Positions 1 through 64,000 of a DNA stretch of 64,000 bases are shown piece after piece (the stretch's first letter is position 1; the number at the start of each line of letters is the position of its first letter). The stretch is from Bradymonadia bacterium (GTDB lineage Bacteria; Myxococcota_A; Bradymonadia; UBA7976; UBA1532). Both the position numbers and the translations under genes were made by a program. The DNA is taken from assembly GCA_046290225.1 (NCBI GenBank), contig JBKAGE010000036.1, positions 64,001-128,000 on the forward strand. The letters are read 5' to 3'. The notes below the pieces were generated by a model that was given only the letters and a program-made list of their open reading frames with translations, searched no databases and was not told where the DNA came from.

Positions 1-211
1 GGCCCGTGGCATCTACGGGCACCTCTGCGCCATCAGCGACCCCATCTCCTTCACCAGAGGTCCATTGAAGTTGACCAACGCCGCCCCCCTGCCACCCCAG
101 GAGCGCCACCGCGAGCACCATCAGAGCGCCCGGCCAGCCCAGCCGTCGGGCCAGCTGCGCCATGGGGCTTGTGCCCCTGATCATCTGCCTCCCCCTCATG
201 TGTGCTGCCTC

Positions 212-892
212 CTAGAAGTGAAATGTCGTGGTGAGCCCAGCTGACCAGCGGCCCTGAGAGTTCTGGGAGCCCGGGATGCTCGCAGCCTGAGCAGCGAGAT
301 CTGGCTCTTCCGGTGAGGGCATCCAGACCATGCCCACTCGGCCACCCAGAGAGAAGTGGTTGGTCATGCGGTATTGCAAGCCTGCTTCGGTGAAGAGCCC
401 GAATCGGTCAGTGCTGAATTGAGCGGGAAAGTCTTCCTGGCCCTTGAAGGTCACCTGGGAAGTCTCGAAGACCTGCCCCATGGCCACCTCGGTCATCAGC
501 CTCAGGCGCGGCGTGAAGGGAAAATATCCACGCACGCCCAGGGCCAGATCAGCCTGGCTGCGATCCACCACAGGGCGGCCCATCCGGTTGGGGCCGTATT
601 GTGTCATGTCGGCCCAGGAGAGCCGCGTGACCAGGTACCAGGCGGGTCGCGTACCGGGGAGGCGCCCGCCGACCCCCAGGGTGGCCCCCCATAAACTGCC
701 GCTCTCGGCCTCGGCATCGAGGCCAGTGGGAGTGCTCACCCCGCCGGTGAGCTCGGCGATGAAGTGGTTCCCGGCGGCGGCCTGCCCCGAGACGCCGACC
801 AGCGTCGGGGCCACGAGCATCGCCAGACCGAGGGCGAGCAATTTGAGGGCCGAACGGGGCCCGGGAGTGACGGTGTGGTGCAGCAAACTCAT
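212..892 (-). CDS. Outer-membrane beta-barrel (porin-family/OmpA-like) protein
   Basis: Start taken at MSLLHH (ATG 892, GAGGAG upstream). Signal peptide, alternating amphipathic beta-strands and a C-terminal ...TTTFHF aromatic terminus typical of BAM substrates. Confidence 0.65.
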   Translation of the reverse strand: MSLLHHTVTPGPRSALKLLALGLAMLVAPTLVGVSGQAAAGNHFIAELTGGVSTPTGLDAEAESGSLWGATLGVGGRLPGTRPAWYLVTRLSWADMTQYGPNRMGRPVVDRSQADLALGVRGYFPFTPRLRLMTEVAMGQVFETSQVTFKGQEDFPAQFSTDRFGLFTEAGLQYRMTNHFSLGGRVGMVWMPSPEEPDLAAQAASIPGSQNSQGRWSAGLTTTFHF

Positions 893-1061
893 CGCGCTCC
901 TCCTCGAGGGTGGCAGAGGGGTCGTTGTGGTGAACGGCCCCAGGTGGCAGACAGCGGTTGACGCTGCACCCTCTCCGCAAGATACGTACCACCACCGCCG
1001 CTTCGGGGCGAGCGTTCTCCCCGCTGTGGTCATCTCTCGACAGACGTGAAAGGGGTTCACG

Positions 1062-1730
1062 GTGAGCATCGCCTTCTTCGACCTCGACAAGACCCTCCTC
1101 GACGTCAACAGCGGCAGCCTCTGGGTCAAGGCCGAGCTCCGAGGGGGTCACATCACCCGCGTTCAGGCACTCAAGGCCTCATGGTGGCTGACGAAATACC
1201 ATCTGGGTTTCGCCGACATCGAAGACGCCTTCAGAGAAGCCATCCGCAGCCTCGAAGGTGTCAGCGTCGACGCGCTCGCCGATCGAGCCACCGACTTCTA
1301 CCACCGCGAGGTGGCCCATCGTTACCGCCCTGGCGCCCGAGAGGCCGTGGAGGCCCACCGCGCCGCGGGCGACACCCTGGTCCTGCTCACCAGCTCTTCG
1401 CCCTACCTCTCGCGTCACGTCGTGGAGGATCTCGCCCTCGACCACGCCTTGTGCAACCAGTTCGAGATCGAGTCGGGGGTACACACCGGCGCACCCATCG
1501 AGCCGCTCTGCTATGGCCCAGGCAAGGTGGACCACGCCCTCACCTATGCAGAGGCTCGGGGCGTTGCCCTCGAGCAGTGCACCTTCTACTCCGACTCCGC
1601 CTCTGACGCCCCCATGCTCGAAGCCGTCGGCCGCCCCATGGTGGTGCATCCGGATCCGAAGCTGAAGCGGATGGCACGCCGCAAACAGTGGCCCATCATC
1701 TCGTGGGGGACGACGTCAGCAGCGACTTGA
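1062..1730 (+). CDS. HAD-IB family hydrolase (SerB/phosphoserine phosphatase-like)
   Basis: FFDLDKTL motif I, LLTSS motif II, GK motif III, YSDSASD motif IV. Confidence 0.85.
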   Translation: MSIAFFDLDKTLLDVNSGSLWVKAELRGGHITRVQALKASWWLTKYHLGFADIEDAFREAIRSLEGVSVDALADRATDFYHREVAHRYRPGAREAVEAHRAAGDTLVLLTSSSPYLSRHVVEDLALDHALCNQFEIESGVHTGAPIEPLCYGPGKVDHALTYAEARGVALEQCTFYSDSASDAPMLEAVGRPMVVHPDPKLKRMARRKQWPIISWGTTSAAT

Positions 1731-2736
1731 GACGCGGATCCTCCCGTGTGCGCCAGATCTTGCCGTCGATGTAGTAGTGCCAGAGCACGATCATGGCAAA
1801 AGGCGTAAACACAAGCGACCACGAGCGATTCATCAGCGCCGTCACCTCGATCACCCCCACCACGATGCCATACACGAGGGCGAGCGAGCCCCAGCGCACC
1901 GCCATGGCCTGCCGCGGGAACCGCCGCCGTTGCCAGTGCATCACGAAACCCTGGTACTGCACGTTGTGATAGGCCGTCTCCAACGCCTCGGCCACGAGAA
2001 AAGGGGTGGCCGTGAGCCAGAACACGACACCGTGGGTCCCGATGGCCGCGCCCATCAGTGCCAGCTTGGGCCAGTTCACCCCCACCCCACGCCAGAGCCT
2101 CCAGATCTGCCGAGCGACGAACAAGCAGGTGGCCACCCCGAAGAGCAACATCAAGCCATCAGCCACAGATGAAGGCACTGAAGGAAACTGCACCTTCAAA
2201 GTGCCATAGACCGTACTCGGGGCCTCCTCGTCGACATAGTCGTGCACCGTGAGGGCCAACATACCCAGATAGAAGAATGCCCCATCGAGATGATCGTCCA
2301 CCGGGCGGAAGTCGGCGTTGAGCCCCTTGTAGATTTTGATGAAGCCCCAGTGCTGCCGGATGATGTGCCACGTGCCATAAAAGGCCGCGAAGATGATCAG
2401 CTCCCCCTCCAGCCCCATGGCGCCGAGCACGAACCCCGCGACGATGAACCCACCAAGCCCCCAGGTATGCGCCAGGCGATGGCGGGCGAAGCTCTCCTTG
2501 TCGAGATGCGTACGGCTGAACGTCTGGAAGATGTGCGGGTGGTCGAAGATCGCCGTGTAGACGAAGTAGGTGAGGATGATCGCGTCACCCCGGGGGCCCA
2601 CCTCGTAGGCATCGGCGAGGTGGTAGAGCCCGAGGAACAGCAAGGTGACGAGGGCGCCCCCGATGAAGAACAGCCCGTCATAGCGCGGGCTGACCAGCCA
2701 TCTGGTCTGTCGAGGGGGCGCCGGAGGTGCGTTCAC
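1696..2736 (-). CDS. Multi-pass membrane protein with His motifs, function unknown
   Basis: Many hydrophobic segments; motifs DHPHIFQT, WHIIRQHWG, YHNVQY, WHYYIDG. Confidence 0.7.
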   Translation of the reverse strand: MNAPPAPPRQTRWLVSPRYDGLFFIGGALVTLLFLGLYHLADAYEVGPRGDAIILTYFVYTAIFDHPHIFQTFSRTHLDKESFARHRLAHTWGLGGFIVAGFVLGAMGLEGELIIFAAFYGTWHIIRQHWGFIKIYKGLNADFRPVDDHLDGAFFYLGMLALTVHDYVDEEAPSTVYGTLKVQFPSVPSSVADGLMLLFGVATCLFVARQIWRLWRGVGVNWPKLALMGAAIGTHGVVFWLTATPFLVAEALETAYHNVQYQGFVMHWQRRRFPRQAMAVRWGSLALVYGIVVGVIEVTALMNRSWSLVFTPFAMIVLWHYYIDGKIWRTREDPRLKSLLTSSPTR

Positions 2737-3809
2737 TCAGCGCGTCCAGGGGTGGGCTCTGTCTCGACGGATGGCTTCAAAAGGCGAATGGCGATGCGCC
2801 CGGAGACCTTCCCACTGCACACCACCTCCAGGTGAACGCGCCCCGCCTCGGGGAACTGCGAGGGATAGAAGATCTTCTCGATGGGCCACCGGAACATGTA
2901 CCAGCCTTCCTTCGCAGTCACCTTCAGAGCCGGCTTGATCTGTACCGTGGCGCCGCCAGCATTGGCGAACTGAAAATGACAGGTGCGCCCTTTGCCGTCG
3001 GCGTTGCTCAGCATCACCTCGAATCGCTGAGCCTGACCCAGAGTCGCTTGAGCAGGCTGGATCGACGCCAGGCCCATGGCACCCTTGGGGCCCTTGACTG
3101 CGATCTTGGGGCTGGCTGACTTGTGGCTGGGTCCCTGGGAATTCGGTGACTGGGAGTTGGCTGACTGGGAGTTGGCTGACTGGGACGCCTGCGTCTCCGG
3201 CTTCTCGAGCTGGCTCACCTTCAGATAACGCGTCGAGGTTTTATCCAGCTTTGGCGTCTTCTTCTGAGTCTTCTTCTGGGCCTTCTTTTGCGGCTTCTTC
3301 GGTGCTGTGCGCTTGGGCGTCCTGGCAGAGGCTGCGAGCGCAGCACTTTGGGTGCTCTTCCTCTGCCTGGCCCGTGCTGGAGCCCGTCGCCCCTCTGATG
3401 CGCGCTTTGCTTGAGCAGGTGCCACCTGCTCTGCCTCGATGATCTCCACCGCGACGTCCTCTGGCTGCGTCTTCTCAGGTGCCTGGACGGCCTCCTCCCC
3501 CTTGAGCGCCTGAGCCTGAGTGAGGCGGCTCGCGCCCATCGCCAACGCGCCAGACAACTCCGGGCCCGGCGCGATCCCGGCATCGAAGCCCGGCGGTAGA
3601 TCCTCAGGACGTACTCGGGGCGGATCACCCTTGTCACCCGCCCCTGCGTCCAACGGCACCCTTGCATCGACCACCACCACACGTGGCGTCACGTCGGCGT
3701 CGCGCGTCGACTGTGCCTCTGGGGACGAACGATGGTGATGACCTGGATGATCGTGCTCACACCCGAGGGCAGTGCCGAACAACATCAACGCGAGCATCGC
3801 CGTGCGCAT
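2733..3809 (-). CDS. Hypothetical lipoprotein with His-rich N-terminus and low-complexity linker
   Basis: ATG 3809 with GGAGG upstream; lipobox ALGC followed by EHDHPGHHH; K-rich and SQSAN repeats; globular-looking C-terminus. Stop overlaps the next gene's start. Confidence 0.6.
   Translation of the reverse strand: MRTAMLALMLFGTALGCEHDHPGHHHRSSPEAQSTRDADVTPRVVVVDARVPLDAGAGDKGDPPRVRPEDLPPGFDAGIAPGPELSGALAMGASRLTQAQALKGEEAVQAPEKTQPEDVAVEIIEAEQVAPAQAKRASEGRRAPARARQRKSTQSAALAASARTPKRTAPKKPQKKAQKKTQKKTPKLDKTSTRYLKVSQLEKPETQASQSANSQSANSQSPNSQGPSHKSASPKIAVKGPKGAMGLASIQPAQATLGQAQRFEVMLSNADGKGRTCHFQFANAGGATVQIKPALKVTAKEGWYMFRWPIEKIFYPSQFPEAGRVHLEVVCSGKVSGRIAIRLLKPSVETEPTPGRAE
3148..3185. repeat. 15-bp tandem repeat (GACTGGGAGTTGGCT) x2.5, coding SQSAN units
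   Basis: Read directly from the sequence. Confidence 0.8.
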
Positions 3810-3865
3810 AACACACCTCCATACACCGCATGATTTTTCCCGACACTTGCCTTCATGACAAGAAT

Positions 3866-5089
3866 TCAGCGTGTACGGCGCCTCAAGCCCACAACCAGGA
3901 GCAAGCAGATCCACCCGATAGGCGCCTTGCCCGTATGGGCCTGGCACCCGCCGCGTTGCGTCACCCGGCGAGCGTTGAGAGAGGCCAGACGAGAGAGTTC
4001 ATCGCCAGCACGACACGACGCCGCCGCAGTGATCTCGGTGCAGAGCAGGCCCATGGCGGAGCAATCCTGCTCCTGAACCTGAGTCCCGTCACACAGCACC
4101 AGAACCTCGCCCCGGCACATGCCCCCCCAAGGGATGTCGTCACAGGGTGAAGGTGGCCGACAGTAGAACCCCAGCTCAGGGTTCACATAGCCACACACCG
4201 CACCGTCGTCCTGAGTACAATCTCGCTGGTTCACCTCGCCGTCTTCGCACCAGACCGCCGTGCGACCTTCGCAGGCACCAAAATAATCCAAACCATCACA
4301 GGCACCTGGAGGAGCTCCGGCGGCGCTGGCGTCGATCCAGTCCACGATGGCGTCGACGCGGGTGAGCTTGTCTTTGTCGACACAGGAGCTGTTGCCACGG
4401 TGCAGGACCGCCATGATCATCGGACCCTGCTCACCTTGAGCGAGGAGTGGTCCACCCGAATCACCATGGCAAAGGCCCTGAACCCCTTCCCCGTCGGTGA
4501 ACAGGTAATCGGCCTGGATGGCCGTGAGCACCACCGTGACGAAGTAGCGGCCTGTACGATCGGCGGCGCGGGTATCGCCAAAGCCTGCACCCTCCATCGG
4601 CTGGCCGAGGCGATCCCCCCCCACTGAAGTGCGGTTCACGGGGATCGGCTGCAGATTGGCGATCTCGGTCATCGGATCAGTGGTGAGGACGAGTACGGCA
4701 GCGTCGACCCCTGGATGCTCGTGAATGCTCTCCACCTCGAAGGTCCCGAGGGGTTGCTGGGGCTGAAGCCCGACGCCAAAGCCCACATTCTCCGGTGTCC
4801 GCCCACGCGTGCAATGACGCGCCGTGAGCACAGTACGTGGTGCGATCACCGTGCCCGTACACAGCGCCTGGCCAACGATGCCGTCGTAGTAGAGCCATCC
4901 GATGGCCAGCGCCTGTCCGGGGGTCACCGAAACGAGCGTGGGCTCTCGTGTGCCGTTGATCACAGCCTGCTCTTGTTGGGCGACCTGCGGTTGAGCAGAG
5001 ACCTGAGGTGTATCGAAGAAACAGTGTACGCCGACACACGTGAGGATGTGACACCACAAGAGAACGGTTGGGCGCGGAAACTTCGACAC
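3866..5089 (-). CDS. Secreted trypsin-like (S1) serine protease with Cys-rich domain and MYXO-CTERM-like anchor
   Basis: TARHC, DAAVL and GDSGGP catalytic-triad motifs; C-terminal GGC-x-hydrophobic-RRRTR tail; GAGGAG upstream of GTG. Confidence 0.85.
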   Translation of the reverse strand: MSKFPRPTVLLWCHILTCVGVHCFFDTPQVSAQPQVAQQEQAVINGTREPTLVSVTPGQALAIGWLYYDGIVGQALCTGTVIAPRTVLTARHCTRGRTPENVGFGVGLQPQQPLGTFEVESIHEHPGVDAAVLVLTTDPMTEIANLQPIPVNRTSVGGDRLGQPMEGAGFGDTRAADRTGRYFVTVVLTAIQADYLFTDGEGVQGLCHGDSGGPLLAQGEQGPMIMAVLHRGNSSCVDKDKLTRVDAIVDWIDASAAGAPPGACDGLDYFGACEGRTAVWCEDGEVNQRDCTQDDGAVCGYVNPELGFYCRPPSPCDDIPWGGMCRGEVLVLCDGTQVQEQDCSAMGLLCTEITAAASCRAGDELSRLASLNARRVTQRGGCQAHTGKAPIGWICLLLVVGLRRRTR

Positions 5090-5150
5090 GTGGCTCCTCG
5101 ATGGCTCTCGTCAGCGCTGGGTGTATCTCACGCTCACGCTGGTGTCTCAC

Positions 5151-5166
5151 AGCAAGAAGCGCACCA
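5151..5166 (-). promoter_or_regulatory. Putative sigma-54 (-24/-12) promoter for the protease gene
   Basis: Minus strand reads TGGTGCGCTTCTTGCT (GG-N10-GC with TTGCT). Confidence 0.5.
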
Positions 5167-5209
5167 GAACAGCCTTACGCACAGCGCGCCACAACCATTT
5201 GAAATCATT

Positions 5210-5225
5210 TGGCAGTCAAGCTGCT
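5210..5225 (+). promoter_or_regulatory. Putative sigma-54 promoter for the giant RCC1-repeat gene
   Basis: TGGCAGTCAAGCTGCT (GG-N10-GC); IHF-like site at 5192-5204. Confidence 0.4.
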
Positions 5226-5469
5226 CAACCTGAGCGTTGATGTCTCTGCTTGAGCTGCCGGCGACACACCTGATGTCTCAATGCCATTTTGCGCGCACAT
5301 AAAGGAACAACAATATGTACGATTCTCCTCCCTCATGTCTTCCATCTACCCACAGCCCCCCTTACACTCTTACCGCTGAGGTGACTTCATGTGTCTGGTC
5401 AGAGAGCCTCTGACAATACATGCGTAGAGCAAATGATTGTGTTGCATATCGGGTCGAGGAATTTTTTAC

Positions 5470-8400
5470 ATGTTCAATCTGAACTCAGGGTCGAGCGGGC
5501 GCGCCTGGCGAGTCGCGCTGATGCTCGTGGGCGGCTTTGCCGCGAGCGCCCCAATGACGGTCTCTGCCGAACACCAGTGTGTGGTGCAGGTAGATGGCAC
5601 TGTGAAGTGTTGGGGTCTAAACAACTATGGTCAGCTCGGCCAGGGTGATTCGCACAATCGGGGCACGGAGAGCCCCGAGATGTACGACGCCCTGCTCGAC
5701 ATCAACCTGGGGACAGGACGCACCAGTACACAACTGGAAGCCAACCTCAACAGCACCTGTGCGATCCTCGACGACGGCGGGGTGAAGTGCTGGGGTTACA
5801 ATGGCTACGGTCAGCTCGGTCACGGCAACACCACCCAGCGCGGTGACGGCAGCAACGAGACCGGTGACAACCTGCCCTATACCGACCTCGGGACCGACGG
5901 TCAGGGCAACGATCTCGATGCCACAGATCTCGCAATGGGTGATCGGCACGTCTGTGCGGTGCTGAACAATGGTGGGGTCAAATGCTGGGGCAACAACGGC
6001 AGTGGCCGCCTTGGTCAGGGGAACACGACTCAACGGGGCGACGGTGCCAACGAGATGGGCGACAACCTCGCCTACACCGCTCTGGGTACCGGCTACACAG
6101 CAACTCAGATCGACGCCTTCACCACTCACACCTGCGCCGTGCTCAACACAGGCGAGCTCAAATGCTGGGGCTACAACAACTACGGCCAGCTCGGTCAGGG
6201 TGACACCAGCGCCCGAGGCACTCAACAGCCCGAGATGTTCGGCGCCCTTGGCGACATCAACCTCGGCACAGGCCGCACTGCCACCCACGTGGCTCAGGGT
6301 AATACCCACGCCTGCGCCATCCTGGATGATGGCACCTTGAAGTGCTGGGGTTACAATGGTTACGGCCAGCTCGGCCAGAACAACACCACTCAGCTCGGCG
6401 ATGGCGCCAACGAGACCGGTGACAACCTGCCCACCGTCGATCTCGGCACCGGCCGCTCAGCGACTCAGGTCACGCTCGCCGATCGTCACTCCTGCGCGAT
6501 CCTCGACGACGGCAGCGTAAAATGCTGGGGCTACAACGGCCACGGACAGTTGGGTCAGGGGAACACCACCCAACGCGGTGATGGCGCCAACGAGATGGGC
6601 GACAACCTCACCACCGTCGATCTCGGCACGGGCCGCACTGCGGCACAGATCGACGCCAACTACTATCACACCTGCGCTCTGCTCGATGACGGCACGGTGA
6701 AGTGTTGGGGCTACAACAGCAACGGTCAGCTTGGCCAGGGCGACACACGCAACCGCGGCACTCAAGCCCCTGAGATGAACAGCGCACTCGGCGACATCGA
6801 CCTCGGGAGCGGCACCTCGGTGGTCTCCCTCGAGGCGGGCGCCAACTACAGCTGCGCGATTCTCGACGACAACTCTCTGAAGTGCTGGGGGTACAACGGC
6901 TACGGCAACCTCGGCCAGGGCAACACCACTCAGCGCGGCGACGGCGCCAACGAGATGGGCGACAACCTCGCCGTCACTGATCTCGGTACTGGCCGCACTG
7001 CCACTGACGTCGGTGCAGGCCTCTACCACGCCTGCGCTCGCCTCGATGACGGCAGTGTGAAGTGCTGGGGTTACAACAACTATGGCCAGCTGGGTCAGGG
7101 GAACACCACCCAACGGGGCGACGGCGCCAACGAGATGGGTGACAACCTCGTCGCTGTCGATCTTGGCACCGGCCGTACCGCCACCGCCGTCGATGCATTC
7201 TCCAGCACCAGCTGTGCAGTCCTCGATGATGGCAGCGTAAAATGCTGGGGTTACAACGGTTACGGCCAGCTCGGCCAGGAGGACACCCTCAGCCGCGGCA
7301 ACCAGCAGCCTGAGATGTATGACGCCCTGCTCGACGTCGACCTCGGTACCGGCCGCACAGTGAGCAAGGTCGAGGGGGGTGAAGCCTTCAGCTGTGCAGT
7401 CCTCGACGACGGCAGTGTGAAGTGCTGGGGTTACAACGGTTACGGCAACCTCGGTCAGGGCAACACCACTCAGCGTGGCGACGGTGCCAACGAGATGGGC
7501 GACAACCTCGCCGTCACTGATCTCGGCACTGGCCGCACCGCCACTGACGTCGGCCTCGGCCGCTATCACGCCTGTGCCCTGCTCGACGATGGCAGCGTGA
7601 AATGCTGGGGTTACAATGGCTACGGCCAGCTGGGCCAGGGCAACACCACCCAACGGGGCGACGGCGCCAACGAGATGGGCGACAACCTCGTCGCTGTCGA
7701 TCTTGGCACCGGCCGCACCGCCACCGCCGTCGACGCCATGGGCGACTTCAGCTGCGCCCTGCTCGATGATGGCAGTGTGAAGTGCTGGGGTTACAACGGC
7801 TACGGCAACCTCGGTCAGGAAGACACGCTCTCTCGCGGCACCCAGCAGCCAGAGATGTACGGTGCCCTCGACGATGTGAACCTGGGGACTGGCCGAACGG
7901 TCCAGCACGCGGCGGTGGGCAACCGCCACAACTGTGTGATCCTCGATGACGACACGGTGAAGTGCTGGGGCTACAACGGCTACGGCAACCTCGGTCAGGG
8001 CAACACCAGCGCCCGTGGCGACAGCGCCACCGAGATGGGCGACAACCTCGCTGTCACCGATCTCGGCACTGGCCGCACGGCGCAGCAGCTCGCTGCCGGT
8101 GAAGATCACGCCTGTGCCCTGCTCGACGACAACTCGATCAAGTGCTGGGGCCGCAACAACTATGGCCAGCTGGGTCAGGGGAACACCACCCAACGGGGCG
8201 ACGGCGCCAACGAGATGGGCGACAACCTCGCCGCCGTCGATCTTGGCGTGGGGCGTACCGCTACGGCCATCGACGCCCGAGGTGGCCAGACCTGCGCCAT
8301 CCTCGACACCGGTGACATGAAGTGCTGGGGCTACAATGGATACGGCCAGCTCGGCCAGGGCGATACCAACGCCCGTGGCAACACCCTCCCGGAGCGGTTC

Positions 8401-11400
8401 GGCTTCATCGACGATGTAGACGTGGGCACTGGTCGTACCCTGCAGCAGGTTGAGACCTCCGGGCAGCACATCTGCGCTCTGCTCGACGACGGCCAGGTGA
8501 AGTGCTGGGGCTACAACGCCCAAGGGCAGCTCGGGTTGAACACCACGGGCAACCGCGGCGACTCAGTGAGCGAGCTGGGCGACAACCTCGCCTACGCCAT
8601 CCTGGGCAACGATCCTCAGGGCAGCCCCTGGACTGCCACGGACATCGGCGCCGGTTACCGTCACAGTTGTGCATTGCTGAGCAATGGCGAGGTGAAGTGC
8701 TGGGGCCACAACAACTACGGCCAGCTCGGCATCGGCAACACCACCCAGACGGGGGACAACGCCAACGAGATGGGCGACAACCTCGCCACCGTCGATCTCG
8801 GCACCGGCCGCACCGCCACCGACATCGACGTGCGCTTCTCCACCACCTGCGCCACCCTCGACACCGGTGACATGAAGTGCTGGGGCTACAACGGATACGG
8901 CCAGCTCGGCCAGGGCGACACCAACAGTCGCGGCACTCAGCCCGAGGAGATGTTCGACAGCCTCGAAGACATCAACGTGGGCACGGGTCGCACCTTCGAC
9001 TGGATCGAGACCGGTGGCTACTTCACCTGTGGCCTGCTCGACAATGATCTCCTGAAGTGCTGGGGCCGCAACAACCGTGGCCAGCTCGCTCAGGGCAACA
9101 GCACCACCCGCGGCGACGGCACCAACGAGATGGGTGACAACCTCGCTTATGCCAGCCTGGGCACCGGCCGCACGGTGCAGAGCGTCGGCACCGGCCTGCA
9201 GCACGCCTGCGCGCTGCTGGACAATGGTCAGGTGAAGTGCTGGGGCTACAACGGCCATGGCAACCTCGGCCTCGGCAACACCACATACATCGGAGACGCC
9301 GTCAGCGAGATCGGCGACAACATGCAGGCCGTGGACCTGGGCACCGGCCGCACGGCCACCCAACTCTGGGTGGGGCCGTACCACAGCTGTGCTCGACTCA
9401 ATACGGGGGAGACCAAGTGCTGGGGGCTGAACAACTATGGTCAGCTCGGCTACGGAGACACTGCCTACCGTGGTGACGGCGGCAACGAGATGGGCGACAA
9501 CCTGCCGGCGGTGGACGTCGGCACGGGCCGCACCATCGTCGAAATGGCCCTGGGCCAGCAGCACAGCTGCGCACGCCTCGACAACGGCACGGTGAAGTGC
9601 TGGGGCCGCAACAACTTCGGCAACCTCGGCCAGGGCAACACCACCACCCGCGGCGATGGCGCCAACGAGATGGGCGACAACCTCGCCATCACCAACCTCG
9701 GCACCGGGCGCACCGCCACCCACATCGAGGCGGGCTACTATCACACCTGCGCCATTCTGGATAACGGCGACACCAAGTGCTGGGGCTACAACAACCAGGG
9801 GCAGCTCGGCTACGGCAACACCACCAGTCTGGGCACGAACGCTGGCCACATGGGCGACGGCCTCGCCGCCGTCGATCTTGGCACTGGCCTCACTGCGGTC
9901 AGCCTCGGCGCCTTCGGCAGCCACACCTGCGCGGTGCTCAGCGACGCCACGGTGAAGTGCTGGGGTGAGAACAACAATGGCGAGCTCGGCATCGGCACCA
10001 CCGACAACCGCGGTGATGCCGCCAACGAGATGGGTGACAACCTGCCCCGCGCCCGCATCCCCGCCGATACGGCCGTGGTGCAGGTCTCCGGTGGGTACAA
10101 CCAGACCTGCGCCCGCTACGCCGACGGCACGGGCAAGTGCTGGGGCTACAACGGCTACGGCCTCCTCGGCTACGAAGACACCGTTCAGCGCGGCGACATC
10201 TCATATGCCGTGGGCGACGAGCTGCCCTCGATCGACCTGGGCACAGGTCGCACGGTGGCGCAGAGCAGCGTGGGCTATCACCACGTGTGTGCGCTCCTCG
10301 ACGACAACTCCATCAAGTGTTGGGGTCGAAACGATCTCGGGCAGCTGGGTCAAGGGAACAACACCCAACGCGGTGACGGCGCCAACGAGATGGGCGACAA
10401 CCTCGCCGCCGTCGATCTCGGCACCGACAACGGCACCCCCTTCGTGGTGACCAAGCTCGTCTCGGGCCACTATCACAACTGTGCACTCTTCAACGACGGC
10501 CGCGCCAAGTGCTGGGGCTACAACAACAGCGGCCAGCTCGGCATCGAGAGCACCAGCACCCGCGGCACCAGCGCCACCCACATGGGCGACAACCTCGCCT
10601 TCGTGAACGTGGGCGCCGGCCGCACCATCACGGACATCGACGCCGGCGGCAACCACACCTGCGCCACCCTCGACGACAACACCGTCAAGTGCTGGGGTGA
10701 GAACAACAACGGCGAGCTCAACCTCGGCAGCAGCGACAACCGAGGCGATGGCGCCAATGAGATGGGCGACAACCTGCTCACCGCCGACATCATCTACGAC
10801 CGGCCGCTTGCCGGTGTCATCGCCGGCGAGAACCACAGCTGCGCCATCTTCAACGACGGCAACATGCAGTGCTGGGGCTACAACGGCCATGGCCAGCTGC
10901 TCCGGGGCGACACCACCCAGATCGGTGATCTGGGCTACGCCATCGCCGACGATCTGCGCCCCATCCTCCTGGGCACTGGCCGCACCGTCTCTGCTGTGTC
11001 GATGGGCACGCATCACACCTGCGCGCTGCTCGACGACAACACCGTCAAGTGCTGGGGCCGTAACGATCTCGGCCAGCTGGGTCAGGGCAACAACACTCAG
11101 CGGGGCGACGGCATCAACGAGATGGGTGACAACCTCGCCGCCGTCGATCTCGGCACTGACGGCGGTGTCCCCTTCGTCATCAGCCAGCTCGTCTCTGGCG
11201 ATCATCACAACTGCGTGCGGTTCAACGACGGCCGGGTGAAGTGCTGGGGCTACAACGTCTACGGTCAGCTCGGCATCGAGAACAACAGCAACCGCGGCAC
11301 CAGCGCCACCCACATGGGCGACAACCTCGCCTTCGTCGATCTCGGCACCGGCCGTACCGCCACCCACATCGAGGCGGGACACAACCACACCTGCGCCACC

Positions 11401-14400
11401 CTCGATGACAACTCGGTGAAGTGTTGGGGTTACAACAACGGTGGCCAGCTCGGCCTCGGTGATACAGCCAACCGCGGCGACAACGCCGACGAGATGGGGG
11501 ATGATCTCGCACCTGCGAAGATCCTCTCCATTGGTCGGGCGCCGGCGTACACCTTCTCGGGTGCCACCCACACCTGCGTGGCCTACGACGACGGCAACGT
11601 AAAGTGCTGGGGCAGCAACGGCAGCGGTCGCCTCGGTTATGGCGACTCGTTGAGCCGCGGTGACGCCACTGGTGGTGCCGGTGACGATCTCGACGGCATC
11701 GCCCTGGGCACTGGCCGCACCGCGGTCCAGCTCTCTGTGGGCTATCACCACGTGTGTGCACTGCTCGACGACAACAGCGTCAAGTGCTGGGGCCGAAACG
11801 ATCTCGGCCAGCTGGGTCAGGGCAGCAACACTCAGCGGGGCGACGGCATCAACGAGATGGGCGACAACCTCGCCGCCGTCGATCTCGGCACTGACGGCGG
11901 CAACCCCCTCGTGGTGAGCCAGCTGATCTCCGGTGCCCACCACAACTGCGTGCGGTTCAATGACGGCCGGGTGAAGTGCTGGGGTTATAACGTCTACGGT
12001 CAGCTCGGCATCGAGAACAACAGCAACCGCGGCACCAGCGCCACCCACATGGGCGACAACCTCGCCTTCGTCGATCTCGGCACCGGCCGCACCGCCACCC
12101 ACATCGAGGCGGGCTACCATCACACCTGCGCCACCCTCGACGACGAGACGGTGAAGTGCTGGGGCTACAACAACGGCGGCCAGCTCGGTCGCGGTGACAC
12201 CCACAACCGCGGCGACAACGCCAGCGAGATGGGTGACGATCTCGAGACGGTGAAGCTGTTCTTCCACCGGCCTCCGGTGGCCACCGCTGGCGGCAACACC
12301 CACAGCTGCATGGTGTTCAATGACGGCAACATCAAGTGTTGGGGCAGCAACAGCAACGGCCGCCTCGGCTACGGTGACACCCTCAGCCGCGGCGACAACA
12401 CCGGTGGGCTCAGTGATGATCTCGAGCCCATCGATCTCGGCACTGGGATCACGGCCACCGACGTCGCCGTGGGCTACTACCACGCATGTGCCTTGCTCGC
12501 CGACAACCAGGTGAAGTGCTGGGGCTACAACGCATATGGCCAGCTCGGCTTTGGCGGTACAGCCCAGACCGGCGACAGCCTCAACGAGATGGGCGACAAC
12601 CTCGGCCATGCCCTCCTCGGCACCGACAACGGCAACCCGTTGCAGGTGTCACAGCTCGTCTCCGGCAACCACCACATGTGTGCTCTCTTCGGCGGCACAG
12701 CCGCTGGCCAGGTGAAGTGCTGGGGCTACAACGGCCATGGTCAGCTCGGTTACGGCAACACCAACCACCGCGGTGATGGTGGCGTCGGCGAGCTCGGCGA
12801 CAACCTGCCCTTCGTCGATCTCGGTACGGGGCGCTCGGCCACCTTCCTCACCGCTGGGGCCAACCACACCTGCGCAGTGCTCGACAATGCGCGGGTGAAG
12901 TGCTGGGGCTACAACGGCAACGGCCAGCTCGGCCTGCTCGACACGGTGAGCCGCGGTGACGGCGCCGACGAGATGGGCGACAACCTCGAGTACGCCAAGA
13001 TCCCCACCAGCCGCCCAGTGGTGGCCCTGAGCGCCGGCGACAACCACACCTGCGCCATCTACGACAATGGCACCTCGAAGTGCTGGGGCAGCAACAGCAA
13101 CGGCCGTCTCGGCTATGGCGACACGCTCAGCCGGGGTGACAACAGCGGCGGTCTCGGCGACGATCTCGATCCTGTGGCCCTGGGCACCAACGCCCAAGGC
13201 GATCCCCTGCTCGCGACTCAGGTGGCGGCGGGCTACACCCACAGCTGCGCCCTGCTCGACAACGGCCGGGTGAAGTGCTGGGGCTACAACGGTTATGGCA
13301 ACCTCGGCACCGGCAACACCACTCAGTACGGCGACAGCGCCAACGAGATGGGCGACAACCTGCCCTTCGTGGACCTCGGCACCGACAACCAGGGGGACCC
13401 ACTGCTCGCCACCAAGGTCACTGCTGGCACCTACTTCAGCTGCGCGCTGCTGGAGAACAACACGGCGAAGTGCTGGGGCTATAACGGCCACGGTCAGATG
13501 GCCCAAGGCGACACCAACCACCGCGGTGATGCCGGTGCCTCGGAGCTCGGCGACAACCTGCCGGCCATCAACTTCGGCACCGGTCTCTATCCCGTGGACA
13601 TCGAGGCGTACTACTACCACGCCTGCGCCACCCTCAACGACGACACGGTGAAGTGCTGGGGCTACAACGCCCATGGCCAGCTCGGTCTGCTCGAGACCAA
13701 CAGCCGGGGTGACATCGTGCAGGAGATTGGCGACGGCATGGAGCGGCCGAAGATCATCTTCGATCGCGACGTGGTTCAAGTCATCCCAGGCTATCTGAGC
13801 ACCTGTGTGCGATTCGACGACGGCAACGTGAAGTGCTGGGGCAACAACGGCAACGGCCAGCTGCTCCAGGGCGACACGCTCAGCCGGGGCGACAACAGCG
13901 GCGGCCTCGGCGACGATCTCGAGCCTATCGATCTCGGCTTCAACAGCCAGGGGCAGCGACACACAGTCTCTCAGGTGACCACCGGCTACCTGTTCACCTG
14001 TGCGCTGCTCGACGATGGCAACGTGAAGTGCTGGGGTTACAACGGCAACGGCCAGCTCGGCCTCGGTCACACCAGCACCCGCGGCAACAGCCAGAACCAG
14101 ATGGGCGACAACCTGCCCTATGTCGACCTCGGCACCGGGCGCACCGCCACCCGCATCGAGGCGGGCTACTATCACGTGTGTGCCCAGCTCGATAACGACG
14201 AGGTGAAGTGTTGGGGCCACAACAGCAGCGGCCGCCTCGGCCAGGGGAACACCACCCAGCGGGGTGACGGCGCCAACGAGATGGGCGACAACCTCGCCGC
14301 AGTGTCGTACGGCGACGGACTCCAGTCGAAGGCTGTGCGCATCGGCTCCTACCACGGCTGCAGCATCGTCGAAGACAACGAGGGCACCACCACTGGGGTG

Positions 14401-17334
14401 AAGTGCTGGGGCTACAACGCCCATGGTCAGCTCGGTGTGCTGGCCACGGATCACCGCGGTGACGCCGCGGATGAGATGGGTGACGATCTCGAGTACGCCA
14501 AGATCCCCATGGATCGCGAAGTGGTCGACCTTGCCCTCGGCGAGTACCACAGCTGTGTGCGCCTCGCGGACGGCAATGTGAAGTGCTGGGGCTACAACGG
14601 CAACGGCCAGCTCGGCTACGGTGACACCCGATCCCGCGGCGACACCAGCGGTGGCATCGGGCGAGATTTGCCCACGGTGGATCTCGGCGACGGCGTGGTC
14701 GTGGTCTCGGTGGCTCAAGGCTACCGACACACCTGCGCCCTCACCGAAGAGGGTCTCGTGAAGTGCTGGGGTTACAACGGCAACGGCCAGCTCGGCCAGG
14801 GCCACTCAAGCAACCGCGGCAATTCCCGGAGCCACATGGGCGACAACCTGCCCTATGTCGATCTCGGCACGGATCGCACGGCGATCTCCATCACCGCGGG
14901 CTACAGCCACACCTGCGCATTGCTGGACAACAACCGGGTGAAGTGCTGGGGCTACAACGGACACGGCAACCTTGGCCAGGGCAACACCACCCAGCGCGGC
15001 GACGGCAGCAACGAGATGGGTGACAACCTCGCCTACACTGATCTCGGAGATGGCTTCGCTGCCACGGCCATCAGCGCCGGCGACTACCACACCTGTGCGA
15101 TCTTGAACGACGGCGCGGTGAAGTGCTGGGGCTACAACGGCAACGGCAGCCTCGGCCTCGGCAACACCGCCTACCGCGGTGACGGCGCCAACGAGATGGG
15201 CAACAACCTGCCTGCTGTGGATCTCGGCACTGGCCGCACGGCGCAGTTCATCTCCTCCGGCGGCTATCACACCTGCGCGGTGCTCGACGACAACAGCGTC
15301 AAGTGCTGGGGGTACAACGGCCACGGCAACCTCGGCCAGGGCAACACCACCCAGCGCGGCGACGGCAGCAACGAGATGGGCGATGCCCTGTTGGTGACCG
15401 ATCTGGGGCCGAACCGTCGGGCCCTCGCCATCAGCGCCGGCACCTATCACACCTGCGTCATCCTCGACAGCGGCGACACCAAGTGCTGGGGCTACAACGG
15501 CTATGGTCAGCTCGGCACTGGCAACACCAGCTACTACGGCGACAGCGCCAACGAGATGGGCGACAACCTGCCTGCCGTCAACCTCGGCGCCGGTCGCACC
15601 GCCCAGTCGGTCATGGCCCACGTGAACCACAGCTGCGCCGCCCTCGACGACAACAGCGTCAAGTGCTGGGGCCGCAACAACTACGGCCAGCTCGGCCAGG
15701 GCAGCACCCAGCAGATCGACAACAGCGTCGAGTTCGGCGACAACCTCGTCGCCGTGGATCTCGGCCTCGACACCATCGACCCCCGCAACGCCCTCAACAA
15801 CGGCAACCCCGTACCCTGTGACGACACGGATGAGGACGGCATCTGCGATGGCGGTGACAACTGCCCGCTGGTGGCCAACCTCGACCAGGCTGATCGGGAC
15901 TTCGACGGCATCGGCAACGTCTGCGACGTGTGCCCCGATGATGCGTTGAACGACGGGGACAACGACGGTCACTGTGGCTCGGTGGACAACTGCCCCGTCA
16001 TCGCCAACGCCGATCAGGCCAACGCGGACGGAGATGCCTTCGGTGATGTCTGCGACGCGTGCACCTTCGACGCCGACAACGACATCGACGCCGACGGCAT
16101 CTGCGGCGACGTGGACAACTGCCCCACGCTGTCCAACCCCGACCAGCGGGACGACGACGGCAACGGTCTCGGCGATGCCTGTGTAGCCACCGACGCCGAG
16201 ATCGGTCCCGACACCAACATCCACCCCTCGGTCATCATCAGCTCCGGCTGTGTCATCGGGAATGCAGTGCAGATCGGCGCCAACACGCTGCTCAAGCCCA
16301 ACTGCCGCCTCGACAGCAACGTGGTGGTGGGGGCTGACGTGGTCATCGGCATCAGCACTCACCTGCACGCCTACGCCAGCGTCGGTGACGGGTCCAACAT
16401 CGGCGACGGCGCCGAGATCGGCCAGTTCAGCCACTTTGGCGCCAACACGCTGGTGGCGGCAGACGTGGCCATCGGCCGCCGGGTCACCGTGGGTGACAAC
16501 GCCCAGATCGCCGGCACCATGGGCAACTCCATCGGCATCGGCGACGACTTCATCCTCGGCGCTGGCTCCGACTGGCAGAACAACATGACCGCTGGGGATC
16601 GGGTGACGATCGGCGCCAACTCGGTCATCGAGTCGAACACCCGCATCGGCAACGATGTGGTCATCGGCGACGAAGGCTTCGCGGGTGACTACACCACCAT
16701 CGAGAGCGATGTGACCTTCGGTGTGAGGGCCTACCTCGCCGACGGTACCGAGATCGGTAACCGGGTGGTCACTGGGGACGACTTCGAGTCTCGAGGCTTC
16801 GTCCGCGACGACATCACCGCCGGCGACAATGTCTTCATCGGCGTACAGGGCACCGTGAGCCCTGGTGCCCAGCTCGCCGACAACAGCTCGGTGAGCAACT
16901 ACGCCACCGTGGGCCCCGACGCGGTGCTCGCCGCCGACGTACGTGTCTACGACCGCGCAGTGGTGGGTGCCCGGGTCAACCTCGGCGCCAACACTGTGGT
17001 GCTCTTCAACGCTCAGATAGGCGACGACTTCACCATGGGCTCCGACGGCATCATCGATGATGGATCCATCGTCGGTGACAACTGCACCTTCGGCACCAAC
17101 AGCCGGGTCTGGCCCTACGTCACCATCGGCGACAACGGCAACTTCGGCTCTGGGGTGATCATCGGCCTGAACGCCGAGGTGGGCGTCGACGCCCTCTTCG
17201 AGAACAACGTCACCGTGTGGGCCGAGACGGTCATCGGGGATCGCGTGATTCTGCGTCAGGGCTCCGAGGTTCGCTACCAGGCCACCGTGGCCAGCGACGC
17301 CGAGGTGGGCGCCAACCAGATCGTCGAGCGCTGA
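5470..17334 (+). CDS. Giant secreted protein: 56 RCC1-like repeats + TSP3-like Ca-binding repeats + long hexapeptide (left-handed beta-helix) domain
   Basis: ATG 5470 with GAGGA upstream; signal-peptide-like N-terminus. 56 ~60-aa repeats GxxHxC-x8-KCWGxNxxGQLG (5605-15770). DxDxDGxxDxCD repeats at 15817-16182. [LIV]G-x4 hexapeptides at 16183-17331. Confidence 0.92.
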   Translation: MFNLNSGSSGRAWRVALMLVGGFAASAPMTVSAEHQCVVQVDGTVKCWGLNNYGQLGQGDSHNRGTESPEMYDALLDINLGTGRTSTQLEANLNSTCAILDDGGVKCWGYNGYGQLGHGNTTQRGDGSNETGDNLPYTDLGTDGQGNDLDATDLAMGDRHVCAVLNNGGVKCWGNNGSGRLGQGNTTQRGDGANEMGDNLAYTALGTGYTATQIDAFTTHTCAVLNTGELKCWGYNNYGQLGQGDTSARGTQQPEMFGALGDINLGTGRTATHVAQGNTHACAILDDGTLKCWGYNGYGQLGQNNTTQLGDGANETGDNLPTVDLGTGRSATQVTLADRHSCAILDDGSVKCWGYNGHGQLGQGNTTQRGDGANEMGDNLTTVDLGTGRTAAQIDANYYHTCALLDDGTVKCWGYNSNGQLGQGDTRNRGTQAPEMNSALGDIDLGSGTSVVSLEAGANYSCAILDDNSLKCWGYNGYGNLGQGNTTQRGDGANEMGDNLAVTDLGTGRTATDVGAGLYHACARLDDGSVKCWGYNNYGQLGQGNTTQRGDGANEMGDNLVAVDLGTGRTATAVDAFSSTSCAVLDDGSVKCWGYNGYGQLGQEDTLSRGNQQPEMYDALLDVDLGTGRTVSKVEGGEAFSCAVLDDGSVKCWGYNGYGNLGQGNTTQRGDGANEMGDNLAVTDLGTGRTATDVGLGRYHACALLDDGSVKCWGYNGYGQLGQGNTTQRGDGANEMGDNLVAVDLGTGRTATAVDAMGDFSCALLDDGSVKCWGYNGYGNLGQEDTLSRGTQQPEMYGALDDVNLGTGRTVQHAAVGNRHNCVILDDDTVKCWGYNGYGNLGQGNTSARGDSATEMGDNLAVTDLGTGRTAQQLAAGEDHACALLDDNSIKCWGRNNYGQLGQGNTTQRGDGANEMGDNLAAVDLGVGRTATAIDARGGQTCAILDTGDMKCWGYNGYGQLGQGDTNARGNTLPERFGFIDDVDVGTGRTLQQVETSGQHICALLDDGQVKCWGYNAQGQLGLNTTGNRGDSVSELGDNLAYAILGNDPQGSPWTATDIGAGYRHSCALLSNGEVKCWGHNNYGQLGIGNTTQTGDNANEMGDNLATVDLGTGRTATDIDVRFSTTCATLDTGDMKCWGYNGYGQLGQGDTNSRGTQPEEMFDSLEDINVGTGRTFDWIETGGYFTCGLLDNDLLKCWGRNNRGQLAQGNSTTRGDGTNEMGDNLAYASLGTGRTVQSVGTGLQHACALLDNGQVKCWGYNGHGNLGLGNTTYIGDAVSEIGDNMQAVDLGTGRTATQLWVGPYHSCARLNTGETKCWGLNNYGQLGYGDTAYRGDGGNEMGDNLPAVDVGTGRTIVEMALGQQHSCARLDNGTVKCWGRNNFGNLGQGNTTTRGDGANEMGDNLAITNLGTGRTATHIEAGYYHTCAILDNGDTKCWGYNNQGQLGYGNTTSLGTNAGHMGDGLAAVDLGTGLTAVSLGAFGSHTCAVLSDATVKCWGENNNGELGIGTTDNRGDAANEMGDNLPRARIPADTAVVQVSGGYNQTCARYADGTGKCWGYNGYGLLGYEDTVQRGDISYAVGDELPSIDLGTGRTVAQSSVGYHHVCALLDDNSIKCWGRNDLGQLGQGNNTQRGDGANEMGDNLAAVDLGTDNGTPFVVTKLVSGHYHNCALFNDGRAKCWGYNNSGQLGIESTSTRGTSATHMGDNLAFVNVGAGRTITDIDAGGNHTCATLDDNTVKCWGENNNGELNLGSSDNRGDGANEMGDNLLTADIIYDRPLAGVIAGENHSCAIFNDGNMQCWGYNGHGQLLRGDTTQIGDLGYAIADDLRPILLGTGRTVSAVSMGTHHTCALLDDNTVKCWGRNDLGQLGQGNNTQRGDGINEMGDNLAAVDLGTDGGVPFVISQLVSGDHHNCVRFNDGRVKCWGYNVYGQLGIENNSNRGTSATHMGDNLAFVDLGTGRTATHIEAGHNHTCATLDDNSVKCWGYNNGGQLGLGDTANRGDNADEMGDDLAPAKILSIGRAPAYTFSGATHTCVAYDDGNVKCWGSNGSGRLGYGDSLSRGDATGGAGDDLDGIALGTGRTAVQLSVGYHHVCALLDDNSVKCWGRNDLGQLGQGSNTQRGDGINEMGDNLAAVDLGTDGGNPLVVSQLISGAHHNCVRFNDGRVKCWGYNVYGQLGIENNSNRGTSATHMGDNLAFVDLGTGRTATHIEAGYHHTCATLDDETVKCWGYNNGGQLGRGDTHNRGDNASEMGDDLETVKLFFHRPPVATAGGNTHSCMVFNDGNIKCWGSNSNGRLGYGDTLSRGDNTGGLSDDLEPIDLGTGITATDVAVGYYHACALLADNQVKCWGYNAYGQLGFGGTAQTGDSLNEMGDNLGHALLGTDNGNPLQVSQLVSGNHHMCALFGGTAAGQVKCWGYNGHGQLGYGNTNHRGDGGVGELGDNLPFVDLGTGRSATFLTAGANHTCAVLDNARVKCWGYNGNGQLGLLDTVSRGDGADEMGDNLEYAKIPTSRPVVALSAGDNHTCAIYDNGTSKCWGSNSNGRLGYGDTLSRGDNSGGLGDDLDPVALGTNAQGDPLLATQVAAGYTHSCALLDNGRVKCWGYNGYGNLGTGNTTQYGDSANEMGDNLPFVDLGTDNQGDPLLATKVTAGTYFSCALLENNTAKCWGYNGHGQMAQGDTNHRGDAGASELGDNLPAINFGTGLYPVDIEAYYYHACATLNDDTVKCWGYNAHGQLGLLETNSRGDIVQEIGDGMERPKIIFDRDVVQVIPGYLSTCVRFDDGNVKCWGNNGNGQLLQGDTLSRGDNSGGLGDDLEPIDLGFNSQGQRHTVSQVTTGYLFTCALLDDGNVKCWGYNGNGQLGLGHTSTRGNSQNQMGDNLPYVDLGTGRTATRIEAGYYHVCAQLDNDEVKCWGHNSSGRLGQGNTTQRGDGANEMGDNLAAVSYGDGLQSKAVRIGSYHGCSIVEDNEGTTTGVKCWGYNAHGQLGVLATDHRGDAADEMGDDLEYAKIPMDREVVDLALGEYHSCVRLADGNVKCWGYNGNGQLGYGDTRSRGDTSGGIGRDLPTVDLGDGVVVVSVAQGYRHTCALTEEGLVKCWGYNGNGQLGQGHSSNRGNSRSHMGDNLPYVDLGTDRTAISITAGYSHTCALLDNNRVKCWGYNGHGNLGQGNTTQRGDGSNEMGDNLAYTDLGDGFAATAISAGDYHTCAILNDGAVKCWGYNGNGSLGLGNTAYRGDGANEMGNNLPAVDLGTGRTAQFISSGGYHTCAVLDDNSVKCWGYNGHGNLGQGNTTQRGDGSNEMGDALLVTDLGPNRRALAISAGTYHTCVILDSGDTKCWGYNGYGQLGTGNTSYYGDSANEMGDNLPAVNLGAGRTAQSVMAHVNHSCAALDDNSVKCWGRNNYGQLGQGSTQQIDNSVEFGDNLVAVDLGLDTIDPRNALNNGNPVPCDDTDEDGICDGGDNCPLVANLDQADRDFDGIGNVCDVCPDDALNDGDNDGHCGSVDNCPVIANADQANADGDAFGDVCDACTFDADNDIDADGICGDVDNCPTLSNPDQRDDDGNGLGDACVATDAEIGPDTNIHPSVIISSGCVIGNAVQIGANTLLKPNCRLDSNVVVGADVVIGISTHLHAYASVGDGSNIGDGAEIGQFSHFGANTLVAADVAIGRRVTVGDNAQIAGTMGNSIGIGDDFILGAGSDWQNNMTAGDRVTIGANSVIESNTRIGNDVVIGDEGFAGDYTTIESDVTFGVRAYLADGTEIGNRVVTGDDFESRGFVRDDITAGDNVFIGVQGTVSPGAQLADNSSVSNYATVGPDAVLAADVRVYDRAVVGARVNLGANTVVLFNAQIGDDFTMGSDGIIDDGSIVGDNCTFGTNSRVWPYVTIGDNGNFGSGVIIGLNAEVGVDALFENNVTVWAETVIGDRVILRQGSEVRYQATVASDAEVGANQIVER
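5570..15770 (+). repeat. Intragenic ~180-bp repeat array (56 units) with ~540-bp then ~730-bp super-periods
   Basis: The KCWG codons recur every 180-201 nt. Several super-units are nearly identical at DNA level (6901-7440 vs 7441-7980; about 11040-11460 vs 11775-12195). Confidence 0.9.
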
Positions 17335-17448
17335 TGTCGGGGCCGCTCGCGCCCTGACCCCCTCCGACAGCATCTCTTCTCAAGGCACAGCCGGGTCATG
17401 TTAGGTTGCCCCGTCTGTTGATCTGCCCAGTCACGAGAAGAGCCTCCC

Positions 17449-19443
17449 ATGGACGACACCACTCTCGCAGCCGCCCTCGCGGGCACCCCCTACGCTGGCG
17501 ATTTGCCCGGCCTCGACGCACTCATCGCCGGCGTGCATGCCGCCCCCCGGCCACGGGATCCCAGAGCCTGGATGGTTCTGGCAGGCGTCGATCCGACGAG
17601 CGAAGCCGCTGATCATCTGCAGGCCCGCTTCGAGGCGCTGACTCCCGCAGCCATCGAGGCCCCCTCGCCTGCAGCCCGCGTGGAGGCCCTGCGAGCGGCC
17701 ATGAGTGCCCGTGATCTCGCAGGCTTCGTCATCCCCCGGGCTGACGCCCACCAGGGGGAGTATGTACCTTCCTGCGCCGAGCGCCTCGCCTGGCTCACGG
17801 ACTTTACGGGCTCTGCCGGGGCCGCGGTGGTGCTTCGAGAGAAGGCGGCAGTCTTCGTCGACGGTCGATACACCCTTCAGGTCACCGATCAGGTCGATCT
17901 CGATCTGTTCGAGACGCTGCACCTCATCAATGATCCCCACGTGCGTTGGGCCGCAGATCAGCTGAGCGCTGGCGATCGCCTGGGGTACGATCCACGCCTG
18001 CACACGCTGAGCTGGATCGAGCGGGCCACGGCCACCCTCGAGGCCGTCGGCGCCACCCTGGTTCCCGTGGACGCCAACCTGGTGGACGAGGCCTGGGGTG
18101 ATGCCCGACCACCGGCCCCCATCTCTCCGGTCATCTCACAGAGCATCGAGCTCGCTGGCGAGTCGAGCGCGGACAAGCGGGTGGCCATCGGCGAAGCCCT
18201 CGCCCTGGCGAAGATCCCGGCGGACGCCACCGTGCTCACCCGACCAGAGTCCATCGCATGGCTGCTCAACGTCCGCGGCGCCGATGTGCCGCGTACACCA
18301 CTGCCCTTGTCATACGCCATCGTGCGCAGCACCGGCGCAGTGCAGTGGTTCATCGATCCCCGCAAGCTCACCCCTGCTGTCACCGAAGGCCTCGACGCCG
18401 AGGTCACAGTGCACCCCATCGAGGATCTCGGCTCTGCCCTTCAAGCCCTCGGCGGGACCGTGCAGGTCGACCCGGCTCAGGACAGCGGCTGGATCGGCGA
18501 TCACCTCCGTGCCGGTGGGGCCACCCTGAGCAAGGCTCAAGATCCGACCCTGATGCCCAAGGCCACCAAGAACGCCGCGGAGCAGGCGGGCACCCGGGCT
18601 GCGCACCTGAGAGACGGCGTGGCGCTGGTGAAGTTCCTCGCCTGGATCGACGCCCACGGCCCCTCGGGTTCGATCACCGAGCTTCAGGCCGTGGATCAGT
18701 TGTACGCCTTCAGGGCCGAGAGCGAGCTGCTGCGGGATCTCAGCTTCGACACCATCTCGGGCAGCGGCCCCAACGGCGCCATCGTGCACTACCGGGTCAC
18801 CGAAGAGAGCGATCGCCCCCTGGGACCCGGAGAGCTGTACCTCGTGGACAGCGGCGCTCAGTACCCTGACGGCACCACCGACGTGACCCGCACTGTGGCC
18901 ATCGGCGAGCCCACGGACGAGATGCGGCACCGATTCACCCGGGTACTGCAGGGGCACATCGCTCTGGGCTGCGCCTGCTTCCCCGAAGGCACCACGGGCA
19001 GTCACCTCGACGTGCTGGCCCGTATGCCGCTCTGGCGCGATGGTCTCGATTACGATCACGGCACGGGTCACGGCGTGGGCAGCTACCTCTCGGTGCACGA
19101 GGGGCCTCAACGCATCTCTCAGCGAATGAGCACCGTGCCATTGCAGGTGGGCATGATCTGCTCCAACGAGCCAGGCTTCTATCAGACCGACGGCTACGGC
19201 ATCCGCATCGAGAACCTGGTGCTGGTGGTGCCTGCCGAGGGGCTGCTGGGCGATCGGGCGATGCTGAGCTTCGAGACCCTGACCCTGGCGCCGATCGATC
19301 GACGCCTCATCGACACCGCGATGCTCACCGAGAGCGAGCGGGCATGGGTCGACGCCTATCACGCTCGGGTGCGTGAGGCCCTCAGCCCCCACCTCGACGC
19401 AGAGACGGTGCGCTGGCTCGAGGCGGCCACTCAGGCGCTGTGA
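17449..19443 (+). CDS. Aminopeptidase P family (M24B, Xaa-Pro aminopeptidase)
   Basis: DAHQGEY, FTGSAG, DGRY, DSGAQYxDGTTD, HGTGHGVG, VHEGP, SNEPG and GIRIEN motifs. Confidence 0.93.
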   Translation: MDDTTLAAALAGTPYAGDLPGLDALIAGVHAAPRPRDPRAWMVLAGVDPTSEAADHLQARFEALTPAAIEAPSPAARVEALRAAMSARDLAGFVIPRADAHQGEYVPSCAERLAWLTDFTGSAGAAVVLREKAAVFVDGRYTLQVTDQVDLDLFETLHLINDPHVRWAADQLSAGDRLGYDPRLHTLSWIERATATLEAVGATLVPVDANLVDEAWGDARPPAPISPVISQSIELAGESSADKRVAIGEALALAKIPADATVLTRPESIAWLLNVRGADVPRTPLPLSYAIVRSTGAVQWFIDPRKLTPAVTEGLDAEVTVHPIEDLGSALQALGGTVQVDPAQDSGWIGDHLRAGGATLSKAQDPTLMPKATKNAAEQAGTRAAHLRDGVALVKFLAWIDAHGPSGSITELQAVDQLYAFRAESELLRDLSFDTISGSGPNGAIVHYRVTEESDRPLGPGELYLVDSGAQYPDGTTDVTRTVAIGEPTDEMRHRFTRVLQGHIALGCACFPEGTTGSHLDVLARMPLWRDGLDYDHGTGHGVGSYLSVHEGPQRISQRMSTVPLQVGMICSNEPGFYQTDGYGIRIENLVLVVPAEGLLGDRAMLSFETLTLAPIDRRLIDTAMLTESERAWVDAYHARVREALSPHLDAETVRWLEAATQAL

Positions 19444-19451
19444 CCCGAGAG

Positions 19452-19685
19452 TTACGCGCTCTCCTCGAAGATCAGCTCCGAGTCGGGGTGATGTGGGCAC
19501 TGCCACCTCGGGGTCTCCCCATCGGCGGCGATGTTTTGAGCGGGGTTGAGGCACGCCATGCAGACGGGGGCCGTGGGTTTGGGGACCTCGGGGCGCCCGG
19601 GCCAGCTGATGCCCACCATCTCGACGAATTGCCCCCAGAGACCCAACTTCTGCTCGCTCACCGTGTCCTCCGTAGAGTTCCCCAC
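19452..19685 (-). CDS. Small hypothetical protein with possible Zn-binding motif
   Basis: CMAC...WQCPHH; 77 aa between convergent and divergent genes; start uncertain. Confidence 0.45.
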   Translation of the reverse strand: MGNSTEDTVSEQKLGLWGQFVEMVGISWPGRPEVPKPTAPVCMACLNPAQNIAADGETPRWQCPHHPDSELIFEESA

Positions 19686-19814
19686 CGTTCAGTTTGAAGC
19701 GAACGGCGAGGTCGTACGTACCCTCAGATGCCTGAATCGGCTCGCCGGTGCAAAGATGCCCTGTGGGCCACCCCATGTTAGAGCATGGGGATGACCTGTG
19801 CATCTGGAGCAACC

Positions 19815-21359
19815 ATGGGCCCTTCTCGTCTGATCTCCCTCGCCCCCTTGTGTCTCGGCCTCCTGGCCTGCGGAGGGGCCCAGGGTCAGGTGTCAGTGGC
19901 CCTGCCCGAGAACACGATCATCCTGGAGATCCCCGAAGCCCGCCTGGGGCCTCCAGAGCTCAGCTGCGCCGACGCCCTAGCCCATGCCGCCGCAGAGAAA
20001 GAAAAGCGCGACGCTGAGTCTTCCGCGGCCATCAGTGGCGATCCCAGCAAGCCGGTCCAGCCCGTGGACGCCCCGGAAGCGACCACGGTGAAGAACGCCA
20101 TGGTGACCGGCAACGCAGCAAAACGCCCCACCCTCAAGGGCTACACCAAGAAGGACAAGCTCCCCCTCACCCGCATCATCGTGGATCGCCGCAAGGTGAA
20201 GGTGAAGGATCTCCCCGGTGGCAAGCCCGACGAGTTGCCTCTGCAACCCCTCGAGGGCCCCACCAAGGCCCTGGAGAAGGTGGCGGAGGTGATGCGCAAG
20301 ATGACCCGCGGCGAGCGCACCCGCTTGTCGTTCTACGGCGCTTCCCACACGGGGGCAGACATGTGGACGGGTCAGGTGCGCCGCGTGCTCCAGGGCAAGT
20401 ATGGCGACATCGGTCACGGCTTCATCTTCCCAGCGGCGCTCTACAAGGGCTACCGCGGGGCGGACATCAATCTCTGCCGCACTGACGACTGGCGCCCTGA
20501 CTACGTGGGCAAGCGCGGCGGCCGGGGCGACGGGCTCTACGGCTTTGCCGGGGCCAGTCTCTCCAGCAACGATCCCTTGGACTTCGGCTGGGTGGAGACG
20601 ACCCACGAGTCGGAGCTGGGCCGCGTCGTGAGCCACTACGAGATCTTCGCTCTGGGCCAACCTGAGGGCGGCACCCTCGTGCTTCAAGTGGACGAGACCC
20701 CCATGCGAGAGGTCTCCACGGCCCGCGACGCCCACGGACTGGTCCACATCAGCGTACGCGTGCCCGAGGGCCCTCACCGCCTGACGCTGCGCCCCAAAGG
20801 GGACGGCGAGATCAGGCTCTTCGGGGTGAGCGCGGAGCGGAACGGTCCCGGGGTGCTGGTGGACGCCATGGGCATCCGCGGCCGCACGGCCCGCACGCAG
20901 CTGAGCTGGGACGCGGATCTCTTTGGCGCAGGCCTCAAGGCGCTGTCCCCAGATCTGCTGGTGCTGGCCTACGGCACCAACGAGGCAAACGCCCGTGGTT
21001 ACACCGATGACGGGTACCGGGAAGATCTCCGCGAGGTGCTGGCGAACATGCGCAAGATCGCCCCCGATGCGGCCTGTATCCTCGCGGGGCCCACGGATCG
21101 CGGGAAGAAGATCAGCCGCTCACGCTACCGTATCTGGGCCCGCACGGCCCCGGTGGCTCAGGTCCAGCGCGAGGTGGCAGGCGAATTCGATTGTGTGTTC
21201 TGGGACTGGCAGAAGGCCATGGGGGGTGAGGGCTCGATGATCGCCTGGCGCCTGCTGAAGAAGCCCTACGCCAGCAAGGATCTCATCCACTTGAGGTATC
21301 GTGGGTATGTGTGGTCGGCTGATCGGCTGATCGCGGCGATGGAAGCCACAGTGAAGTGA
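19815..21359 (+). CDS. SGNH/GDSL-family lipoprotein (PatB/Ape-like O-acetyltransferase or esterase)
   Basis: Lipobox LLAC; block I YGASHT, block III YGTNE, block V DLIH; GxGHGF segment. Confidence 0.8.
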   Translation: MGPSRLISLAPLCLGLLACGGAQGQVSVALPENTIILEIPEARLGPPELSCADALAHAAAEKEKRDAESSAAISGDPSKPVQPVDAPEATTVKNAMVTGNAAKRPTLKGYTKKDKLPLTRIIVDRRKVKVKDLPGGKPDELPLQPLEGPTKALEKVAEVMRKMTRGERTRLSFYGASHTGADMWTGQVRRVLQGKYGDIGHGFIFPAALYKGYRGADINLCRTDDWRPDYVGKRGGRGDGLYGFAGASLSSNDPLDFGWVETTHESELGRVVSHYEIFALGQPEGGTLVLQVDETPMREVSTARDAHGLVHISVRVPEGPHRLTLRPKGDGEIRLFGVSAERNGPGVLVDAMGIRGRTARTQLSWDADLFGAGLKALSPDLLVLAYGTNEANARGYTDDGYREDLREVLANMRKIAPDAACILAGPTDRGKKISRSRYRIWARTAPVAQVQREVAGEFDCVFWDWQKAMGGEGSMIAWRLLKKPYASKDLIHLRYRGYVWSADRLIAAMEATVK

Positions 21360-21381
21360 TCCGGAGCCCCCTGTTCAATTG

Positions 21382-21680
21382 AAGAGAGTTTCGGGCACGG
21401 GCACGGGCACGGGCACGGGCACGAGTTGATTCGGGTGTGGACCCGTAACCCATCCTGAACTCAGGGCGAAGGCTGTCATTGAAACTGAGATGATGTGTTT
21501 TGGAACGACCTGAGAGTTCAGGTCTTGGGGTGTATGGAGGTCAAAACCTCCAATGAGAGACACATGGGGCCGAGTGGAGCCTCCACCATCACACACCCAC
21601 GAGCGGAGGTATGCAGGGCCACGGGTTCACACCCGAATCAACTCGTGCCCGTGCCCGTGCCCGTGCCCGAAAACCCTCTT
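21382..21680. repeat. MITE/REP-like element: ~60-65-bp terminal inverted repeats containing (GGGCAC)n around a ~175-bp core
   Basis: Left arm 21382-21446 (5 hexamers) is the reverse complement of right arm 21621-21680 (4 hexamers). It lies between convergent genes. Confidence 0.8.
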
Positions 21681-21749
21681 GCCCGCGGAGCGCCCCCCAA
21701 AACCACCAGAACACCCCACTCTGCAACCAGAGATGGGATATCCCCATCC

Positions 21750-23615
21750 TCAGGGCGCACTCCCCTCCCCCGGATCCACATCAAACGACTTCACCGGCCC
21801 ATCAACAGCGGGCTTCTTCTCTTCGTTCGCGGGTGCTTCAGGTGCAGGTGCGTCTGTCGGTGCAGTGGGCGCAGCCACCGCGGGCATCTCCACCTTGGGG
21901 TGGGCGTAGCGCCAGGCCGTGTACGCCGCCAGCATCGCGTCGGCGAGCGTGTTGCCCATCAGCTTCTGCCCCTTACGGGTCAGGTGGCTGAGATCTGCCA
22001 CAGCGAGGCGGGGCTTCATCTTGTACCAGCGACCGATGCTGTTCTCGCCGCCCATGGCGTGGCGGCCATCCCAGAAGGCACAGCCAAGCTCCGTGGCCAC
22101 CCCGCGCTGCAGGGTGATCATGCGATCGAGGTTGGCCTTCGACACGATGCGGCCGCGCTTGTGCTCCCCCTTGTCGAAGGGCGAGATGATGAGGCACGAG
22201 GCCTTGGGCGCGCCCGCCCGCAATCGGCCGAGGATCTTGCGCAGGTTCTGGGTGTAGGCCCCTCCGTCCTTCTGGCGCAGCGCCGGGTAAGAGAGCGCGT
22301 TGCCGCCCATTTGGTACACGATGAGGTGGGGGCTGCGGTGCTTGATCTGCGTCGCGAGGTGTTTCTCTGGCTGGCGCAGCAATGAAGCCTGGCTTGCTCC
22401 GGCAACGCCGAAGTTCTCCCAGGTCACCCCAGGGCCCTCGGTCTCGAGGGCCACGCCGTACACAGTGGTCTTGCCATTGCCCGGCGCGGTCACCGTCACC
22501 GAGGTCGAGCCCTCAGGCACCACGATACGCTTGAATCGATCAGCCGTGCGGCCACCGCCGGTGCGGGTGGCGAAGCCCGCGGCCCCCTTGGGCTTCACCT
22601 TGAGGGTGCCGCCACCAGGGCGGCTCTGGAAGTAGACGTCAAAGACGTGCAGAGGCTGCCGGGCGCCGTCGACCTTGCGGCCCGTGAGCACGCTCTTGGC
22701 GGCCCCAGCAGAGGTAGAGACAGTGCCTGCGAGGCCGTAGCGGCCCTTGTTGGCGCCGCCCTGGGTGATGTTCGCCGTATCCCACTCCCCAGTGGCCTTG
22801 CGCACGATGCCCGGGCGCATTTGCCAGCGCGGATCGACCTGTACCGACAGGAAGCCTGGGCCACCGTCACCGAACTTCTCCTGAAGACGATCACGCACCG
22901 CGCCGGGGATGCCGTCGGCGGCGATGATGGAGTCACCCCAGTGGAACGCCCGGGCGATGTGGCCCTTGGCCCCCTGCTCTGCCTGAGCCAGGGCGGTGAA
23001 CCACGCGTCGAGGGCCCCAGCGGGGATCTCGAGGGGCGTGGGCACTGCGGGCTTGCGCACTGGGAGCGTGATCTTTGGGGGCGGGGGACGCTGGGCGACG
23101 GGCTTCGCCCCAGCGTCGGCGCCCTCGGTGGGGTTCTCCTGAGCGGCCATGCCACCATCGGCGGCAGCAGGCGTCGGGGGTACTGGGATCTCCACGGGGA
23201 TCTCCACAGGCACCTCGACGGCGGTCTCACCACCTGCAGGCTCCTCGGTGGGATTGTCCGCCACCGTGAGGCGGCCGGGCTCGCTCTCCACCACACTCTT
23301 GCTCTGATCGAACATGCCCACCAGGGGCAGAGGCTCATCTGGAGTCCAAGGGCGCAGATCGATGGTGGCGAGCAGAGAAGGCTTCACAGGCTCGGGCTCG
23401 TCAGGGGGCGTCTCGCCCTTCGCTTCGGCCTGCTCCACGGCCTTGGTCCATACCTTCTTGGCAGCATCGGTCTGCTCCGCTGCTGCAGTTTTGGCCTCGG
23501 CGTTGATCGCCTCCCAGTCCACCAGATAGCTGGTGGCACTCAGGGCCGCGAAGGTGGCCAGGAAGGCCCCCAACCGATTGAGCTCTCTGTGATGGATGTG
23601 CTGTGTATCGGGCAT
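21750..23615 (-). CDS. Membrane-anchored SGNH/GDSL-family protein (PatB/AlgJ-like)
   Basis: N-terminal TM segment, Pro/Glu-rich linker, WGDS, FGDGGPGF, GGN and DLSH motifs. Confidence 0.8.
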   Translation of the reverse strand: MPDTQHIHHRELNRLGAFLATFAALSATSYLVDWEAINAEAKTAAAEQTDAAKKVWTKAVEQAEAKGETPPDEPEPVKPSLLATIDLRPWTPDEPLPLVGMFDQSKSVVESEPGRLTVADNPTEEPAGGETAVEVPVEIPVEIPVPPTPAAADGGMAAQENPTEGADAGAKPVAQRPPPPKITLPVRKPAVPTPLEIPAGALDAWFTALAQAEQGAKGHIARAFHWGDSIIAADGIPGAVRDRLQEKFGDGGPGFLSVQVDPRWQMRPGIVRKATGEWDTANITQGGANKGRYGLAGTVSTSAGAAKSVLTGRKVDGARQPLHVFDVYFQSRPGGGTLKVKPKGAAGFATRTGGGRTADRFKRIVVPEGSTSVTVTAPGNGKTTVYGVALETEGPGVTWENFGVAGASQASLLRQPEKHLATQIKHRSPHLIVYQMGGNALSYPALRQKDGGAYTQNLRKILGRLRAGAPKASCLIISPFDKGEHKRGRIVSKANLDRMITLQRGVATELGCAFWDGRHAMGGENSIGRWYKMKPRLAVADLSHLTRKGQKLMGNTLADAMLAAYTAWRYAHPKVEMPAVAAPTAPTDAPAPEAPANEEKKPAVDGPVKSFDVDPGEGSAP

Positions 23616-23626
23616 GATCGAATGTC

Positions 23627-25147
23627 TCAGAACTTGTAGTAGACGAAGCCGAGGTGCTCGCCGGTGCTCATCATCAGGCAAGCGGCCCCCACCAACACCG
23701 AGGCGATGGCCCAACCCACGGGCCCCAGGCCTTTGATTTTGGAGCCGAGATCGTCTCGCCAGCTCTCCGGTGAGAAGTGAATGGCATAACCGATGAAGAG
23801 CACTGCAAATGCCGTGGGCGAGAATCGAGGCATCAACCACTCGATGTCGCCGAGGCCCACGAACATCTCCCATGAGGTGGTCAGGTCTCGAGCCCGGAAC
23901 AAGATACGGGCCACCACCACGAAGTGGAAGGTGAGCATGAACCGCCAGATGAGGCCCCAGAGGTGAGGCGCAGGTGCGTCAGGCTTGCGACCAGTCCGCT
24001 TGCGATTCCAGCGACATACGCACTGAGCGATGCCGTGCAGAGTGCCATAGACGACGAAGTTCCAGCTCGCCCCGTGCCAGATGCCGATGATCAGCATGGT
24101 GGCCATGAGGTTCCGATAAATCTTCCACTGCCCCCCCTTCACCCAGCCGCCGCCGAGGGGGAAGTAGATGTAGTCACGGACCCAGTTGCTCAGGGTGATG
24201 TGCCAGCGGCGCCAGAAGGCAGCTACGCTGAGGGCCTTGTACGGGCGGCGGAAGTTCTCCGGCAGATCGATGCCGAAGAGTCGGGCCGAGCCGATGGCGA
24301 TGTCGGTGTAGGCCGAGAAGTCGTAGTAAATCTGGAGTGTGTAGGCGTACAGGGCCACCCACACCTCGAGGCCGGTGTAGCCAGAGGGATCCTCGAAGAC
24401 CGGATCGGCGATGGCCCTGCGGATCGCATCGGCGATGACCACCTTCTTGAACAGGCCCAGCATGATGCGCCAGAGGCCTGCGGCGACGTCGTCTTTGCGC
24501 AGCCAGCCCAGGTTTCGCAGCTGAGGCATCAGCTCGTGGCGTCGAACGATGGGGCCCGCCACCAACTGAGGGAAGAAGGCCAGGAAGGTGCCGAAGCGCA
24601 GCAGGTTCGCTTCGACGATGGGCTTGCCGTGCTCGTCGAGGGGCTTCTCGTCACGGGCGGCGCGCTGCACGTCGATGACGTAGGCCAGGGCCTGGAAGGT
24701 GAAGAACGAGATGCCCACGGGCAGCTGCACATCGAGTCGGGGCAAGGCGAATGTCTGGGTGGTGCCATCCACCAGACCGGCGATGTTCGCAGCCACCCAG
24801 GCCAGGGAGTGCTCGCCCTTGATGGCGCCCACCACCCAGTCGATGTTATCGGCGATCCAGGACCAGTACTTACAGGCCAGCAGGGGCAGCAGCAGCGCGA
24901 TGAGCAGGCCCGCTCGGGCCAGTGGATGTGACGACGGGCCACCAGCCTGTCTCCCCAGGTAGACGCCTCCGAACCACGCGAGGCCCACGACGCCGAGGAG
25001 AATCGGAAGGTAGAACACGTTCCACGATGCGTAGAACAACACCGAAGACGCCGCGAGGATCCCCAGCCGCCAGGATCTCGGGCTCAGCCAGTACAGATAG
25101 ACGGTGAGCGGCAGAAATATGATGTAGTCGAGGGTATGAAACAGCAC
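23627..25147 (-). CDS. MBOAT family O-acyltransferase (AlgI/PatA/DltB-like)
   Basis: LPVGISFFTFQ, FFPQLVAGPI, DFSAYTDIAIG, ENFRRPY, FWRRWHITLS and IGIWHGASW motifs. Confidence 0.93.
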   Translation of the reverse strand: MLFHTLDYIIFLPLTVYLYWLSPRSWRLGILAASSVLFYASWNVFYLPILLGVVGLAWFGGVYLGRQAGGPSSHPLARAGLLIALLLPLLACKYWSWIADNIDWVVGAIKGEHSLAWVAANIAGLVDGTTQTFALPRLDVQLPVGISFFTFQALAYVIDVQRAARDEKPLDEHGKPIVEANLLRFGTFLAFFPQLVAGPIVRRHELMPQLRNLGWLRKDDVAAGLWRIMLGLFKKVVIADAIRRAIADPVFEDPSGYTGLEVWVALYAYTLQIYYDFSAYTDIAIGSARLFGIDLPENFRRPYKALSVAAFWRRWHITLSNWVRDYIYFPLGGGWVKGGQWKIYRNLMATMLIIGIWHGASWNFVVYGTLHGIAQCVCRWNRKRTGRKPDAPAPHLWGLIWRFMLTFHFVVVARILFRARDLTTSWEMFVGLGDIEWLMPRFSPTAFAVLFIGYAIHFSPESWRDDLGSKIKGLGPVGWAIASVLVGAACLMMSTGEHLGFVYYKF

Positions 25148-25161
25148 AGCGAGACCAGACC

Positions 25162-26166
25162 GTGAAACCGAGAAGGCAGAGCGTCCACCACGGGTCGAAC
25201 AAGGGGCGCAGGCTAGACAACTCTTCCCATGGGGGAAAGATCTTCCCTGTCGATGCCCTCTGCGCCGCGCTGCTCATGGCGCTTTTCGGTGTGTCTGTGA
25301 TGACGGGTTGTGATGACACGTCGACGCCCGCGAACGGCAATGACGCAGAAACTTCGGATGCTTCTGCACACCTGGATGCGGGCGCAACCGCAGATGCCCT
25401 GCCACCAGACCTGGCCTTCGATGCCGTGGCAGCACCGCCCATGGCTGATGGCGGAGATCTCCCGGACAGCACGTCGATCGACGAGGGCACCTCGGATGCA
25501 GCCCCTGTAGACAGCGCTCTTCCCTCCGAGCTCGACGCTCTTGTTCTCGACGAGGGCCTCGATGTCGATGTGCTCGACATGACCCCTGCCGACGAAGGCC
25601 TGCCAGATGCTGGCGCCCTCGACGCCGAACTCGTCGACGAAGGGCCCCCCATCGAGCTCGCGTGTGCTGATGGCGAAGACAACGACGATGACGGCGTCGC
25701 TGACTGCGCCGACATCGACTGCCGGTTCAACGCCTTCTGCTTCGACGCTCGGGAAACCTGCGACAACGCCGTGGACGACAATGCCGACGGATGGGTGGAC
25801 TGCGACGACGTCACATGCCACGACACGCCGCAGTGCCCCGCCCCCAACGTCGAGCCTTTCACCACTGCGGAGATTCAGGCGCTCTTCGACGAGGCCTGCG
25901 CCCCCTGCCACTTCACCGAGCCGCCCTCTGCCCAACTGGGCTTCGCCGACTTCGCCGAGCAGACTGTGGGCGTGCCGTCGAGCCAGACGCCGCTGTTGCG
26001 CATCAAGGCCGGTGATCGCAGCGGGAGCTATCTCTTCGACAAGATCAGATACAGCCACCTCGACGCCCTCGGGGGTGGAGGCGAGGGCATGCCCCCCTTT
26101 GATCGCTTCAACGCAGAGCAGGTCGAGCGTATCGGTCGCTGGATCGACGCCCTGGGCACGGACTGA
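25162..26166 (+). CDS. Acidic lipoprotein with Cys/Asp repeats and C-terminal monoheme c-type cytochrome domain
   Basis: Lipobox MTGC (start may be 25276); Asp-rich linker; two CxDxxDxDxDGxxDCxD repeats; CAPCH heme motif with distal GMPP. Confidence 0.7.
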   Translation: MKPRRQSVHHGSNKGRRLDNSSHGGKIFPVDALCAALLMALFGVSVMTGCDDTSTPANGNDAETSDASAHLDAGATADALPPDLAFDAVAAPPMADGGDLPDSTSIDEGTSDAAPVDSALPSELDALVLDEGLDVDVLDMTPADEGLPDAGALDAELVDEGPPIELACADGEDNDDDGVADCADIDCRFNAFCFDARETCDNAVDDNADGWVDCDDVTCHDTPQCPAPNVEPFTTAEIQALFDEACAPCHFTEPPSAQLGFADFAEQTVGVPSSQTPLLRIKAGDRSGSYLFDKIRYSHLDALGGGGEGMPPFDRFNAEQVERIGRWIDALGTD

Positions 26167-26169
26167 GGC

Positions 26170-27195
26170 TCAGCCGCGGGGGCCAGTGAGGGCTTCGAGA
26201 TCGAGATCGGGCAGCGGCTCGTGATGGGGCTCGATGTCGGGGATCTCCTCGTCGGGGGCCGGCGCTGTGGGAGCGCCAGGGCGGAAGTCTCCGTAGAACC
26301 CCACGTCGAGGCCGTAGAACTGGCGCAGGATGTCCGGAGCGTCGAGGCCTCGGCGCAGCGCGTGACAGATGGCGCCGTACTGGCTCATGGCCCCACGATT
26401 CGTGCCCCGAGCGGGGGCCATGGGCGTGCCTTCGACCTCGTCCCCCTGCTTCCCCCCATTGTCGGTCACCAGGATCTCCGTCCAGTAGCGGCCCTTGAAC
26501 TTCAAGCGACGGCCCCTCTTCTTGGAGGCGTAGTAGGCCTTGCGCATCTCGGGCCAGGAGTCGTAGTCGAAGCCGCTGTCCTCCGGCGGCTGGGGGGTGC
26601 AGTCCGTGTTCCGCTTTCGGGTACCCGAGACATAGTTGGCGTCGAGCACTGCACCGCCCCGCACCATGACCACCCCTTCGGTGTCGGCGACGGCTTGCAC
26701 GCTCGTGGGTCGTTTGGCGGGCTTCCAGCACTGAAAGTGTGGGCCGATCTTCACGGCCCCCTTTCTCGCAGCGCCCTTCCGCCGAGCTTTGCGCTTGAGA
26801 TGCGCCAGCAGATAGGTGCGGGCGGCGACGGCCTGAGCCCTCAACGCCGCCGGCGCGCGGTGGGCGCCGCCGAGCTCGCACTCCACCACCCCAGGCAGAT
26901 ACTCGTCCTCCACCGACATCACGCCCTTGGCGGTCTGAATGCACCCTGGCAGGGCGTAGGCGTTCTCCGCGGGGCCTCGTTTCCAGCGGGCCTCGCAGGC
27001 CGCCACGTCGGGGTCGTCGCTTCGAGGCACCACAGTGAGATCGGGCTCGGGCAGCGGCCCGGGTCGAGTGAGCCGCAACTCTGGCCCGGCGCCGCTGCGG
27101 TGGGGGGTGCCACTGCATCCCATGGCCACGATGACAGCGACGATGCAGAGATGCACTGGACGCCAGCAGGCGTTCCAGTGACCATGGCCCCCCAT
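26170..27195 (-). CDS. SpoIID/LytB domain protein (lytic transglycosylase-like)
   Basis: EYLPGVVECE, ALRAQAVAARTY, AVADTEG, MSQYGA and ILRQFY motifs; start uncertain. Confidence 0.8.
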   Translation of the reverse strand: MGGHGHWNACWRPVHLCIVAVIVAMGCSGTPHRSGAGPELRLTRPGPLPEPDLTVVPRSDDPDVAACEARWKRGPAENAYALPGCIQTAKGVMSVEDEYLPGVVECELGGAHRAPAALRAQAVAARTYLLAHLKRKARRKGAARKGAVKIGPHFQCWKPAKRPTSVQAVADTEGVVMVRGGAVLDANYVSGTRKRNTDCTPQPPEDSGFDYDSWPEMRKAYYASKKRGRRLKFKGRYWTEILVTDNGGKQGDEVEGTPMAPARGTNRGAMSQYGAICHALRRGLDAPDILRQFYGLDVGFYGDFRPGAPTAPAPDEEIPDIEPHHEPLPDLDLEALTGPRG

Positions 27196-27229
27196 TGCTC
27201 TCCGCTTCATGCTCTGCGAGGACGCACTC

Positions 27230-27931
27230 ATGCTCCGATCCCTCGGCGCCTGCGCGATGGCGCTGCTCGGTCTGCTGGCCACCCCTGTCACCGCGACGGG
27301 GGCGCCGAAGACGTACCAGATACAACCAGGGCAGAGTCGCGTCGACATTCAGGTATTCAAGGATGGCGTCGCAGATGGCTTCGCCCACAACCACGTCATC
27401 CGCGGCACCGACGTCACCGGCACCGTGACGTACGATCCCGACGACGTGGCTCAGTGCAGCTTCGACGCCACCCTGAAGACCACCACCCTGAAGGCGGATC
27501 TGGCCTCGGCCCGAAAGCGATACAAGCTCGAAGGCACCCTCGACAAAGACGATCGCGAAGAGGTCGAGGAGAACATGAAAGCTGAAGATCAGCTGCACGT
27601 GAGCAAGTACCCCACGGTGCGCATGAAGTCGGTGAAGGTGTCCAAGGCCGGTGAGCGCTACCTGATCATCGCGGACACCACCCTCAAAGGTGAGACGCGG
27701 CGCACGGTGCTCCGTGGTCAGGTCTCCGTCAACGGTGACACCCTCACGGGCACGGGCAAGATGAAGGTCAAGCAGTCCGCCTTCGGCATGGAGCCCTACA
27801 GCGCCTTCCTCGGCGCCGTGGAAAACAAAGACGAGCTGATCATTCACGTACGTTTTGTGGCTGAGGCCCTCCAGGCGGCCCCTGAGGCGCCTTCCACTCA
27901 AGCCACCCCCTCTCCGGAGCCCCAGCCATGA
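27230..27931 (+). CDS. YceI family lipid/polyisoprenoid-binding protein
   Basis: Signal peptide; H-N-H-V strand, QLHVSKYPT, TLKGET and KQSAFGMEP patterns. Confidence 0.8.
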   Translation: MLRSLGACAMALLGLLATPVTATGAPKTYQIQPGQSRVDIQVFKDGVADGFAHNHVIRGTDVTGTVTYDPDDVAQCSFDATLKTTTLKADLASARKRYKLEGTLDKDDREEVEENMKAEDQLHVSKYPTVRMKSVKVSKAGERYLIIADTTLKGETRRTVLRGQVSVNGDTLTGTGKMKVKQSAFGMEPYSAFLGAVENKDELIIHVRFVAEALQAAPEAPSTQATPSPEPQP

Positions 27932-28764
27932 CCTCATTGCCTCGCCTGCGCAGCCGACGCGCCCCCCTGCCCGACCGACCCCGCGTGGTCATCACCGGCG
28001 CCGGGAGCGGCCTGGGCCGTGCCCTCGCAGAAGCCTTCGCCACCCGCGGAGCCTGGATCGGCCTCACCGACATCAAGAACGACGGCCTCATGGAGGTGGC
28101 GGCCCTGGTGAAGCGCAAAGGCGGGCTGCCCTGGACCCGCATCTGCGATGTCGCTGACGCTGATCAGATGCTCGCCCTCGCCGATGACGCCTTCGAACGC
28201 ATGTCCGGCGTGGACGTGCTCATCAACAACGCCGGCGTCGCCGTGGGCGGGCCCATTGGTCAGGCCACCCTGCAAGACTGGCGCTGGGTCATGGACATCA
28301 ACCTCTGGGGGGTGATCCACGGCTGCCACGCCTTCGTGCCCCGCATGCTCGAGCAGCCCCACAGCTGGGTGCTCAACGTGTCTTCGGCGGCGGGCCTGCT
28401 GGCCCCTGCGAAGATGGCGCCCTACAACGTCACCAAAGCGGGCGTGGTCTCTCTCACGGAAACCCTCGCCGCGGAGGCCTGGCGAGATGGCCTCACCGCC
28501 ACGGTGCTGTGTCCCACCTTCTTCGAGACCAACCTGCTCGACAGCGCCCGGGGCAACACCGAGAAGACCCGGAACACCATCGCCCGCATGATGAAGCACG
28601 CCAAGGTGCAGGCCCCCGACGTGGCCGAGGCGGCCATCGAGGCCATGTCTCGCGGACAGCTCTATGCCCTGCCCATGCAGGACGGCCGCCGGGCGTGGCG
28701 CCTCAAGCGCATGATCCCCGAGCGCTACCAGGAGGTGCTCGATCAGCTGATGGGGCGCCGCTGA
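27928..28764 (+). CDS. Short-chain dehydrogenase/reductase
   Basis: TGAGSGLG, NNAG, S...YNVTK. Confidence 0.92.
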   Translation: MTSLPRLRSRRAPLPDRPRVVITGAGSGLGRALAEAFATRGAWIGLTDIKNDGLMEVAALVKRKGGLPWTRICDVADADQMLALADDAFERMSGVDVLINNAGVAVGGPIGQATLQDWRWVMDINLWGVIHGCHAFVPRMLEQPHSWVLNVSSAAGLLAPAKMAPYNVTKAGVVSLTETLAAEAWRDGLTATVLCPTFFETNLLDSARGNTEKTRNTIARMMKHAKVQAPDVAEAAIEAMSRGQLYALPMQDGRRAWRLKRMIPERYQEVLDQLMGRR

Positions 28765-28792
28765 AACCGGCACGGGTCGACGCGGGTTGAGC

Positions 28793-28821
28793 TTGCGCCA
28801 CCTGGACACCCTCAGTACAAC
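28793..28821 (+). promoter_or_regulatory. Putative sigma-70 promoter of the FKBP gene
   Basis: TTGCGC-N17-TACAAC. Confidence 0.4.
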
Positions 28822-28859
28822 AGCCGCTCACTTCGACACACCACGAGAGGAGTTGCCCC

Positions 28860-29937
<1,078 letters not shown>

Positions 29938-29954
<17 letters not shown>

Positions 29955-31038
29955 CGCGCTCCGGATCGGTGAGGGGGGTGACCTCCAGCTCGATCTCCTC
30001 ACCTGCCCGAAGCAGCCTGATCGATACAGGCTCTCCTGTCACCGACAAGGCCACAGCAGTGGCCAGTTGATCCGCACTGGTGGCAGGCACACCTCCAAAT
30101 GATCTCACGACGTCGCCGGGCAACACACCTGCCCTGGCCCCAGGGCTTCCAGGGATGACTGCCTCTACACCCACCCCCCTGAGGGGCGGGGGTGGGGCAT
30201 CCATGGAGAGGCCCACCCAGCCACGGCTGAAACGGCTGTGACGAAAGAGCACGGGCACCAGTGACTTCACCGCCTCTACCGGCACTGCGTAGGCGATGCC
30301 CGGGCCCCGGCCATCGATGGCCGTGATCACCCCTACGACCTCGCCCCTGACGTTGAGCAAGGGTCCACCGGAGTTGCCTGGCTGAATCGCGGCGTCGGTC
30401 TGCAGGTATTGGAACAGCTCGTTGGGGCTGCCGGTCCGCATGACGTTGGCCGCGCTCATGCCATCTGGCGCCCGGCCCTTGCCCGACAAGATGCCCATGG
30501 AGGCGCTGTACTCCAGGCCATGCGGGTGGCCGATGGCCAGCACATAGTCTCCCACCCTGAGGGTGCTTGCCTGACCCAGGGGCAACACCGGCCAGGGCCC
30601 CTGCCCACCAAACACCCTGATGAGCGCCAGATCGGCAAGCGAGTCACGGCCGATGACCTCTGCAGTGAAGGTGTCACTGGACCACGCGGTGCGCACAGTC
30701 AGGTGCTCTGCCTCGCCGATGACGTGCTGATTGGTCACCGCGAGCCCCGAGGGGTGGATCATGAAGGCGGTGCCCTTGCCGCTCACCTCTCGCTCCTGCC
30801 CTTCGAGGGGCGGGTGCCCTGGGGGCAACATCTCGAGCACCCTGGCAGGGGGTAGCTCCAACACGAGCACCGCCTCGCTGGCCTCGGCGATGATCGGGGC
30901 CATGGAGGGTCTGAGAGGCGCCTCAGCCTGTGGAGGCTCGGTCCACAACTCACCCGTCTGCCCTCGAGCCTTCGAGCCGTGACAGATGAGCGTGAGTCCC
31001 AGAATCGTGCTCCCGAGGAGCGCATGTGTTCGATGCAT
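29938..31038 (-). CDS. HtrA/DegS-like serine protease with one PDZ domain
   Basis: TNQHV, DLAL, QTDAAIQPGNSGGPL; PDZ signature SPGARAGVLPGDVV. Confidence 0.9.
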
Positions 31039-31103
31039 GAAAAGAAGATGAGCCGTGATCTGTAAGGACACATTGAACAGTCTGACAGAACAGGAGACAA
31101 ATC

Positions 31104-31526
31104 ATGCACGCCCATCACGAGAGAGGCCACCTGATGCGCACTGATCCCGAAGCCGAGCAGCTGGCCCGTGAGCGCCGCGCCCACCAACTCCGGGAGACCG
31201 CACCGTACCTCGTCGCCGGGTGTGCGCTGCTCCTGAGCATCGTCAACGCTCTGCTCTACGACGTGCTGGTGATCGTGTTCTTCGGGGTACTGCCGCTCTT
31301 CGCAGCGTGGGTCATGAAGCACGCCACGGAGTTCGGGGCACGCTTCAACATACTCGACCGTATGGGCCACAGCGCGCTCCGTCGGCGCATTCAGCTGATC
31401 TGCCTCTGGGGCTTCATCATCCTGGCCGTCGTGGGGCATCTGGCGGGACTCGTGTGCTGGATGCTCGGCATCGACTTCGGGGCTGTGCTGACCTCCATCA
31501 TCGACTTCATTCTGCCGTCGTCGTGA
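31104..31526 (+). CDS. Small membrane protein, unknown function
   Basis: AGGAG RBS; 3-4 hydrophobic segments. Confidence 0.6.
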   Translation: MHAHHERGHLMRTDPEAEQLARERRAHQLRETAPYLVAGCALLLSIVNALLYDVLVIVFFGVLPLFAAWVMKHATEFGARFNILDRMGHSALRRRIQLICLWGFIILAVVGHLAGLVCWMLGIDFGAVLTSIIDFILPSS

Positions 31527-31592
31527 CCTGCCCGTAGCCCACACATCGACGAGGGTTTGCCACAGCCCATTTCGGGCCTTACTCTGCCCTGC

Positions 31593-33230
31593 ATGTATCG
31601 ATGCCTGCTGGCCTTCGCCCTCGTGGCAGGGGCCCTCCCCCTCACCCGCGTAGCCATCGCCGCCCCCACCCTGGAGGTCAAGGCCCGGCCCTGGATCGAC
31701 ACCCTCGAGACTGAGGCCATCGGCGGTCGAGTACAGGTCACCGGGACCTTGAGGGACAACCTCAACCAGAGCGTACCCGGCGCAGAGGTGGAGATTTCGG
31801 TCGCCAACCACCCCGAAGTGCGGCCTCTCACCCTCAAGACCAACGCAGACGGAGTATTCAGCGGCACGGTGCGCGTGAAGGGTGAAGGTCGCTACACCAT
31901 GCTGGCGCGGTTCTCCGGCAGCAGCCTGCTGGGGCCTGCGGAGCAGCAGGAGCGGGTCTATGTCGGCCGCATCACCGTGCAATTGCAGGTGGATCTACCC
32001 CCTCGGCCCTCCACCCGCCGGCCAGTCCTCGTGCCTGTCACCGCCACGTTGCCATCAGGCGCCCCCGCAGGGGGCATCCCCATCGAGTCTTCTGTCGACG
32101 GGGTGGGCTTGAAGGCGGCCTATACCGACCCTCGAGGTCGAGTGATCCTGGAGCTGCCTGCGCCGACGCCCCGAGCCCACCGACTCGATCTGCAAGTGCC
32201 CGAAGCCTCCGACCGACTGCCCACGTCGTGGTCGGGGCAGTACTACGGCGCCCGCCCTCTCGAGATCGCCCTGGTCTACACCGGGCCCACGGTGCTGGCC
32301 CCTGGCGTACCTCTCACCTTCAAGGGGCAGGTCAACGGCGCTGAGGGGGAGAGCCTCGACGTTTTGCTCATCGCCGGCGATCGCCCTGTGGCCCAAGGCA
32401 GCCTCGATGACGAGGGCCGCTTCTCCATGGCTGCAGATCCCGACGACACAGGCTCGGGCTCGATCACGTTCCGCGCTCTCACTGATGCCGGTGATCCCAC
32501 ATTCATCGATGGGGCGTCGGAGACGGTGACCGTCGAGGTGCCCCCACCACCACCGCCCTCTCCGCTGTGGACGTGGGTGCCGCTGTCGGTGGCCATACTC
32601 TCGATGCTCGTGGCGCTGTGGCGGTGGCGTCCACGGCCCTCTGCCCCTCGGGCTGTGGTCACGCCAGAGCCGACCCCAGCACCACTCCCCGCCTTTGAAT
32701 GGCAGTCCACAGGTGCCAAGGGTCCTCCGGTGATCATGCTCACTGACGGCCTCACGGGGGCCGCCATTCCTGGGGTGGTGTACCTTCTGCCTCCTGAGGC
32801 GTCTCCTCCACCCTTCGATGGACAGCCTCCCGAGGGGGTCGCCGGCTCTACATTGCCAGCGGGTGAATCACTGACCTTGCCCGACGCCGCAGGGGCCCAG
32901 CTCTGGATCACCAGCCCCGGCTATGCCCCCGGCTGCCATCGCTGCCCCACAGGCTCAGGGCGTGCCGTCATTCGCTTGTTGCCCGTTCGGGCGCAGATCC
33001 AGAAGACCTTCATGGATCTGCTCGCCCGGGCAGGCCAGCCGGTACTGCGGTTCGGTCGAGAGACACCCGCGCAGGCCGGTCAGACGCTGATCCAACGTGG
33101 CTGGCCCCAAGGCTCGGTGAACGATCTCGTGCGCCAGGTCGATCGGGCCTGCTTCGGTGGTGAAGCCCCCGATCTGCACACCCTCGAGGCCATCGCCACC
33201 CTCGCCCGACGCCTGGAGCCAGCCTCGTGA
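31593..33230 (+). CDS. Exported Ig-like/carboxypeptidase-regulatory-like domain protein with one TM (MoxR operon)
   Basis: Signal peptide; TNADGVF and TDPRGRV beta-sandwich patterns; TM followed by WRWR; C-terminal ETP...CFGG resembling DUF4129. Confidence 0.6.
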   Translation: MYRCLLAFALVAGALPLTRVAIAAPTLEVKARPWIDTLETEAIGGRVQVTGTLRDNLNQSVPGAEVEISVANHPEVRPLTLKTNADGVFSGTVRVKGEGRYTMLARFSGSSLLGPAEQQERVYVGRITVQLQVDLPPRPSTRRPVLVPVTATLPSGAPAGGIPIESSVDGVGLKAAYTDPRGRVILELPAPTPRAHRLDLQVPEASDRLPTSWSGQYYGARPLEIALVYTGPTVLAPGVPLTFKGQVNGAEGESLDVLLIAGDRPVAQGSLDDEGRFSMAADPDDTGSGSITFRALTDAGDPTFIDGASETVTVEVPPPPPPSPLWTWVPLSVAILSMLVALWRWRPRPSAPRAVVTPEPTPAPLPAFEWQSTGAKGPPVIMLTDGLTGAAIPGVVYLLPPEASPPPFDGQPPEGVAGSTLPAGESLTLPDAAGAQLWITSPGYAPGCHRCPTGSGRAVIRLLPVRAQIQKTFMDLLARAGQPVLRFGRETPAQAGQTLIQRGWPQGSVNDLVRQVDRACFGGEAPDLHTLEAIATLARRLEPAS

Positions 33231-34219
33231 GGCGCATGATCTGGATATGGGTGCTCCTGTTGCTCTGGACGCAGCCGAGCGCGGCCTCCTTCGAAGGGGA
33301 GAGCACCGATTGGGATGGCCTGTCGAGGATCACCCAGGGCCTGAGGCGAGCGGGCGTACCCCTCACCGTGCCCACCACCTTGGATTTCGGCGCTCTGCCT
33401 CCAGGGAGCGGGCTGGCCATCGTGGGCCCCGATGCCGCCGTCGATGCCGACAATTTGATGCGTTTCGTGCAGTCAGGTGGCCGGTTACTCCTCGCCGACG
33501 AGGGGGCAGCCATGGGCCCTTTCCTCGCCCGAGTGGGCCTCGCAGCCGTCGACGCACCGCCGCCGAACGATGACACTCTCGGGGGCCGGCAAGGCTTGCG
33601 GGTGCTCAACCTCGAAGGCCGCGGTGGCTTGTTGGAAGGCATCAGCGCCCTGGTCACCAACCACCCGGGCGCCCTCGAAGCCCGACGGGCCCTCGGACCG
33701 GCCATCACCTTCAACGACGGCACTCCCTTCGCCTTCCACCTTCAAATCGGTGCGGGCGAGGCGGTGGTCATGGCGGACCCCAGCGTGTTCATCAACAACA
33801 TGCAAACCGCCGGTGACAACGCTCGCTTGGCGGCGAACATCGGCGCCTGGCTCAACGCCGGCGGCCGCCCGGTGACCCTCGTGGGTGGCGATGTACCCAG
33901 CCAGGGCAACTTCAGAGGCGACGAAGATCCGGGCTCCACCGCCGACGCCCTGTCGACGCTCAACATCTCACTCGCTCAGCTCGGCGCCTTTGAGCCCGAC
34001 ACCGTGGTGATCAGGCTCCTGGTGGCCATTCTCCTCGCCGCGGCGATCTTGTATGTCATCCTCGTGTTCCCCGGGGGGTCCACGCGGCGTCGCGCCATGG
34101 CAGAGGCCCGACAACAGCTGCACCCCGGCACCTCGATCAACGGCCTCGCCGGCCAGCCTGGGGGCCCAGCGGCCCCCGAGGGGCGCCCGACGGCCCAGGA
34201 GTCAGTCTCGCGATCATGA
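33227..34219 (+). CDS. DUF4350-like exported membrane protein
   Basis: WDGLS, FVQSGGRLLLADE and DPSVFINNM motifs; C-terminal TM; precedes MoxR. Confidence 0.7.
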   Translation: MRRMIWIWVLLLLWTQPSAASFEGESTDWDGLSRITQGLRRAGVPLTVPTTLDFGALPPGSGLAIVGPDAAVDADNLMRFVQSGGRLLLADEGAAMGPFLARVGLAAVDAPPPNDDTLGGRQGLRVLNLEGRGGLLEGISALVTNHPGALEARRALGPAITFNDGTPFAFHLQIGAGEAVVMADPSVFINNMQTAGDNARLAANIGAWLNAGGRPVTLVGGDVPSQGNFRGDEDPGSTADALSTLNISLAQLGAFEPDTVVIRLLVAILLAAAILYVILVFPGGSTRRRAMAEARQQLHPGTSINGLAGQPGGPAAPEGRPTAQESVSRS

Positions 34220-35202
34220 GCCACATCGATCCCAACCTCCTCGCCCAGGCCGCCGCCCTCCGAGATCAGATCAGAGGGCAAATCAGCAAAGTCTTCATCG
34301 GTGTGCCGGCCACAGTCGACCTGCTGCTCACGGCGGTGCTCGCCCCCGGCCACGTGCTGTTGGAAGGTGTGCCCGGGGTGGCCAAGACCACCCTGGCCAA
34401 GGCCTTCAGCGAGACCTTGGGCTGCGACTTCCGTCGCATCCAGTTCACGCCTGATCTGCTGCCGGCGGACATCACGGGCACCTATGTGATCAGCCCCCAA
34501 GATCGCTCTCTGGTGCTGCGCAAAGGGCCGATCTTTGCCCACGTGGTGCTCGGCGACGAGATCAACCGCGCCCCGGCGAAGACCCAGTCGGCCTTGCTCG
34601 AGGCCATGCAGGAGCAACAAGTCACCCTCGAGGGCGACACTCTGCCCCTGCCTGATCCGTTCCTGGTGCTGGCGACCCAGAACCCCCTGGAGCAAGAGGG
34701 GGTGTACCCCCTGCCCGAGGCCCAGGTGGACCGCTTCTTGATGAAGATCGAGATGGGCTACCCCTCGGCAGAGCACGAGCGCCGCATGTTGCTCACCTAC
34801 AACCAGCCTCGGGGGGTGCCCACGGCCATCCTCGATCCCGTTCGGCTGCTGCAGCTGCGGGCCCTCGCGGATCAAGTGCACGTCTCGGAAGCCCTGATGG
34901 ACTATGTGGTGGCCCTGGCCACAGCGACCCGGCGCCATGATCGGGTACGCCTCGGGGTGAGCCCTCGGGCCTCTCTCGCTCTCATGCGGGCCACCAAGGC
35001 TCAGGCCCTGCTTGAGGGTCGAGATTACGTGCGCCCGGACGACGTCCGCGCTCTGGCGCCCTTCGTCTGGGCCCACCGCGTGGTCTTGAGCCCCGAGGCA
35101 GAGCTCGACGACTACACCGGTCACGACATCGTGCAGGAGGCCCTCACCGCGGTGCGCTACCGCGGCCCCGCCGATCCACGCCCACCGCAGCTGGAGGCCT
35201 GA
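34216..35202 (+). CDS. moxR: MoxR family AAA+ ATPase
   Basis: GVPGVAKT, RIQFTPDLLPADITG, DEINRA, ATQNPLEQEGVYPLPEAQVDRF. Confidence 0.95.
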   Translation: MSHIDPNLLAQAAALRDQIRGQISKVFIGVPATVDLLLTAVLAPGHVLLEGVPGVAKTTLAKAFSETLGCDFRRIQFTPDLLPADITGTYVISPQDRSLVLRKGPIFAHVVLGDEINRAPAKTQSALLEAMQEQQVTLEGDTLPLPDPFLVLATQNPLEQEGVYPLPEAQVDRFLMKIEMGYPSAEHERRMLLTYNQPRGVPTAILDPVRLLQLRALADQVHVSEALMDYVVALATATRRHDRVRLGVSPRASLALMRATKAQALLEGRDYVRPDDVRALAPFVWAHRVVLSPEAELDDYTGHDIVQEALTAVRYRGPADPRPPQLEA

Positions 35203-36734
35203 TGCCACTGGAAGGGCGCCAGCCCCGGCTGACCACGGCCGGGCTCAGCCTCACGGCCACCTCGGTGTGCCTGCTCTTCATCTCCGGGGTCTCGGGGCAC
35301 GTACTCCCTGGCGCTCTGGGGGCGATGATGCTGGGGCTGATCGCCTGGGCGGTCCTCTGGTCCACCAACGCGGCCCAACGCGCCCGCAGCCTGCGCATCA
35401 CCCTCGACGCCGAGAGCCGGCGCCGGCCCATCCGTGGCCGGCCCTGGGATCTCACCCTCGACCTGGACGCCACAGCAGTGAGCCGACCTCTGGGCACCCT
35501 GGAGCTCGAGCTGATGGGCGCCGGCTTCACAGGTGATGCCCGCTGGCCCTGCCCTCTCGACGCTCAGGGCCGCGCCACAACCTCTGTCCCCCTCGTGTTT
35601 CCGCAAATCGGACACTGGCGACTGCACGGGGTACTGATCACCCTGGTCGACCCGCTCGGGTTGACGACGCTGTCGCAATATCGGCCCCATGAGGTGGCGG
35701 TGACTGTGCGCCCTGAGGCCGTGGCCTCCAAGCGCGTTGGCCAGATGTTGCGCCCCGTGGGGGCCCGACGCAGCCGCGAGGGCCGTCACCTGAACCGCAT
35801 GCGCGGCCACGGCCTCGAGATCCGGGAGCTGACCCACTACACCCCGGGCGATCCGCTCAAGCACATCGCCTGGAAGGCCAGCGCCCGCCGCGACGACCTG
35901 CTCGTCCGAGTCTTCGAAGAAGAGACCCAACGCCATCTTCAGCTGTTGGTGGACATCGGCCCCTCCATGCGCGCCGGTGAGGTGGGCGCCTCACCTCTGG
36001 ATCTGGCCCTCGACGCCTGCACCCACCTGCTGCTCACTTGTGATCGCGACCGCCTCGGCGTGACCACCTACGACACCCGCGTCTATGGTCACCTCCGGCC
36101 CGGACGAGGCGCGGTACATCGCCAACGTCTGCAACAGCACCTACTCGACCTCACAGGCGTCATCGACGAAGACCTCACCGAGATCACCGACGCCGAGCTG
36201 CTGGCCCGTGTCGGTGCCTTCATCGAGCGTCAGCAGGGCGCGTTCCTGCGGCAGCACGCCGAGGAGGCGAACCGCCCGCAGATCGCCCGCTCGATGGCGG
36301 ATCCACTCCGGGAGATCTACGACGAGGCCGCTGTGTTCGCCGAGGTCACCCGCTACCTGGCCGAGGATCGCGATCGTGGACACGCGACGCTCTTCGCCAA
36401 GGCTCGCCCCGCGATGGATCTGCTCTCGGCGCGACTGCGTCTGTTCTGCGCGCTGCGGGGGATCCCCCTGCCCTATCGCATCACCGGTGGGGCCTCGGAT
36501 CGCGGTGTGGGGTTGAAGGCCGCGATCTCTCAGAACCTGAAGCCCGGCGCTGCGGAGACGCTGATCATCTTCACTGATCTACGTGGCTTCGACCCGGACA
36601 ACGGGGTGTTCAAGGCGCTGCGTCTGGCACGAAGTCACCGCAAGCATGTGATCGTGATTCACCCAGGCGGGCCAGCGCCCTCTGCAGAGGTGCGGGATGC
36701 GCTGAGCAAGGTGGGCGTGCCGCTGTTGATGTAG
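35202..36734 (+). CDS. DUF58 domain (vWA-like) protein
   Basis: DPLGL, ELTHYTPGDPLKHIAWKASAR and MIDAS-like DIGPSM; follows MoxR. Confidence 0.88.
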   Translation: MPLEGRQPRLTTAGLSLTATSVCLLFISGVSGHVLPGALGAMMLGLIAWAVLWSTNAAQRARSLRITLDAESRRRPIRGRPWDLTLDLDATAVSRPLGTLELELMGAGFTGDARWPCPLDAQGRATTSVPLVFPQIGHWRLHGVLITLVDPLGLTTLSQYRPHEVAVTVRPEAVASKRVGQMLRPVGARRSREGRHLNRMRGHGLEIRELTHYTPGDPLKHIAWKASARRDDLLVRVFEEETQRHLQLLVDIGPSMRAGEVGASPLDLALDACTHLLLTCDRDRLGVTTYDTRVYGHLRPGRGAVHRQRLQQHLLDLTGVIDEDLTEITDAELLARVGAFIERQQGAFLRQHAEEANRPQIARSMADPLREIYDEAAVFAEVTRYLAEDRDRGHATLFAKARPAMDLLSARLRLFCALRGIPLPYRITGGASDRGVGLKAAISQNLKPGAAETLIIFTDLRGFDPDNGVFKALRLARSHRKHVIVIHPGGPAPSAEVRDALSKVGVPLLM

Positions 36735-36741
36735 CTGTGGG

Positions 36742-37125
36742 ATGGGCAGTGCGATGAAACCAGCTGATCTGGGCTTGAAGGCGATCTGGCTAACATACTG
36801 GGACATGGACCATCTGGACATCTCCAAACATCCCAATGAGCAGCGCCCGGACCCGCTGACCGAAGACCTCGCTCGAGCAAACTTCGGCCGTATTTTGTCG
36901 GTCGAACACGGATGGACCGAGTCCAGGGTCATGCTCGATATTGGCTGGATTTGGCACCTAGATGGAAAGCCTGCCTTCTTCTACGTAGAGGTCATCGAGG
37001 ACGCGGTTTACGAGGCACCAGCATGGTCTTCATTCGAAATTGAGACATGGGCAGAGTTGGTCGAGGAAATCGCTCGAGGGCTTGAGGAAGTGAAGAACAT
37101 CCTACAGCGCCCTCTGCCGGCATAG
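36742..37125 (+). CDS. Hypothetical acidic, Trp-rich protein (127 aa)
   Basis: Clean ORF with less GC-biased codons than its neighbours; no motif recognised. Confidence 0.55.
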   Translation: MGSAMKPADLGLKAIWLTYWDMDHLDISKHPNEQRPDPLTEDLARANFGRILSVEHGWTESRVMLDIGWIWHLDGKPAFFYVEVIEDAVYEAPAWSSFEIETWAELVEEIARGLEEVKNILQRPLPA

Positions 37126-37209
37126 CGCCCTTCTTCTCACTCAAAAAAGCAGGAAGGCATTCGGCCTCTCGGGCGTAGAGCAATCTGTAACCCGAATACG
37201 GAGCGCCAG

Positions 37210-38247
37210 ATGTCTTCCGAGCACCCGCACGACGCCTTGGTCAAGGCGCTCTTCCGAGACCCCCGCAACATCGCCGCGGAGTTGCAGCGTCTTCTGCCTC
37301 CGGAGGTCGTAGCTCGAATCGATCTGTCATCTGCCCGTCTTGCAGATGGTGTATCCATCGACCCCAAGTTGCGAGATCGCGCCACGGACCTGTGGTTTGA
37401 AGTGGCCTTTCCTGGTGGCAGGCAGGGCTACATCTTCATATTGTACGAGCATCAATCTTCGGTGCGGCAAGACATGGCGTGGCGACTCGTCGACTACGTG
37501 ACCCGCTTCTGGCGTGACTGGATCGACGAACAGCTCGGGAGAGACGCTCCAGCATTCCCTCTACCTGCGGTGATCCCCGTCGTTCTCTACCATGGTGCAC
37601 GCCGCTGGAGTGCTCCCCTGGCGTTCACCGAACTCCTCGATCTTGACGACGAGAGCCGAGCGCTCCTGGCACCTCATCTACTGCAGCTGCGTTATCAGCT
37701 TGAGAATTTGAGTGCACGCTCAGAACCCGAGTTGCTGGCTGAAGCAGCGGGACTACCCCACACACTCGGCATCGCATTCTTGCTCATGCGGGCGCTCATG
37801 CGCAGTGACGACTTGGTCTCGATCATCAATGGCATGCGAGCGGCCTTCGTGCATTTCCTGCGCGTGGCTCGGCCAGATGAGATCCAGGTCATCATCAGTT
37901 ACATTGAAGACACCCTCGACACACGTGACGTCGAAGCAGCCTTCATCGAGGTCGCTGAGCAAGCCGAAGCAGAGGAGAAGGAGCTCATCATGGAGATCAG
38001 AAACATCTACGCTCGGGAGCGGTTCAGGAGCGCGCACGAGCAGGGTCTGGAGCAGGGCCTGGAGCAAGGTTTGGAGCAGGGCCGCCTCGACGAGGCGCGC
38101 AATATGCTCAAACGTCTGCTCACCCTCAAGTTCGGTTCGATGGAAGCAGCCTCGATCGAGAAGATAGACGGCGCTGACCTGACAGATGTGGAACGGTGGA
38201 TGGAGCAATTCGTCATGGCAACCACCATCGACGACACCCTCGCGTGA
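37210..38247 (+). CDS. rpn: Rpn family recombination-promoting nuclease / YhgA-like putative transposase (PD-(D/E)XK) with DUF4351-like C-terminus
   Basis: HDALVK, TDLW, YEHQS, MAWRLVDY, PAVIPVVLYHG, (GLEQ)n, LLTLKFG. Confidence 0.9.
   Translation: MSSEHPHDALVKALFRDPRNIAAELQRLLPPEVVARIDLSSARLADGVSIDPKLRDRATDLWFEVAFPGGRQGYIFILYEHQSSVRQDMAWRLVDYVTRFWRDWIDEQLGRDAPAFPLPAVIPVVLYHGARRWSAPLAFTELLDLDDESRALLAPHLLQLRYQLENLSARSEPELLAEAAGLPHTLGIAFLLMRALMRSDDLVSIINGMRAAFVHFLRVARPDEIQVIISYIEDTLDTRDVEAAFIEVAEQAEAEEKELIMEIRNIYARERFRSAHEQGLEQGLEQGLEQGRLDEARNMLKRLLTLKFGSMEAASIEKIDGADLTDVERWMEQFVMATTIDDTLA
37990..38247 (+). CDS. Putative in-frame internal product (RpnS-like antitoxin, 85 aa)
   Basis: AAGGAG-N6-ATG in frame just before the GLEQ repeats. 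Confidence 0.5.
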   Translation: MEIRNIYARERFRSAHEQGLEQGLEQGLEQGRLDEARNMLKRLLTLKFGSMEAASIEKIDGADLTDVERWMEQFVMATTIDDTLA

Positions 38248-38268
38248 AGCGCTGGACGCCGCGGCCCC

Positions 38269-39831
38269 TCAACCACCTCGCAGCTTGCGCAACAGCGTGT
38301 TTCGCCCAATCCCCAGACGTCTCGCCGCCTCGCTCCGGTTGCCTCCGCAGACCTCGAGTACATGGGCCACATAGGCCTGCTCCACATCCTTGAGCGACTT
38401 GATGCTTGTGGTGAAGTCTTCTGCCCCGGAGACCACCACCCGGGGCATCTCCACCGTCGATCTGGCCACATCTGCCACATCACCGGAGATGCTCAGGTGC
38501 GCCCCTTCGATGATCTGCCCGGGCGCCAGCACCACCGCTGACTCGATGCAGTGCTCCAATTCTCGGACGTTTCCAGGCCAGTGGTGGCCATGGAGACGGC
38601 CCCGAGCACCACGGGATAACACCAAATCCGGGCGGCCATGGCGTCGCGACAGCTCGAAGAGGAAGTGGTCGATCAAGCGATCGAGATCAGCCGAGCCTCT
38701 AGTGCGGAGGGGTGGCGCTTCGATGGGCACCACCTTCAGGCGATAGTAGAGGTCAGCCCGGAACTTCCCATCGGCCACCAGCTGACCCAGATCTCGGTGG
38801 GTGGCGCATACAAAGCGTACGTCGGCGTCGAGGGCCGCGTTCCCGCCCACCTGCAGGAAGGTCCGGTCCTGGATCAGCCTCAGGAGCTTGCCCTGGACTT
38901 CGAGGGGCAGCTCCCCCACCTCGTCGAGGAACAGGGTGCCGCCTTCCGCAGCCTGCACCTTCCCCGGACGTGCTCGATCCGCGCCGGTGAAGGCCCCTTT
39001 CTCGTGGCCGAAGAGCTCGTTCTCGATGAGGGTGGTGGGCAGCGCCGCACAGTCCACCTTCACAAAGGGCCCCTTCCGCCGTGGGGAGTTCACGTGGATC
39101 GCCCGGGCGAAGAGCTCCTTGCCCGTACCCGACTCCCCAAGCACCAGCACCGTGGCCTCGGTGCGGGCAGCGCGGCTCACCCGATCGTAGGCCGCCCGCA
39201 TCGCCGGGGATTCGCCGATGATGTGGTTGAAGCGAAAGGCCAGCGGCCGATCGTGACTCGGGTGAAGCTGGCTGCGCAGGCTCGTGCTCTCCAACAGCGC
39301 CGCCACCTCGTCGGCGAGGGCCGTCAGGCGTCGCGTGTCGCGGCCCTCGAAAGCGCCCTGGCGCTGATTGAGCACCTGAATCACCCCCACGACCCCTGCA
39401 GAGCCTCTGATCGGCACCGCCAGCAGGTTCTCGGTGTGGTAGCCCGTCTGCGCGTCGATGTGGCCCGTGAAGTGCGGATCTGTGCCGCCAGCGGGCATGT
39501 TCACCGCCTGGCCCGATCGCGCCACCCAACCAGCGACCCCCTCACCGATGCGCACTCGGATCTCGGTCATCTCCGGCAGGTGAGCCACGCGACTCACCAG
39601 CTCGCCTCGAGCGTGATCGACCAGAAACAGCGTGGCCCGCTCGCAATCCAGCGCCCGGGTCACTTGATCCACCACCGCCTCGAGCACCCGCTCGAGATCA
39701 ACCTCACCATCAGCGCTGAGCCCCGTGAGCGAAGGCATTGGGGTCTGCATCGGAAGATCGATCAAGACGTCTGCTCCCATGGCTCGTCGAACGAGAGCGA
39801 GAGCGTACTGCGCTGGTGAGTGAGGGGTCAA
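38269..39831 (-). CDS. GAF-domain sigma-54-dependent transcriptional activator (bEBP, Fis-type HTH)
   Basis: GAF (GEGVAGWV...NLLAVP), GESGTGKE, GAFTGA, FLDEVGE, WPGNVREL, NRSEAARRLGIGRNTL. Confidence 0.95.
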   Translation of the reverse strand: MTPHSPAQYALALVRRAMGADVLIDLPMQTPMPSLTGLSADGEVDLERVLEAVVDQVTRALDCERATLFLVDHARGELVSRVAHLPEMTEIRVRIGEGVAGWVARSGQAVNMPAGGTDPHFTGHIDAQTGYHTENLLAVPIRGSAGVVGVIQVLNQRQGAFEGRDTRRLTALADEVAALLESTSLRSQLHPSHDRPLAFRFNHIIGESPAMRAAYDRVSRAARTEATVLVLGESGTGKELFARAIHVNSPRRKGPFVKVDCAALPTTLIENELFGHEKGAFTGADRARPGKVQAAEGGTLFLDEVGELPLEVQGKLLRLIQDRTFLQVGGNAALDADVRFVCATHRDLGQLVADGKFRADLYYRLKVVPIEAPPLRTRGSADLDRLIDHFLFELSRRHGRPDLVLSRGARGRLHGHHWPGNVRELEHCIESAVVLAPGQIIEGAHLSISGDVADVARSTVEMPRVVVSGAEDFTTSIKSLKDVEQAYVAHVLEVCGGNRSEAARRLGIGRNTLLRKLRGG

Positions 39832-40661
39832 AGTGACACCTGCAGACCCTCACGGGCGGCGAAGGCTCGGGCGCCGCAGCCCACCAGGGCGTCGTCGGCG
39901 AGGTGCTCCAGCGTACGCACCCCCTCGTCGTCCCGGCTCGGATCGTGGTGAAACAGGGCCACTGCACCCGCGCCCGCTCGGGCGCCGAGCTCTACAGCCT
40001 CGCCCCAGGTGGAATGACCCCAACCCCGGCGCCCGGGGCCACCATCGTCGCCGGTGTACTCCTGCTGGGTGTACTGAGCGTCGTGCACGATGAGATCCGC
40101 ACCGGCACAGAACGCCACCAGCTCGGGCTCGATGCGGCCGCCGTGCTCGACATCGGTGGCGTACACCAGCGCATGGCCATCGGCCTCTACACGGTAGGCC
40201 ACCACACCATCCGGGTGATGCATGTCGATGGCCGACACCTTGAAGGGCCCCACGTCGAAGGTCCGGTCGAGGGGCACGTCATCATAGGCCTTCACTCCAC
40301 GCAACAGCTCGGGGCCTACAGGCCACGCCGGGGGCTTCATCTGCCGGGCCACGGCCTCTCGCACACCACCTGTGGGGCGCCGCGCCCCCATGAGGGTGAG
40401 ATCGCTGCCCGGGTGAAAGGCGGGCCCGAAGAAAGGCACCCCTTGGATGTGATCCCAGTGCACGTGGGAGAACAGCACCGTCGCCGCGAGGGGCTTGCGG
40501 CCGTGGGCGTCACCGAGGGCCTTGAGGCCGGTGCCGCCGTCGAGGATCAAGCGGTGTTCGCCGCTGATCACCTCGACGCACGAAGTATTGCCACCCACCT
40601 CACCAAACCCCTGCCCGCTCACCGCAATGCTGCCCCGAACACCCCAGAACTTCACCTGCAT
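39828..40661 (-). CDS. MBL-fold metallo-hydrolase (RNase Z / cyclic-nucleotide phosphodiesterase-like)
   Basis: FWGVRGS, GGNTSC, DGGTG, SHVHWDHIQG, TDVEH, DAQY, WGHS, FHHDP; GGAGGT RBS before ATG 40661. Confidence 0.9.
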   Translation of the reverse strand: MQVKFWGVRGSIAVSGQGFGEVGGNTSCVEVISGEHRLILDGGTGLKALGDAHGRKPLAATVLFSHVHWDHIQGVPFFGPAFHPGSDLTLMGARRPTGGVREAVARQMKPPAWPVGPELLRGVKAYDDVPLDRTFDVGPFKVSAIDMHHPDGVVAYRVEADGHALVYATDVEHGGRIEPELVAFCAGADLIVHDAQYTQQEYTGDDGGPGRRGWGHSTWGEAVELGARAGAGAVALFHHDPSRDDEGVRTLEHLADDALVGCGARAFAAREGLQVSL

Positions 40662-40740
40662 ATCGTTCACCTCCGCGCCATGAGTTGCCTGTGTAGAGCC
40701 ACTTCCCCTCGTCTGCCAACCGGGGACGGCGAGGCCCTTG

Positions 40741-40756
40741 AGCAACGGCCGGGCCA
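40741..40756 (-). promoter_or_regulatory. Sigma-54 (-24/-12) promoter of the MBL-bEBP operon
   Basis: Minus strand TGGCCCGGCCGTTGCT matches TGGCACG-N4-TTGCW with one mismatch. Confidence 0.7.
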
Positions 40757-40842
40757 ACATGCCACCCCGTCGATGAACACAAACAATTCAAGCAGTTACC
40801 ACTCCCCCCCCAGGAATCGTCCCCGGTACGCTCTGGCGCACC

Positions 40843-40882
40843 TGATCAAATCTCGATCACCCAACTGATCCAGTTTCGATCA
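40843..40882. promoter_or_regulatory. Tandem palindromic enhancer-like sites TGATC-N7-GATCA (x2)
   Basis: 40843-40859 and 40866-40882, 23 bp apart, about 90-125 bp upstream of the -24 box; IHF-like ATTCAAGCAGTTA at 40786-40798 lies in between. Confidence 0.6.
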
Positions 40883-41035
40883 ATGCACTGGGCGTCTTTG
40901 ACACACGGCGACGCTGAGACTCTTCGCAGTGGCAACAGCAACCGAGGACGGGTCACCTGAATCCAATGCACACGGATGCCGATGAGAATTCAGTGGGTCG
41001 AGAGCACCACAACGACGCCGCAGGCGCCTGCAGGC

Positions 41036-41064
41036 TTGACGCCAGCCCTCACCCCTCTTAGTCT
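41036..41064 (+). promoter_or_regulatory. Putative sigma-70 promoter of nuoI
   Basis: TTGACG-N17-TAGTCT. Confidence 0.45.
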
Positions 41065-41130
41065 CCCGGCCCGAAACACCGATCCTGATGCAGTCGTCTC
41101 GCTGCACCCCGATCAAGGAGCGCCGAACAG

Positions 41131-41694
41131 ATGAACACGCCTGCCCCCAAGGCCACCACTCAGGTCATGGATCGAGTCGGCGACTCGCTCTCCGAGCGCG
41201 CCTACCTCCCGGCCATCTTCGGCGGCCTCAAGGTCACCACCCGTCACTTCTTCCGAAACCTCTTCGGCAAGAAGGACACGGTGACCGTCAGCTACCCCGA
41301 AGAGAAGATTCAGTACAGCCGCCGCTGGCGTGGCAAGCACCGCCTGCTCAAGCGGGAAGACGGCGAGCCCCGCTGCGTGGCCTGCTACATGTGCTCCACC
41401 GCCTGCCCGGCGAACTGTATCCATATCGTCGCCGGTGAGCACGACGACAAGGGCCGCGAGAAGTTCCCCGTACGCTTCGAGATCGACGAGCTGCGCTGCA
41501 TTTACTGCGGTATGTGCGAAGAGGCGTGCCCCTGTGACGCCATCCGCATGGACACGGGCGTACACGCTGATCCTGTCTATGATCGCGAGAAGGCCTGGGT
41601 CCGCAAGGAGACCCTCCTCGCCCGCGAGCCCCTGCCCAACGCCGATCGTGGCGCTCAGGCCGAGGGCCCCATCTGCGCGGTGTCCAGCCTGTAA
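41131..41694 (+). CDS. nuoI: NADH-quinone oxidoreductase subunit I (2x[4Fe-4S])
   Basis: [42 protein letters not shown]. Confidence 0.92.
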
Positions 41695-41752
41695 TGCTCG
41701 ATTGAGCGCCTTCGCCGATGGCTGAGGGCCATCGATCACCGAGTCAACTGAC

Positions 41753-42370
41753 TCAGCGAGCCCGCCGCTTCTGGCGGGTTTTCTTTTTGGTGGGTTTGCC
41801 CGCTCCAGGCTTCCGCTGGCCCGGGCGCTGGGGGCCCGCCTCGTCCATGGCCTTCTCTTTTTGAAGCTTCTGGTGCTTCTTCAAGGCCCGTGAGCGCACG
41901 AGGTGGCTCACATGATCCACCATCACCACCCCCTCGATGTGATCGATCTCGTGCAGCAACGCCCGAGCGCCGAGGTCCTGGGCCTCGATCTCGAAGAACT
42001 CGCCCTTGACGTCCTGCGCCTTGATCTTGATCGCCTTGGGACGAGTGACGTGGATGTAGACCCCGGGGAACGACAAGCAGCCCTCCTCCGCGGAGATGGT
42101 CTCCTCGCTCTTCCAGACCACCTCGGGGTTGATGATCACCACGTCGGGCTGCCCTCGACCCTCTTCGCCCTTGAAAGCGTACGGGTTGATCAGCAGCAGC
42201 CGAGCGTCGATGCCCACCTGGGTAGCGGCGAGGCCGAGGCCGTCTTCGGCGGCCATGGTCTCCGTCATGTCCTTCACAGTGGCCTCGAGGGCCTCGTCGA
42301 AGGCCTCCACGGACCTCGCTCGAGTGCGAAGGAACGGGTTCGGATAGGGCAGAACCTTGAGGACCGCCAT
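41753..42370 (-). CDS. def: Peptide deformylase
   Basis: GLGLAATQVG, EGCLS and HEIDH motifs. Confidence 0.95.
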   Translation of the reverse strand: MAVLKVLPYPNPFLRTRARSVEAFDEALEATVKDMTETMAAEDGLGLAATQVGIDARLLLINPYAFKGEEGRGQPDVVIINPEVVWKSEETISAEEGCLSFPGVYIHVTRPKAIKIKAQDVKGEFFEIEAQDLGARALLHEIDHIEGVVMVDHVSHLVRSRALKKHQKLQKEKAMDEAGPQRPGQRKPGAGKPTKKKTRQKRRAR

Positions 42371-42529
42371 TGCAACTCCCTGACATCTCTGACATAACAC
42401 CGGTCGGCCGCGAGCCGACGGGCGCGTTTTCACGAGGCCCTCCGAGAGGGCCCGGCGCTTCATAGCAGATCACCGCGATCTCAGGGAAGATGCCCGCACG
42501 GCCACCATCGACTGCACAGGAGCCTTCAC

Positions 42530-42919
42530 TTGAGCGCCAAGGGTCCCCGCCAATCCTCTCCGCTGTTCGTCGACCCGGAAGATCTCGAGGCTGATCTCTC
42601 CACGATTCAAGACCTGCTCGACACGTACAGCCGACAGTTCAGGGGCACTCTGCAACGCATTCACTTCAAGCGCGGATTTGGTGTGGTGAAGGGCCACAAC
42701 GGCAAGACGTACGAGTTTTCGGTGCAGACCGTCTCAGTGGGCGGCGCACTGCAGCGCCTGCGGGACATCAAGCCGGGCATGGCGGTGACCTTCGATCTCG
42801 CCCACACCGAGCGCGGTCCCCGCATCAGCCGTTTGTGGGTGGGGGCGCTCAAATCGCCTGCAGAGGCGCTGAGCATGGAGTCCACGGCTTCGCTCGACGA
42901 TGAGGTCGAGTCCGACTAG
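42530..42919 (+). CDS. Hypothetical protein with cold-shock-like OB-fold
   Basis: G-x6-KRGFGVV...PGMAVTFDL...GPR resembles a CSD; start uncertain. Confidence 0.55.
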   Translation: MSAKGPRQSSPLFVDPEDLEADLSTIQDLLDTYSRQFRGTLQRIHFKRGFGVVKGHNGKTYEFSVQTVSVGGALQRLRDIKPGMAVTFDLAHTERGPRISRLWVGALKSPAEALSMESTASLDDEVESD

Positions 42920-42944
42920 AGGCCCTCACGAAAGCGCGGCCTTC

Positions 42945-43436
42945 TCAGCCTTCCGCTTTCAGAGCCTCAACGGCGGCGATCACGTCTTCTGCGTGACCCT
43001 TGACCCTCACCTTGGGCCAGTGCTGGCGCACGATGCCTTCTCCGTCGATGAGCACGGTGCTGCGGATCGGGCCGATGGAGACCTTGCCGTACAGCTTTTT
43101 CTCTCCCCAGGCAGCGAAGAGTTTGTGCACTGTACCGTCGCGGTCGCTGAGCAGCGGGAAGTTCAGACTCTGCTTCTGTCGAAACCGCTCGTGGCTCCCC
43201 ACAGTATCACGGCTGATGCCCAACACGACGGCGCCGCTCGCCTCGACACGATCCATGCGATCGCGGAAGTCGCAGGCCTCGGTGGTGCAACCGGGGGTGT
43301 TGTCCCGGGGGTAGAAATAGATCACCACCGTCTTCCCCTTGAAGGCGGACAGGCGCACGTCGCCGTGGGCGTCGGAGGGCAGTTCGAAATCAGGGGCCAC
43401 CTGGCCGATCTCAAGGGTGGACACGTCGTCGCTCAT
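42945..43436 (-). CDS. bcp: Thioredoxin-dependent peroxiredoxin Bcp/PrxQ
   Basis: APDFEL, YFYPRDNTPGCTTEACDF, RST; GGAGG upstream of ATG 43436. Confidence 0.93.
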   Translation of the reverse strand: MSDDVSTLEIGQVAPDFELPSDAHGDVRLSAFKGKTVVIYFYPRDNTPGCTTEACDFRDRMDRVEASGAVVLGISRDTVGSHERFRQKQSLNFPLLSDRDGTVHKLFAAWGEKKLYGKVSIGPIRSTVLIDGEGIVRQHWPKVRVKGHAEDVIAAVEALKAEG

Positions 43437-43628
43437 CGCTTTCTCCTCCATTGTGTTCGTGGGCACAGCAGCGCCCAGAGTGGGTGGAGGACGCCACAGA
43501 ACACCTCGCGGTCGCAAGCGTCGAGGTGATGCGGGAAAAGCCTTCTGTGACAGTGATGTTTCATTGACAAGGCGCTTTGTCCGATGACAGTGTTGCGCCC
43601 TTTTCGACTGCCCGGCACAGGTGTCTCG

Positions 43629-44513
43629 ATGCATGCTTCGACCAATGAGCGTCCGCAGAGCTACCCCGTAGACCTGCACGCCCACAGCACCTGCTCCGAC
43701 GGCGCCCTCTCGCCGCAAGCGCTGGTGCAGAAGGCGGCGGCGCGCGGGGTGCGCATCTTCGCCCTCACTGATCACGACACCACAGTGGGCATCCCCGCCG
43801 CCATGGAGGCCGCCGAGCCCCTCGGCGTCACCATCGTGCCCGGGGTGGAGATCAGCGCCCACCACGAGCGCGAGGTGCATGTGCTGGGCTATTTCATTGA
43901 TCCCGAGTACCCCGAGTTGAAGGCCATCATGGCCACCCGGAAGCTCGATCGAGAAGAGCGAGTACGTACGATCTGTGCCCGCCTCAAGGGTCTGGGCATG
44001 CCCCTCGACGCCGAGGGCATCATCCGCCACGCTGGCGGCAACGTGGGCCGACCGCACGTGGCCCGGGCCATGGTCTTCGCGGGCTACGTGAAGACCTTCG
44101 ACGAAGCCTTCAAGCGCTTCCTGGGCTCGAACAAGCCCGCCTATGTGGCTGCGAGCTACCTGCCGGTCTCCGAGGCCATCGCCATGATTCATCGGGCCGG
44201 CGGCCTCGCCGTGGTCGCCCATCCGTGCGCTGACAACCTCGCTCGGGCCATCCCCACATTTGCCGAATGGGGCCTCGATGGCGTCGAGGTCTATCACCCG
44301 GCTCACCACCCCGGGCAACGCCGCGCGCTGTTGAAGCTGTGTGAGGTGCACGATCTCGTGGTGACCGGTGGCACCGATTTCCACGGCCCTGATGGAGATC
44401 CCCCAGGGACTTTCGGCCTCGAGCCCCAGGTGTTCGAAGCCATGCTGGCCCGCCGTCAACAGAGACAGCTCGTAGATCCAGCAGCGACGAAGCCCCAGCC
44501 CTCTGCATCCTGA
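43629..44513 (+). CDS. PHP domain phosphoesterase (YciV/TrpH-like)
   Basis: DLHAHSTCSDG, TDHD, GVEIS, HVLGY, GRPH, AHP, GGTDFHG. Confidence 0.9.
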   Translation: MHASTNERPQSYPVDLHAHSTCSDGALSPQALVQKAAARGVRIFALTDHDTTVGIPAAMEAAEPLGVTIVPGVEISAHHEREVHVLGYFIDPEYPELKAIMATRKLDREERVRTICARLKGLGMPLDAEGIIRHAGGNVGRPHVARAMVFAGYVKTFDEAFKRFLGSNKPAYVAASYLPVSEAIAMIHRAGGLAVVAHPCADNLARAIPTFAEWGLDGVEVYHPAHHPGQRRALLKLCEVHDLVVTGGTDFHGPDGDPPGTFGLEPQVFEAMLARRQQRQLVDPAATKPQPSAS

Positions 44514-44556
44514 GGGCACGCTCGCCCGTTTTCAGCACCGCACACACTGAGGGCTC

Positions 44557-45123
44557 ATGTCCGATCCATCCGCCCCACCAGAGGGGCTCGACACGCCTGC
44601 GGCTGTGACGGCCTTCCTCGAGAGCCTCGACGCCGACTTCTCCGATCCCGAGCTCAACCGTACCCCGGAGCGGGTCACCCAACTCTGGCGCGACAATCTG
44701 CTCTCAGGGCACCGCCTGGATCCGCGAGAGGCGCTGGGCAAACCTCTGGATGCTGAGGGCGAAGGCGTCATCACCCTCACAGGGATCCCCTTCCACGGCA
44801 TGTGCCCTCATCATCTGCTGCCCTACTTCGGCGTGGCCCACGTGGCCTATGATCCGAGGAAGGCCATCGTGGGCATTGGCTCGCTGGAACACATGGTGAA
44901 CGCCTGCTCCAGACGGATGATCCTGCAGGAGACGCTCACCAAGATGGTGGTGGACACCCTCATGACCCATCTGGACGCAGCGGGGGCGGCCTGTGCCATC
45001 GAGGCCACCCACCTCTGCATGATCCTCCAAGGGCGCGAGCCCCGCTCCGCTCGAGTCCACACCCGACAGGCTGCGGGCTCTCTACAAGGACGCCACGACA
45101 TCCTCCCCCCGGTGACCGCATGA
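44557..45123 (+). CDS. folE: GTP cyclohydrolase I-like protein (divergent FolE)
   Basis: TPERV, CPHHLLPYFG, LQE and HLCM; Zn ligands retained. Confidence 0.8.
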   Translation: MSDPSAPPEGLDTPAAVTAFLESLDADFSDPELNRTPERVTQLWRDNLLSGHRLDPREALGKPLDAEGEGVITLTGIPFHGMCPHHLLPYFGVAHVAYDPRKAIVGIGSLEHMVNACSRRMILQETLTKMVVDTLMTHLDAAGAACAIEATHLCMILQGREPRSARVHTRQAAGSLQGRHDILPPVTA

Positions 45124-45803
45124 GCCTGCACGACCCCAAGATCGTCTTCATCACCGGCGCCAGTCGGGGCATCGGCGCCGCCTGCGCCCGCCACTTCGCC
45201 GCTCGAGGCGTCAGGGTGGGCCTGCTCGCACGGTCCTCCGAAGCCATCACCGCCCTCGCGGAAGAGCTCGGTGGTGCCGCGGCGACGTGTGACGTTGCGG
45301 ATCCACAATCGGTGAGCGACGCCATCTCTGGCCTCGTCGACCAGCTGGGGCCTGCAGATGTGCTGGTGAACAACGCCGGTGTGGTGGCCAATCACCCTGT
45401 GGCGGAGCACCCCACTGAGGCCTGGCGCCAGGTCATGGCGGTGAACCTCGACGGCCCGTTCTACGCCTCGAGGGCGGTGTTGCCTGCCATGATCGCGCAG
45501 GGGGCCGGCCGCATCGTCAACGTCGCCAGCATCAGCGCCACCCTCGGCACCCCGGGACTCTCCGCATATTGCGCTTCGAAATGGGGCCTGGTGGGCTTCA
45601 CCAAAGCCTTGAGCGAAGAGGTGAAGGGCAAGGGTGTCGTGGTCACCGCCTTAAACCCCGGGAGCGTAGACACCGACATGTTGAGGGCGAGTGGCCTGGA
45701 TTTCCCGCCCCAGATGACGCCGGAAGAGGTGGCGGCATCGGTGTGGTTCCTGGCAACAGGGCCCGCGGCCATCGCTGGCGCGGCCCTCGATATGTTCGGC
45801 TGA
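45120..45803 (+). CDS. Short-chain dehydrogenase/reductase
   Basis: TGASRGIG, NNAG, YCASK; ATGA overlap with the folE-like gene. Confidence 0.92.
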   Translation: MSLHDPKIVFITGASRGIGAACARHFAARGVRVGLLARSSEAITALAEELGGAAATCDVADPQSVSDAISGLVDQLGPADVLVNNAGVVANHPVAEHPTEAWRQVMAVNLDGPFYASRAVLPAMIAQGAGRIVNVASISATLGTPGLSAYCASKWGLVGFTKALSEEVKGKGVVVTALNPGSVDTDMLRASGLDFPPQMTPEEVAASVWFLATGPAAIAGAALDMFG

Positions 45804-45819
45804 ACCCACCCCCTGCGTC

Positions 45820-45848
45820 TTGCACCTGTGGTGATCGGGGGTTAAGGT
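45820..45848 (+). promoter_or_regulatory. Putative sigma-70 promoter of the DHH gene
   Basis: TTGCAC-N17-TAAGGT. Confidence 0.35.
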
Positions 45849-45908
45849 CGAAACCTTGTCGTCGACCAGGGCCACTCCTGCTCGACGATGATATGCAGAG
45901 GATCGCCC

Positions 45909-47090
45909 ATGGCCTCCATGACCAATCGGCCCGCCGCTGTGTCCAACCCCGTCACAGGGGATCACGTGGCTCTCCCTGCCCAGCCCACGAACGGCATCGG
46001 GTTCCACCCCATCGGCACCAACAACAGCGGCGAGCTGCTCGACCGCCTCGACGCCCTGCTCCAGACCCTCGAAGAGGCTCGGGGCGCCACTCAGCTCATC
46101 ATCATCAAGGGGCACCCGGACCCCGACAGCATCGCCAGCGCCGTGGCTCATCGTCACCTGAGCAATGCCTTCGACATCGAGTCGACCATTCTGTTCTTCG
46201 ACGAGATCTCCCACCCCGAGAACCGGGCCCTCGCCAAGAGCATCGAAGCTGATCTGCAGCGGTACCACGAGGGTTTCGACTTCAGCGCCTTCGATTACCT
46301 GTCCTTCGTCGACACCCAGACCCCCGAGTTGCCGGTGCAGGTGCACAACCCACCTCCGGTGCTCAGCCTCGTGGATCACCACAAGGCCATGGGCGGCTTC
46401 GAGGCCCGCTTCATCGACATCCGGGAAGACGCCGGCAGCACCTCGAGCATCTACGCCGAGTACCTCTCGAACAGCTCTCTGGGCCTCAAGCCCGGCGACA
46501 CCGAGAACGCGCTCCTCGCCACGGCCCTCATGCACGGCGTGCGCAGCGACACCGACAACCTGTTGCTGGGCTACCCCATCGACTTCCGCGCCGGGGCCTA
46601 CCTGCGGCCCTTCCTCGACAACGATCTGCTGCGGGTGATCAGCAAGCAGTCCATGACCGCGCGCTCGATGGAGATCATCCAGCGGGGTCTGAACTCGAAG
46701 ACCATCAAGGGCACCTTCCTGCTCGCCCGAGTGGGCTTCGTTCGCGACGAAGATCGCGACGGCATCGCCCAGGCCGCGGACTTCCTGCTGCGCCACGAGG
46801 GTGTGGAGACGGCCCTGGTCTACGGCATCGTCAACGGCGACTGCATCGACGGCTCGTTCCGTACCACCAGTCACACCATCGATCCGGACACCTGGATCAA
46901 GACCACCTTCGGCATGGACCCCTTCGGCCGGCCCTACGGCGGTGGCCGCCGCAACAAGGGAGGCTTCCGCATCCCGCTGGGCGTCTTCGCCAAGTGCCGT
47001 GATCGCGAGGCTCTGTGGGCCATCGGCAAGACCACCGTCGACGATCTCGTCTTCGAGAAGATCGGTGTGAACAAGCCCAAGGAAGACTGA
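45909..47090 (+). CDS. DHH/DHHA1 phosphoesterase (NrnA-like oligoribonuclease/pAp phosphatase)
   Basis: PDPDSIAS, VDT, VDHH, SDT, GSFR and GGGR motifs. Confidence 0.88.
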   Translation: MASMTNRPAAVSNPVTGDHVALPAQPTNGIGFHPIGTNNSGELLDRLDALLQTLEEARGATQLIIIKGHPDPDSIASAVAHRHLSNAFDIESTILFFDEISHPENRALAKSIEADLQRYHEGFDFSAFDYLSFVDTQTPELPVQVHNPPPVLSLVDHHKAMGGFEARFIDIREDAGSTSSIYAEYLSNSSLGLKPGDTENALLATALMHGVRSDTDNLLLGYPIDFRAGAYLRPFLDNDLLRVISKQSMTARSMEIIQRGLNSKTIKGTFLLARVGFVRDEDRDGIAQAADFLLRHEGVETALVYGIVNGDCIDGSFRTTSHTIDPDTWIKTTFGMDPFGRPYGGGRRNKGGFRIPLGVFAKCRDREALWAIGKTTVDDLVFEKIGVNKPKED

Positions 47091-47300
47091 CCTCTCCCCC
47101 AGTTTTCTGCCCCACGGCCCACCCCCCTCGCCATCATCACGGCAAACAGCAAGAAAACCTGGACGGGTTCTGTTTCATCGAATAGCCAGAGTTCAGCGGC
47201 GTCCTTGCAACGCCGCAGGCCCGAACTTATGCTTCGGCGCCATCTCGACGAGGTCATTTGATGGGACCCCGGGCCCACAACCATTGATGAGGATCGCAGC

Positions 47301-47906
47301 ATGAAGCGCAGTCTGTTCGCCCTCGCCCCCATGGCACTCCTGCTCACCACCGCCTGCGGTGGCCCCTCCTACGTGCGGGGCAGCGAGAACCCCGAGCTGG
47401 ACGAGTACGCCATGTCCACGGGCCTCGACAAACGAGATCTCGAGTCGCTCTTCAAGCAGAACGTGAAGAGCCTCATGAAGAGCGGGGCCATGAACCGCTG
47501 GAAGGACGCCTCCCGCTCCGGCAAGGAGCCCACGGTGGCCATCTTCCCCATGAAGAACGAGACCTCGGAGCACATCGACAGCCAGCTCGACGCTCTGCTC
47601 AGCGATTTCGAGACCGAGCTCGTGAACAGCGGCTACGTCACGGTCATCAGCCACGAGCGCCAGCGCCAGCTGGTGAAGGAGCTGAAGATGCAGACCTCGG
47701 CGGCTTTTGATCCCGACAAGGCCGCGCAGCTCGGCAAGCAGCTCGGCGCCCAGTACTTCGTCACCGGCAAGGTGTACGACTCCGCCGAGAAGAGCGGCAG
47801 CGAGCGTCGCGTGCAGTACTTCCTGTTCATGCAGGCCGTCGACGTCGAGACCGGCGCCATCCGCTGGCAGAACAAGGCCACCCTCACCAAGGGCCTGGTC
47901 AAGTAA
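47301..47906 (+). CDS. LpoB/CsgG-like lipoprotein (PBP-activator-like family)
   Basis: Lipobox TTAC; NETSEHID, GKQLGAQY, VDVETGAIRW. Confidence 0.8.
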   Translation: MKRSLFALAPMALLLTTACGGPSYVRGSENPELDEYAMSTGLDKRDLESLFKQNVKSLMKSGAMNRWKDASRSGKEPTVAIFPMKNETSEHIDSQLDALLSDFETELVNSGYVTVISHERQRQLVKELKMQTSAAFDPDKAAQLGKQLGAQYFVTGKVYDSAEKSGSERRVQYFLFMQAVDVETGAIRWQNKATLTKGLVK

Positions 47907-47908
47907 TC

Positions 47909-49291
47909 ATGTCGGCACGCGGTCTGCTCACGGTGGCGGTGCTGCTCATCGCCTGGCCCGCCCTCACCGGCTGCGGTGGCTACGCCAACACGAGCGAAGC
48001 CTTCCGGAGATCGATGGCGGGTGGGCAACCCGGGCAGGCCCTCGTGGCGGCGAACACCGCCCTCGGCGTCGATGACGCCAAGAGCCTGCCCAAGGGTCGG
48101 GGCCCCGATACGCCCCTGTTGTTGCTTGAGCGGGCGACGATTCTGCAGGCCATGGGCGAGTACGAGCTGTCCGCCCGCGACTTTCAGGCCGCCGACAAGA
48201 ACCTCGAGGTCCTCGACTTCACCTCCGACACCGCCGGCAGCATCGGGAAGTACCTCTACTCCGATGATTCGACGGTCTACAAAGCGCCGCCTCACGAGAA
48301 GCTGCTGGTGAACACCTTGAACATGCTCAACTACCTCGTCCGAGGTGATTTGAGCGGTGCCAAGGTGGAGGCCCGCCGTCTCACGGTGAATCAGAAGTAC
48401 TACAAAGACGCCGAGCCCGACGCTCGAGGCATGATGGCCTTCAGCTCCTATCTCGCAGGCTTCACCTTCGAGATGGCGGGAGATGCTCAAGAGGCTCAGC
48501 GCTACTACGGCGATGCTCAAGAGGCCGGTGGAGTGCCCACGCTCAAGCGCGCCGCTCGACGACTGCACACAGTGGCTGGGGTGGGTGATGTCCGACTCAA
48601 GGGCGTCTTGAATCAGACCATCAACATCCCCGAGGCCATGAAGAAGCCCAGTAAGAAGCCAGGTGACGTGCTCATCGTGGTGCAGACGGGCATGGCCCCC
48701 TTCAAGTCGCCCAAGCGGGTGCCCATCGGCGCCGCCATCGTCTCCGCATCGCAGCCCGGTCCTGGCGCTCGCCTCTCTCGCTCAGAGCAGCGGCGGGCGA
48801 ACAACTTCGCCGCCAAGGGTATCCTGAAGTGGGTGAACTACCCGCAGCTCAAGCGATACCGCAGCAACCTCTCCTCGGTGAACCTGTCGGTGGACGGCAA
48901 AGACGTGCCCGGTGGCCGCGCCCTCGACGTGCAGAGCCGGGTGGTGAAGGAGTACCAGCGCATCGAGGGTACGTTGCTCGCCGCCGCCATCACTCGATTG
49001 CTCACCCGCGCCGTCGCCGGTGAGCTCACCCAGGCCGCCGCCTCGGGCAAGAAGAAGAACAGCCTCGCCGCCACCTTGCTCGGCCTCGCCGTCGAAGGTG
49101 CCCTCACCGCCGCCGATACGCCGGATACCCGCAGTTGGGTCACGCTGCCGGCGCAGCTCTACATCGCCCGCAAGCAGCTGCCTCCGGGCAAGCACACCAT
49201 TCGGCTCAAAGTCCGCGGCCAGCTGCGGGAGGCCGCCGTCGATCTCCAGCCCGGCGGCTTCGCCGTGGTGAACTTCTCCGATTTGCGGTGA
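47909..49291 (+). CDS. COG3014-like TPR lipoprotein
   Basis: Lipobox LTGC; LLERA, Y...E...N..NYL, AKVEARR and DTRSWVTLP motifs; follows the LpoB-like gene. Confidence 0.75.
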   Translation: MSARGLLTVAVLLIAWPALTGCGGYANTSEAFRRSMAGGQPGQALVAANTALGVDDAKSLPKGRGPDTPLLLLERATILQAMGEYELSARDFQAADKNLEVLDFTSDTAGSIGKYLYSDDSTVYKAPPHEKLLVNTLNMLNYLVRGDLSGAKVEARRLTVNQKYYKDAEPDARGMMAFSSYLAGFTFEMAGDAQEAQRYYGDAQEAGGVPTLKRAARRLHTVAGVGDVRLKGVLNQTINIPEAMKKPSKKPGDVLIVVQTGMAPFKSPKRVPIGAAIVSASQPGPGARLSRSEQRRANNFAAKGILKWVNYPQLKRYRSNLSSVNLSVDGKDVPGGRALDVQSRVVKEYQRIEGTLLAAAITRLLTRAVAGELTQAAASGKKKNSLAATLLGLAVEGALTAADTPDTRSWVTLPAQLYIARKQLPPGKHTIRLKVRGQLREAAVDLQPGGFAVVNFSDLR

Positions 49292-49347
49292 AGCCTCGCG
49301 ATCCTCAGTCGTCTGAGGGCCAACTGAATTCATCAGGGAGCAGACCC

Positions 49348-49908
49348 ATGAACACGCGCATTGTGGCCACCCTCGCCGGGGCTACCCTCTTGCTCACGAC
49401 CTCTTCTGCCTGGGCTCTCGACGCCTGGCGAGATCGCCGCGGCCTTTACTACGGCGCCACGGTGGGCGCTGGCAGCGGTCAGCTCAAACTCAAAGAGGAG
49501 ATCCCAGGCGCTGAAGATCTCGAGGGTGAGCTGGGCCTCAACGTGCGCTTGCGCGTGGGTGGTGGGGCCACCAAGAACCTGACCCTCGATGCCGAGCTCG
49601 GCCTGTGGTCGGGCCTCGATGACGATCCCCTCAAGCCCACCGCGGGCATCACCACCGGCTTCATCGGGGCCAACGTCTTCGTCGCCGACGGGTTCTACCT
49701 CCGAGGCTTCGGCGGGTTGACCTACATGTCCCTCGATGATGCTGACGCGGATGCAGAGACTGGGCTCGGCGTGGGCTTCGGGGCTGGCTACGAGTTCTTT
49801 GCCAACTCCGATCTCGCCGTCGGCGTCGGTGCTGACTATCAAATGCACTTCTACGATGACTACGAGTTCAACCTCTTCAACCTCGGGGTCTCCCTCAACT
49901 ACTACTGA
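49348..49908 (+). CDS. Small outer-membrane beta-barrel protein
   Basis: Signal peptide ending AWA; Gly/aromatic strands; terminal ...SLNYY. Confidence 0.75.
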   Translation: MNTRIVATLAGATLLLTTSSAWALDAWRDRRGLYYGATVGAGSGQLKLKEEIPGAEDLEGELGLNVRLRVGGGATKNLTLDAELGLWSGLDDDPLKPTAGITTGFIGANVFVADGFYLRGFGGLTYMSLDDADADAETGLGVGFGAGYEFFANSDLAVGVGADYQMHFYDDYEFNLFNLGVSLNYY

Positions 49909-49934
49909 GCTTGATCGCTCAGCCCCCTCCCATC

Positions 49935-49963
49935 TTGCCCCCAGCGGCGCCCCTGAGTACCCT
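49935..49963 (+). promoter_or_regulatory. Putative sigma-70 promoter of prfB
   Basis: TTGCCC-N17-TACCCT. Confidence 0.4.
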
Positions 49964-49998
49964 GCGCGCTCCAATCATCCCCTCCGAGGAGCCGCACC

Positions 49999-51136
49999 AT
50001 GTCCGATCAGCTCAGCGCCGACATCAACGAGATCCGCTCCAAGATCACCGAGATGCGCGACAGGCTCCTCGAGCTCCGGAGGTATCTTTGACGGGGATCA
50101 CAAGCGCGAGCGCCTCGCCGAGCTCGATCACCTCTCTGGCCAGGGCGACTTCTGGGACGATCAGGAGAAGGCTCAGGAGCTGCTGAAGGAGCGCAACCAG
50201 ATCAAGAGCGAGCTCGACCTGCTCTCTTCTGTGGGGGGCCTGCTCGACAACGCCGAGGTCGTGTGTGAGCTCTGCGAGGAGATGGAGGACGACAGCGAGC
50301 TCCCCGAAGCCCACAAGGAGCTCGAGGCGGCAAAGAAGCAGCTGGACAAGATGGAGTTCCAGCGCATGCTCAGCAGCCCCCACGATCCGTCAAACGCTTT
50401 CGTGAACATCAACCCCGGCGCTGGTGGCACCGAGAGCCAGGACTGGGCCGAGATGCTCTACCGCATGATCACGCGGTACTGCGAGCGCAAGGGCTGGAAG
50501 GTTGAGGTCACCGATTATCAAGAGGGTGAAGAGGCCGGCCTGAAGAGCGCCACTTTTCGGGTGGAGGGCGACTTCGCCTTCGGCTACCTCAAGGCCGAGA
50601 ACGGCGTGCACCGGCTGGTGCGCATCAGCCCTTACGACGCCAAGGGGCGCCGTCACACCAGCTTCGCCAGCGTCGAGGTGCTGCCCGAAGTTGATGAAGA
50701 CATCGACATCGAGCTCAACGAGGGCGACGTGAGCATGGAGACCTTCCGCTCCAGCGGCGCCGGCGGTCAGCACGTGAACAAGACCAACTCCGCCGTGCGC
50801 CTGCGGCACAAGCCCACGGGGGTGGTGGTGGAGTGTCAGGCAGAGCGCAGCCAGCACAAGAACCGGGCCACGGCCATGAAGCTGTTGAAGGCCAAGCTCT
50901 ACCAGATCGAGCTCGAGAAGCGGACCGAGGAGCGCGACCAGCTCTACGCCGGCAAGGCCAAGATCGACTTCGGCAGCCAGATCAGGAGCTACGTGCTCTA
51001 CCCCTACCAGATGGTCAAAGATCTGCGCACGCAGCACCAGACCAGCAACACTCAAGGCGTGCTCGACGGCGATCTCGACGACTTCGTGCAGGCCTTCCTG
51101 CTCGCCTTCTCCGGGCAGCAGACCGCCGAGGCATAG
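49999..51136 (+). CDS. prfB: Peptide chain release factor 2, programmed +1 frameshift
   Basis: 30-codon ORF from ATG 49999 ends in CTT TGA C (50086-50092). The +1 frame encodes GGTESQDWA, GVHRLVRISP and GAGGQHVN. Confidence 0.97.
50078..50092 (+). promoter_or_regulatory. prfB +1 ribosomal frameshift signal
   Basis: GGAGG-TAT-CTT-TGA-C: internal SD, slippery codon and in-frame UGA. Confidence 0.95.
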
Positions 51137-51190
51137 CGCCCCTCATAGTGCCCCTCGCAGCGTCTCTCATTGGGCAATCGCCCCGCGGCC

Positions 51191-51219
51191 TTGACCCTCG
51201 GGAAGGGTGCGACTAACTT
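51191..51219 (+). promoter_or_regulatory. Putative sigma-70 promoter of the lysS-lol-bam-lpx operon
   Basis: TTGACC-N17-TAACTT. Confidence 0.5.
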
Positions 51220-51272
51220 TCGGCGCCTTGTAGCCGGGCTCACCGGCCTGCCACCACGAGAGGCACCCCCAA

Positions 51273-52757
51273 ATGAGCGACGATCAGAACCGCCTGGTGA
51301 AGGCTCGCCAGGAGAAGGTTGAGGCCCTCCGCGAGCGGGGCGACAACCCCTTCGCCAACGACTTCGCCGTGACGCACCTCGCCGGGGATCTCCACACCGC
51401 TCATGCGGATCACACCCTGGAAGATCTCGAGGCCACCGCCTACCCCGTCGCCATCGCTGGCCGGGTCATGGCCGTGCGCAAGTTCGGCAAGATGAACTTC
51501 ATCGTCGTCCAGGATCGCTCCGACAAGATCCAGATCGCCGCCTACCGCCCCGATCTCGGAGAAGATGCCCAGGCCCACCTGAAGCTGCTCGACGTCGGTG
51601 ACATCGTCGGCACCCAGGGCCAGATGATGCGCAGCAAGAAGGGCGAGCTCACGGTGAAGGCCGCCGAGCTGCGCATTCTGACCAAGTCCACCCGGCCTCT
51701 GCCGGAGAAGTGGGCTGGTTTGAGCGACGTCACCACCCGCTATCGGCAGCGCTACGTTGATCTCATCGTCAACGAGCGCACCCGGGAGATCTTCCGCGTC
51801 CGCAGCGAGATCAACCGACGCATCCGGCAGTTCTTCGACGATCGCGACTACATGGAGGTGGAGACCCCCATGTTGCAGTCCATCTATGGTGGCGCCGCGG
51901 CGAAGCCCTTCGAGACGCACCACAACGCCCTCGACATGGACCTCTTCATGCGGATCGCCCCGGAGCTCAACCTCAAGCGGTTGGTCGTGGGCGGGTTCCA
52001 TCGGGTGTACGAGCTGAACAAGAACTTCCGGAACGAGGGCGTGTCCACCCGGCACAACCCCGAATTCACCGCGCTGGAATTCTACGAGGCCTTCGCCACG
52101 TATGAAGACTTGATGCAGTTGACCGAAGAACTCTTCCACAGCCTCTGCGTGGGCATCCACGGCACCGACGAGGTGACCTACGGCGAGCACACCGTGAGCT
52201 TCGCCCGGCCCTTCCGGCGGCTCTCGGTGATGGACGGCCTCGTGCAGTACGCCGAGATCCCCGAGGACAAGCTCTACGACCGCGACACCCTGCTCGCCGC
52301 CGCGGAGCGCCTCGGCGTGCGCAAGGCAGACAAAATGCCCCTGGGCAAGCTGCAGATGGAGGTCTTCGAGACCGCCGCCGAGCACTTGTTGATCCAGCCC
52401 ACCTACGTCATCGACTACCCGCTCGAGGTGAGTCCTCTGAGCCGCCGCAAAGAGTCGGATCCCCGTCTGGTGGATCGCTTCGAGCTCTACGTCGCTGGCC
52501 AGGAGATCGCCAACGGCTTCAGCGAGCTCAACGATCCAGTGGATCAGCGTGGTCGCTTCGAGGATCAGGTGGGCCAGCGCGCCGCCGGCGACGACGAAGC
52601 CCACCCCATGGACGAGGACTTCATCCGGGCCCTGGAGTTCGGCCTGCCCCCCACCGCCGGCGAGGGCATCGGCATTGATCGTCTGGTGATGTTGCTCACC
52701 AACAGCACCTCGATCCGCGAGGTCATCTTCTTCCCCCTGCTGCGGCCGGAGGCCTGA
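51273..52757 (+). CDS. lysS: Lysine--tRNA ligase (class II)
   Basis: RYRQRYVDL, EVETPML, RIAPEL, FRNEG, HNPEFT, GIGIDRL. Confidence 0.98.
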   Translation: MSDDQNRLVKARQEKVEALRERGDNPFANDFAVTHLAGDLHTAHADHTLEDLEATAYPVAIAGRVMAVRKFGKMNFIVVQDRSDKIQIAAYRPDLGEDAQAHLKLLDVGDIVGTQGQMMRSKKGELTVKAAELRILTKSTRPLPEKWAGLSDVTTRYRQRYVDLIVNERTREIFRVRSEINRRIRQFFDDRDYMEVETPMLQSIYGGAAAKPFETHHNALDMDLFMRIAPELNLKRLVVGGFHRVYELNKNFRNEGVSTRHNPEFTALEFYEAFATYEDLMQLTEELFHSLCVGIHGTDEVTYGEHTVSFARPFRRLSVMDGLVQYAEIPEDKLYDRDTLLAAAERLGVRKADKMPLGKLQMEVFETAAEHLLIQPTYVIDYPLEVSPLSRRKESDPRLVDRFELYVAGQEIANGFSELNDPVDQRGRFEDQVGQRAAGDDEAHPMDEDFIRALEFGLPPTAGEGIGIDRLVMLLTNSTSIREVIFFPLLRPEA

Positions 52758-52764
52758 ACCCACC

Positions 52765-54396
52765 GTGTGGAGCGCCCCCTACGAGGGACTGGTGGGCTGG
52801 CGCTATCTGTTGCGGCGGCGCCTGAGCCCCCGCGTCCTCATCATCGGCCTCGTCATCCTCGGTGCAGGTCTGGGCATGACCAGCTCGGCCTTCGACGCCC
52901 TCTCCGGGGGTCAGGGGCTGACCCAGGGCATCTACCAGGACAACCCGCTGCTGTTGCAGGTGATGCTGTACGGCGGCCTCGGGCTGTTGATCTTCGGCGG
53001 CTGCGTGGTGCTCTTCGGCCTGCTCAGCGCCTGGCTCACCATCTTCAGCGCCTTCAGCGCCTTCATGATCACCATCGGCGTGGCCCTGGTGATCGTGGTG
53101 CTCGGGGTGATGAACGGGTTCCAGGCCGATCTGCGGAACAAGATCATCAACACCCATGCCCACGTGGTCATCGAGCCCCCCAAAGGGGTTGACGGATTCG
53201 GTGACTATCGCGAGATCGCCAGGCTCGCTCGAGAGACCGAGGGGGTCATCGGTGCCTCGCCCTACCTGAGCACCGAGGTGATGTTGAGCAGCCGCACCAA
53301 CCTCTCTGCGGTGCTGCTCCAGGGCATCGACCCCGACACCGTCGGTGAGACGAGCCAGCTGCCTCAGAACATCGAGCGGGGCGATCTCGAGACCTTGAAG
53401 GATCCATCGCTGCTCAAGCCCATGGATCTCGAAGACGTGCCCCCAGCGGGCAATCTGTCCGAGGGCGAGGATCGCATCGCCGCGCACTTGGCAGCGGAGG
53501 CACAGCGCGACGCCGAAGCTGCTGCCGAAGGCGAAGAGGCTGAGGCTGCCGAGGCTGATTCCTTCGGGATGGCCCTGCCAGCGCCCAAGAAGCAGGATCC
53601 TTCACTGCTGCCCGTGGTGTTCATTGGCAAGGAGCTGCGTCGCAGCCTCAACCTGTGGCCCGGCGAGTCGGTGAACGTCATCAGCCCCTTCGGCGATCTG
53701 GGCCCCAACGGCCCGATCCCCCGCAGCCGGCCCTTCCGCCTCGGTGGCTGGTACAAGTTCGGCATGCTCGACTACGACACCAAGCTGGCCTACGCCAGCC
53801 TGCCTGCGGTGCAGGCCTTCATGGGCCTCGGCGACGTCGCCGGGGGCATCCAGGTGAAGGTGAGCGATCTCGAAGGGGCCCGCGCCGTGCGGGACAGCCT
53901 GCAGGCCGCCTTGGGCGACCGGGCCCGGGTGAGCGACTGGCAAGACCGCAACCGCAACCTCTTCTCGGCCCTGAAGCTCGAAAAAGTGGCGATGTTTCTG
54001 GTGCTCAGCATCAACATCCTGCTCGCCGCCTTCAGCATCATCGGCACGCTGGTGATCACCATCTTCGAGCGTAAGCGAGAGATCGCCATCCTCAACGCCT
54101 GTGGGGCTCCGAGCAGTGGCATTCGCCGCATCTTCATGGCTCAGGGCGCCTTCACCGGGGCCGTGGGCTGCCTGCTCGGAGGCACCGTGGGGGTGAGTTT
54201 GGGGTATGCCCTGGCAACAATGCGGTTGCCCATGGACACCAACGTCTATTACATCGACGCGATTCCGGTGGACCTGCGCCTGACCGACGTGGTGGCCATC
54301 ATCGCCGTGGCCATGCTGGTGAGCGTGGTTTCGACCCTGTATCCCGCACACTACGCCTCCCGGCTCAAGCCGGTGGAGGGGCTGAGCAACGACTGA
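52765..54396 (+). CDS. lolE: Lipoprotein-releasing ABC transporter permease LolC/E
   Basis: IGVALVIVVLGVMNGF, DW...NLFSALKLEK, REIAIL, YPAxxAS. Confidence 0.88.
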   Translation: MWSAPYEGLVGWRYLLRRRLSPRVLIIGLVILGAGLGMTSSAFDALSGGQGLTQGIYQDNPLLLQVMLYGGLGLLIFGGCVVLFGLLSAWLTIFSAFSAFMITIGVALVIVVLGVMNGFQADLRNKIINTHAHVVIEPPKGVDGFGDYREIARLARETEGVIGASPYLSTEVMLSSRTNLSAVLLQGIDPDTVGETSQLPQNIERGDLETLKDPSLLKPMDLEDVPPAGNLSEGEDRIAAHLAAEAQRDAEAAAEGEEAEAAEADSFGMALPAPKKQDPSLLPVVFIGKELRRSLNLWPGESVNVISPFGDLGPNGPIPRSRPFRLGGWYKFGMLDYDTKLAYASLPAVQAFMGLGDVAGGIQVKVSDLEGARAVRDSLQAALGDRARVSDWQDRNRNLFSALKLEKVAMFLVLSINILLAAFSIIGTLVITIFERKREIAILNACGAPSSGIRRIFMAQGAFTGAVGCLLGGTVGVSLGYALATMRLPMDTNVYYIDAIPVDLRLTDVVAIIAVAMLVSVVSTLYPAHYASRLKPVEGLSND

Positions 54397-54399
54397 CCG

Positions 54400-55134
54400 A
54401 TGACTGCCACCTCTCCCCTGCTCCATACCGTGGGCCTCTCGAAGTCGTTCAAGCACGAGGGGCAAATGATCCACGTGCTCCGCGAGGTCGATCTCTCGAT
54501 CTACCCTGGGGAGCAGATCGCCGTGGTGGGTCGCTCTGGTGCCGGCAAGAGCACCCTGTTGCACGTGCTGGGCACCCTCGATGCCCCCACCTCGGGCAAG
54601 ATCATCGTCGACGACAAGGACGTCTCCAGCTTGAGCAGCAAAGCTCTGGCGGCCTTCCGGAACGAGACCATCGGCTTCATCTTTCAGTTCCATCATCTTC
54701 TTCCGGAATTCACCGCCGTGGAGAACGTCATGCTCCCGGGATTGATCCGGCGGTGGACGAAGAAGAAGGCCCGGGTGGAAGCTGAGCGATTCCTCGAGGA
54801 GGTGGGGTTGTCCCACCGGTTGACCCATCGACCCGGCGAGCTGTCTGGTGGCGAGCAGCAGCGCGTGGCCCTCGCCAGAGCCCTGGTGAGCCGCCCCAAG
54901 CTGCTCCTCGCCGACGAGCCCACGGGGAACCTCGACTCGAACACCAGCAACGAGATCCATGCCCTCTTCGACCGCCTCAACGCCGAGCACGGCACCGCCA
55001 TGCTGGTGGTGACGCACTCCCAGGAGCTGGCCCGCCGCATGCCTCGACGGCTGCGCATGTCCGATGGCCGATTGCTCGACGAGACCGCGGATCCGACGGA
55101 AGAGCCGCCCACCCCTGAGGAGGCCGGGGCCTGA
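54400..55134 (+). CDS. lolD: Lipoprotein-releasing ABC transporter ATPase
   Basis: [35 protein letters not shown]. Confidence 0.93.
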
Positions 55135-55135
55135 T

Positions 55136-57490
55136 ATGCACCTGACTCGACTTCTGAGGCCCCTGCTTCTCGCAGCGAGCCTCCTGGCCCTGAGCGGCCT
55201 GATGCCCCTCACCTCGCCTGCAGCGCTGGCCCAGAACCTCGGCGTGGACGTCGAAGGCCAGACCCTCGACGAGGTCCGGGTGAAGGGCAACCGCCGCAGC
55301 GAGGCTGACGCCATCCTGGAGCGCATCTCCACGCGCCCTGGTGAGCCGCTCAAGCGCAAGAGCGTGCAGGCCGACATCCGCACCATCTTCAAGCTAGGCT
55401 TCTACAGCGACATCCAGGTGGAGCTCGAAGAGCTGGACGGCAAGTCCGTGCTGACCTTCGTGGTGGAAGAGAAGCCCTCGGTGCGCAAGGTCATCTACGA
55501 CGGCAACGAGGAGCTGGACGACGAGGAGCTCGGCGAGGTGGTCGACATTCGACCCTTCAGCATCCTCAACCAGGCGAAGGTGAATCAGAACGCCGAAAAG
55601 CTCAAAGACCTCTACACTGAGAAGGGGTACTTCCTCGCCGAGGTGGATTGGGAGATCCGACCCCTCGAGAACAACGAGGTCGACGTCATCTTCCACCTCA
55701 TCGAGAAGAAAGAGGTGAAGGTGGCCCGCCTGGCCATCGTAGGCAACGACGCCCTCGCCGACAGCGACATCAAGCAGTTCCTCGAGACCCGGGAGGAGGG
55801 CGGCTTCGGCGGCATCTCCGGTGCAGGCAGCTTCAAGGCCGAGGCCTTCGAGCGCGATCTGCTCCGGGTGAGCCAGCTGTACTACGATCGCGGCTACATC
55901 ACCGCCCGGGTGGGCGAGCCCAAGGTTGAGCTCACCCCCGATCGCGCCAAGCTCTTCATCACCATCCCCGTCGAAGAAGGCGACCGCTACAAGACCGGCG
56001 AGATCGACGTCATCGGTGACTTCCTCGAGAAGTTCCCCAAAGAAGAGGTGATGAAGCGGGTCAAGCTCAAGACCGGCGACTGGTTCAGCAGCACCCAGCT
56101 GCGCAACACCATCAACGGCGTGGGCGAGATTTACAAAGACGAGGGCTACGCCTACGTCAACATCGTGCCCAACACCCGGGTCGATCCCGAGACCCGGAAG
56201 GTGAACCTCACCATCAACATCGAGAAGGGTGAGAAGGTGCGCTTCGGCCGCATCACCGTCGTGGGCAACACCCGCACTCGGGACAAGGTGATCCGCCGCG
56301 AGATGCGCATCTACGAGGGTGAGTTCTACTCATCGACGGGCATCAAGCGCTCGAAGGCCCTCATCACTCGCCTGGGCTACTTCGAGACGGTGGAGATCAC
56401 CACCCGCCCGAACCGCGACGGCAACACCATGGATGTGGTGGTCGACGTGAAGGAGAAGCCCACGGGCACCTTCCAGGTGGGCGCCGGCTTCAGCAGCATC
56501 GAGAGCTTCGTGGCCCAGGCTCAAATCGCCCAGGACAACCTGTTCGGTCGCGGTCAGAACCTGAGCTTCCAGGCCACCCTGTCGCGGCTGCGGAGCATCG
56601 TGAACCTGCGCTTCGCCGACAACTACTTCCTCGACACGCGCATCCGGTTCGCCACCAACCTCTACCGGTTCGAGACCAACTTCCAGAACTTCACCCGCCG
56701 CAGCCTCGGTGGGAACCTCACCCTGGGCTACCCGCTCAACGACGACTGGTCGGTGGCGGGGACCTACACTTTGGAGTACGTCGAGGTGGACGCCGGCGGC
56801 TTCGGCCGGCGGAACATCCCCGCCATCGCCAACCTGTTCGCCAACGGGCGCACCTCCAGCGTGCGGCTGAGCCTGTTCTACGACACGCGGAACAACCGCC
56901 TGTTCCCGAGCAGCGGCTGGTTCAACACCGCCAGCGTGGAGCACGCCACGGGGCTGCTCTTCAGCGAGAACTTGTTCACCCGCTACCGCCTGCGGGGTCG
57001 GTACTACTACGATCTCGGCTACAACATGGTGCTCAAGGCCAACACCGAGTGGGGCACCATCACCAGCCCGCAGTCTCGGGGCGTGCCCATCTTCGAGCGC
57101 TTCTTCCTCGGCGGCCCGCTGTCGATGCGCGGGTTCCAGATCAACAGCCTTGGCCCCACCATCCCCGTGCTCGACACCGTGCGTCCCGACTCGGGCACTG
57201 TGCAGCAGAACATCGGCGGCACCGAGCAGCTGCTCATCAACACTGAGCTCGAGTTCCCGATTTTGCAGAAAGTGCAGATCCGCGGCGTCGCTTTCATCGA
57301 TGCCGGGAACGCTTTCAACATCGAAGACAGTTACGCAGATAAACTCGACCAGTTCCGATTCAACTGGGGGTTCGGCATCAGGTGGTTCTCTCCCATCGGA
57401 CCGCTTCGGTTCGAGTGGGGCTTCCCCTTCAACCCTCGGGATGGCGAAGACGGCTCAGTGTTCAACTTCTCCATCGGCAACTTCTTCTAG
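55136..57490 (+). CDS. bamA: Outer membrane protein assembly factor BamA
   Basis: Signal peptide, POTRA repeats (GN...Y...GY), MRGF loop, SPIGPLRF, terminal FF. Confidence 0.97.
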   Translation: MHLTRLLRPLLLAASLLALSGLMPLTSPAALAQNLGVDVEGQTLDEVRVKGNRRSEADAILERISTRPGEPLKRKSVQADIRTIFKLGFYSDIQVELEELDGKSVLTFVVEEKPSVRKVIYDGNEELDDEELGEVVDIRPFSILNQAKVNQNAEKLKDLYTEKGYFLAEVDWEIRPLENNEVDVIFHLIEKKEVKVARLAIVGNDALADSDIKQFLETREEGGFGGISGAGSFKAEAFERDLLRVSQLYYDRGYITARVGEPKVELTPDRAKLFITIPVEEGDRYKTGEIDVIGDFLEKFPKEEVMKRVKLKTGDWFSSTQLRNTINGVGEIYKDEGYAYVNIVPNTRVDPETRKVNLTINIEKGEKVRFGRITVVGNTRTRDKVIRREMRIYEGEFYSSTGIKRSKALITRLGYFETVEITTRPNRDGNTMDVVVDVKEKPTGTFQVGAGFSSIESFVAQAQIAQDNLFGRGQNLSFQATLSRLRSIVNLRFADNYFLDTRIRFATNLYRFETNFQNFTRRSLGGNLTLGYPLNDDWSVAGTYTLEYVEVDAGGFGRRNIPAIANLFANGRTSSVRLSLFYDTRNNRLFPSSGWFNTASVEHATGLLFSENLFTRYRLRGRYYYDLGYNMVLKANTEWGTITSPQSRGVPIFERFFLGGPLSMRGFQINSLGPTIPVLDTVRPDSGTVQQNIGGTEQLLINTELEFPILQKVQIRGVAFIDAGNAFNIEDSYADKLDQFRFNWGFGIRWFSPIGPLRFEWGFPFNPRDGEDGSVFNFSIGNFF

Positions 57491-57529
57491 CGAGCGCTCG
57501 AGCGCTCGCTCTCAGTCAGGAGTTCACTC

Positions 57530-58099
57530 ATGACCACTTCCTTCCGTCTGGCCCTGCGCGCTGCCCTGTGGATGCCCTGTGCGCTGATCATCGCCCTGGC
57601 GACCACCTCCACCGCTTCTGCTGATGCCAAGCTGGCCTTCGTCGACATGCAGCGTGCCCTGCAAGAGGTCGAAGATGGTAAGAAGGCCAAGTCCAAGCTC
57701 GAGAAGATGAAGAAGGATCGTCAGACCAAGCTCGACTCCGAGCAGAAGAACCTCAAGAAGATGCAGGAGAACCTGCAGGCTCAGGCGCAGTTCATGAAAG
57801 ATGACGTGCGCCGGGGCAAAGAGGAGGAGCTGCGCAAGAAGCTCGGCGAGGTGCAGCTGCTCTACGCAAAGCTCCAGAAGGAGCTGGCTCAGGAAGAGGC
57901 CAAGCTGACCCAGGACATCATCATCCGCATGGGGGCGATCCTCCGGAGCATCGGTGAGCGCGACAACCTCACCATGATCCTCGAGAAGACCGACTCCGCC
58001 GTGCTCTGGGCCCCTTCCAGCCTCGACCTGACCAACGAGCTCATCCGCCGCTACAACAATGGCGAGGGCAAGCCCGGCAAGAAGAAGGGCAAGAAGTGA
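57530..58099 (+). CDS. skp: Periplasmic chaperone Skp/OmpH
   Basis: KLAFVDMQ, coiled coil, DLTNELI; follows bamA. Confidence 0.92.
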   Translation: MTTSFRLALRAALWMPCALIIALATTSTASADAKLAFVDMQRALQEVEDGKKAKSKLEKMKKDRQTKLDSEQKNLKKMQENLQAQAQFMKDDVRRGKEEELRKKLGEVQLLYAKLQKELAQEEAKLTQDIIIRMGAILRSIGERDNLTMILEKTDSAVLWAPSSLDLTNELIRRYNNGEGKPGKKKGKK

Positions 58100-58100
58100 T

Positions 58101-59108
58101 TTGATCACCCTCGCCGCCCTCTCCGCAGCCCTGGGGCTCCCCTGCCCGGGCTCTCCCGATCTCGTCCTCAATGCCGTCGCACCGCTCGAATCAGCGGGCC
58201 CTCGTGATCTCGTAGGCCTCTTCGAGCCGCGCTGGCGCGGGTCCGCTCAGGCGACCCATGGGGCGGTTGCTCTCACGACACCGACCCTTCGGCACCACCT
58301 GCCCAGCTCCACCCTCGCCCTGGTGCACGAGGATGCCCGTGCCTTGTGGGGCAAGGCCCTCCGACTGATCTACCCAGGTCCCTCGCTTCAGCCACCCCCT
58401 GTGGGGATACACCCCTCAGCCGTCGTCGATCCCACAGCCCGTGTCAGCCCGGCAGCTTGCATCGGCCCTCTGGTGGTGATCGGCCCCTTCTGCGAGATCT
58501 ACGATCATGTGGCGTTGTATCCGGGGGTGGTGCTCGGCCACGGCGTGAGCATCGGCCGTGGCACCCACGTACACCCCCGAGCGATGTTGCTTGACGACAC
58601 TCAGGTGGGCGCTCGGGTGATCATCGGCCCTGGCGCAGTCCTCGGCGCTGTGGGCTTTGGCCTCGATGCCCAGGGGCTGCAGCCTCACGTGGGGCGCGTA
58701 CGGGTGGAGAACGGAGCCACGCTGGGTGCCCAGACATGCGTCGATCGAGCCACAGTGGGCGAGACGATCATCGGCGCCGACGCCCACCTCGACAACTTGG
58801 TGCAGGTGGGCCACAACGCGACGATTGGCCCAGGTGCGGTGCTCTGCGGCCAGGTGGGGATCGCCGGAGGCGCCCACATCGAAGGCGGCGTGGTCCTCGG
58901 CGGCCAAGCTGGAGTCGCTGGTCACGTGACGGTGGCCTCGGGGGTACGGGTGGCGGCACAATCAGGGGTGACGCGGCCTCTGACACACCCCGGTGAGTTC
59001 AGCGGCCACCCTGCCGAGCCCAACCACAAGCGCTTGCGTCGCGAGGCCTGGTGGCGTCGCGAGGCGGATAGAGCACTTGAGGAACGAGCGCCCGAGAAGA
59101 CGCCCTGA
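58101..59108 (+). CDS. lpxD: UDP-3-O-acyl-glucosamine N-acyltransferase
   Basis: IHPSAVVD hexapeptides, GFG, VDRAT, DNLVQVGHN; TTG start assumed. Confidence 0.88.
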   Translation: MITLAALSAALGLPCPGSPDLVLNAVAPLESAGPRDLVGLFEPRWRGSAQATHGAVALTTPTLRHHLPSSTLALVHEDARALWGKALRLIYPGPSLQPPPVGIHPSAVVDPTARVSPAACIGPLVVIGPFCEIYDHVALYPGVVLGHGVSIGRGTHVHPRAMLLDDTQVGARVIIGPGAVLGAVGFGLDAQGLQPHVGRVRVENGATLGAQTCVDRATVGETIIGADAHLDNLVQVGHNATIGPGAVLCGQVGIAGGAHIEGGVVLGGQAGVAGHVTVASGVRVAAQSGVTRPLTHPGEFSGHPAEPNHKRLRREAWWRREADRALEERAPEKTP

Positions 59109-59869
59109 TGATCGATGTACACCCCACAGCGCAGGTGGATTCGACGGCGCAGCTACACCCAGGGGCGGTGGTGGGCGCCCACAGCGTCGTGGGCCCCGAC
59201 TGCGTGATTCATCGCTATGGCATTGTGGGCCCGCATACGACCCTGGGCGCTCGATGCGAGGTGCACCCCTTCGCTGTCATCGGGGGGCCTGCTCAGGACC
59301 GCCGTACAGCGCCAGAGGCCCCGTTCACCCTCGTATGTGGCCCGGAGAACATCTTTCGGGAGGGCGTGACCGTCTCCCGAGGCACAGCGCACGGCGGTGG
59401 TGAAACGCGCCTGGGCGCGGAGAACCTGCTCATGGCTCACAGCCATGTAGGCCACGACGCACAGCTCGGCGATCAGAACACCCTGGCGAACGGGGTGAGC
59501 GTGGCAGGTCACGTCTGCATCGGTGATCGGGTCAACCTCGGCGGCCACGCAGGGGTGCACCAGTTCGTCCGGATCGGCGATCTGGCCTTCATCGCAGCAA
59601 ACGCCATGGTGAGCGGTGATGTGCCCCCCTTCACGCTGGTCTCGGGGGATCGCGCCCGCATCGTGGGCTTGAACGTGACGGGCCTGAAACGCGCAGGGCT
59701 GTCACAGCCGGTTCGCTCAGCCCTCAGCGGTGCGCTGAAGCGCTTCTACGCCCCTGGCCCTCAGCGGGAGGTGGCGTCACTACACCTCTCGGACCCAACG
59801 CCAGAGGTGGCCCATATGGCGCACTTCGTCGTGCACAGCGAGCGCCGAGGCATTCGCCGCGGTCGCTGA
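59108..59869 (+). CDS. lpxA: UDP-N-acetylglucosamine acyltransferase
   Basis: VHPTA, GGPAQD, RE-x-VT-RGT, HVGHD, LAGH-like VAGH, VHQF, DVPPF. Confidence 0.92.
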   Translation: MIDVHPTAQVDSTAQLHPGAVVGAHSVVGPDCVIHRYGIVGPHTTLGARCEVHPFAVIGGPAQDRRTAPEAPFTLVCGPENIFREGVTVSRGTAHGGGETRLGAENLLMAHSHVGHDAQLGDQNTLANGVSVAGHVCIGDRVNLGGHAGVHQFVRIGDLAFIAANAMVSGDVPPFTLVSGDRARIVGLNVTGLKRAGLSQPVRSALSGALKRFYAPGPQREVASLHLSDPTPEVAHMAHFVVHSERRGIRRGR

Positions 59870-59954
59870 CTGGCGCCTCGTCGCCAAACTCGTCATAGAG
59901 TGATTGACACCCAGCGACCCCCTGAGGCCAAATGGCGGCCGCTGAATCGAGCTC

Positions 59955-59968
59955 TGAATGAGCGTTCA
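59955..59968. promoter_or_regulatory. Palindromic operator-like site upstream of the SCP2 gene
   Basis: TGAATGAGCGTTCA imperfect palindrome about 50 bp before the ATG. Confidence 0.3.
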
Positions 59969-60019
59969 ATCACTGGGCCCTCATATGTAAAGAGCCCCAG
60001 AAATGAAAAGGAAGGTGCC

Positions 60020-60343
60020 ATGACCCCCAAGGAGATTTTCGAGGACAAGATCGGCGGCAAGCTCAACGATCCTGCTCAGGCTGCTGCTGCGAAGGAGATC
60101 GACGCGGTCTTCCAGTTCAACCTCTCCGGTGACAACGGGGGTGAGTGGGTGGTGGACCTCAAGGAGGGCAAGGTCTTCGCTGGTGGCGCTGACGCTGCTG
60201 ACTGCACCATCTCCCTCAAGGGCGACGACTTCGTGAAGCTGGTGGAGAACCCCTCCTCGGCCACGATGATGTTCATGCAGGGCAAGCTCAAGGTGGCCGG
60301 CAACATGGGCCTCGCCATGAAGCTCCCCAAGATCCTGGGCTAA
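60020..60343 (+). CDS. SCP2 sterol/lipid-binding domain protein
   Basis: FQFNLSG..GGEW, ADCTI, FMQGKLKVAGNMGLAMKL. Confidence 0.92.
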   Translation: MTPKEIFEDKIGGKLNDPAQAAAAKEIDAVFQFNLSGDNGGEWVVDLKEGKVFAGGADAADCTISLKGDDFVKLVENPSSATMMFMQGKLKVAGNMGLAMKLPKILG

Positions 60344-60345
60344 CA

Positions 60346-60965
60346 GGCTCCGGCGCTGCGGCGGCGTCAGCCGCCGTGACGCCGGCGATCTCCCGCCCAG
60401 ATGCGACCTTTCCGTCCTCGAGGTAGCGCAGCTACCTCTGCGGGTGAAAGCCCGCATCTGGACGAGACCTCACCGACCTCACGACGACTGCCACCACCTC
60501 CGCGCCTCCGCGGGGCGCGTGCATAGGTGGGTTATGGCTTTGTGGGGCTCTTTGGGGCTTCTGACTGCCGTCCTCTCTGCCAGCTCGTGCGGTACGCTCT
60601 TCCAGCTTTGCAGGACGGTTGTCGTGAGTTTTTTGGCCTTTGAGTGGTGTGCAAAGTCTTCTGAGAGACACACTCACAGCCTCTTCCGAGAGTCTTCAAG
60701 ACCAAACCACGCAGGTCGCAGCCCCGCGGAGCGCCGTAGGTGGCGACAGCCGTCGTGAGCGTGGTGAGTTTGCGTGCAGATGCGTTGGAGAAAGCGCAGG
60801 CGTAGCAGCGCTACGCCGAGCATTTTTCCAACGCATCTGTGCGTGAAATCGCCGCACTCATGGCGGCTGGCGCCGCCGGAGGCGCGGAGCCCGCTCACGG
60901 CGGCTGGCGCCGCCGGAGGCGCGGAGCCCGCTCATGGCGGCTGGCGCCGCCGGAGGCGCGGAGCT
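60346..60965. repeat. REP/REPIN-like mosaic: two composite palindromic modules plus tandem 37-bp units
   Basis: 37-bp unit CGCTCAYGGCGGCTGGCGCCGCCGGAGGCGCGGAGCC x3 (60855-60965). Inverted or degenerate copies at 60346-60381, 60477-60516 and 60717-60761. Two 61-bp hairpins at 60399-60459 and 60778-60838. Confidence 0.85.
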
Positions 60966-61513
60966 TAAAAGAACACGCCGCCGTAGAACATGAGCTGGTG
61001 GTGGCGGATGTCATCACCACCAAAGTCGCTCTTGGTTTCATTGGTGAGCTGATACTCGTAACGAATCTCAGCGCCCACCTTAACCACCTGCAGATCAAAG
61101 CTGCCCTCCAGGGCGACCGGCAGATACCAGACCATATCTTCCGTCGTACCATCCGGAGCCTCGGTGCTCAGGGCCCAACGGGGCTCCAGACCAGCGCCCA
61201 GGCTGAGGTTCACCAGCGGCAGCGGCAGGAGGCCCACCTTCGCCAGCACGGGGATGCCCAGCCGTGTCTCGTCAGAGTTGAAGGAACGGTACATCAGATC
61301 AGCCTCGACGGTGATCACTGGCAGCTCCAGCACCAACGCGCCGCCGATGGCAAATGGGCTGTAGTCATCGGGCTCGGGGGTACCATCAGGCAAATCGAAG
61401 CTCGAAGTCCCTACCCCAAGCTTGACCCCTTTCTTGATCCCCAGGGCGTTCGCCGAGGTGGCGACGCCCAGCACCAGAGCGGCCATCACAGTCAGGCTCA
61501 ACAGTTTACGCAT
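60965..61513 (-). CDS. Small outer-membrane beta-barrel protein
   Basis: Signal peptide MRKLLS...ANA; GVKLG strand; terminal GGVFF. Confidence 0.75.
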   Translation of the reverse strand: MRKLLSLTVMAALVLGVATSANALGIKKGVKLGVGTSSFDLPDGTPEPDDYSPFAIGGALVLELPVITVEADLMYRSFNSDETRLGIPVLAKVGLLPLPLVNLSLGAGLEPRWALSTEAPDGTTEDMVWYLPVALEGSFDLQVVKVGAEIRYEYQLTNETKSDFGGDDIRHHQLMFYGGVFF

Positions 61514-61779
61514 CGTCGACTCCTTCATTCGGCCGCCGAGAGAGCGGCCCTTGGTGGACACAGATCGGCTCTTACCCCCTGCCCCGCGCCAGCGCAACCT
61601 TGCCACCGGCGTCGCCCGACAGAAACAGCCCTCGCATCTCGGCGTCGTGGGCGCTAACCTGCGCCGCCCGCGAGGACCGTGCCTGTGACATCGACCCGAT
61701 GTCCCGAAGCGCTCACGCGCTCGCGGAAGAGGGTTTCAGACACGGGGCCCCGAATCACCGAACGCCCAAGAGGAGGCGG

Positions 61780-63843
61780 ATGTTCACTGAAGATTTCGTC
61801 ATCGACAACGCCAAGATCACCCTGGAGGCCGGCCATTGGGCTCCACAGGCCCTTGGCGCCGTCGTCGCCCGCCATCAGAAGACCGTGATCCTCGCCGCGG
61901 TGGTGGCCAAACCCAGCACCGCGCAGACCGACTTCCTGCAGCTCACCGTCGACTACCGGGAGCGGACCTCTGCCGTGGGCCGGATCCCGGGCGGCTTTGG
62001 TCGCCGCGAGGGCCGGGCCTCCGAGCGCGAGGTGCTCACCAGCAGGCTCATCGATCGCACGATCCGCGGGCGTTGCCCTGAGGGCCTGCAGGCGGAGATT
62101 CATCTCAGCGTCACCGTCTTCAGCGCTGATCGAGGCACCGATCTCGAGGGCCTCGCCATCACCGCCGCCGGCGCCGCCATGACCCTCTCCGGGTTGCCCA
62201 TGCACGGCCCGGTTGTGGGTCTGAGCATGAGCGCCGGCAAAGGCAAGCTGCACACCTTCGTCGCGGCGCCCAAAGCCGAGCGCCATGATCACGGCCTCGT
62301 AGCCGCCTTCAGCCGTGACGGCCTGCTCATGCTCGAGGGGGGCGGCACGCCCATCTCCGACCTCGAGCTGATGTTGTTGTTGAACCGTGGTGCCGCAGCA
62401 GTGGAGCCCGCCTTCGACGCCATCGAACGCCTCGCCGCCAAGGCCGGCCGCTCTGGCCACTGGACCGTGACGCCTGTGGCCACCGAGGCCCAGCTCGAGG
62501 CATGGGCCGAGCGTCATGGCGGAGACATCCGCGCCGCTCTGAGCCACGCCGACACCCCGACACGCAAACAGGCCTTGTCCAGCCTCAAGGCCGACGCCCT
62601 CGCTGTGGAGGGTGGCCCCAGCGCGATGCAGTGGTCTGCTCTGGTGAAGCACATGATCACCAAGGGCACTCGCAGCGGCCAGCGCATCGGCGGCCGTGGG
62701 GCCCACGAGGTTCGGGCCCTGGGCGCTTCAGTGGGCCAGTTGCCCGCCTGTCACGGCGACGCGCTGTTCACGCGGGGCGAGACCCAGGTCCTCGCCTCTG
62801 CCACCCTCGGCGGCGCTCGTGAAGGGCTGGCCCGAGACGGCGTGCAGCATGGTGGGCACACCCCATTCTTCCTGCACTACAACTTCCCCGACTACGCAGT
62901 GGGTGAGGTCCGCCTGGGCCGCGGCGCTCCCAACCGTCGCGAGACCGGGCATGGTGCCCTCGCCGCCCGCGCCCTGCGCTCACAGCTGCCTGGCGACGCC
63001 TTCCCCATGGCGGTCCGTGTGGTGGCTGACGTGCTCAGCGCCAACGGCTCGTCTTCGATGGCCACCGTCTGCGCCGGCAGCCTCGCCCTCATGGACGCCG
63101 GGGTGCCCCTCACGGCTCCCGTGGCTGGTGTGACGGTGGGCTTCTTCGGTGATATCGAGGACTACACGCTCGTCACCGACTTGCTCGGCGAAGAAGACAG
63201 CGCCGGTCAGATGGATCTGAAGGTCGCAGGGACAACCGACGGGGTCACCGCGCTCCAACTCGACCACGAGCTCAACGGCTTGCCGGTCGAGATCTTCATG
63301 GAGGCGCTGGCAGCCGCTCAGACCGGGCGAGTGCAGATCCTCGAGGCCATGGGCGCCGCTCTGGCGGCCTCGCGAACCACCACCAAGAGCCACGGGCCAG
63401 CCTTCGCCCACATCGCGCTGTCTGCAGAGCAAGCAGCCCAGCTCAACGCTCAGGGCCAGCGTCAGCTCGAGACGATTCGCAGCCAGACCAAGTGTCAGAT
63501 TCAGTTGCTGACCGAGCCCACAGCTGCATGGATCGTGGCAAAGGACCACGACGGGCTGAACAAGGCCATCGAAGGCCTGACGCCGCGCCCTGCTTTGGAG
63601 CAGGGCAAGGTGTACGAGGCCCGCGTGAAGTCGATGCGCCCCTTCGGCGCCATCGTCGAGGTGGATGGTCATGAGGGCCTAGTACACATCTCGGAGCTGG
63701 CCGAGCCACGCCCTGCAGAGGCTACTGATGTGGTGAATGTGGGGGACGCGTGCCCAATCATGGTGATCGGCCATGATGATCGAGGGCGCCCTCGCCTGAG
63801 CCGAAAGGCGGCGCTCGCGGCCAGCGTGCCTCAGGACGATTGA
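61780..63843 (+). CDS. pnp: Polynucleotide phosphorylase-like protein (divergent)
   Basis: LTVDYRE, GRIPGG..RREG, SRLIDR, FTRGETQ, HYNFP, RRETGHG, NGSSSMA, MDLKVAG, S1 domain (GLVHISEL); AGGAGG RBS. Confidence 0.88.
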   Translation: MFTEDFVIDNAKITLEAGHWAPQALGAVVARHQKTVILAAVVAKPSTAQTDFLQLTVDYRERTSAVGRIPGGFGRREGRASEREVLTSRLIDRTIRGRCPEGLQAEIHLSVTVFSADRGTDLEGLAITAAGAAMTLSGLPMHGPVVGLSMSAGKGKLHTFVAAPKAERHDHGLVAAFSRDGLLMLEGGGTPISDLELMLLLNRGAAAVEPAFDAIERLAAKAGRSGHWTVTPVATEAQLEAWAERHGGDIRAALSHADTPTRKQALSSLKADALAVEGGPSAMQWSALVKHMITKGTRSGQRIGGRGAHEVRALGASVGQLPACHGDALFTRGETQVLASATLGGAREGLARDGVQHGGHTPFFLHYNFPDYAVGEVRLGRGAPNRRETGHGALAARALRSQLPGDAFPMAVRVVADVLSANGSSSMATVCAGSLALMDAGVPLTAPVAGVTVGFFGDIEDYTLVTDLLGEEDSAGQMDLKVAGTTDGVTALQLDHELNGLPVEIFMEALAAAQTGRVQILEAMGAALAASRTTTKSHGPAFAHIALSAEQAAQLNAQGQRQLETIRSQTKCQIQLLTEPTAAWIVAKDHDGLNKAIEGLTPRPALEQGKVYEARVKSMRPFGAIVEVDGHEGLVHISELAEPRPAEATDVVNVGDACPIMVIGHDDRGRPRLSRKAALAASVPQDD

Positions 63844-63877
63844 GGCACACCACCGACTTGGAAGCGTATCTGGCCGC

Positions 63878-64000
63878 CTACGAGCTCTCCACCTCGCCCT
63901 CAGAGTTCATATAATACGCGTTGCCGAAGTGCAGCACGTAGTTCCCCGACTCGATCCAATCCCGGGCCATGTCCGGGTCTCCCCCACCCTCCATCAGATC
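63878..64000 (-). CDS. 3' end of an unknown gene running off the window
   Basis: Open frame ...ARDWIESGNYVLHFGNAYYMNSEGEVESS-stop, convergent with pnp. Confidence 0.5.
   Translation of the reverse strand, partial: DLMEGGGDPDMARDWIESGNYVLHFGNAYYMNSEGEVESS

Follow-up and report, generated by a model that had tools for sequence, protein, structure and literature searches.

A giant RCC1-repeat protein of a Bradymonadia bacterium: 56 blades in probable rings of seven and a possible nested chain path

The window analysed here, 64,000 nucleotides of contig JBKAGE010000036.1 from a Bradymonadia bacterium, contains a gene for what its sequence supports as a giant exported RCC1-repeat protein, with a signal peptide predicted by eye. 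The 56 blades of this protein very probably build eight closed seven-bladed propellers, the evidence for closure being the blade counts, 56 here and 77 in a paralogue from the same genome. The grouping into rings of seven is well supported; the path of the chain through the rings is not settled. Among the possible paths we tentatively place a nested, out-and-back course ahead of a string of tandem rings.

Gene and domain composition

The open frame (5437/5470-17334, plus strand) has the ATG at 5470 as its start codon, an assignment that fits a 3,954-residue protein on record (P0002), identical to the window protein in a database comparison. The original prediction had placed the feature at 5470 to 15770. 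The gene continues to 17334, and 3' of the blade array it encodes thrombospondin type 3 (TSP3) repeats followed by a left-handed beta-helix, both of which lay outside that description. Coordinates are collected in Table 1. A neighbouring aminopeptidase gene was uninformative on taxonomy, its nearest named relatives being alphaproteobacterial, with about 57% identity.

The tandem repeats score above the curated Pfam cut-offs of the RCC1, RCC1_2 and RLD (PF25390) family and are RCC1-like by that measure. In the first 478 residues the profile scores were 219.7 bits for RCC1_2 (PF13540; cut-off 22), 217.7 for WD40_RLD (cut-off 150) and 108 for RCC1 (PF00415; cut-off 21.7). The TSP3 segment matches COMP and thrombospondin chains with E values of 1e-21 to 3e-14 (COMP 3FBY, 1.1e-21), and the beta-helix segment matches LpxA, LpxD and GlmU chains with E values of 1e-7 to 1e-4. 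The beta-helix C-terminal module is common to 43 open frames of the same genome by tblastn count. The protein probably binds calcium. Two cysteines are present in 55 of the 56 blades, which may each hold one disulfide, and each blade has an extra acidic loop. A role as an adhesin may be proposed; a Ran or chromatin role is not expected of an exported bacterial protein.

The mature protein begins at strand B, so that blade 1 has no strand A of its own. A lone strand-A-like segment follows blade 56. Eight single-ring paralogues have the same layout, starting at strand B and ending in a lone strand A before the TSP3 repeats, and both giants, the window protein and the 77-blade paralogue P0003, have retained the two features. 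In the single-ring proteins, the strand corresponding to this terminal segment would complete the blade at the N-terminus.

Table 1. Features of the giant RCC1-repeat gene (positions in the window)
Feature	Position	Strand	Basis
Whole gene	5470..17334	+	open frame; encodes 3,954 residues and a stop codon
Probable Sec signal peptide, 33 aa, ending ..TVSA	5470..5568	+	by-eye reading: basic start, hydrophobic core VALMLVGGFAASAP, VSA
Mature N-terminus	5569..5616	+	begins at strand B of blade 1 (EHQC..KCWG)
Blades 1-21, seven 3-blade units (A-type, s1, s2)	5608..9417	+	offset-3 identity
A-type loop after blade 1	5617..5718	+	motif
A-type loop after blade 4	6172..6273	+	motif
A-type loop after blade 7	6712..6813	+	motif
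A-type loop after blade 10	7252..7353	+	motif
A-type loop after blade 13	7792..7893	+	motif
A-type loop after blade 16	8332..8433	+	motif
A-type loop after blade 19, last "open"	8887..8988	+	motif
Blades 20-26, tip propeller of the original prediction	9058..10146	+	seven contiguous blades, last A-type to first C-type loop
Blades 25-52, seven units of four blades (types D, C, R and T)	9958..15131	+	offset-4 identity
Span of the seven D-type loops (blades 25, 29, 33, 37, 41, 45, 49)	9967..14514	+	DLGTGRT replaced by e.g. KIPxxRPV
D-type loops singly	9967-10068, 10699-10800, 11431-11532, 12166-12267, 12910-13011, 13663-13764, 14413-14514	+	
C-type loop after blade 26, first "close"	10147..10248	+	motif
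C-type loop after blade 30	10879..10980	+	motif
C-type loop after blade 34	11614..11715	+	motif
C-type loop after blade 38	12346..12447	+	motif
C-type loop after blade 42	13090..13191	+	motif
C-type loop after blade 46	13843..13944	+	motif
C-type loop after blade 50, last "close"	14593..14694	+	motif
Blades 51-56, six blades without A, C or D loops	14764..15771	+	
Lone strand-A-like segment	15772..15804	+	after blade 56
TSP3 calcium-binding repeats	15817..16185	+	Pfam TSP_3 (PF02412), 47.9 bits, cut-off 25, 3 stretches
Left-handed beta-helix (hexapeptide repeats)	16186..17331	+	Pfam Hexapep (PF00132), 138 bits, cut-off 27, 7 stretches

Blades and loop classes

CWG occurs exactly 56 times in the frame, preceded by K in 55 cases and by Q in one, which agrees with the predicted count of [KQ]CWG repeats and with the proposal that 56 blades could make eight rings of seven. 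Successive CWG motifs are 60 residues apart in 42 of the 55 intervals and at most 67 apart, so the blade array has no linkers.

Seven A-type loops (RG[TN]xxPEM...) and seven C-type loops interrupt the array. Both sets had been predicted, with approximate positions that agree with ours. The remaining loops are less uniform than first described: the motif RGDGANEMGDNL, said to be carried by most blades, is present in its exact form in only 11 of the 56, and the description holds for a relaxed form, found in 32 of the 56. A third variant, the D-type loop, which has no DLGTG, stands ahead of every C-type loop and had been overlooked. Blades 20-24 are generic, blade 25 is D-type and blade 26 is C-type. 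The A- and C-type loops sit between the CWG strand and the next short strand, which is the C-D position of the blade.

The periods extend over whole blades and not over the loops alone. In blades 1-21 the mean identity at an offset of three is 0.692, and in blades 25-52 the mean identity at an offset of four is 0.638, values that none of 5,000 shuffles attained in either case. At an offset of seven the mean identity is 0.484, and 4,953 of the 5,000 shuffles reached or exceeded it. Blades seven apart are thus less similar than random pairs, which argues that the array never grew by whole rings. The 3-blade units of the window protein are 56-85% identical to one another.

The newest pairs of the two unit sizes match in DNA identity, at 0.83 (3-blade) and 0.83 (4-blade) in the window gene and at 0.88 and 0.88-0.89 in P0003. 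Collapse of the array during assembly is unlikely, since the newest units of the window gene are only 83% identical in DNA and its longest exact internal repeat is about 104 bases or shorter.

A paralogue of the same design and other relatives

P0003 has 5,195 residues, 77 blades, ten A-type loops and ten C-type loops. Its layout is that of the window protein, namely one blade, the 3-blade units, seven blades, the 4-blade units and a final six. The equal numbers of A and C blocks expected of homologues are therefore found in the sole relative of the same design. The two giants are paralogues, and the second data point amounts only to equal growth after their divergence.

When A-type loops are read as opening brackets and C-type loops as closing brackets, with loop-classing patterns composed once the loops were known, every bracketed group holds seven blades (8 of 8 in the window protein, 11 of 11 in P0003, 19 of 19 combined). 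In both proteins the gap from the last A-type to the first C-type loop is seven blades, and the first blade plus the tail also makes seven. In the contiguous central group the third blade (22 in the window protein, 31 in P0003) does not belong to the A type, and C- and D-type loops are missing from the last six blades. Positions of the newest units differ between the giants. In P0003 the tightest 3-blade trio (B6-8) consists of the exact mirror partners of the tightest 4-blade trio (C2-4), and the unit correlation is 0.67 for mirror pairing against 0.17 for parallel pairing. In the window protein the newest pairs, B3/B4 and C2/C3, miss the mirror positions by one place, and the correlations are 0.30 (mirror) and 0.41 (parallel).

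Among the proteins compared, the A-, C- and D-type loops are confined to the two linker-free giants. They are present in none of the eight clean single-ring paralogues, and they are absent from a third giant, L010, in which linkers connect the rings. More than 1,100 long relatives were found by database search; those listed have a period of 6-7 blades, gaps of more than 75 residues or both, and none has the 3-then-4 pattern. At E<=1e-60, one of 40 related genomes gave a match (G018, a 2,449-residue frame with 41% identity). At 80 metagenome loci we found 19 frames with ten or more blades, none of them with the 3-then-4 pattern; one locus (L053) has a peak at offset 4, with four gaps among its ten detected blades. 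The 14 matches in phage records have only 25-28% identity. No relative able to test the A/C rule was found outside the source genome in the 40 genomes and 80 loci, and matches to TSP3 repeats swamped a representative search with the C-terminal module.

Three further comparisons were set aside. The distant linker-free arrays P0074, P0027 and P0050 are too irregular to be parsed into brackets. Assignment of individual blades to ancestral positions with the eight single-ring paralogues, intended to show whether the two unit sizes complement each other within one ring, was dropped, with margins of 0-15 score units, because blades 2-5 of those paralogues are too alike. A comparison of type-consensus strand residues for complementary blade faces gave no interpretable result without coordinates.

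A proposed nested out-and-back path

The arrangement that we cautiously prefer, at somewhat less than even confidence, is a Russian-doll rod of eight rings (eleven in the paralogue), in which each ring would be inserted at the C-D loop of its parent's third blade and the termini would lie at the base. The chain would leave the outermost ring after blade 1 by an A-type loop and then contribute three blades to each of six more rings, leaving each of these by an A-type loop as well. Blades 20-26 would form one contiguous tip ring. On the return leg the chain would add four blades to each ring and leave it by a C-type loop, until the final six blades and the last strand A closed the N-terminal blade, of which the N and C ends of the array would be the two halves. 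Since the A- and C-type loops each fall between strands C and D, we infer that the inner ring enters its parent at that loop, in the manner of the BPB insertion into BPA of Trm734. The outcome would be a doubly linked rod with two crossing loops for each pair of neighbouring rings and with both termini at the base, beside the stalk of TSP3 repeats and beta-helix. Such an array would lengthen whenever a 3-blade unit and a 4-blade unit were duplicated together.

The nested path predicts more than tandem rings do, since both the gap of seven between the last A-type and first C-type loops and the sum of seven for the first blade and the tail would follow from it. The generic third blade of the tip ring and the plain last six blades are as expected where no crossing is needed. 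The seven-blade bracketed groups, the absence of growth by whole rings, the confinement of the variant loops to the linker-free giants, the retained termini, the equal identities of the newest pairs and the mirror trios of P0003 would all speak in its favour, and the solved insertion in Trm734 offers a precedent by analogy. On the other side, any need to keep a multiple of seven would equally produce matched A and C counts and growth in balance, the newest pairs of the window protein are off their mirror positions with the parallel correlation the higher, and the choice of the C-type rather than the D-type loop as the closing bracket is one of two options. With 3-blade units as alike as they are, there would be little to keep them from pairing wrongly with nearby blades during export, when about 1,300 residues await their partners. 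The two AlphaFold2 runs, whose models are without nesting, also count against it.

Structure predictions

The nested path had been expected to appear in predicted structures of sub-constructs, and neither AlphaFold2 run (blades 17-30 and blades 20-30) reproduced it. The outcomes named beforehand as refuting it, sequential rings or rings of six and eight blades, appear in neither model.

The alignment for blades 17-30 was made of shifted pieces of the two paralogues, which MAFFT set on their true overlap, and the model is poor (pLDDT 56.7, pTM 0.49). It is ring-like only in its last 6-7 blades; 49 of the 50 structural matches listed align only from about residue 480-570 to residue 897, that is, blades 24/25-30. 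The run on blades 20-30, which used a natural alignment, was more confident (pLDDT 85.9, pTM 0.73; all five models between 83.4 and 85.9). This model reads as an open spiral, as judged from alignment ranges rather than from coordinates, and a separate ring at blades 20-26 was not seen. Seven consecutive blades of it fit the UVR8, HERC2 and RPGR rings, though in many registers: seven-bladed RCC1-like chains fit equally well, for example, at residues 36-471, 93-536, 211-659 and 273-695, with about 340-366 residues aligned, rmsd values of 3.8-4.6 and Z scores of 20-24. Equal fits in so many registers indicate that the model runs on without a break beyond blade 26 and its C-type loop.

Alternative arrangements

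The simplest reading is that eight seven-bladed propellers follow one another (blades 1-7, 8-14 and so on), each closed without a shared closing blade, and we regard it as a serious possibility, only slightly less probable than the nested path. The 3- and 4-blade periods would then be higher-order repeats produced by unequal crossing-over and would say nothing about the fold, and the variant loops would have been carried along with the amplified units or would serve as surface sites. The original prediction held that tandem rings of seven do not fit the observed periodicity. This was an error: 3a+4c is a multiple of seven whenever a equals c, so equal numbers, modulo 7, are forced on tandem rings too, each gain of three blades being offset by a gain of four to hold the multiple, and totals of 56 and 77 are as expected. 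Other RCC1 arrays also have CWG totals in multiples of seven (28, 56, 21, 14 and others, by a crude count), a linker-free double WD40 propeller has been solved (Aip1, 1NR0, "two seven-bladed beta-propeller domains"), and the ring-like last blades of the low-confidence blades 17-30 model would suit a tandem ring. Tandem arrays usually show period-7 similarity or linkers between rings; both are missing from the window protein, and neither is obligatory in this family. In L013, a relative with 14 linker-free blades, a period of seven is clear (0.69 vs about 0.51). Tandem rings leave several features unexplained, however. The gap of exactly seven between the last A-type and first C-type loops becomes a coincidence of about 1 in 7, or 2 in 7 given the choice between C and D loops. 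There is no reason for two adjoining unit sizes that sum to seven, for the avoidance of harmless whole-ring growth that the offset-7 identity, below nearly all shuffles, points to, or for the restriction of A-, C- and D-type loops to linker-free giants. Blade 1 stays without a strand A while a lone strand A is kept eight rings away. On geometric grounds, the closure used in this family, with strand A supplied from behind, would put the entry and exit of a ring at one spot; tandem rings would therefore need linkers such as those of L010, and the window protein has none.

The confident model of blades 20-30 suggests a different possibility, in which the blades never close and form a continuous helix with about seven blades per turn and eight turns. 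Closed seven-bladed chains fit at least five seven-blade windows of that model about equally, which a planar ring with a separate arc could not allow, and an unclosed helix is compatible with the absence of linkers and of a period-7 signal. We nevertheless consider it improbable. A spiral requires no multiple of seven, yet the totals are 56 and 77, with balanced growth by three and four blades in both proteins, and the matches to solved chains covered about one turn at most. The modelled fragment of 11 blades cannot close into whole rings and contradicts both closed-ring readings equally, so the spiral may be an artefact of where the construct was cut. Still less probable are three further closed arrangements. 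In the first, eight tandem rings form a bracelet, with the last strand A reaching back to blade 1. In the second, the outer ring is split 1+6 and encloses rings that are not themselves nested, and in the third there are rings of six (3+3) and eight (4+4) blades. In their favour, the match between the N and C ends demands no more than that the two ends come together. Nothing in the data points specifically to a bracelet, and a string of seven tandem rings would have distant ends and could hardly be inserted in one loop. Rings of six and eight would fit the window protein (24 = 4x6, 32 = 4x8) if blades 22-24 and 53-56 are degenerate units, and we rejected them because P0003 would then have 11+11 units (33 and 44 blades), which cannot be divided into such rings.

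Comparison with known systems

The closest solved parallel to the preferred nested path is Trm734. In its description (PMC6847430), strand c7 of BPA leads into d1 of BPB, the chain comes back from c1 of BPB to d7 of BPA, and the last propeller is completed by a strand from the N-terminus that spans all the intervening chain. The variant loops of the window protein lie in the same C-D position at which one Trm734 propeller is spliced into the other and the returning strand completes a blade of the parent. Trm734 differs in being intracellular, with WD40 blades, single crossing strands, at most three rings and real linkers. The window protein has RCC1 blades and would have three and four blades crossing at eight or eleven levels, in a nesting that is proposed here and not solved. 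DDB1, CPSF160 and SF3B3 are triple WD40 propellers of the same type as Trm734. A seven-bladed ring assembled from two distant segments of about 3.5 blades each is described for AMBRA1 (PMC10665379); there the insert is a long disordered region, and the protein is intracellular with a single ring.

Within the repeat family, RCC1, UVR8, the HERC2 RLDs, RPGR and BLIP-II each form one ring of seven, in contrast to the 56 linker-free blades of the window protein. Extracellular giants made almost wholly of RCC1 repeats have been described from the Oscillospiraceae (bioRxiv 10.1101/2023.11.21.568195), and the available part of that preprint contained no discussion of their chain topology. The precedents for the tandem reading, Aip1 (1NR0) and PWP2 (5I2T), have fourteen blades and two rings in one chain; they are WD40 proteins and have two rings only. 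We take the rings of both to be sequential and separately closed. In the stalk of streptococcal antigen I/II the chain likewise runs out and back and joins segments that are far apart in sequence, an alpha-helix pairing with a polyproline helix; unlike the path proposed here, this stalk involves no split beta-propellers, and the proteins have no sequence relation. The papers listed in a literature search do not speak of nested, interlocked, split or discontinuous propellers, nothing on nested RCC1 arrays was found, and the lone match for an inserted propeller concerned Piezo1.

Implications

Beta-propellers are textbook closed repeat folds, and chains with several propellers are usually read as beads on a string. 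To our knowledge, the insertion of one propeller into another goes only one or two levels deep in solved structures. The window protein and P0003 offer an exceptionally clear contrast between two topologies, tandem rings and nesting at eight or eleven levels, drawn from the arithmetic of the sequence alone. The two readings predict opposite positions of the termini, different cross-links and different folding fragments, and are easily tested. If true, nesting would add a new principle by which rigid surface fibres can be built and lengthened, and it would set structure prediction, which did not recover it here, a difficult test. If it is false, the window protein would still be a rare example of ring closure constraining the evolution of a repeat array through compensating duplications of three and four blades.

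The giant gene and its product

Coordinates of the features discussed (window positions unless a contig is named)
Feature	Position	Strand	Remark
Outer-membrane beta-barrel protein	212-1129	-	Upstream of giant gene
Trypsin-like protease	3866-5089	-	Upstream of giant gene
Giant-gene open frame	5437-17334	+	ORF analysis of window
Region of raised AT skew	6001-16000		Over repeat array
Antisense open frames	6457-17373	-	Within giant gene; 688, 453, 802, 718, 855 aa
TSP3 and beta-helix module	15817-17331		Loci L091-L102
Xaa-Pro aminopeptidase (M24)	17449-19443	+	Adjoins giant gene
Giant paralogue P0003 (locus L009)	G000:C44:74949-90557		5,195 residues
Third giant, L010	G000:C77:71967-82577		3,537 aa

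Translation from the ATG at 5470 gives 3,954 residues, identical to the recorded protein P0002. Judged by eye, residues 1-33 look like a putative Sec signal peptide ending in VSA, with the mature protein beginning EHQCVVQVDGTVKCWG. Pfam places the first 478 residues in the RCC1 family (RCC1_2, 219.7 bits; RLD, 217.7 bits; RCC1, 108 bits). The last 526 residues contain thrombospondin type 3 (TSP3) repeats (Pfam, 47.9 bits) and, after them, a left-handed beta-helix of hexapeptide repeats (138 bits), and the PDB matches of this module are COMP/thrombospondin chains and LpxA/LpxD/GlmU chains. The original prediction, which ended the feature at 15770, covered the repeat array and missed this C-terminal module.

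The antisense open frames are typical of GC-rich repeats and show no sign of being genes. Two further minus-strand frames upstream (within 212-5089) had no Pfam match. The best named relatives of the M24 aminopeptidase are from Azospirillum and other Alphaproteobacteria (about 57% identity), which is odd beside the Myxococcota matches of the genome; on these matches, the gene may have been transferred.

The blade array

The array has exactly 56 CWG motifs, as had been counted, 55 preceded by K and one by Q. Successive motifs are 60 residues apart in 42 of 55 intervals (maximum 67). All blades but one (55/56) have a second cysteine 6-14 residues ahead of CWG, from which one disulfide in each blade may be read. 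The variant loops were also placed correctly: A-type loops (RG[TN]xxPEM) follow blades 1, 4, 7, 10, 13, 16 and 19, and C-type loops (RGDxxGG) follow blades 26, 30, 34, 38, 42, 46 and 50. A third variant that had gone unremarked, the D-type loop (without DLGTG), precedes every C-type loop, at blades 25, 29 and so on to 49. The standard loop said to be carried by most blades occurs in its exact form in just 11 of 56, and the statement holds only for a relaxed form (32/56).

The 3- and 4-blade periods extend over whole blades. Identity at offset 3 within blades 1-21 was 0.692 and at offset 4 within blades 25-52 was 0.638, values reached by none of 5000 shuffles in either case; at offset 7 it was 0.484, equalled or exceeded by 4953 of 5000. 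Since the DNA repeat copies are just 62-83% alike, an assembly artefact is unlikely. AT skew over the array is +0.15 to +0.22 (mostly -0.08 to +0.17 in the rest of the window), probably reflecting the amino-acid composition of the repeat.

Relatives

The source genome (G000; 8.58 Mb, 83 contigs; window at G000:C36:64001-128000) contains relatives of three sorts, namely the paralogue P0003, the giant L010 and single-ring proteins. P0003 is 50% identical to the window protein and has 77 blades, with ten A-type loops (blades 1 to 28), ten C-type loops (35 to 71) and the same layout of one blade, threes, seven, fours and six. The equality of A and C numbers proposed as a check on homologues thus holds in P0003. 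CWG, invariant elsewhere, is replaced by CFG in two P0003 blades (near residues 3380 and 3866), both T-type and in neighbouring 4-blade units. In L010 each ring has strand B at its start and strand A at its end, with a Gly-rich insert (roughly 70 to over 100 residues) ahead of its last blade; short linkers of about 20-25 residues, cysteine-bearing and TSP3-like, connect one ring to the next. About twenty single-ring proteins share the window protein's C-terminal module.

One of 40 related genomes had any strong match, and that match was left out of the pattern check. The 3-then-4 pattern was absent from all 19 long frames from 80 metagenome loci, and no protein with it was found outside the source genome among the metagenome loci and phage records compared. 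Phage RCC1 proteins are just 25-28% identical, and named relatives of the window protein belong to the Myxococcota. Our literature search found no publication on a nested RCC1 array design; a giant-gene preprint names all-RCC1 giants, in passages that do not treat topology (bioRxiv 10.1101/2023.11.21.568195).

Possible chain paths through the probable rings

The blades very probably form rings of seven. Rings of six and eight blades do not fit P0003 (33 and 44 blades). How the chain connects the rings is more finely balanced. It could run outward giving three blades to each ring, complete a central seven (blades 20-26) and return giving four, a nested path that we favour tentatively, at somewhat under an even chance. 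With A-type loops opening and C-type loops closing a bracket, every group contains seven blades (8/8 in the window protein, 11/11 in P0003), by loop-classing patterns drawn up after the loops had been seen. Tandem rings, one after another along the chain, are simpler, have more precedent and are nearly as credible. The original prediction that they do not fit was mistaken: for a three-blade and c four-blade units, a = c gives a total of 7a+14, and any multiple-of-seven requirement forces a = c modulo 7, so that equal A and C numbers, like the balance of recent growth, are what either topology would lead one to expect. DNA identity of the newest 3-blade and 4-blade pairs is 0.83 vs 0.83 in the window protein and 0.88 vs 0.88-0.89 in P0003. 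Nesting alone predicts that the gap from last A to first C is 7 and that one plus the tail is 7; tandem rings fix just the sum, leaving the gap of exactly 7 and tail of 6 as a coincidence of roughly 1 in 7, which rises to 2 in 7 if one allows for D-type loops as an alternative closing bracket. The array has also never been lengthened by whole rings, at offset 7, though tandem rings would tolerate such a step without harm.

Strand A bears on the same choice. The layout of single-ring proteins, [B C D]-[A B C D]x6-[A], suggests that the ring must close through the last strand A. In both the window protein and P0003 the first blade has no strand A and a lone strand-A-like segment follows the last blade. 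Keeping this closure in every tandem ring would bring chain entry and exit to one point and call for linkers, which are present in L010 but absent in the window protein. A-, C- and D-type loops occur in none of eight clean single-ring paralogues and not in linker-joined L010; their confinement to the two linker-free giants connects them with the architecture. Within the central contiguous seven, blade three is of a type other than A, and C and D loops are missing from the final six blades of the array. The three 3-blade units of P0003 that cluster most tightly are the exact mirror partners (first paired with last) of its most tightly clustered three 4-blade units; in the window protein the newest pairs miss the mirror positions by one place. 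The variant loops sit in the C-D position of the blade, the same place as the splice in the solved structure of Trm734, where BPB is inserted into BPA (c7 to d1, c1 back to d7; PMC6847430), whereas nesting is something we infer here. AMBRA1 has a solved ring split about 3.5+3.5 (PMC10665379). Nesting and tandem rings are close in odds, and nesting accounts for more of the sequence features.

Structure prediction introduced a further reading. Blades 17-30, with shifted pieces of paralogues as the input alignment, gave a model too weak to discriminate between the readings (pLDDT 56.7, pTM 0.49), to which 49 of 50 among the PDB matches listed align just over the last 6-7 blades. Blades 20-30, aligned with 43 other sequences (33 of them natural relatives), gave pLDDT 85.9 and pTM 0.73, with an internal confidence minimum of 69-73 where the C-type loop follows blade 26. 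On this model, closed seven-bladed RCC1-like chains can be placed about equally well in at least five different seven-blade windows (for example 36-471, 93-536, 119-594, 211-659 and 273-695; 340-366 residues aligned, rmsd 3.8-4.6, Z 20-24). Fits in so many registers could not come from one planar ring with a separate arc; read from the alignment ranges, they suggest an open spiral in which each turn takes about seven blades. Such a spiral contradicts nested and tandem closed rings equally and leaves the multiples of seven unexplained; we consider it very improbable as the true structure, and likely an artefact of the 11-blade fragment.

The C-terminal module and probable role

The TSP3 and beta-helix module is carried by 43 open frames of the genome, on proteins with differing N-terminal heads (single RCC1 rings, PKD arrays, fibrinogen C domains). 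It resembles a stalk or anchor common to many surface proteins. As to function, we infer for the window protein a probable role as an extracellular fibre or adhesin head, stabilised by calcium and mounted on a stalk module common to 43 proteins of the genome.
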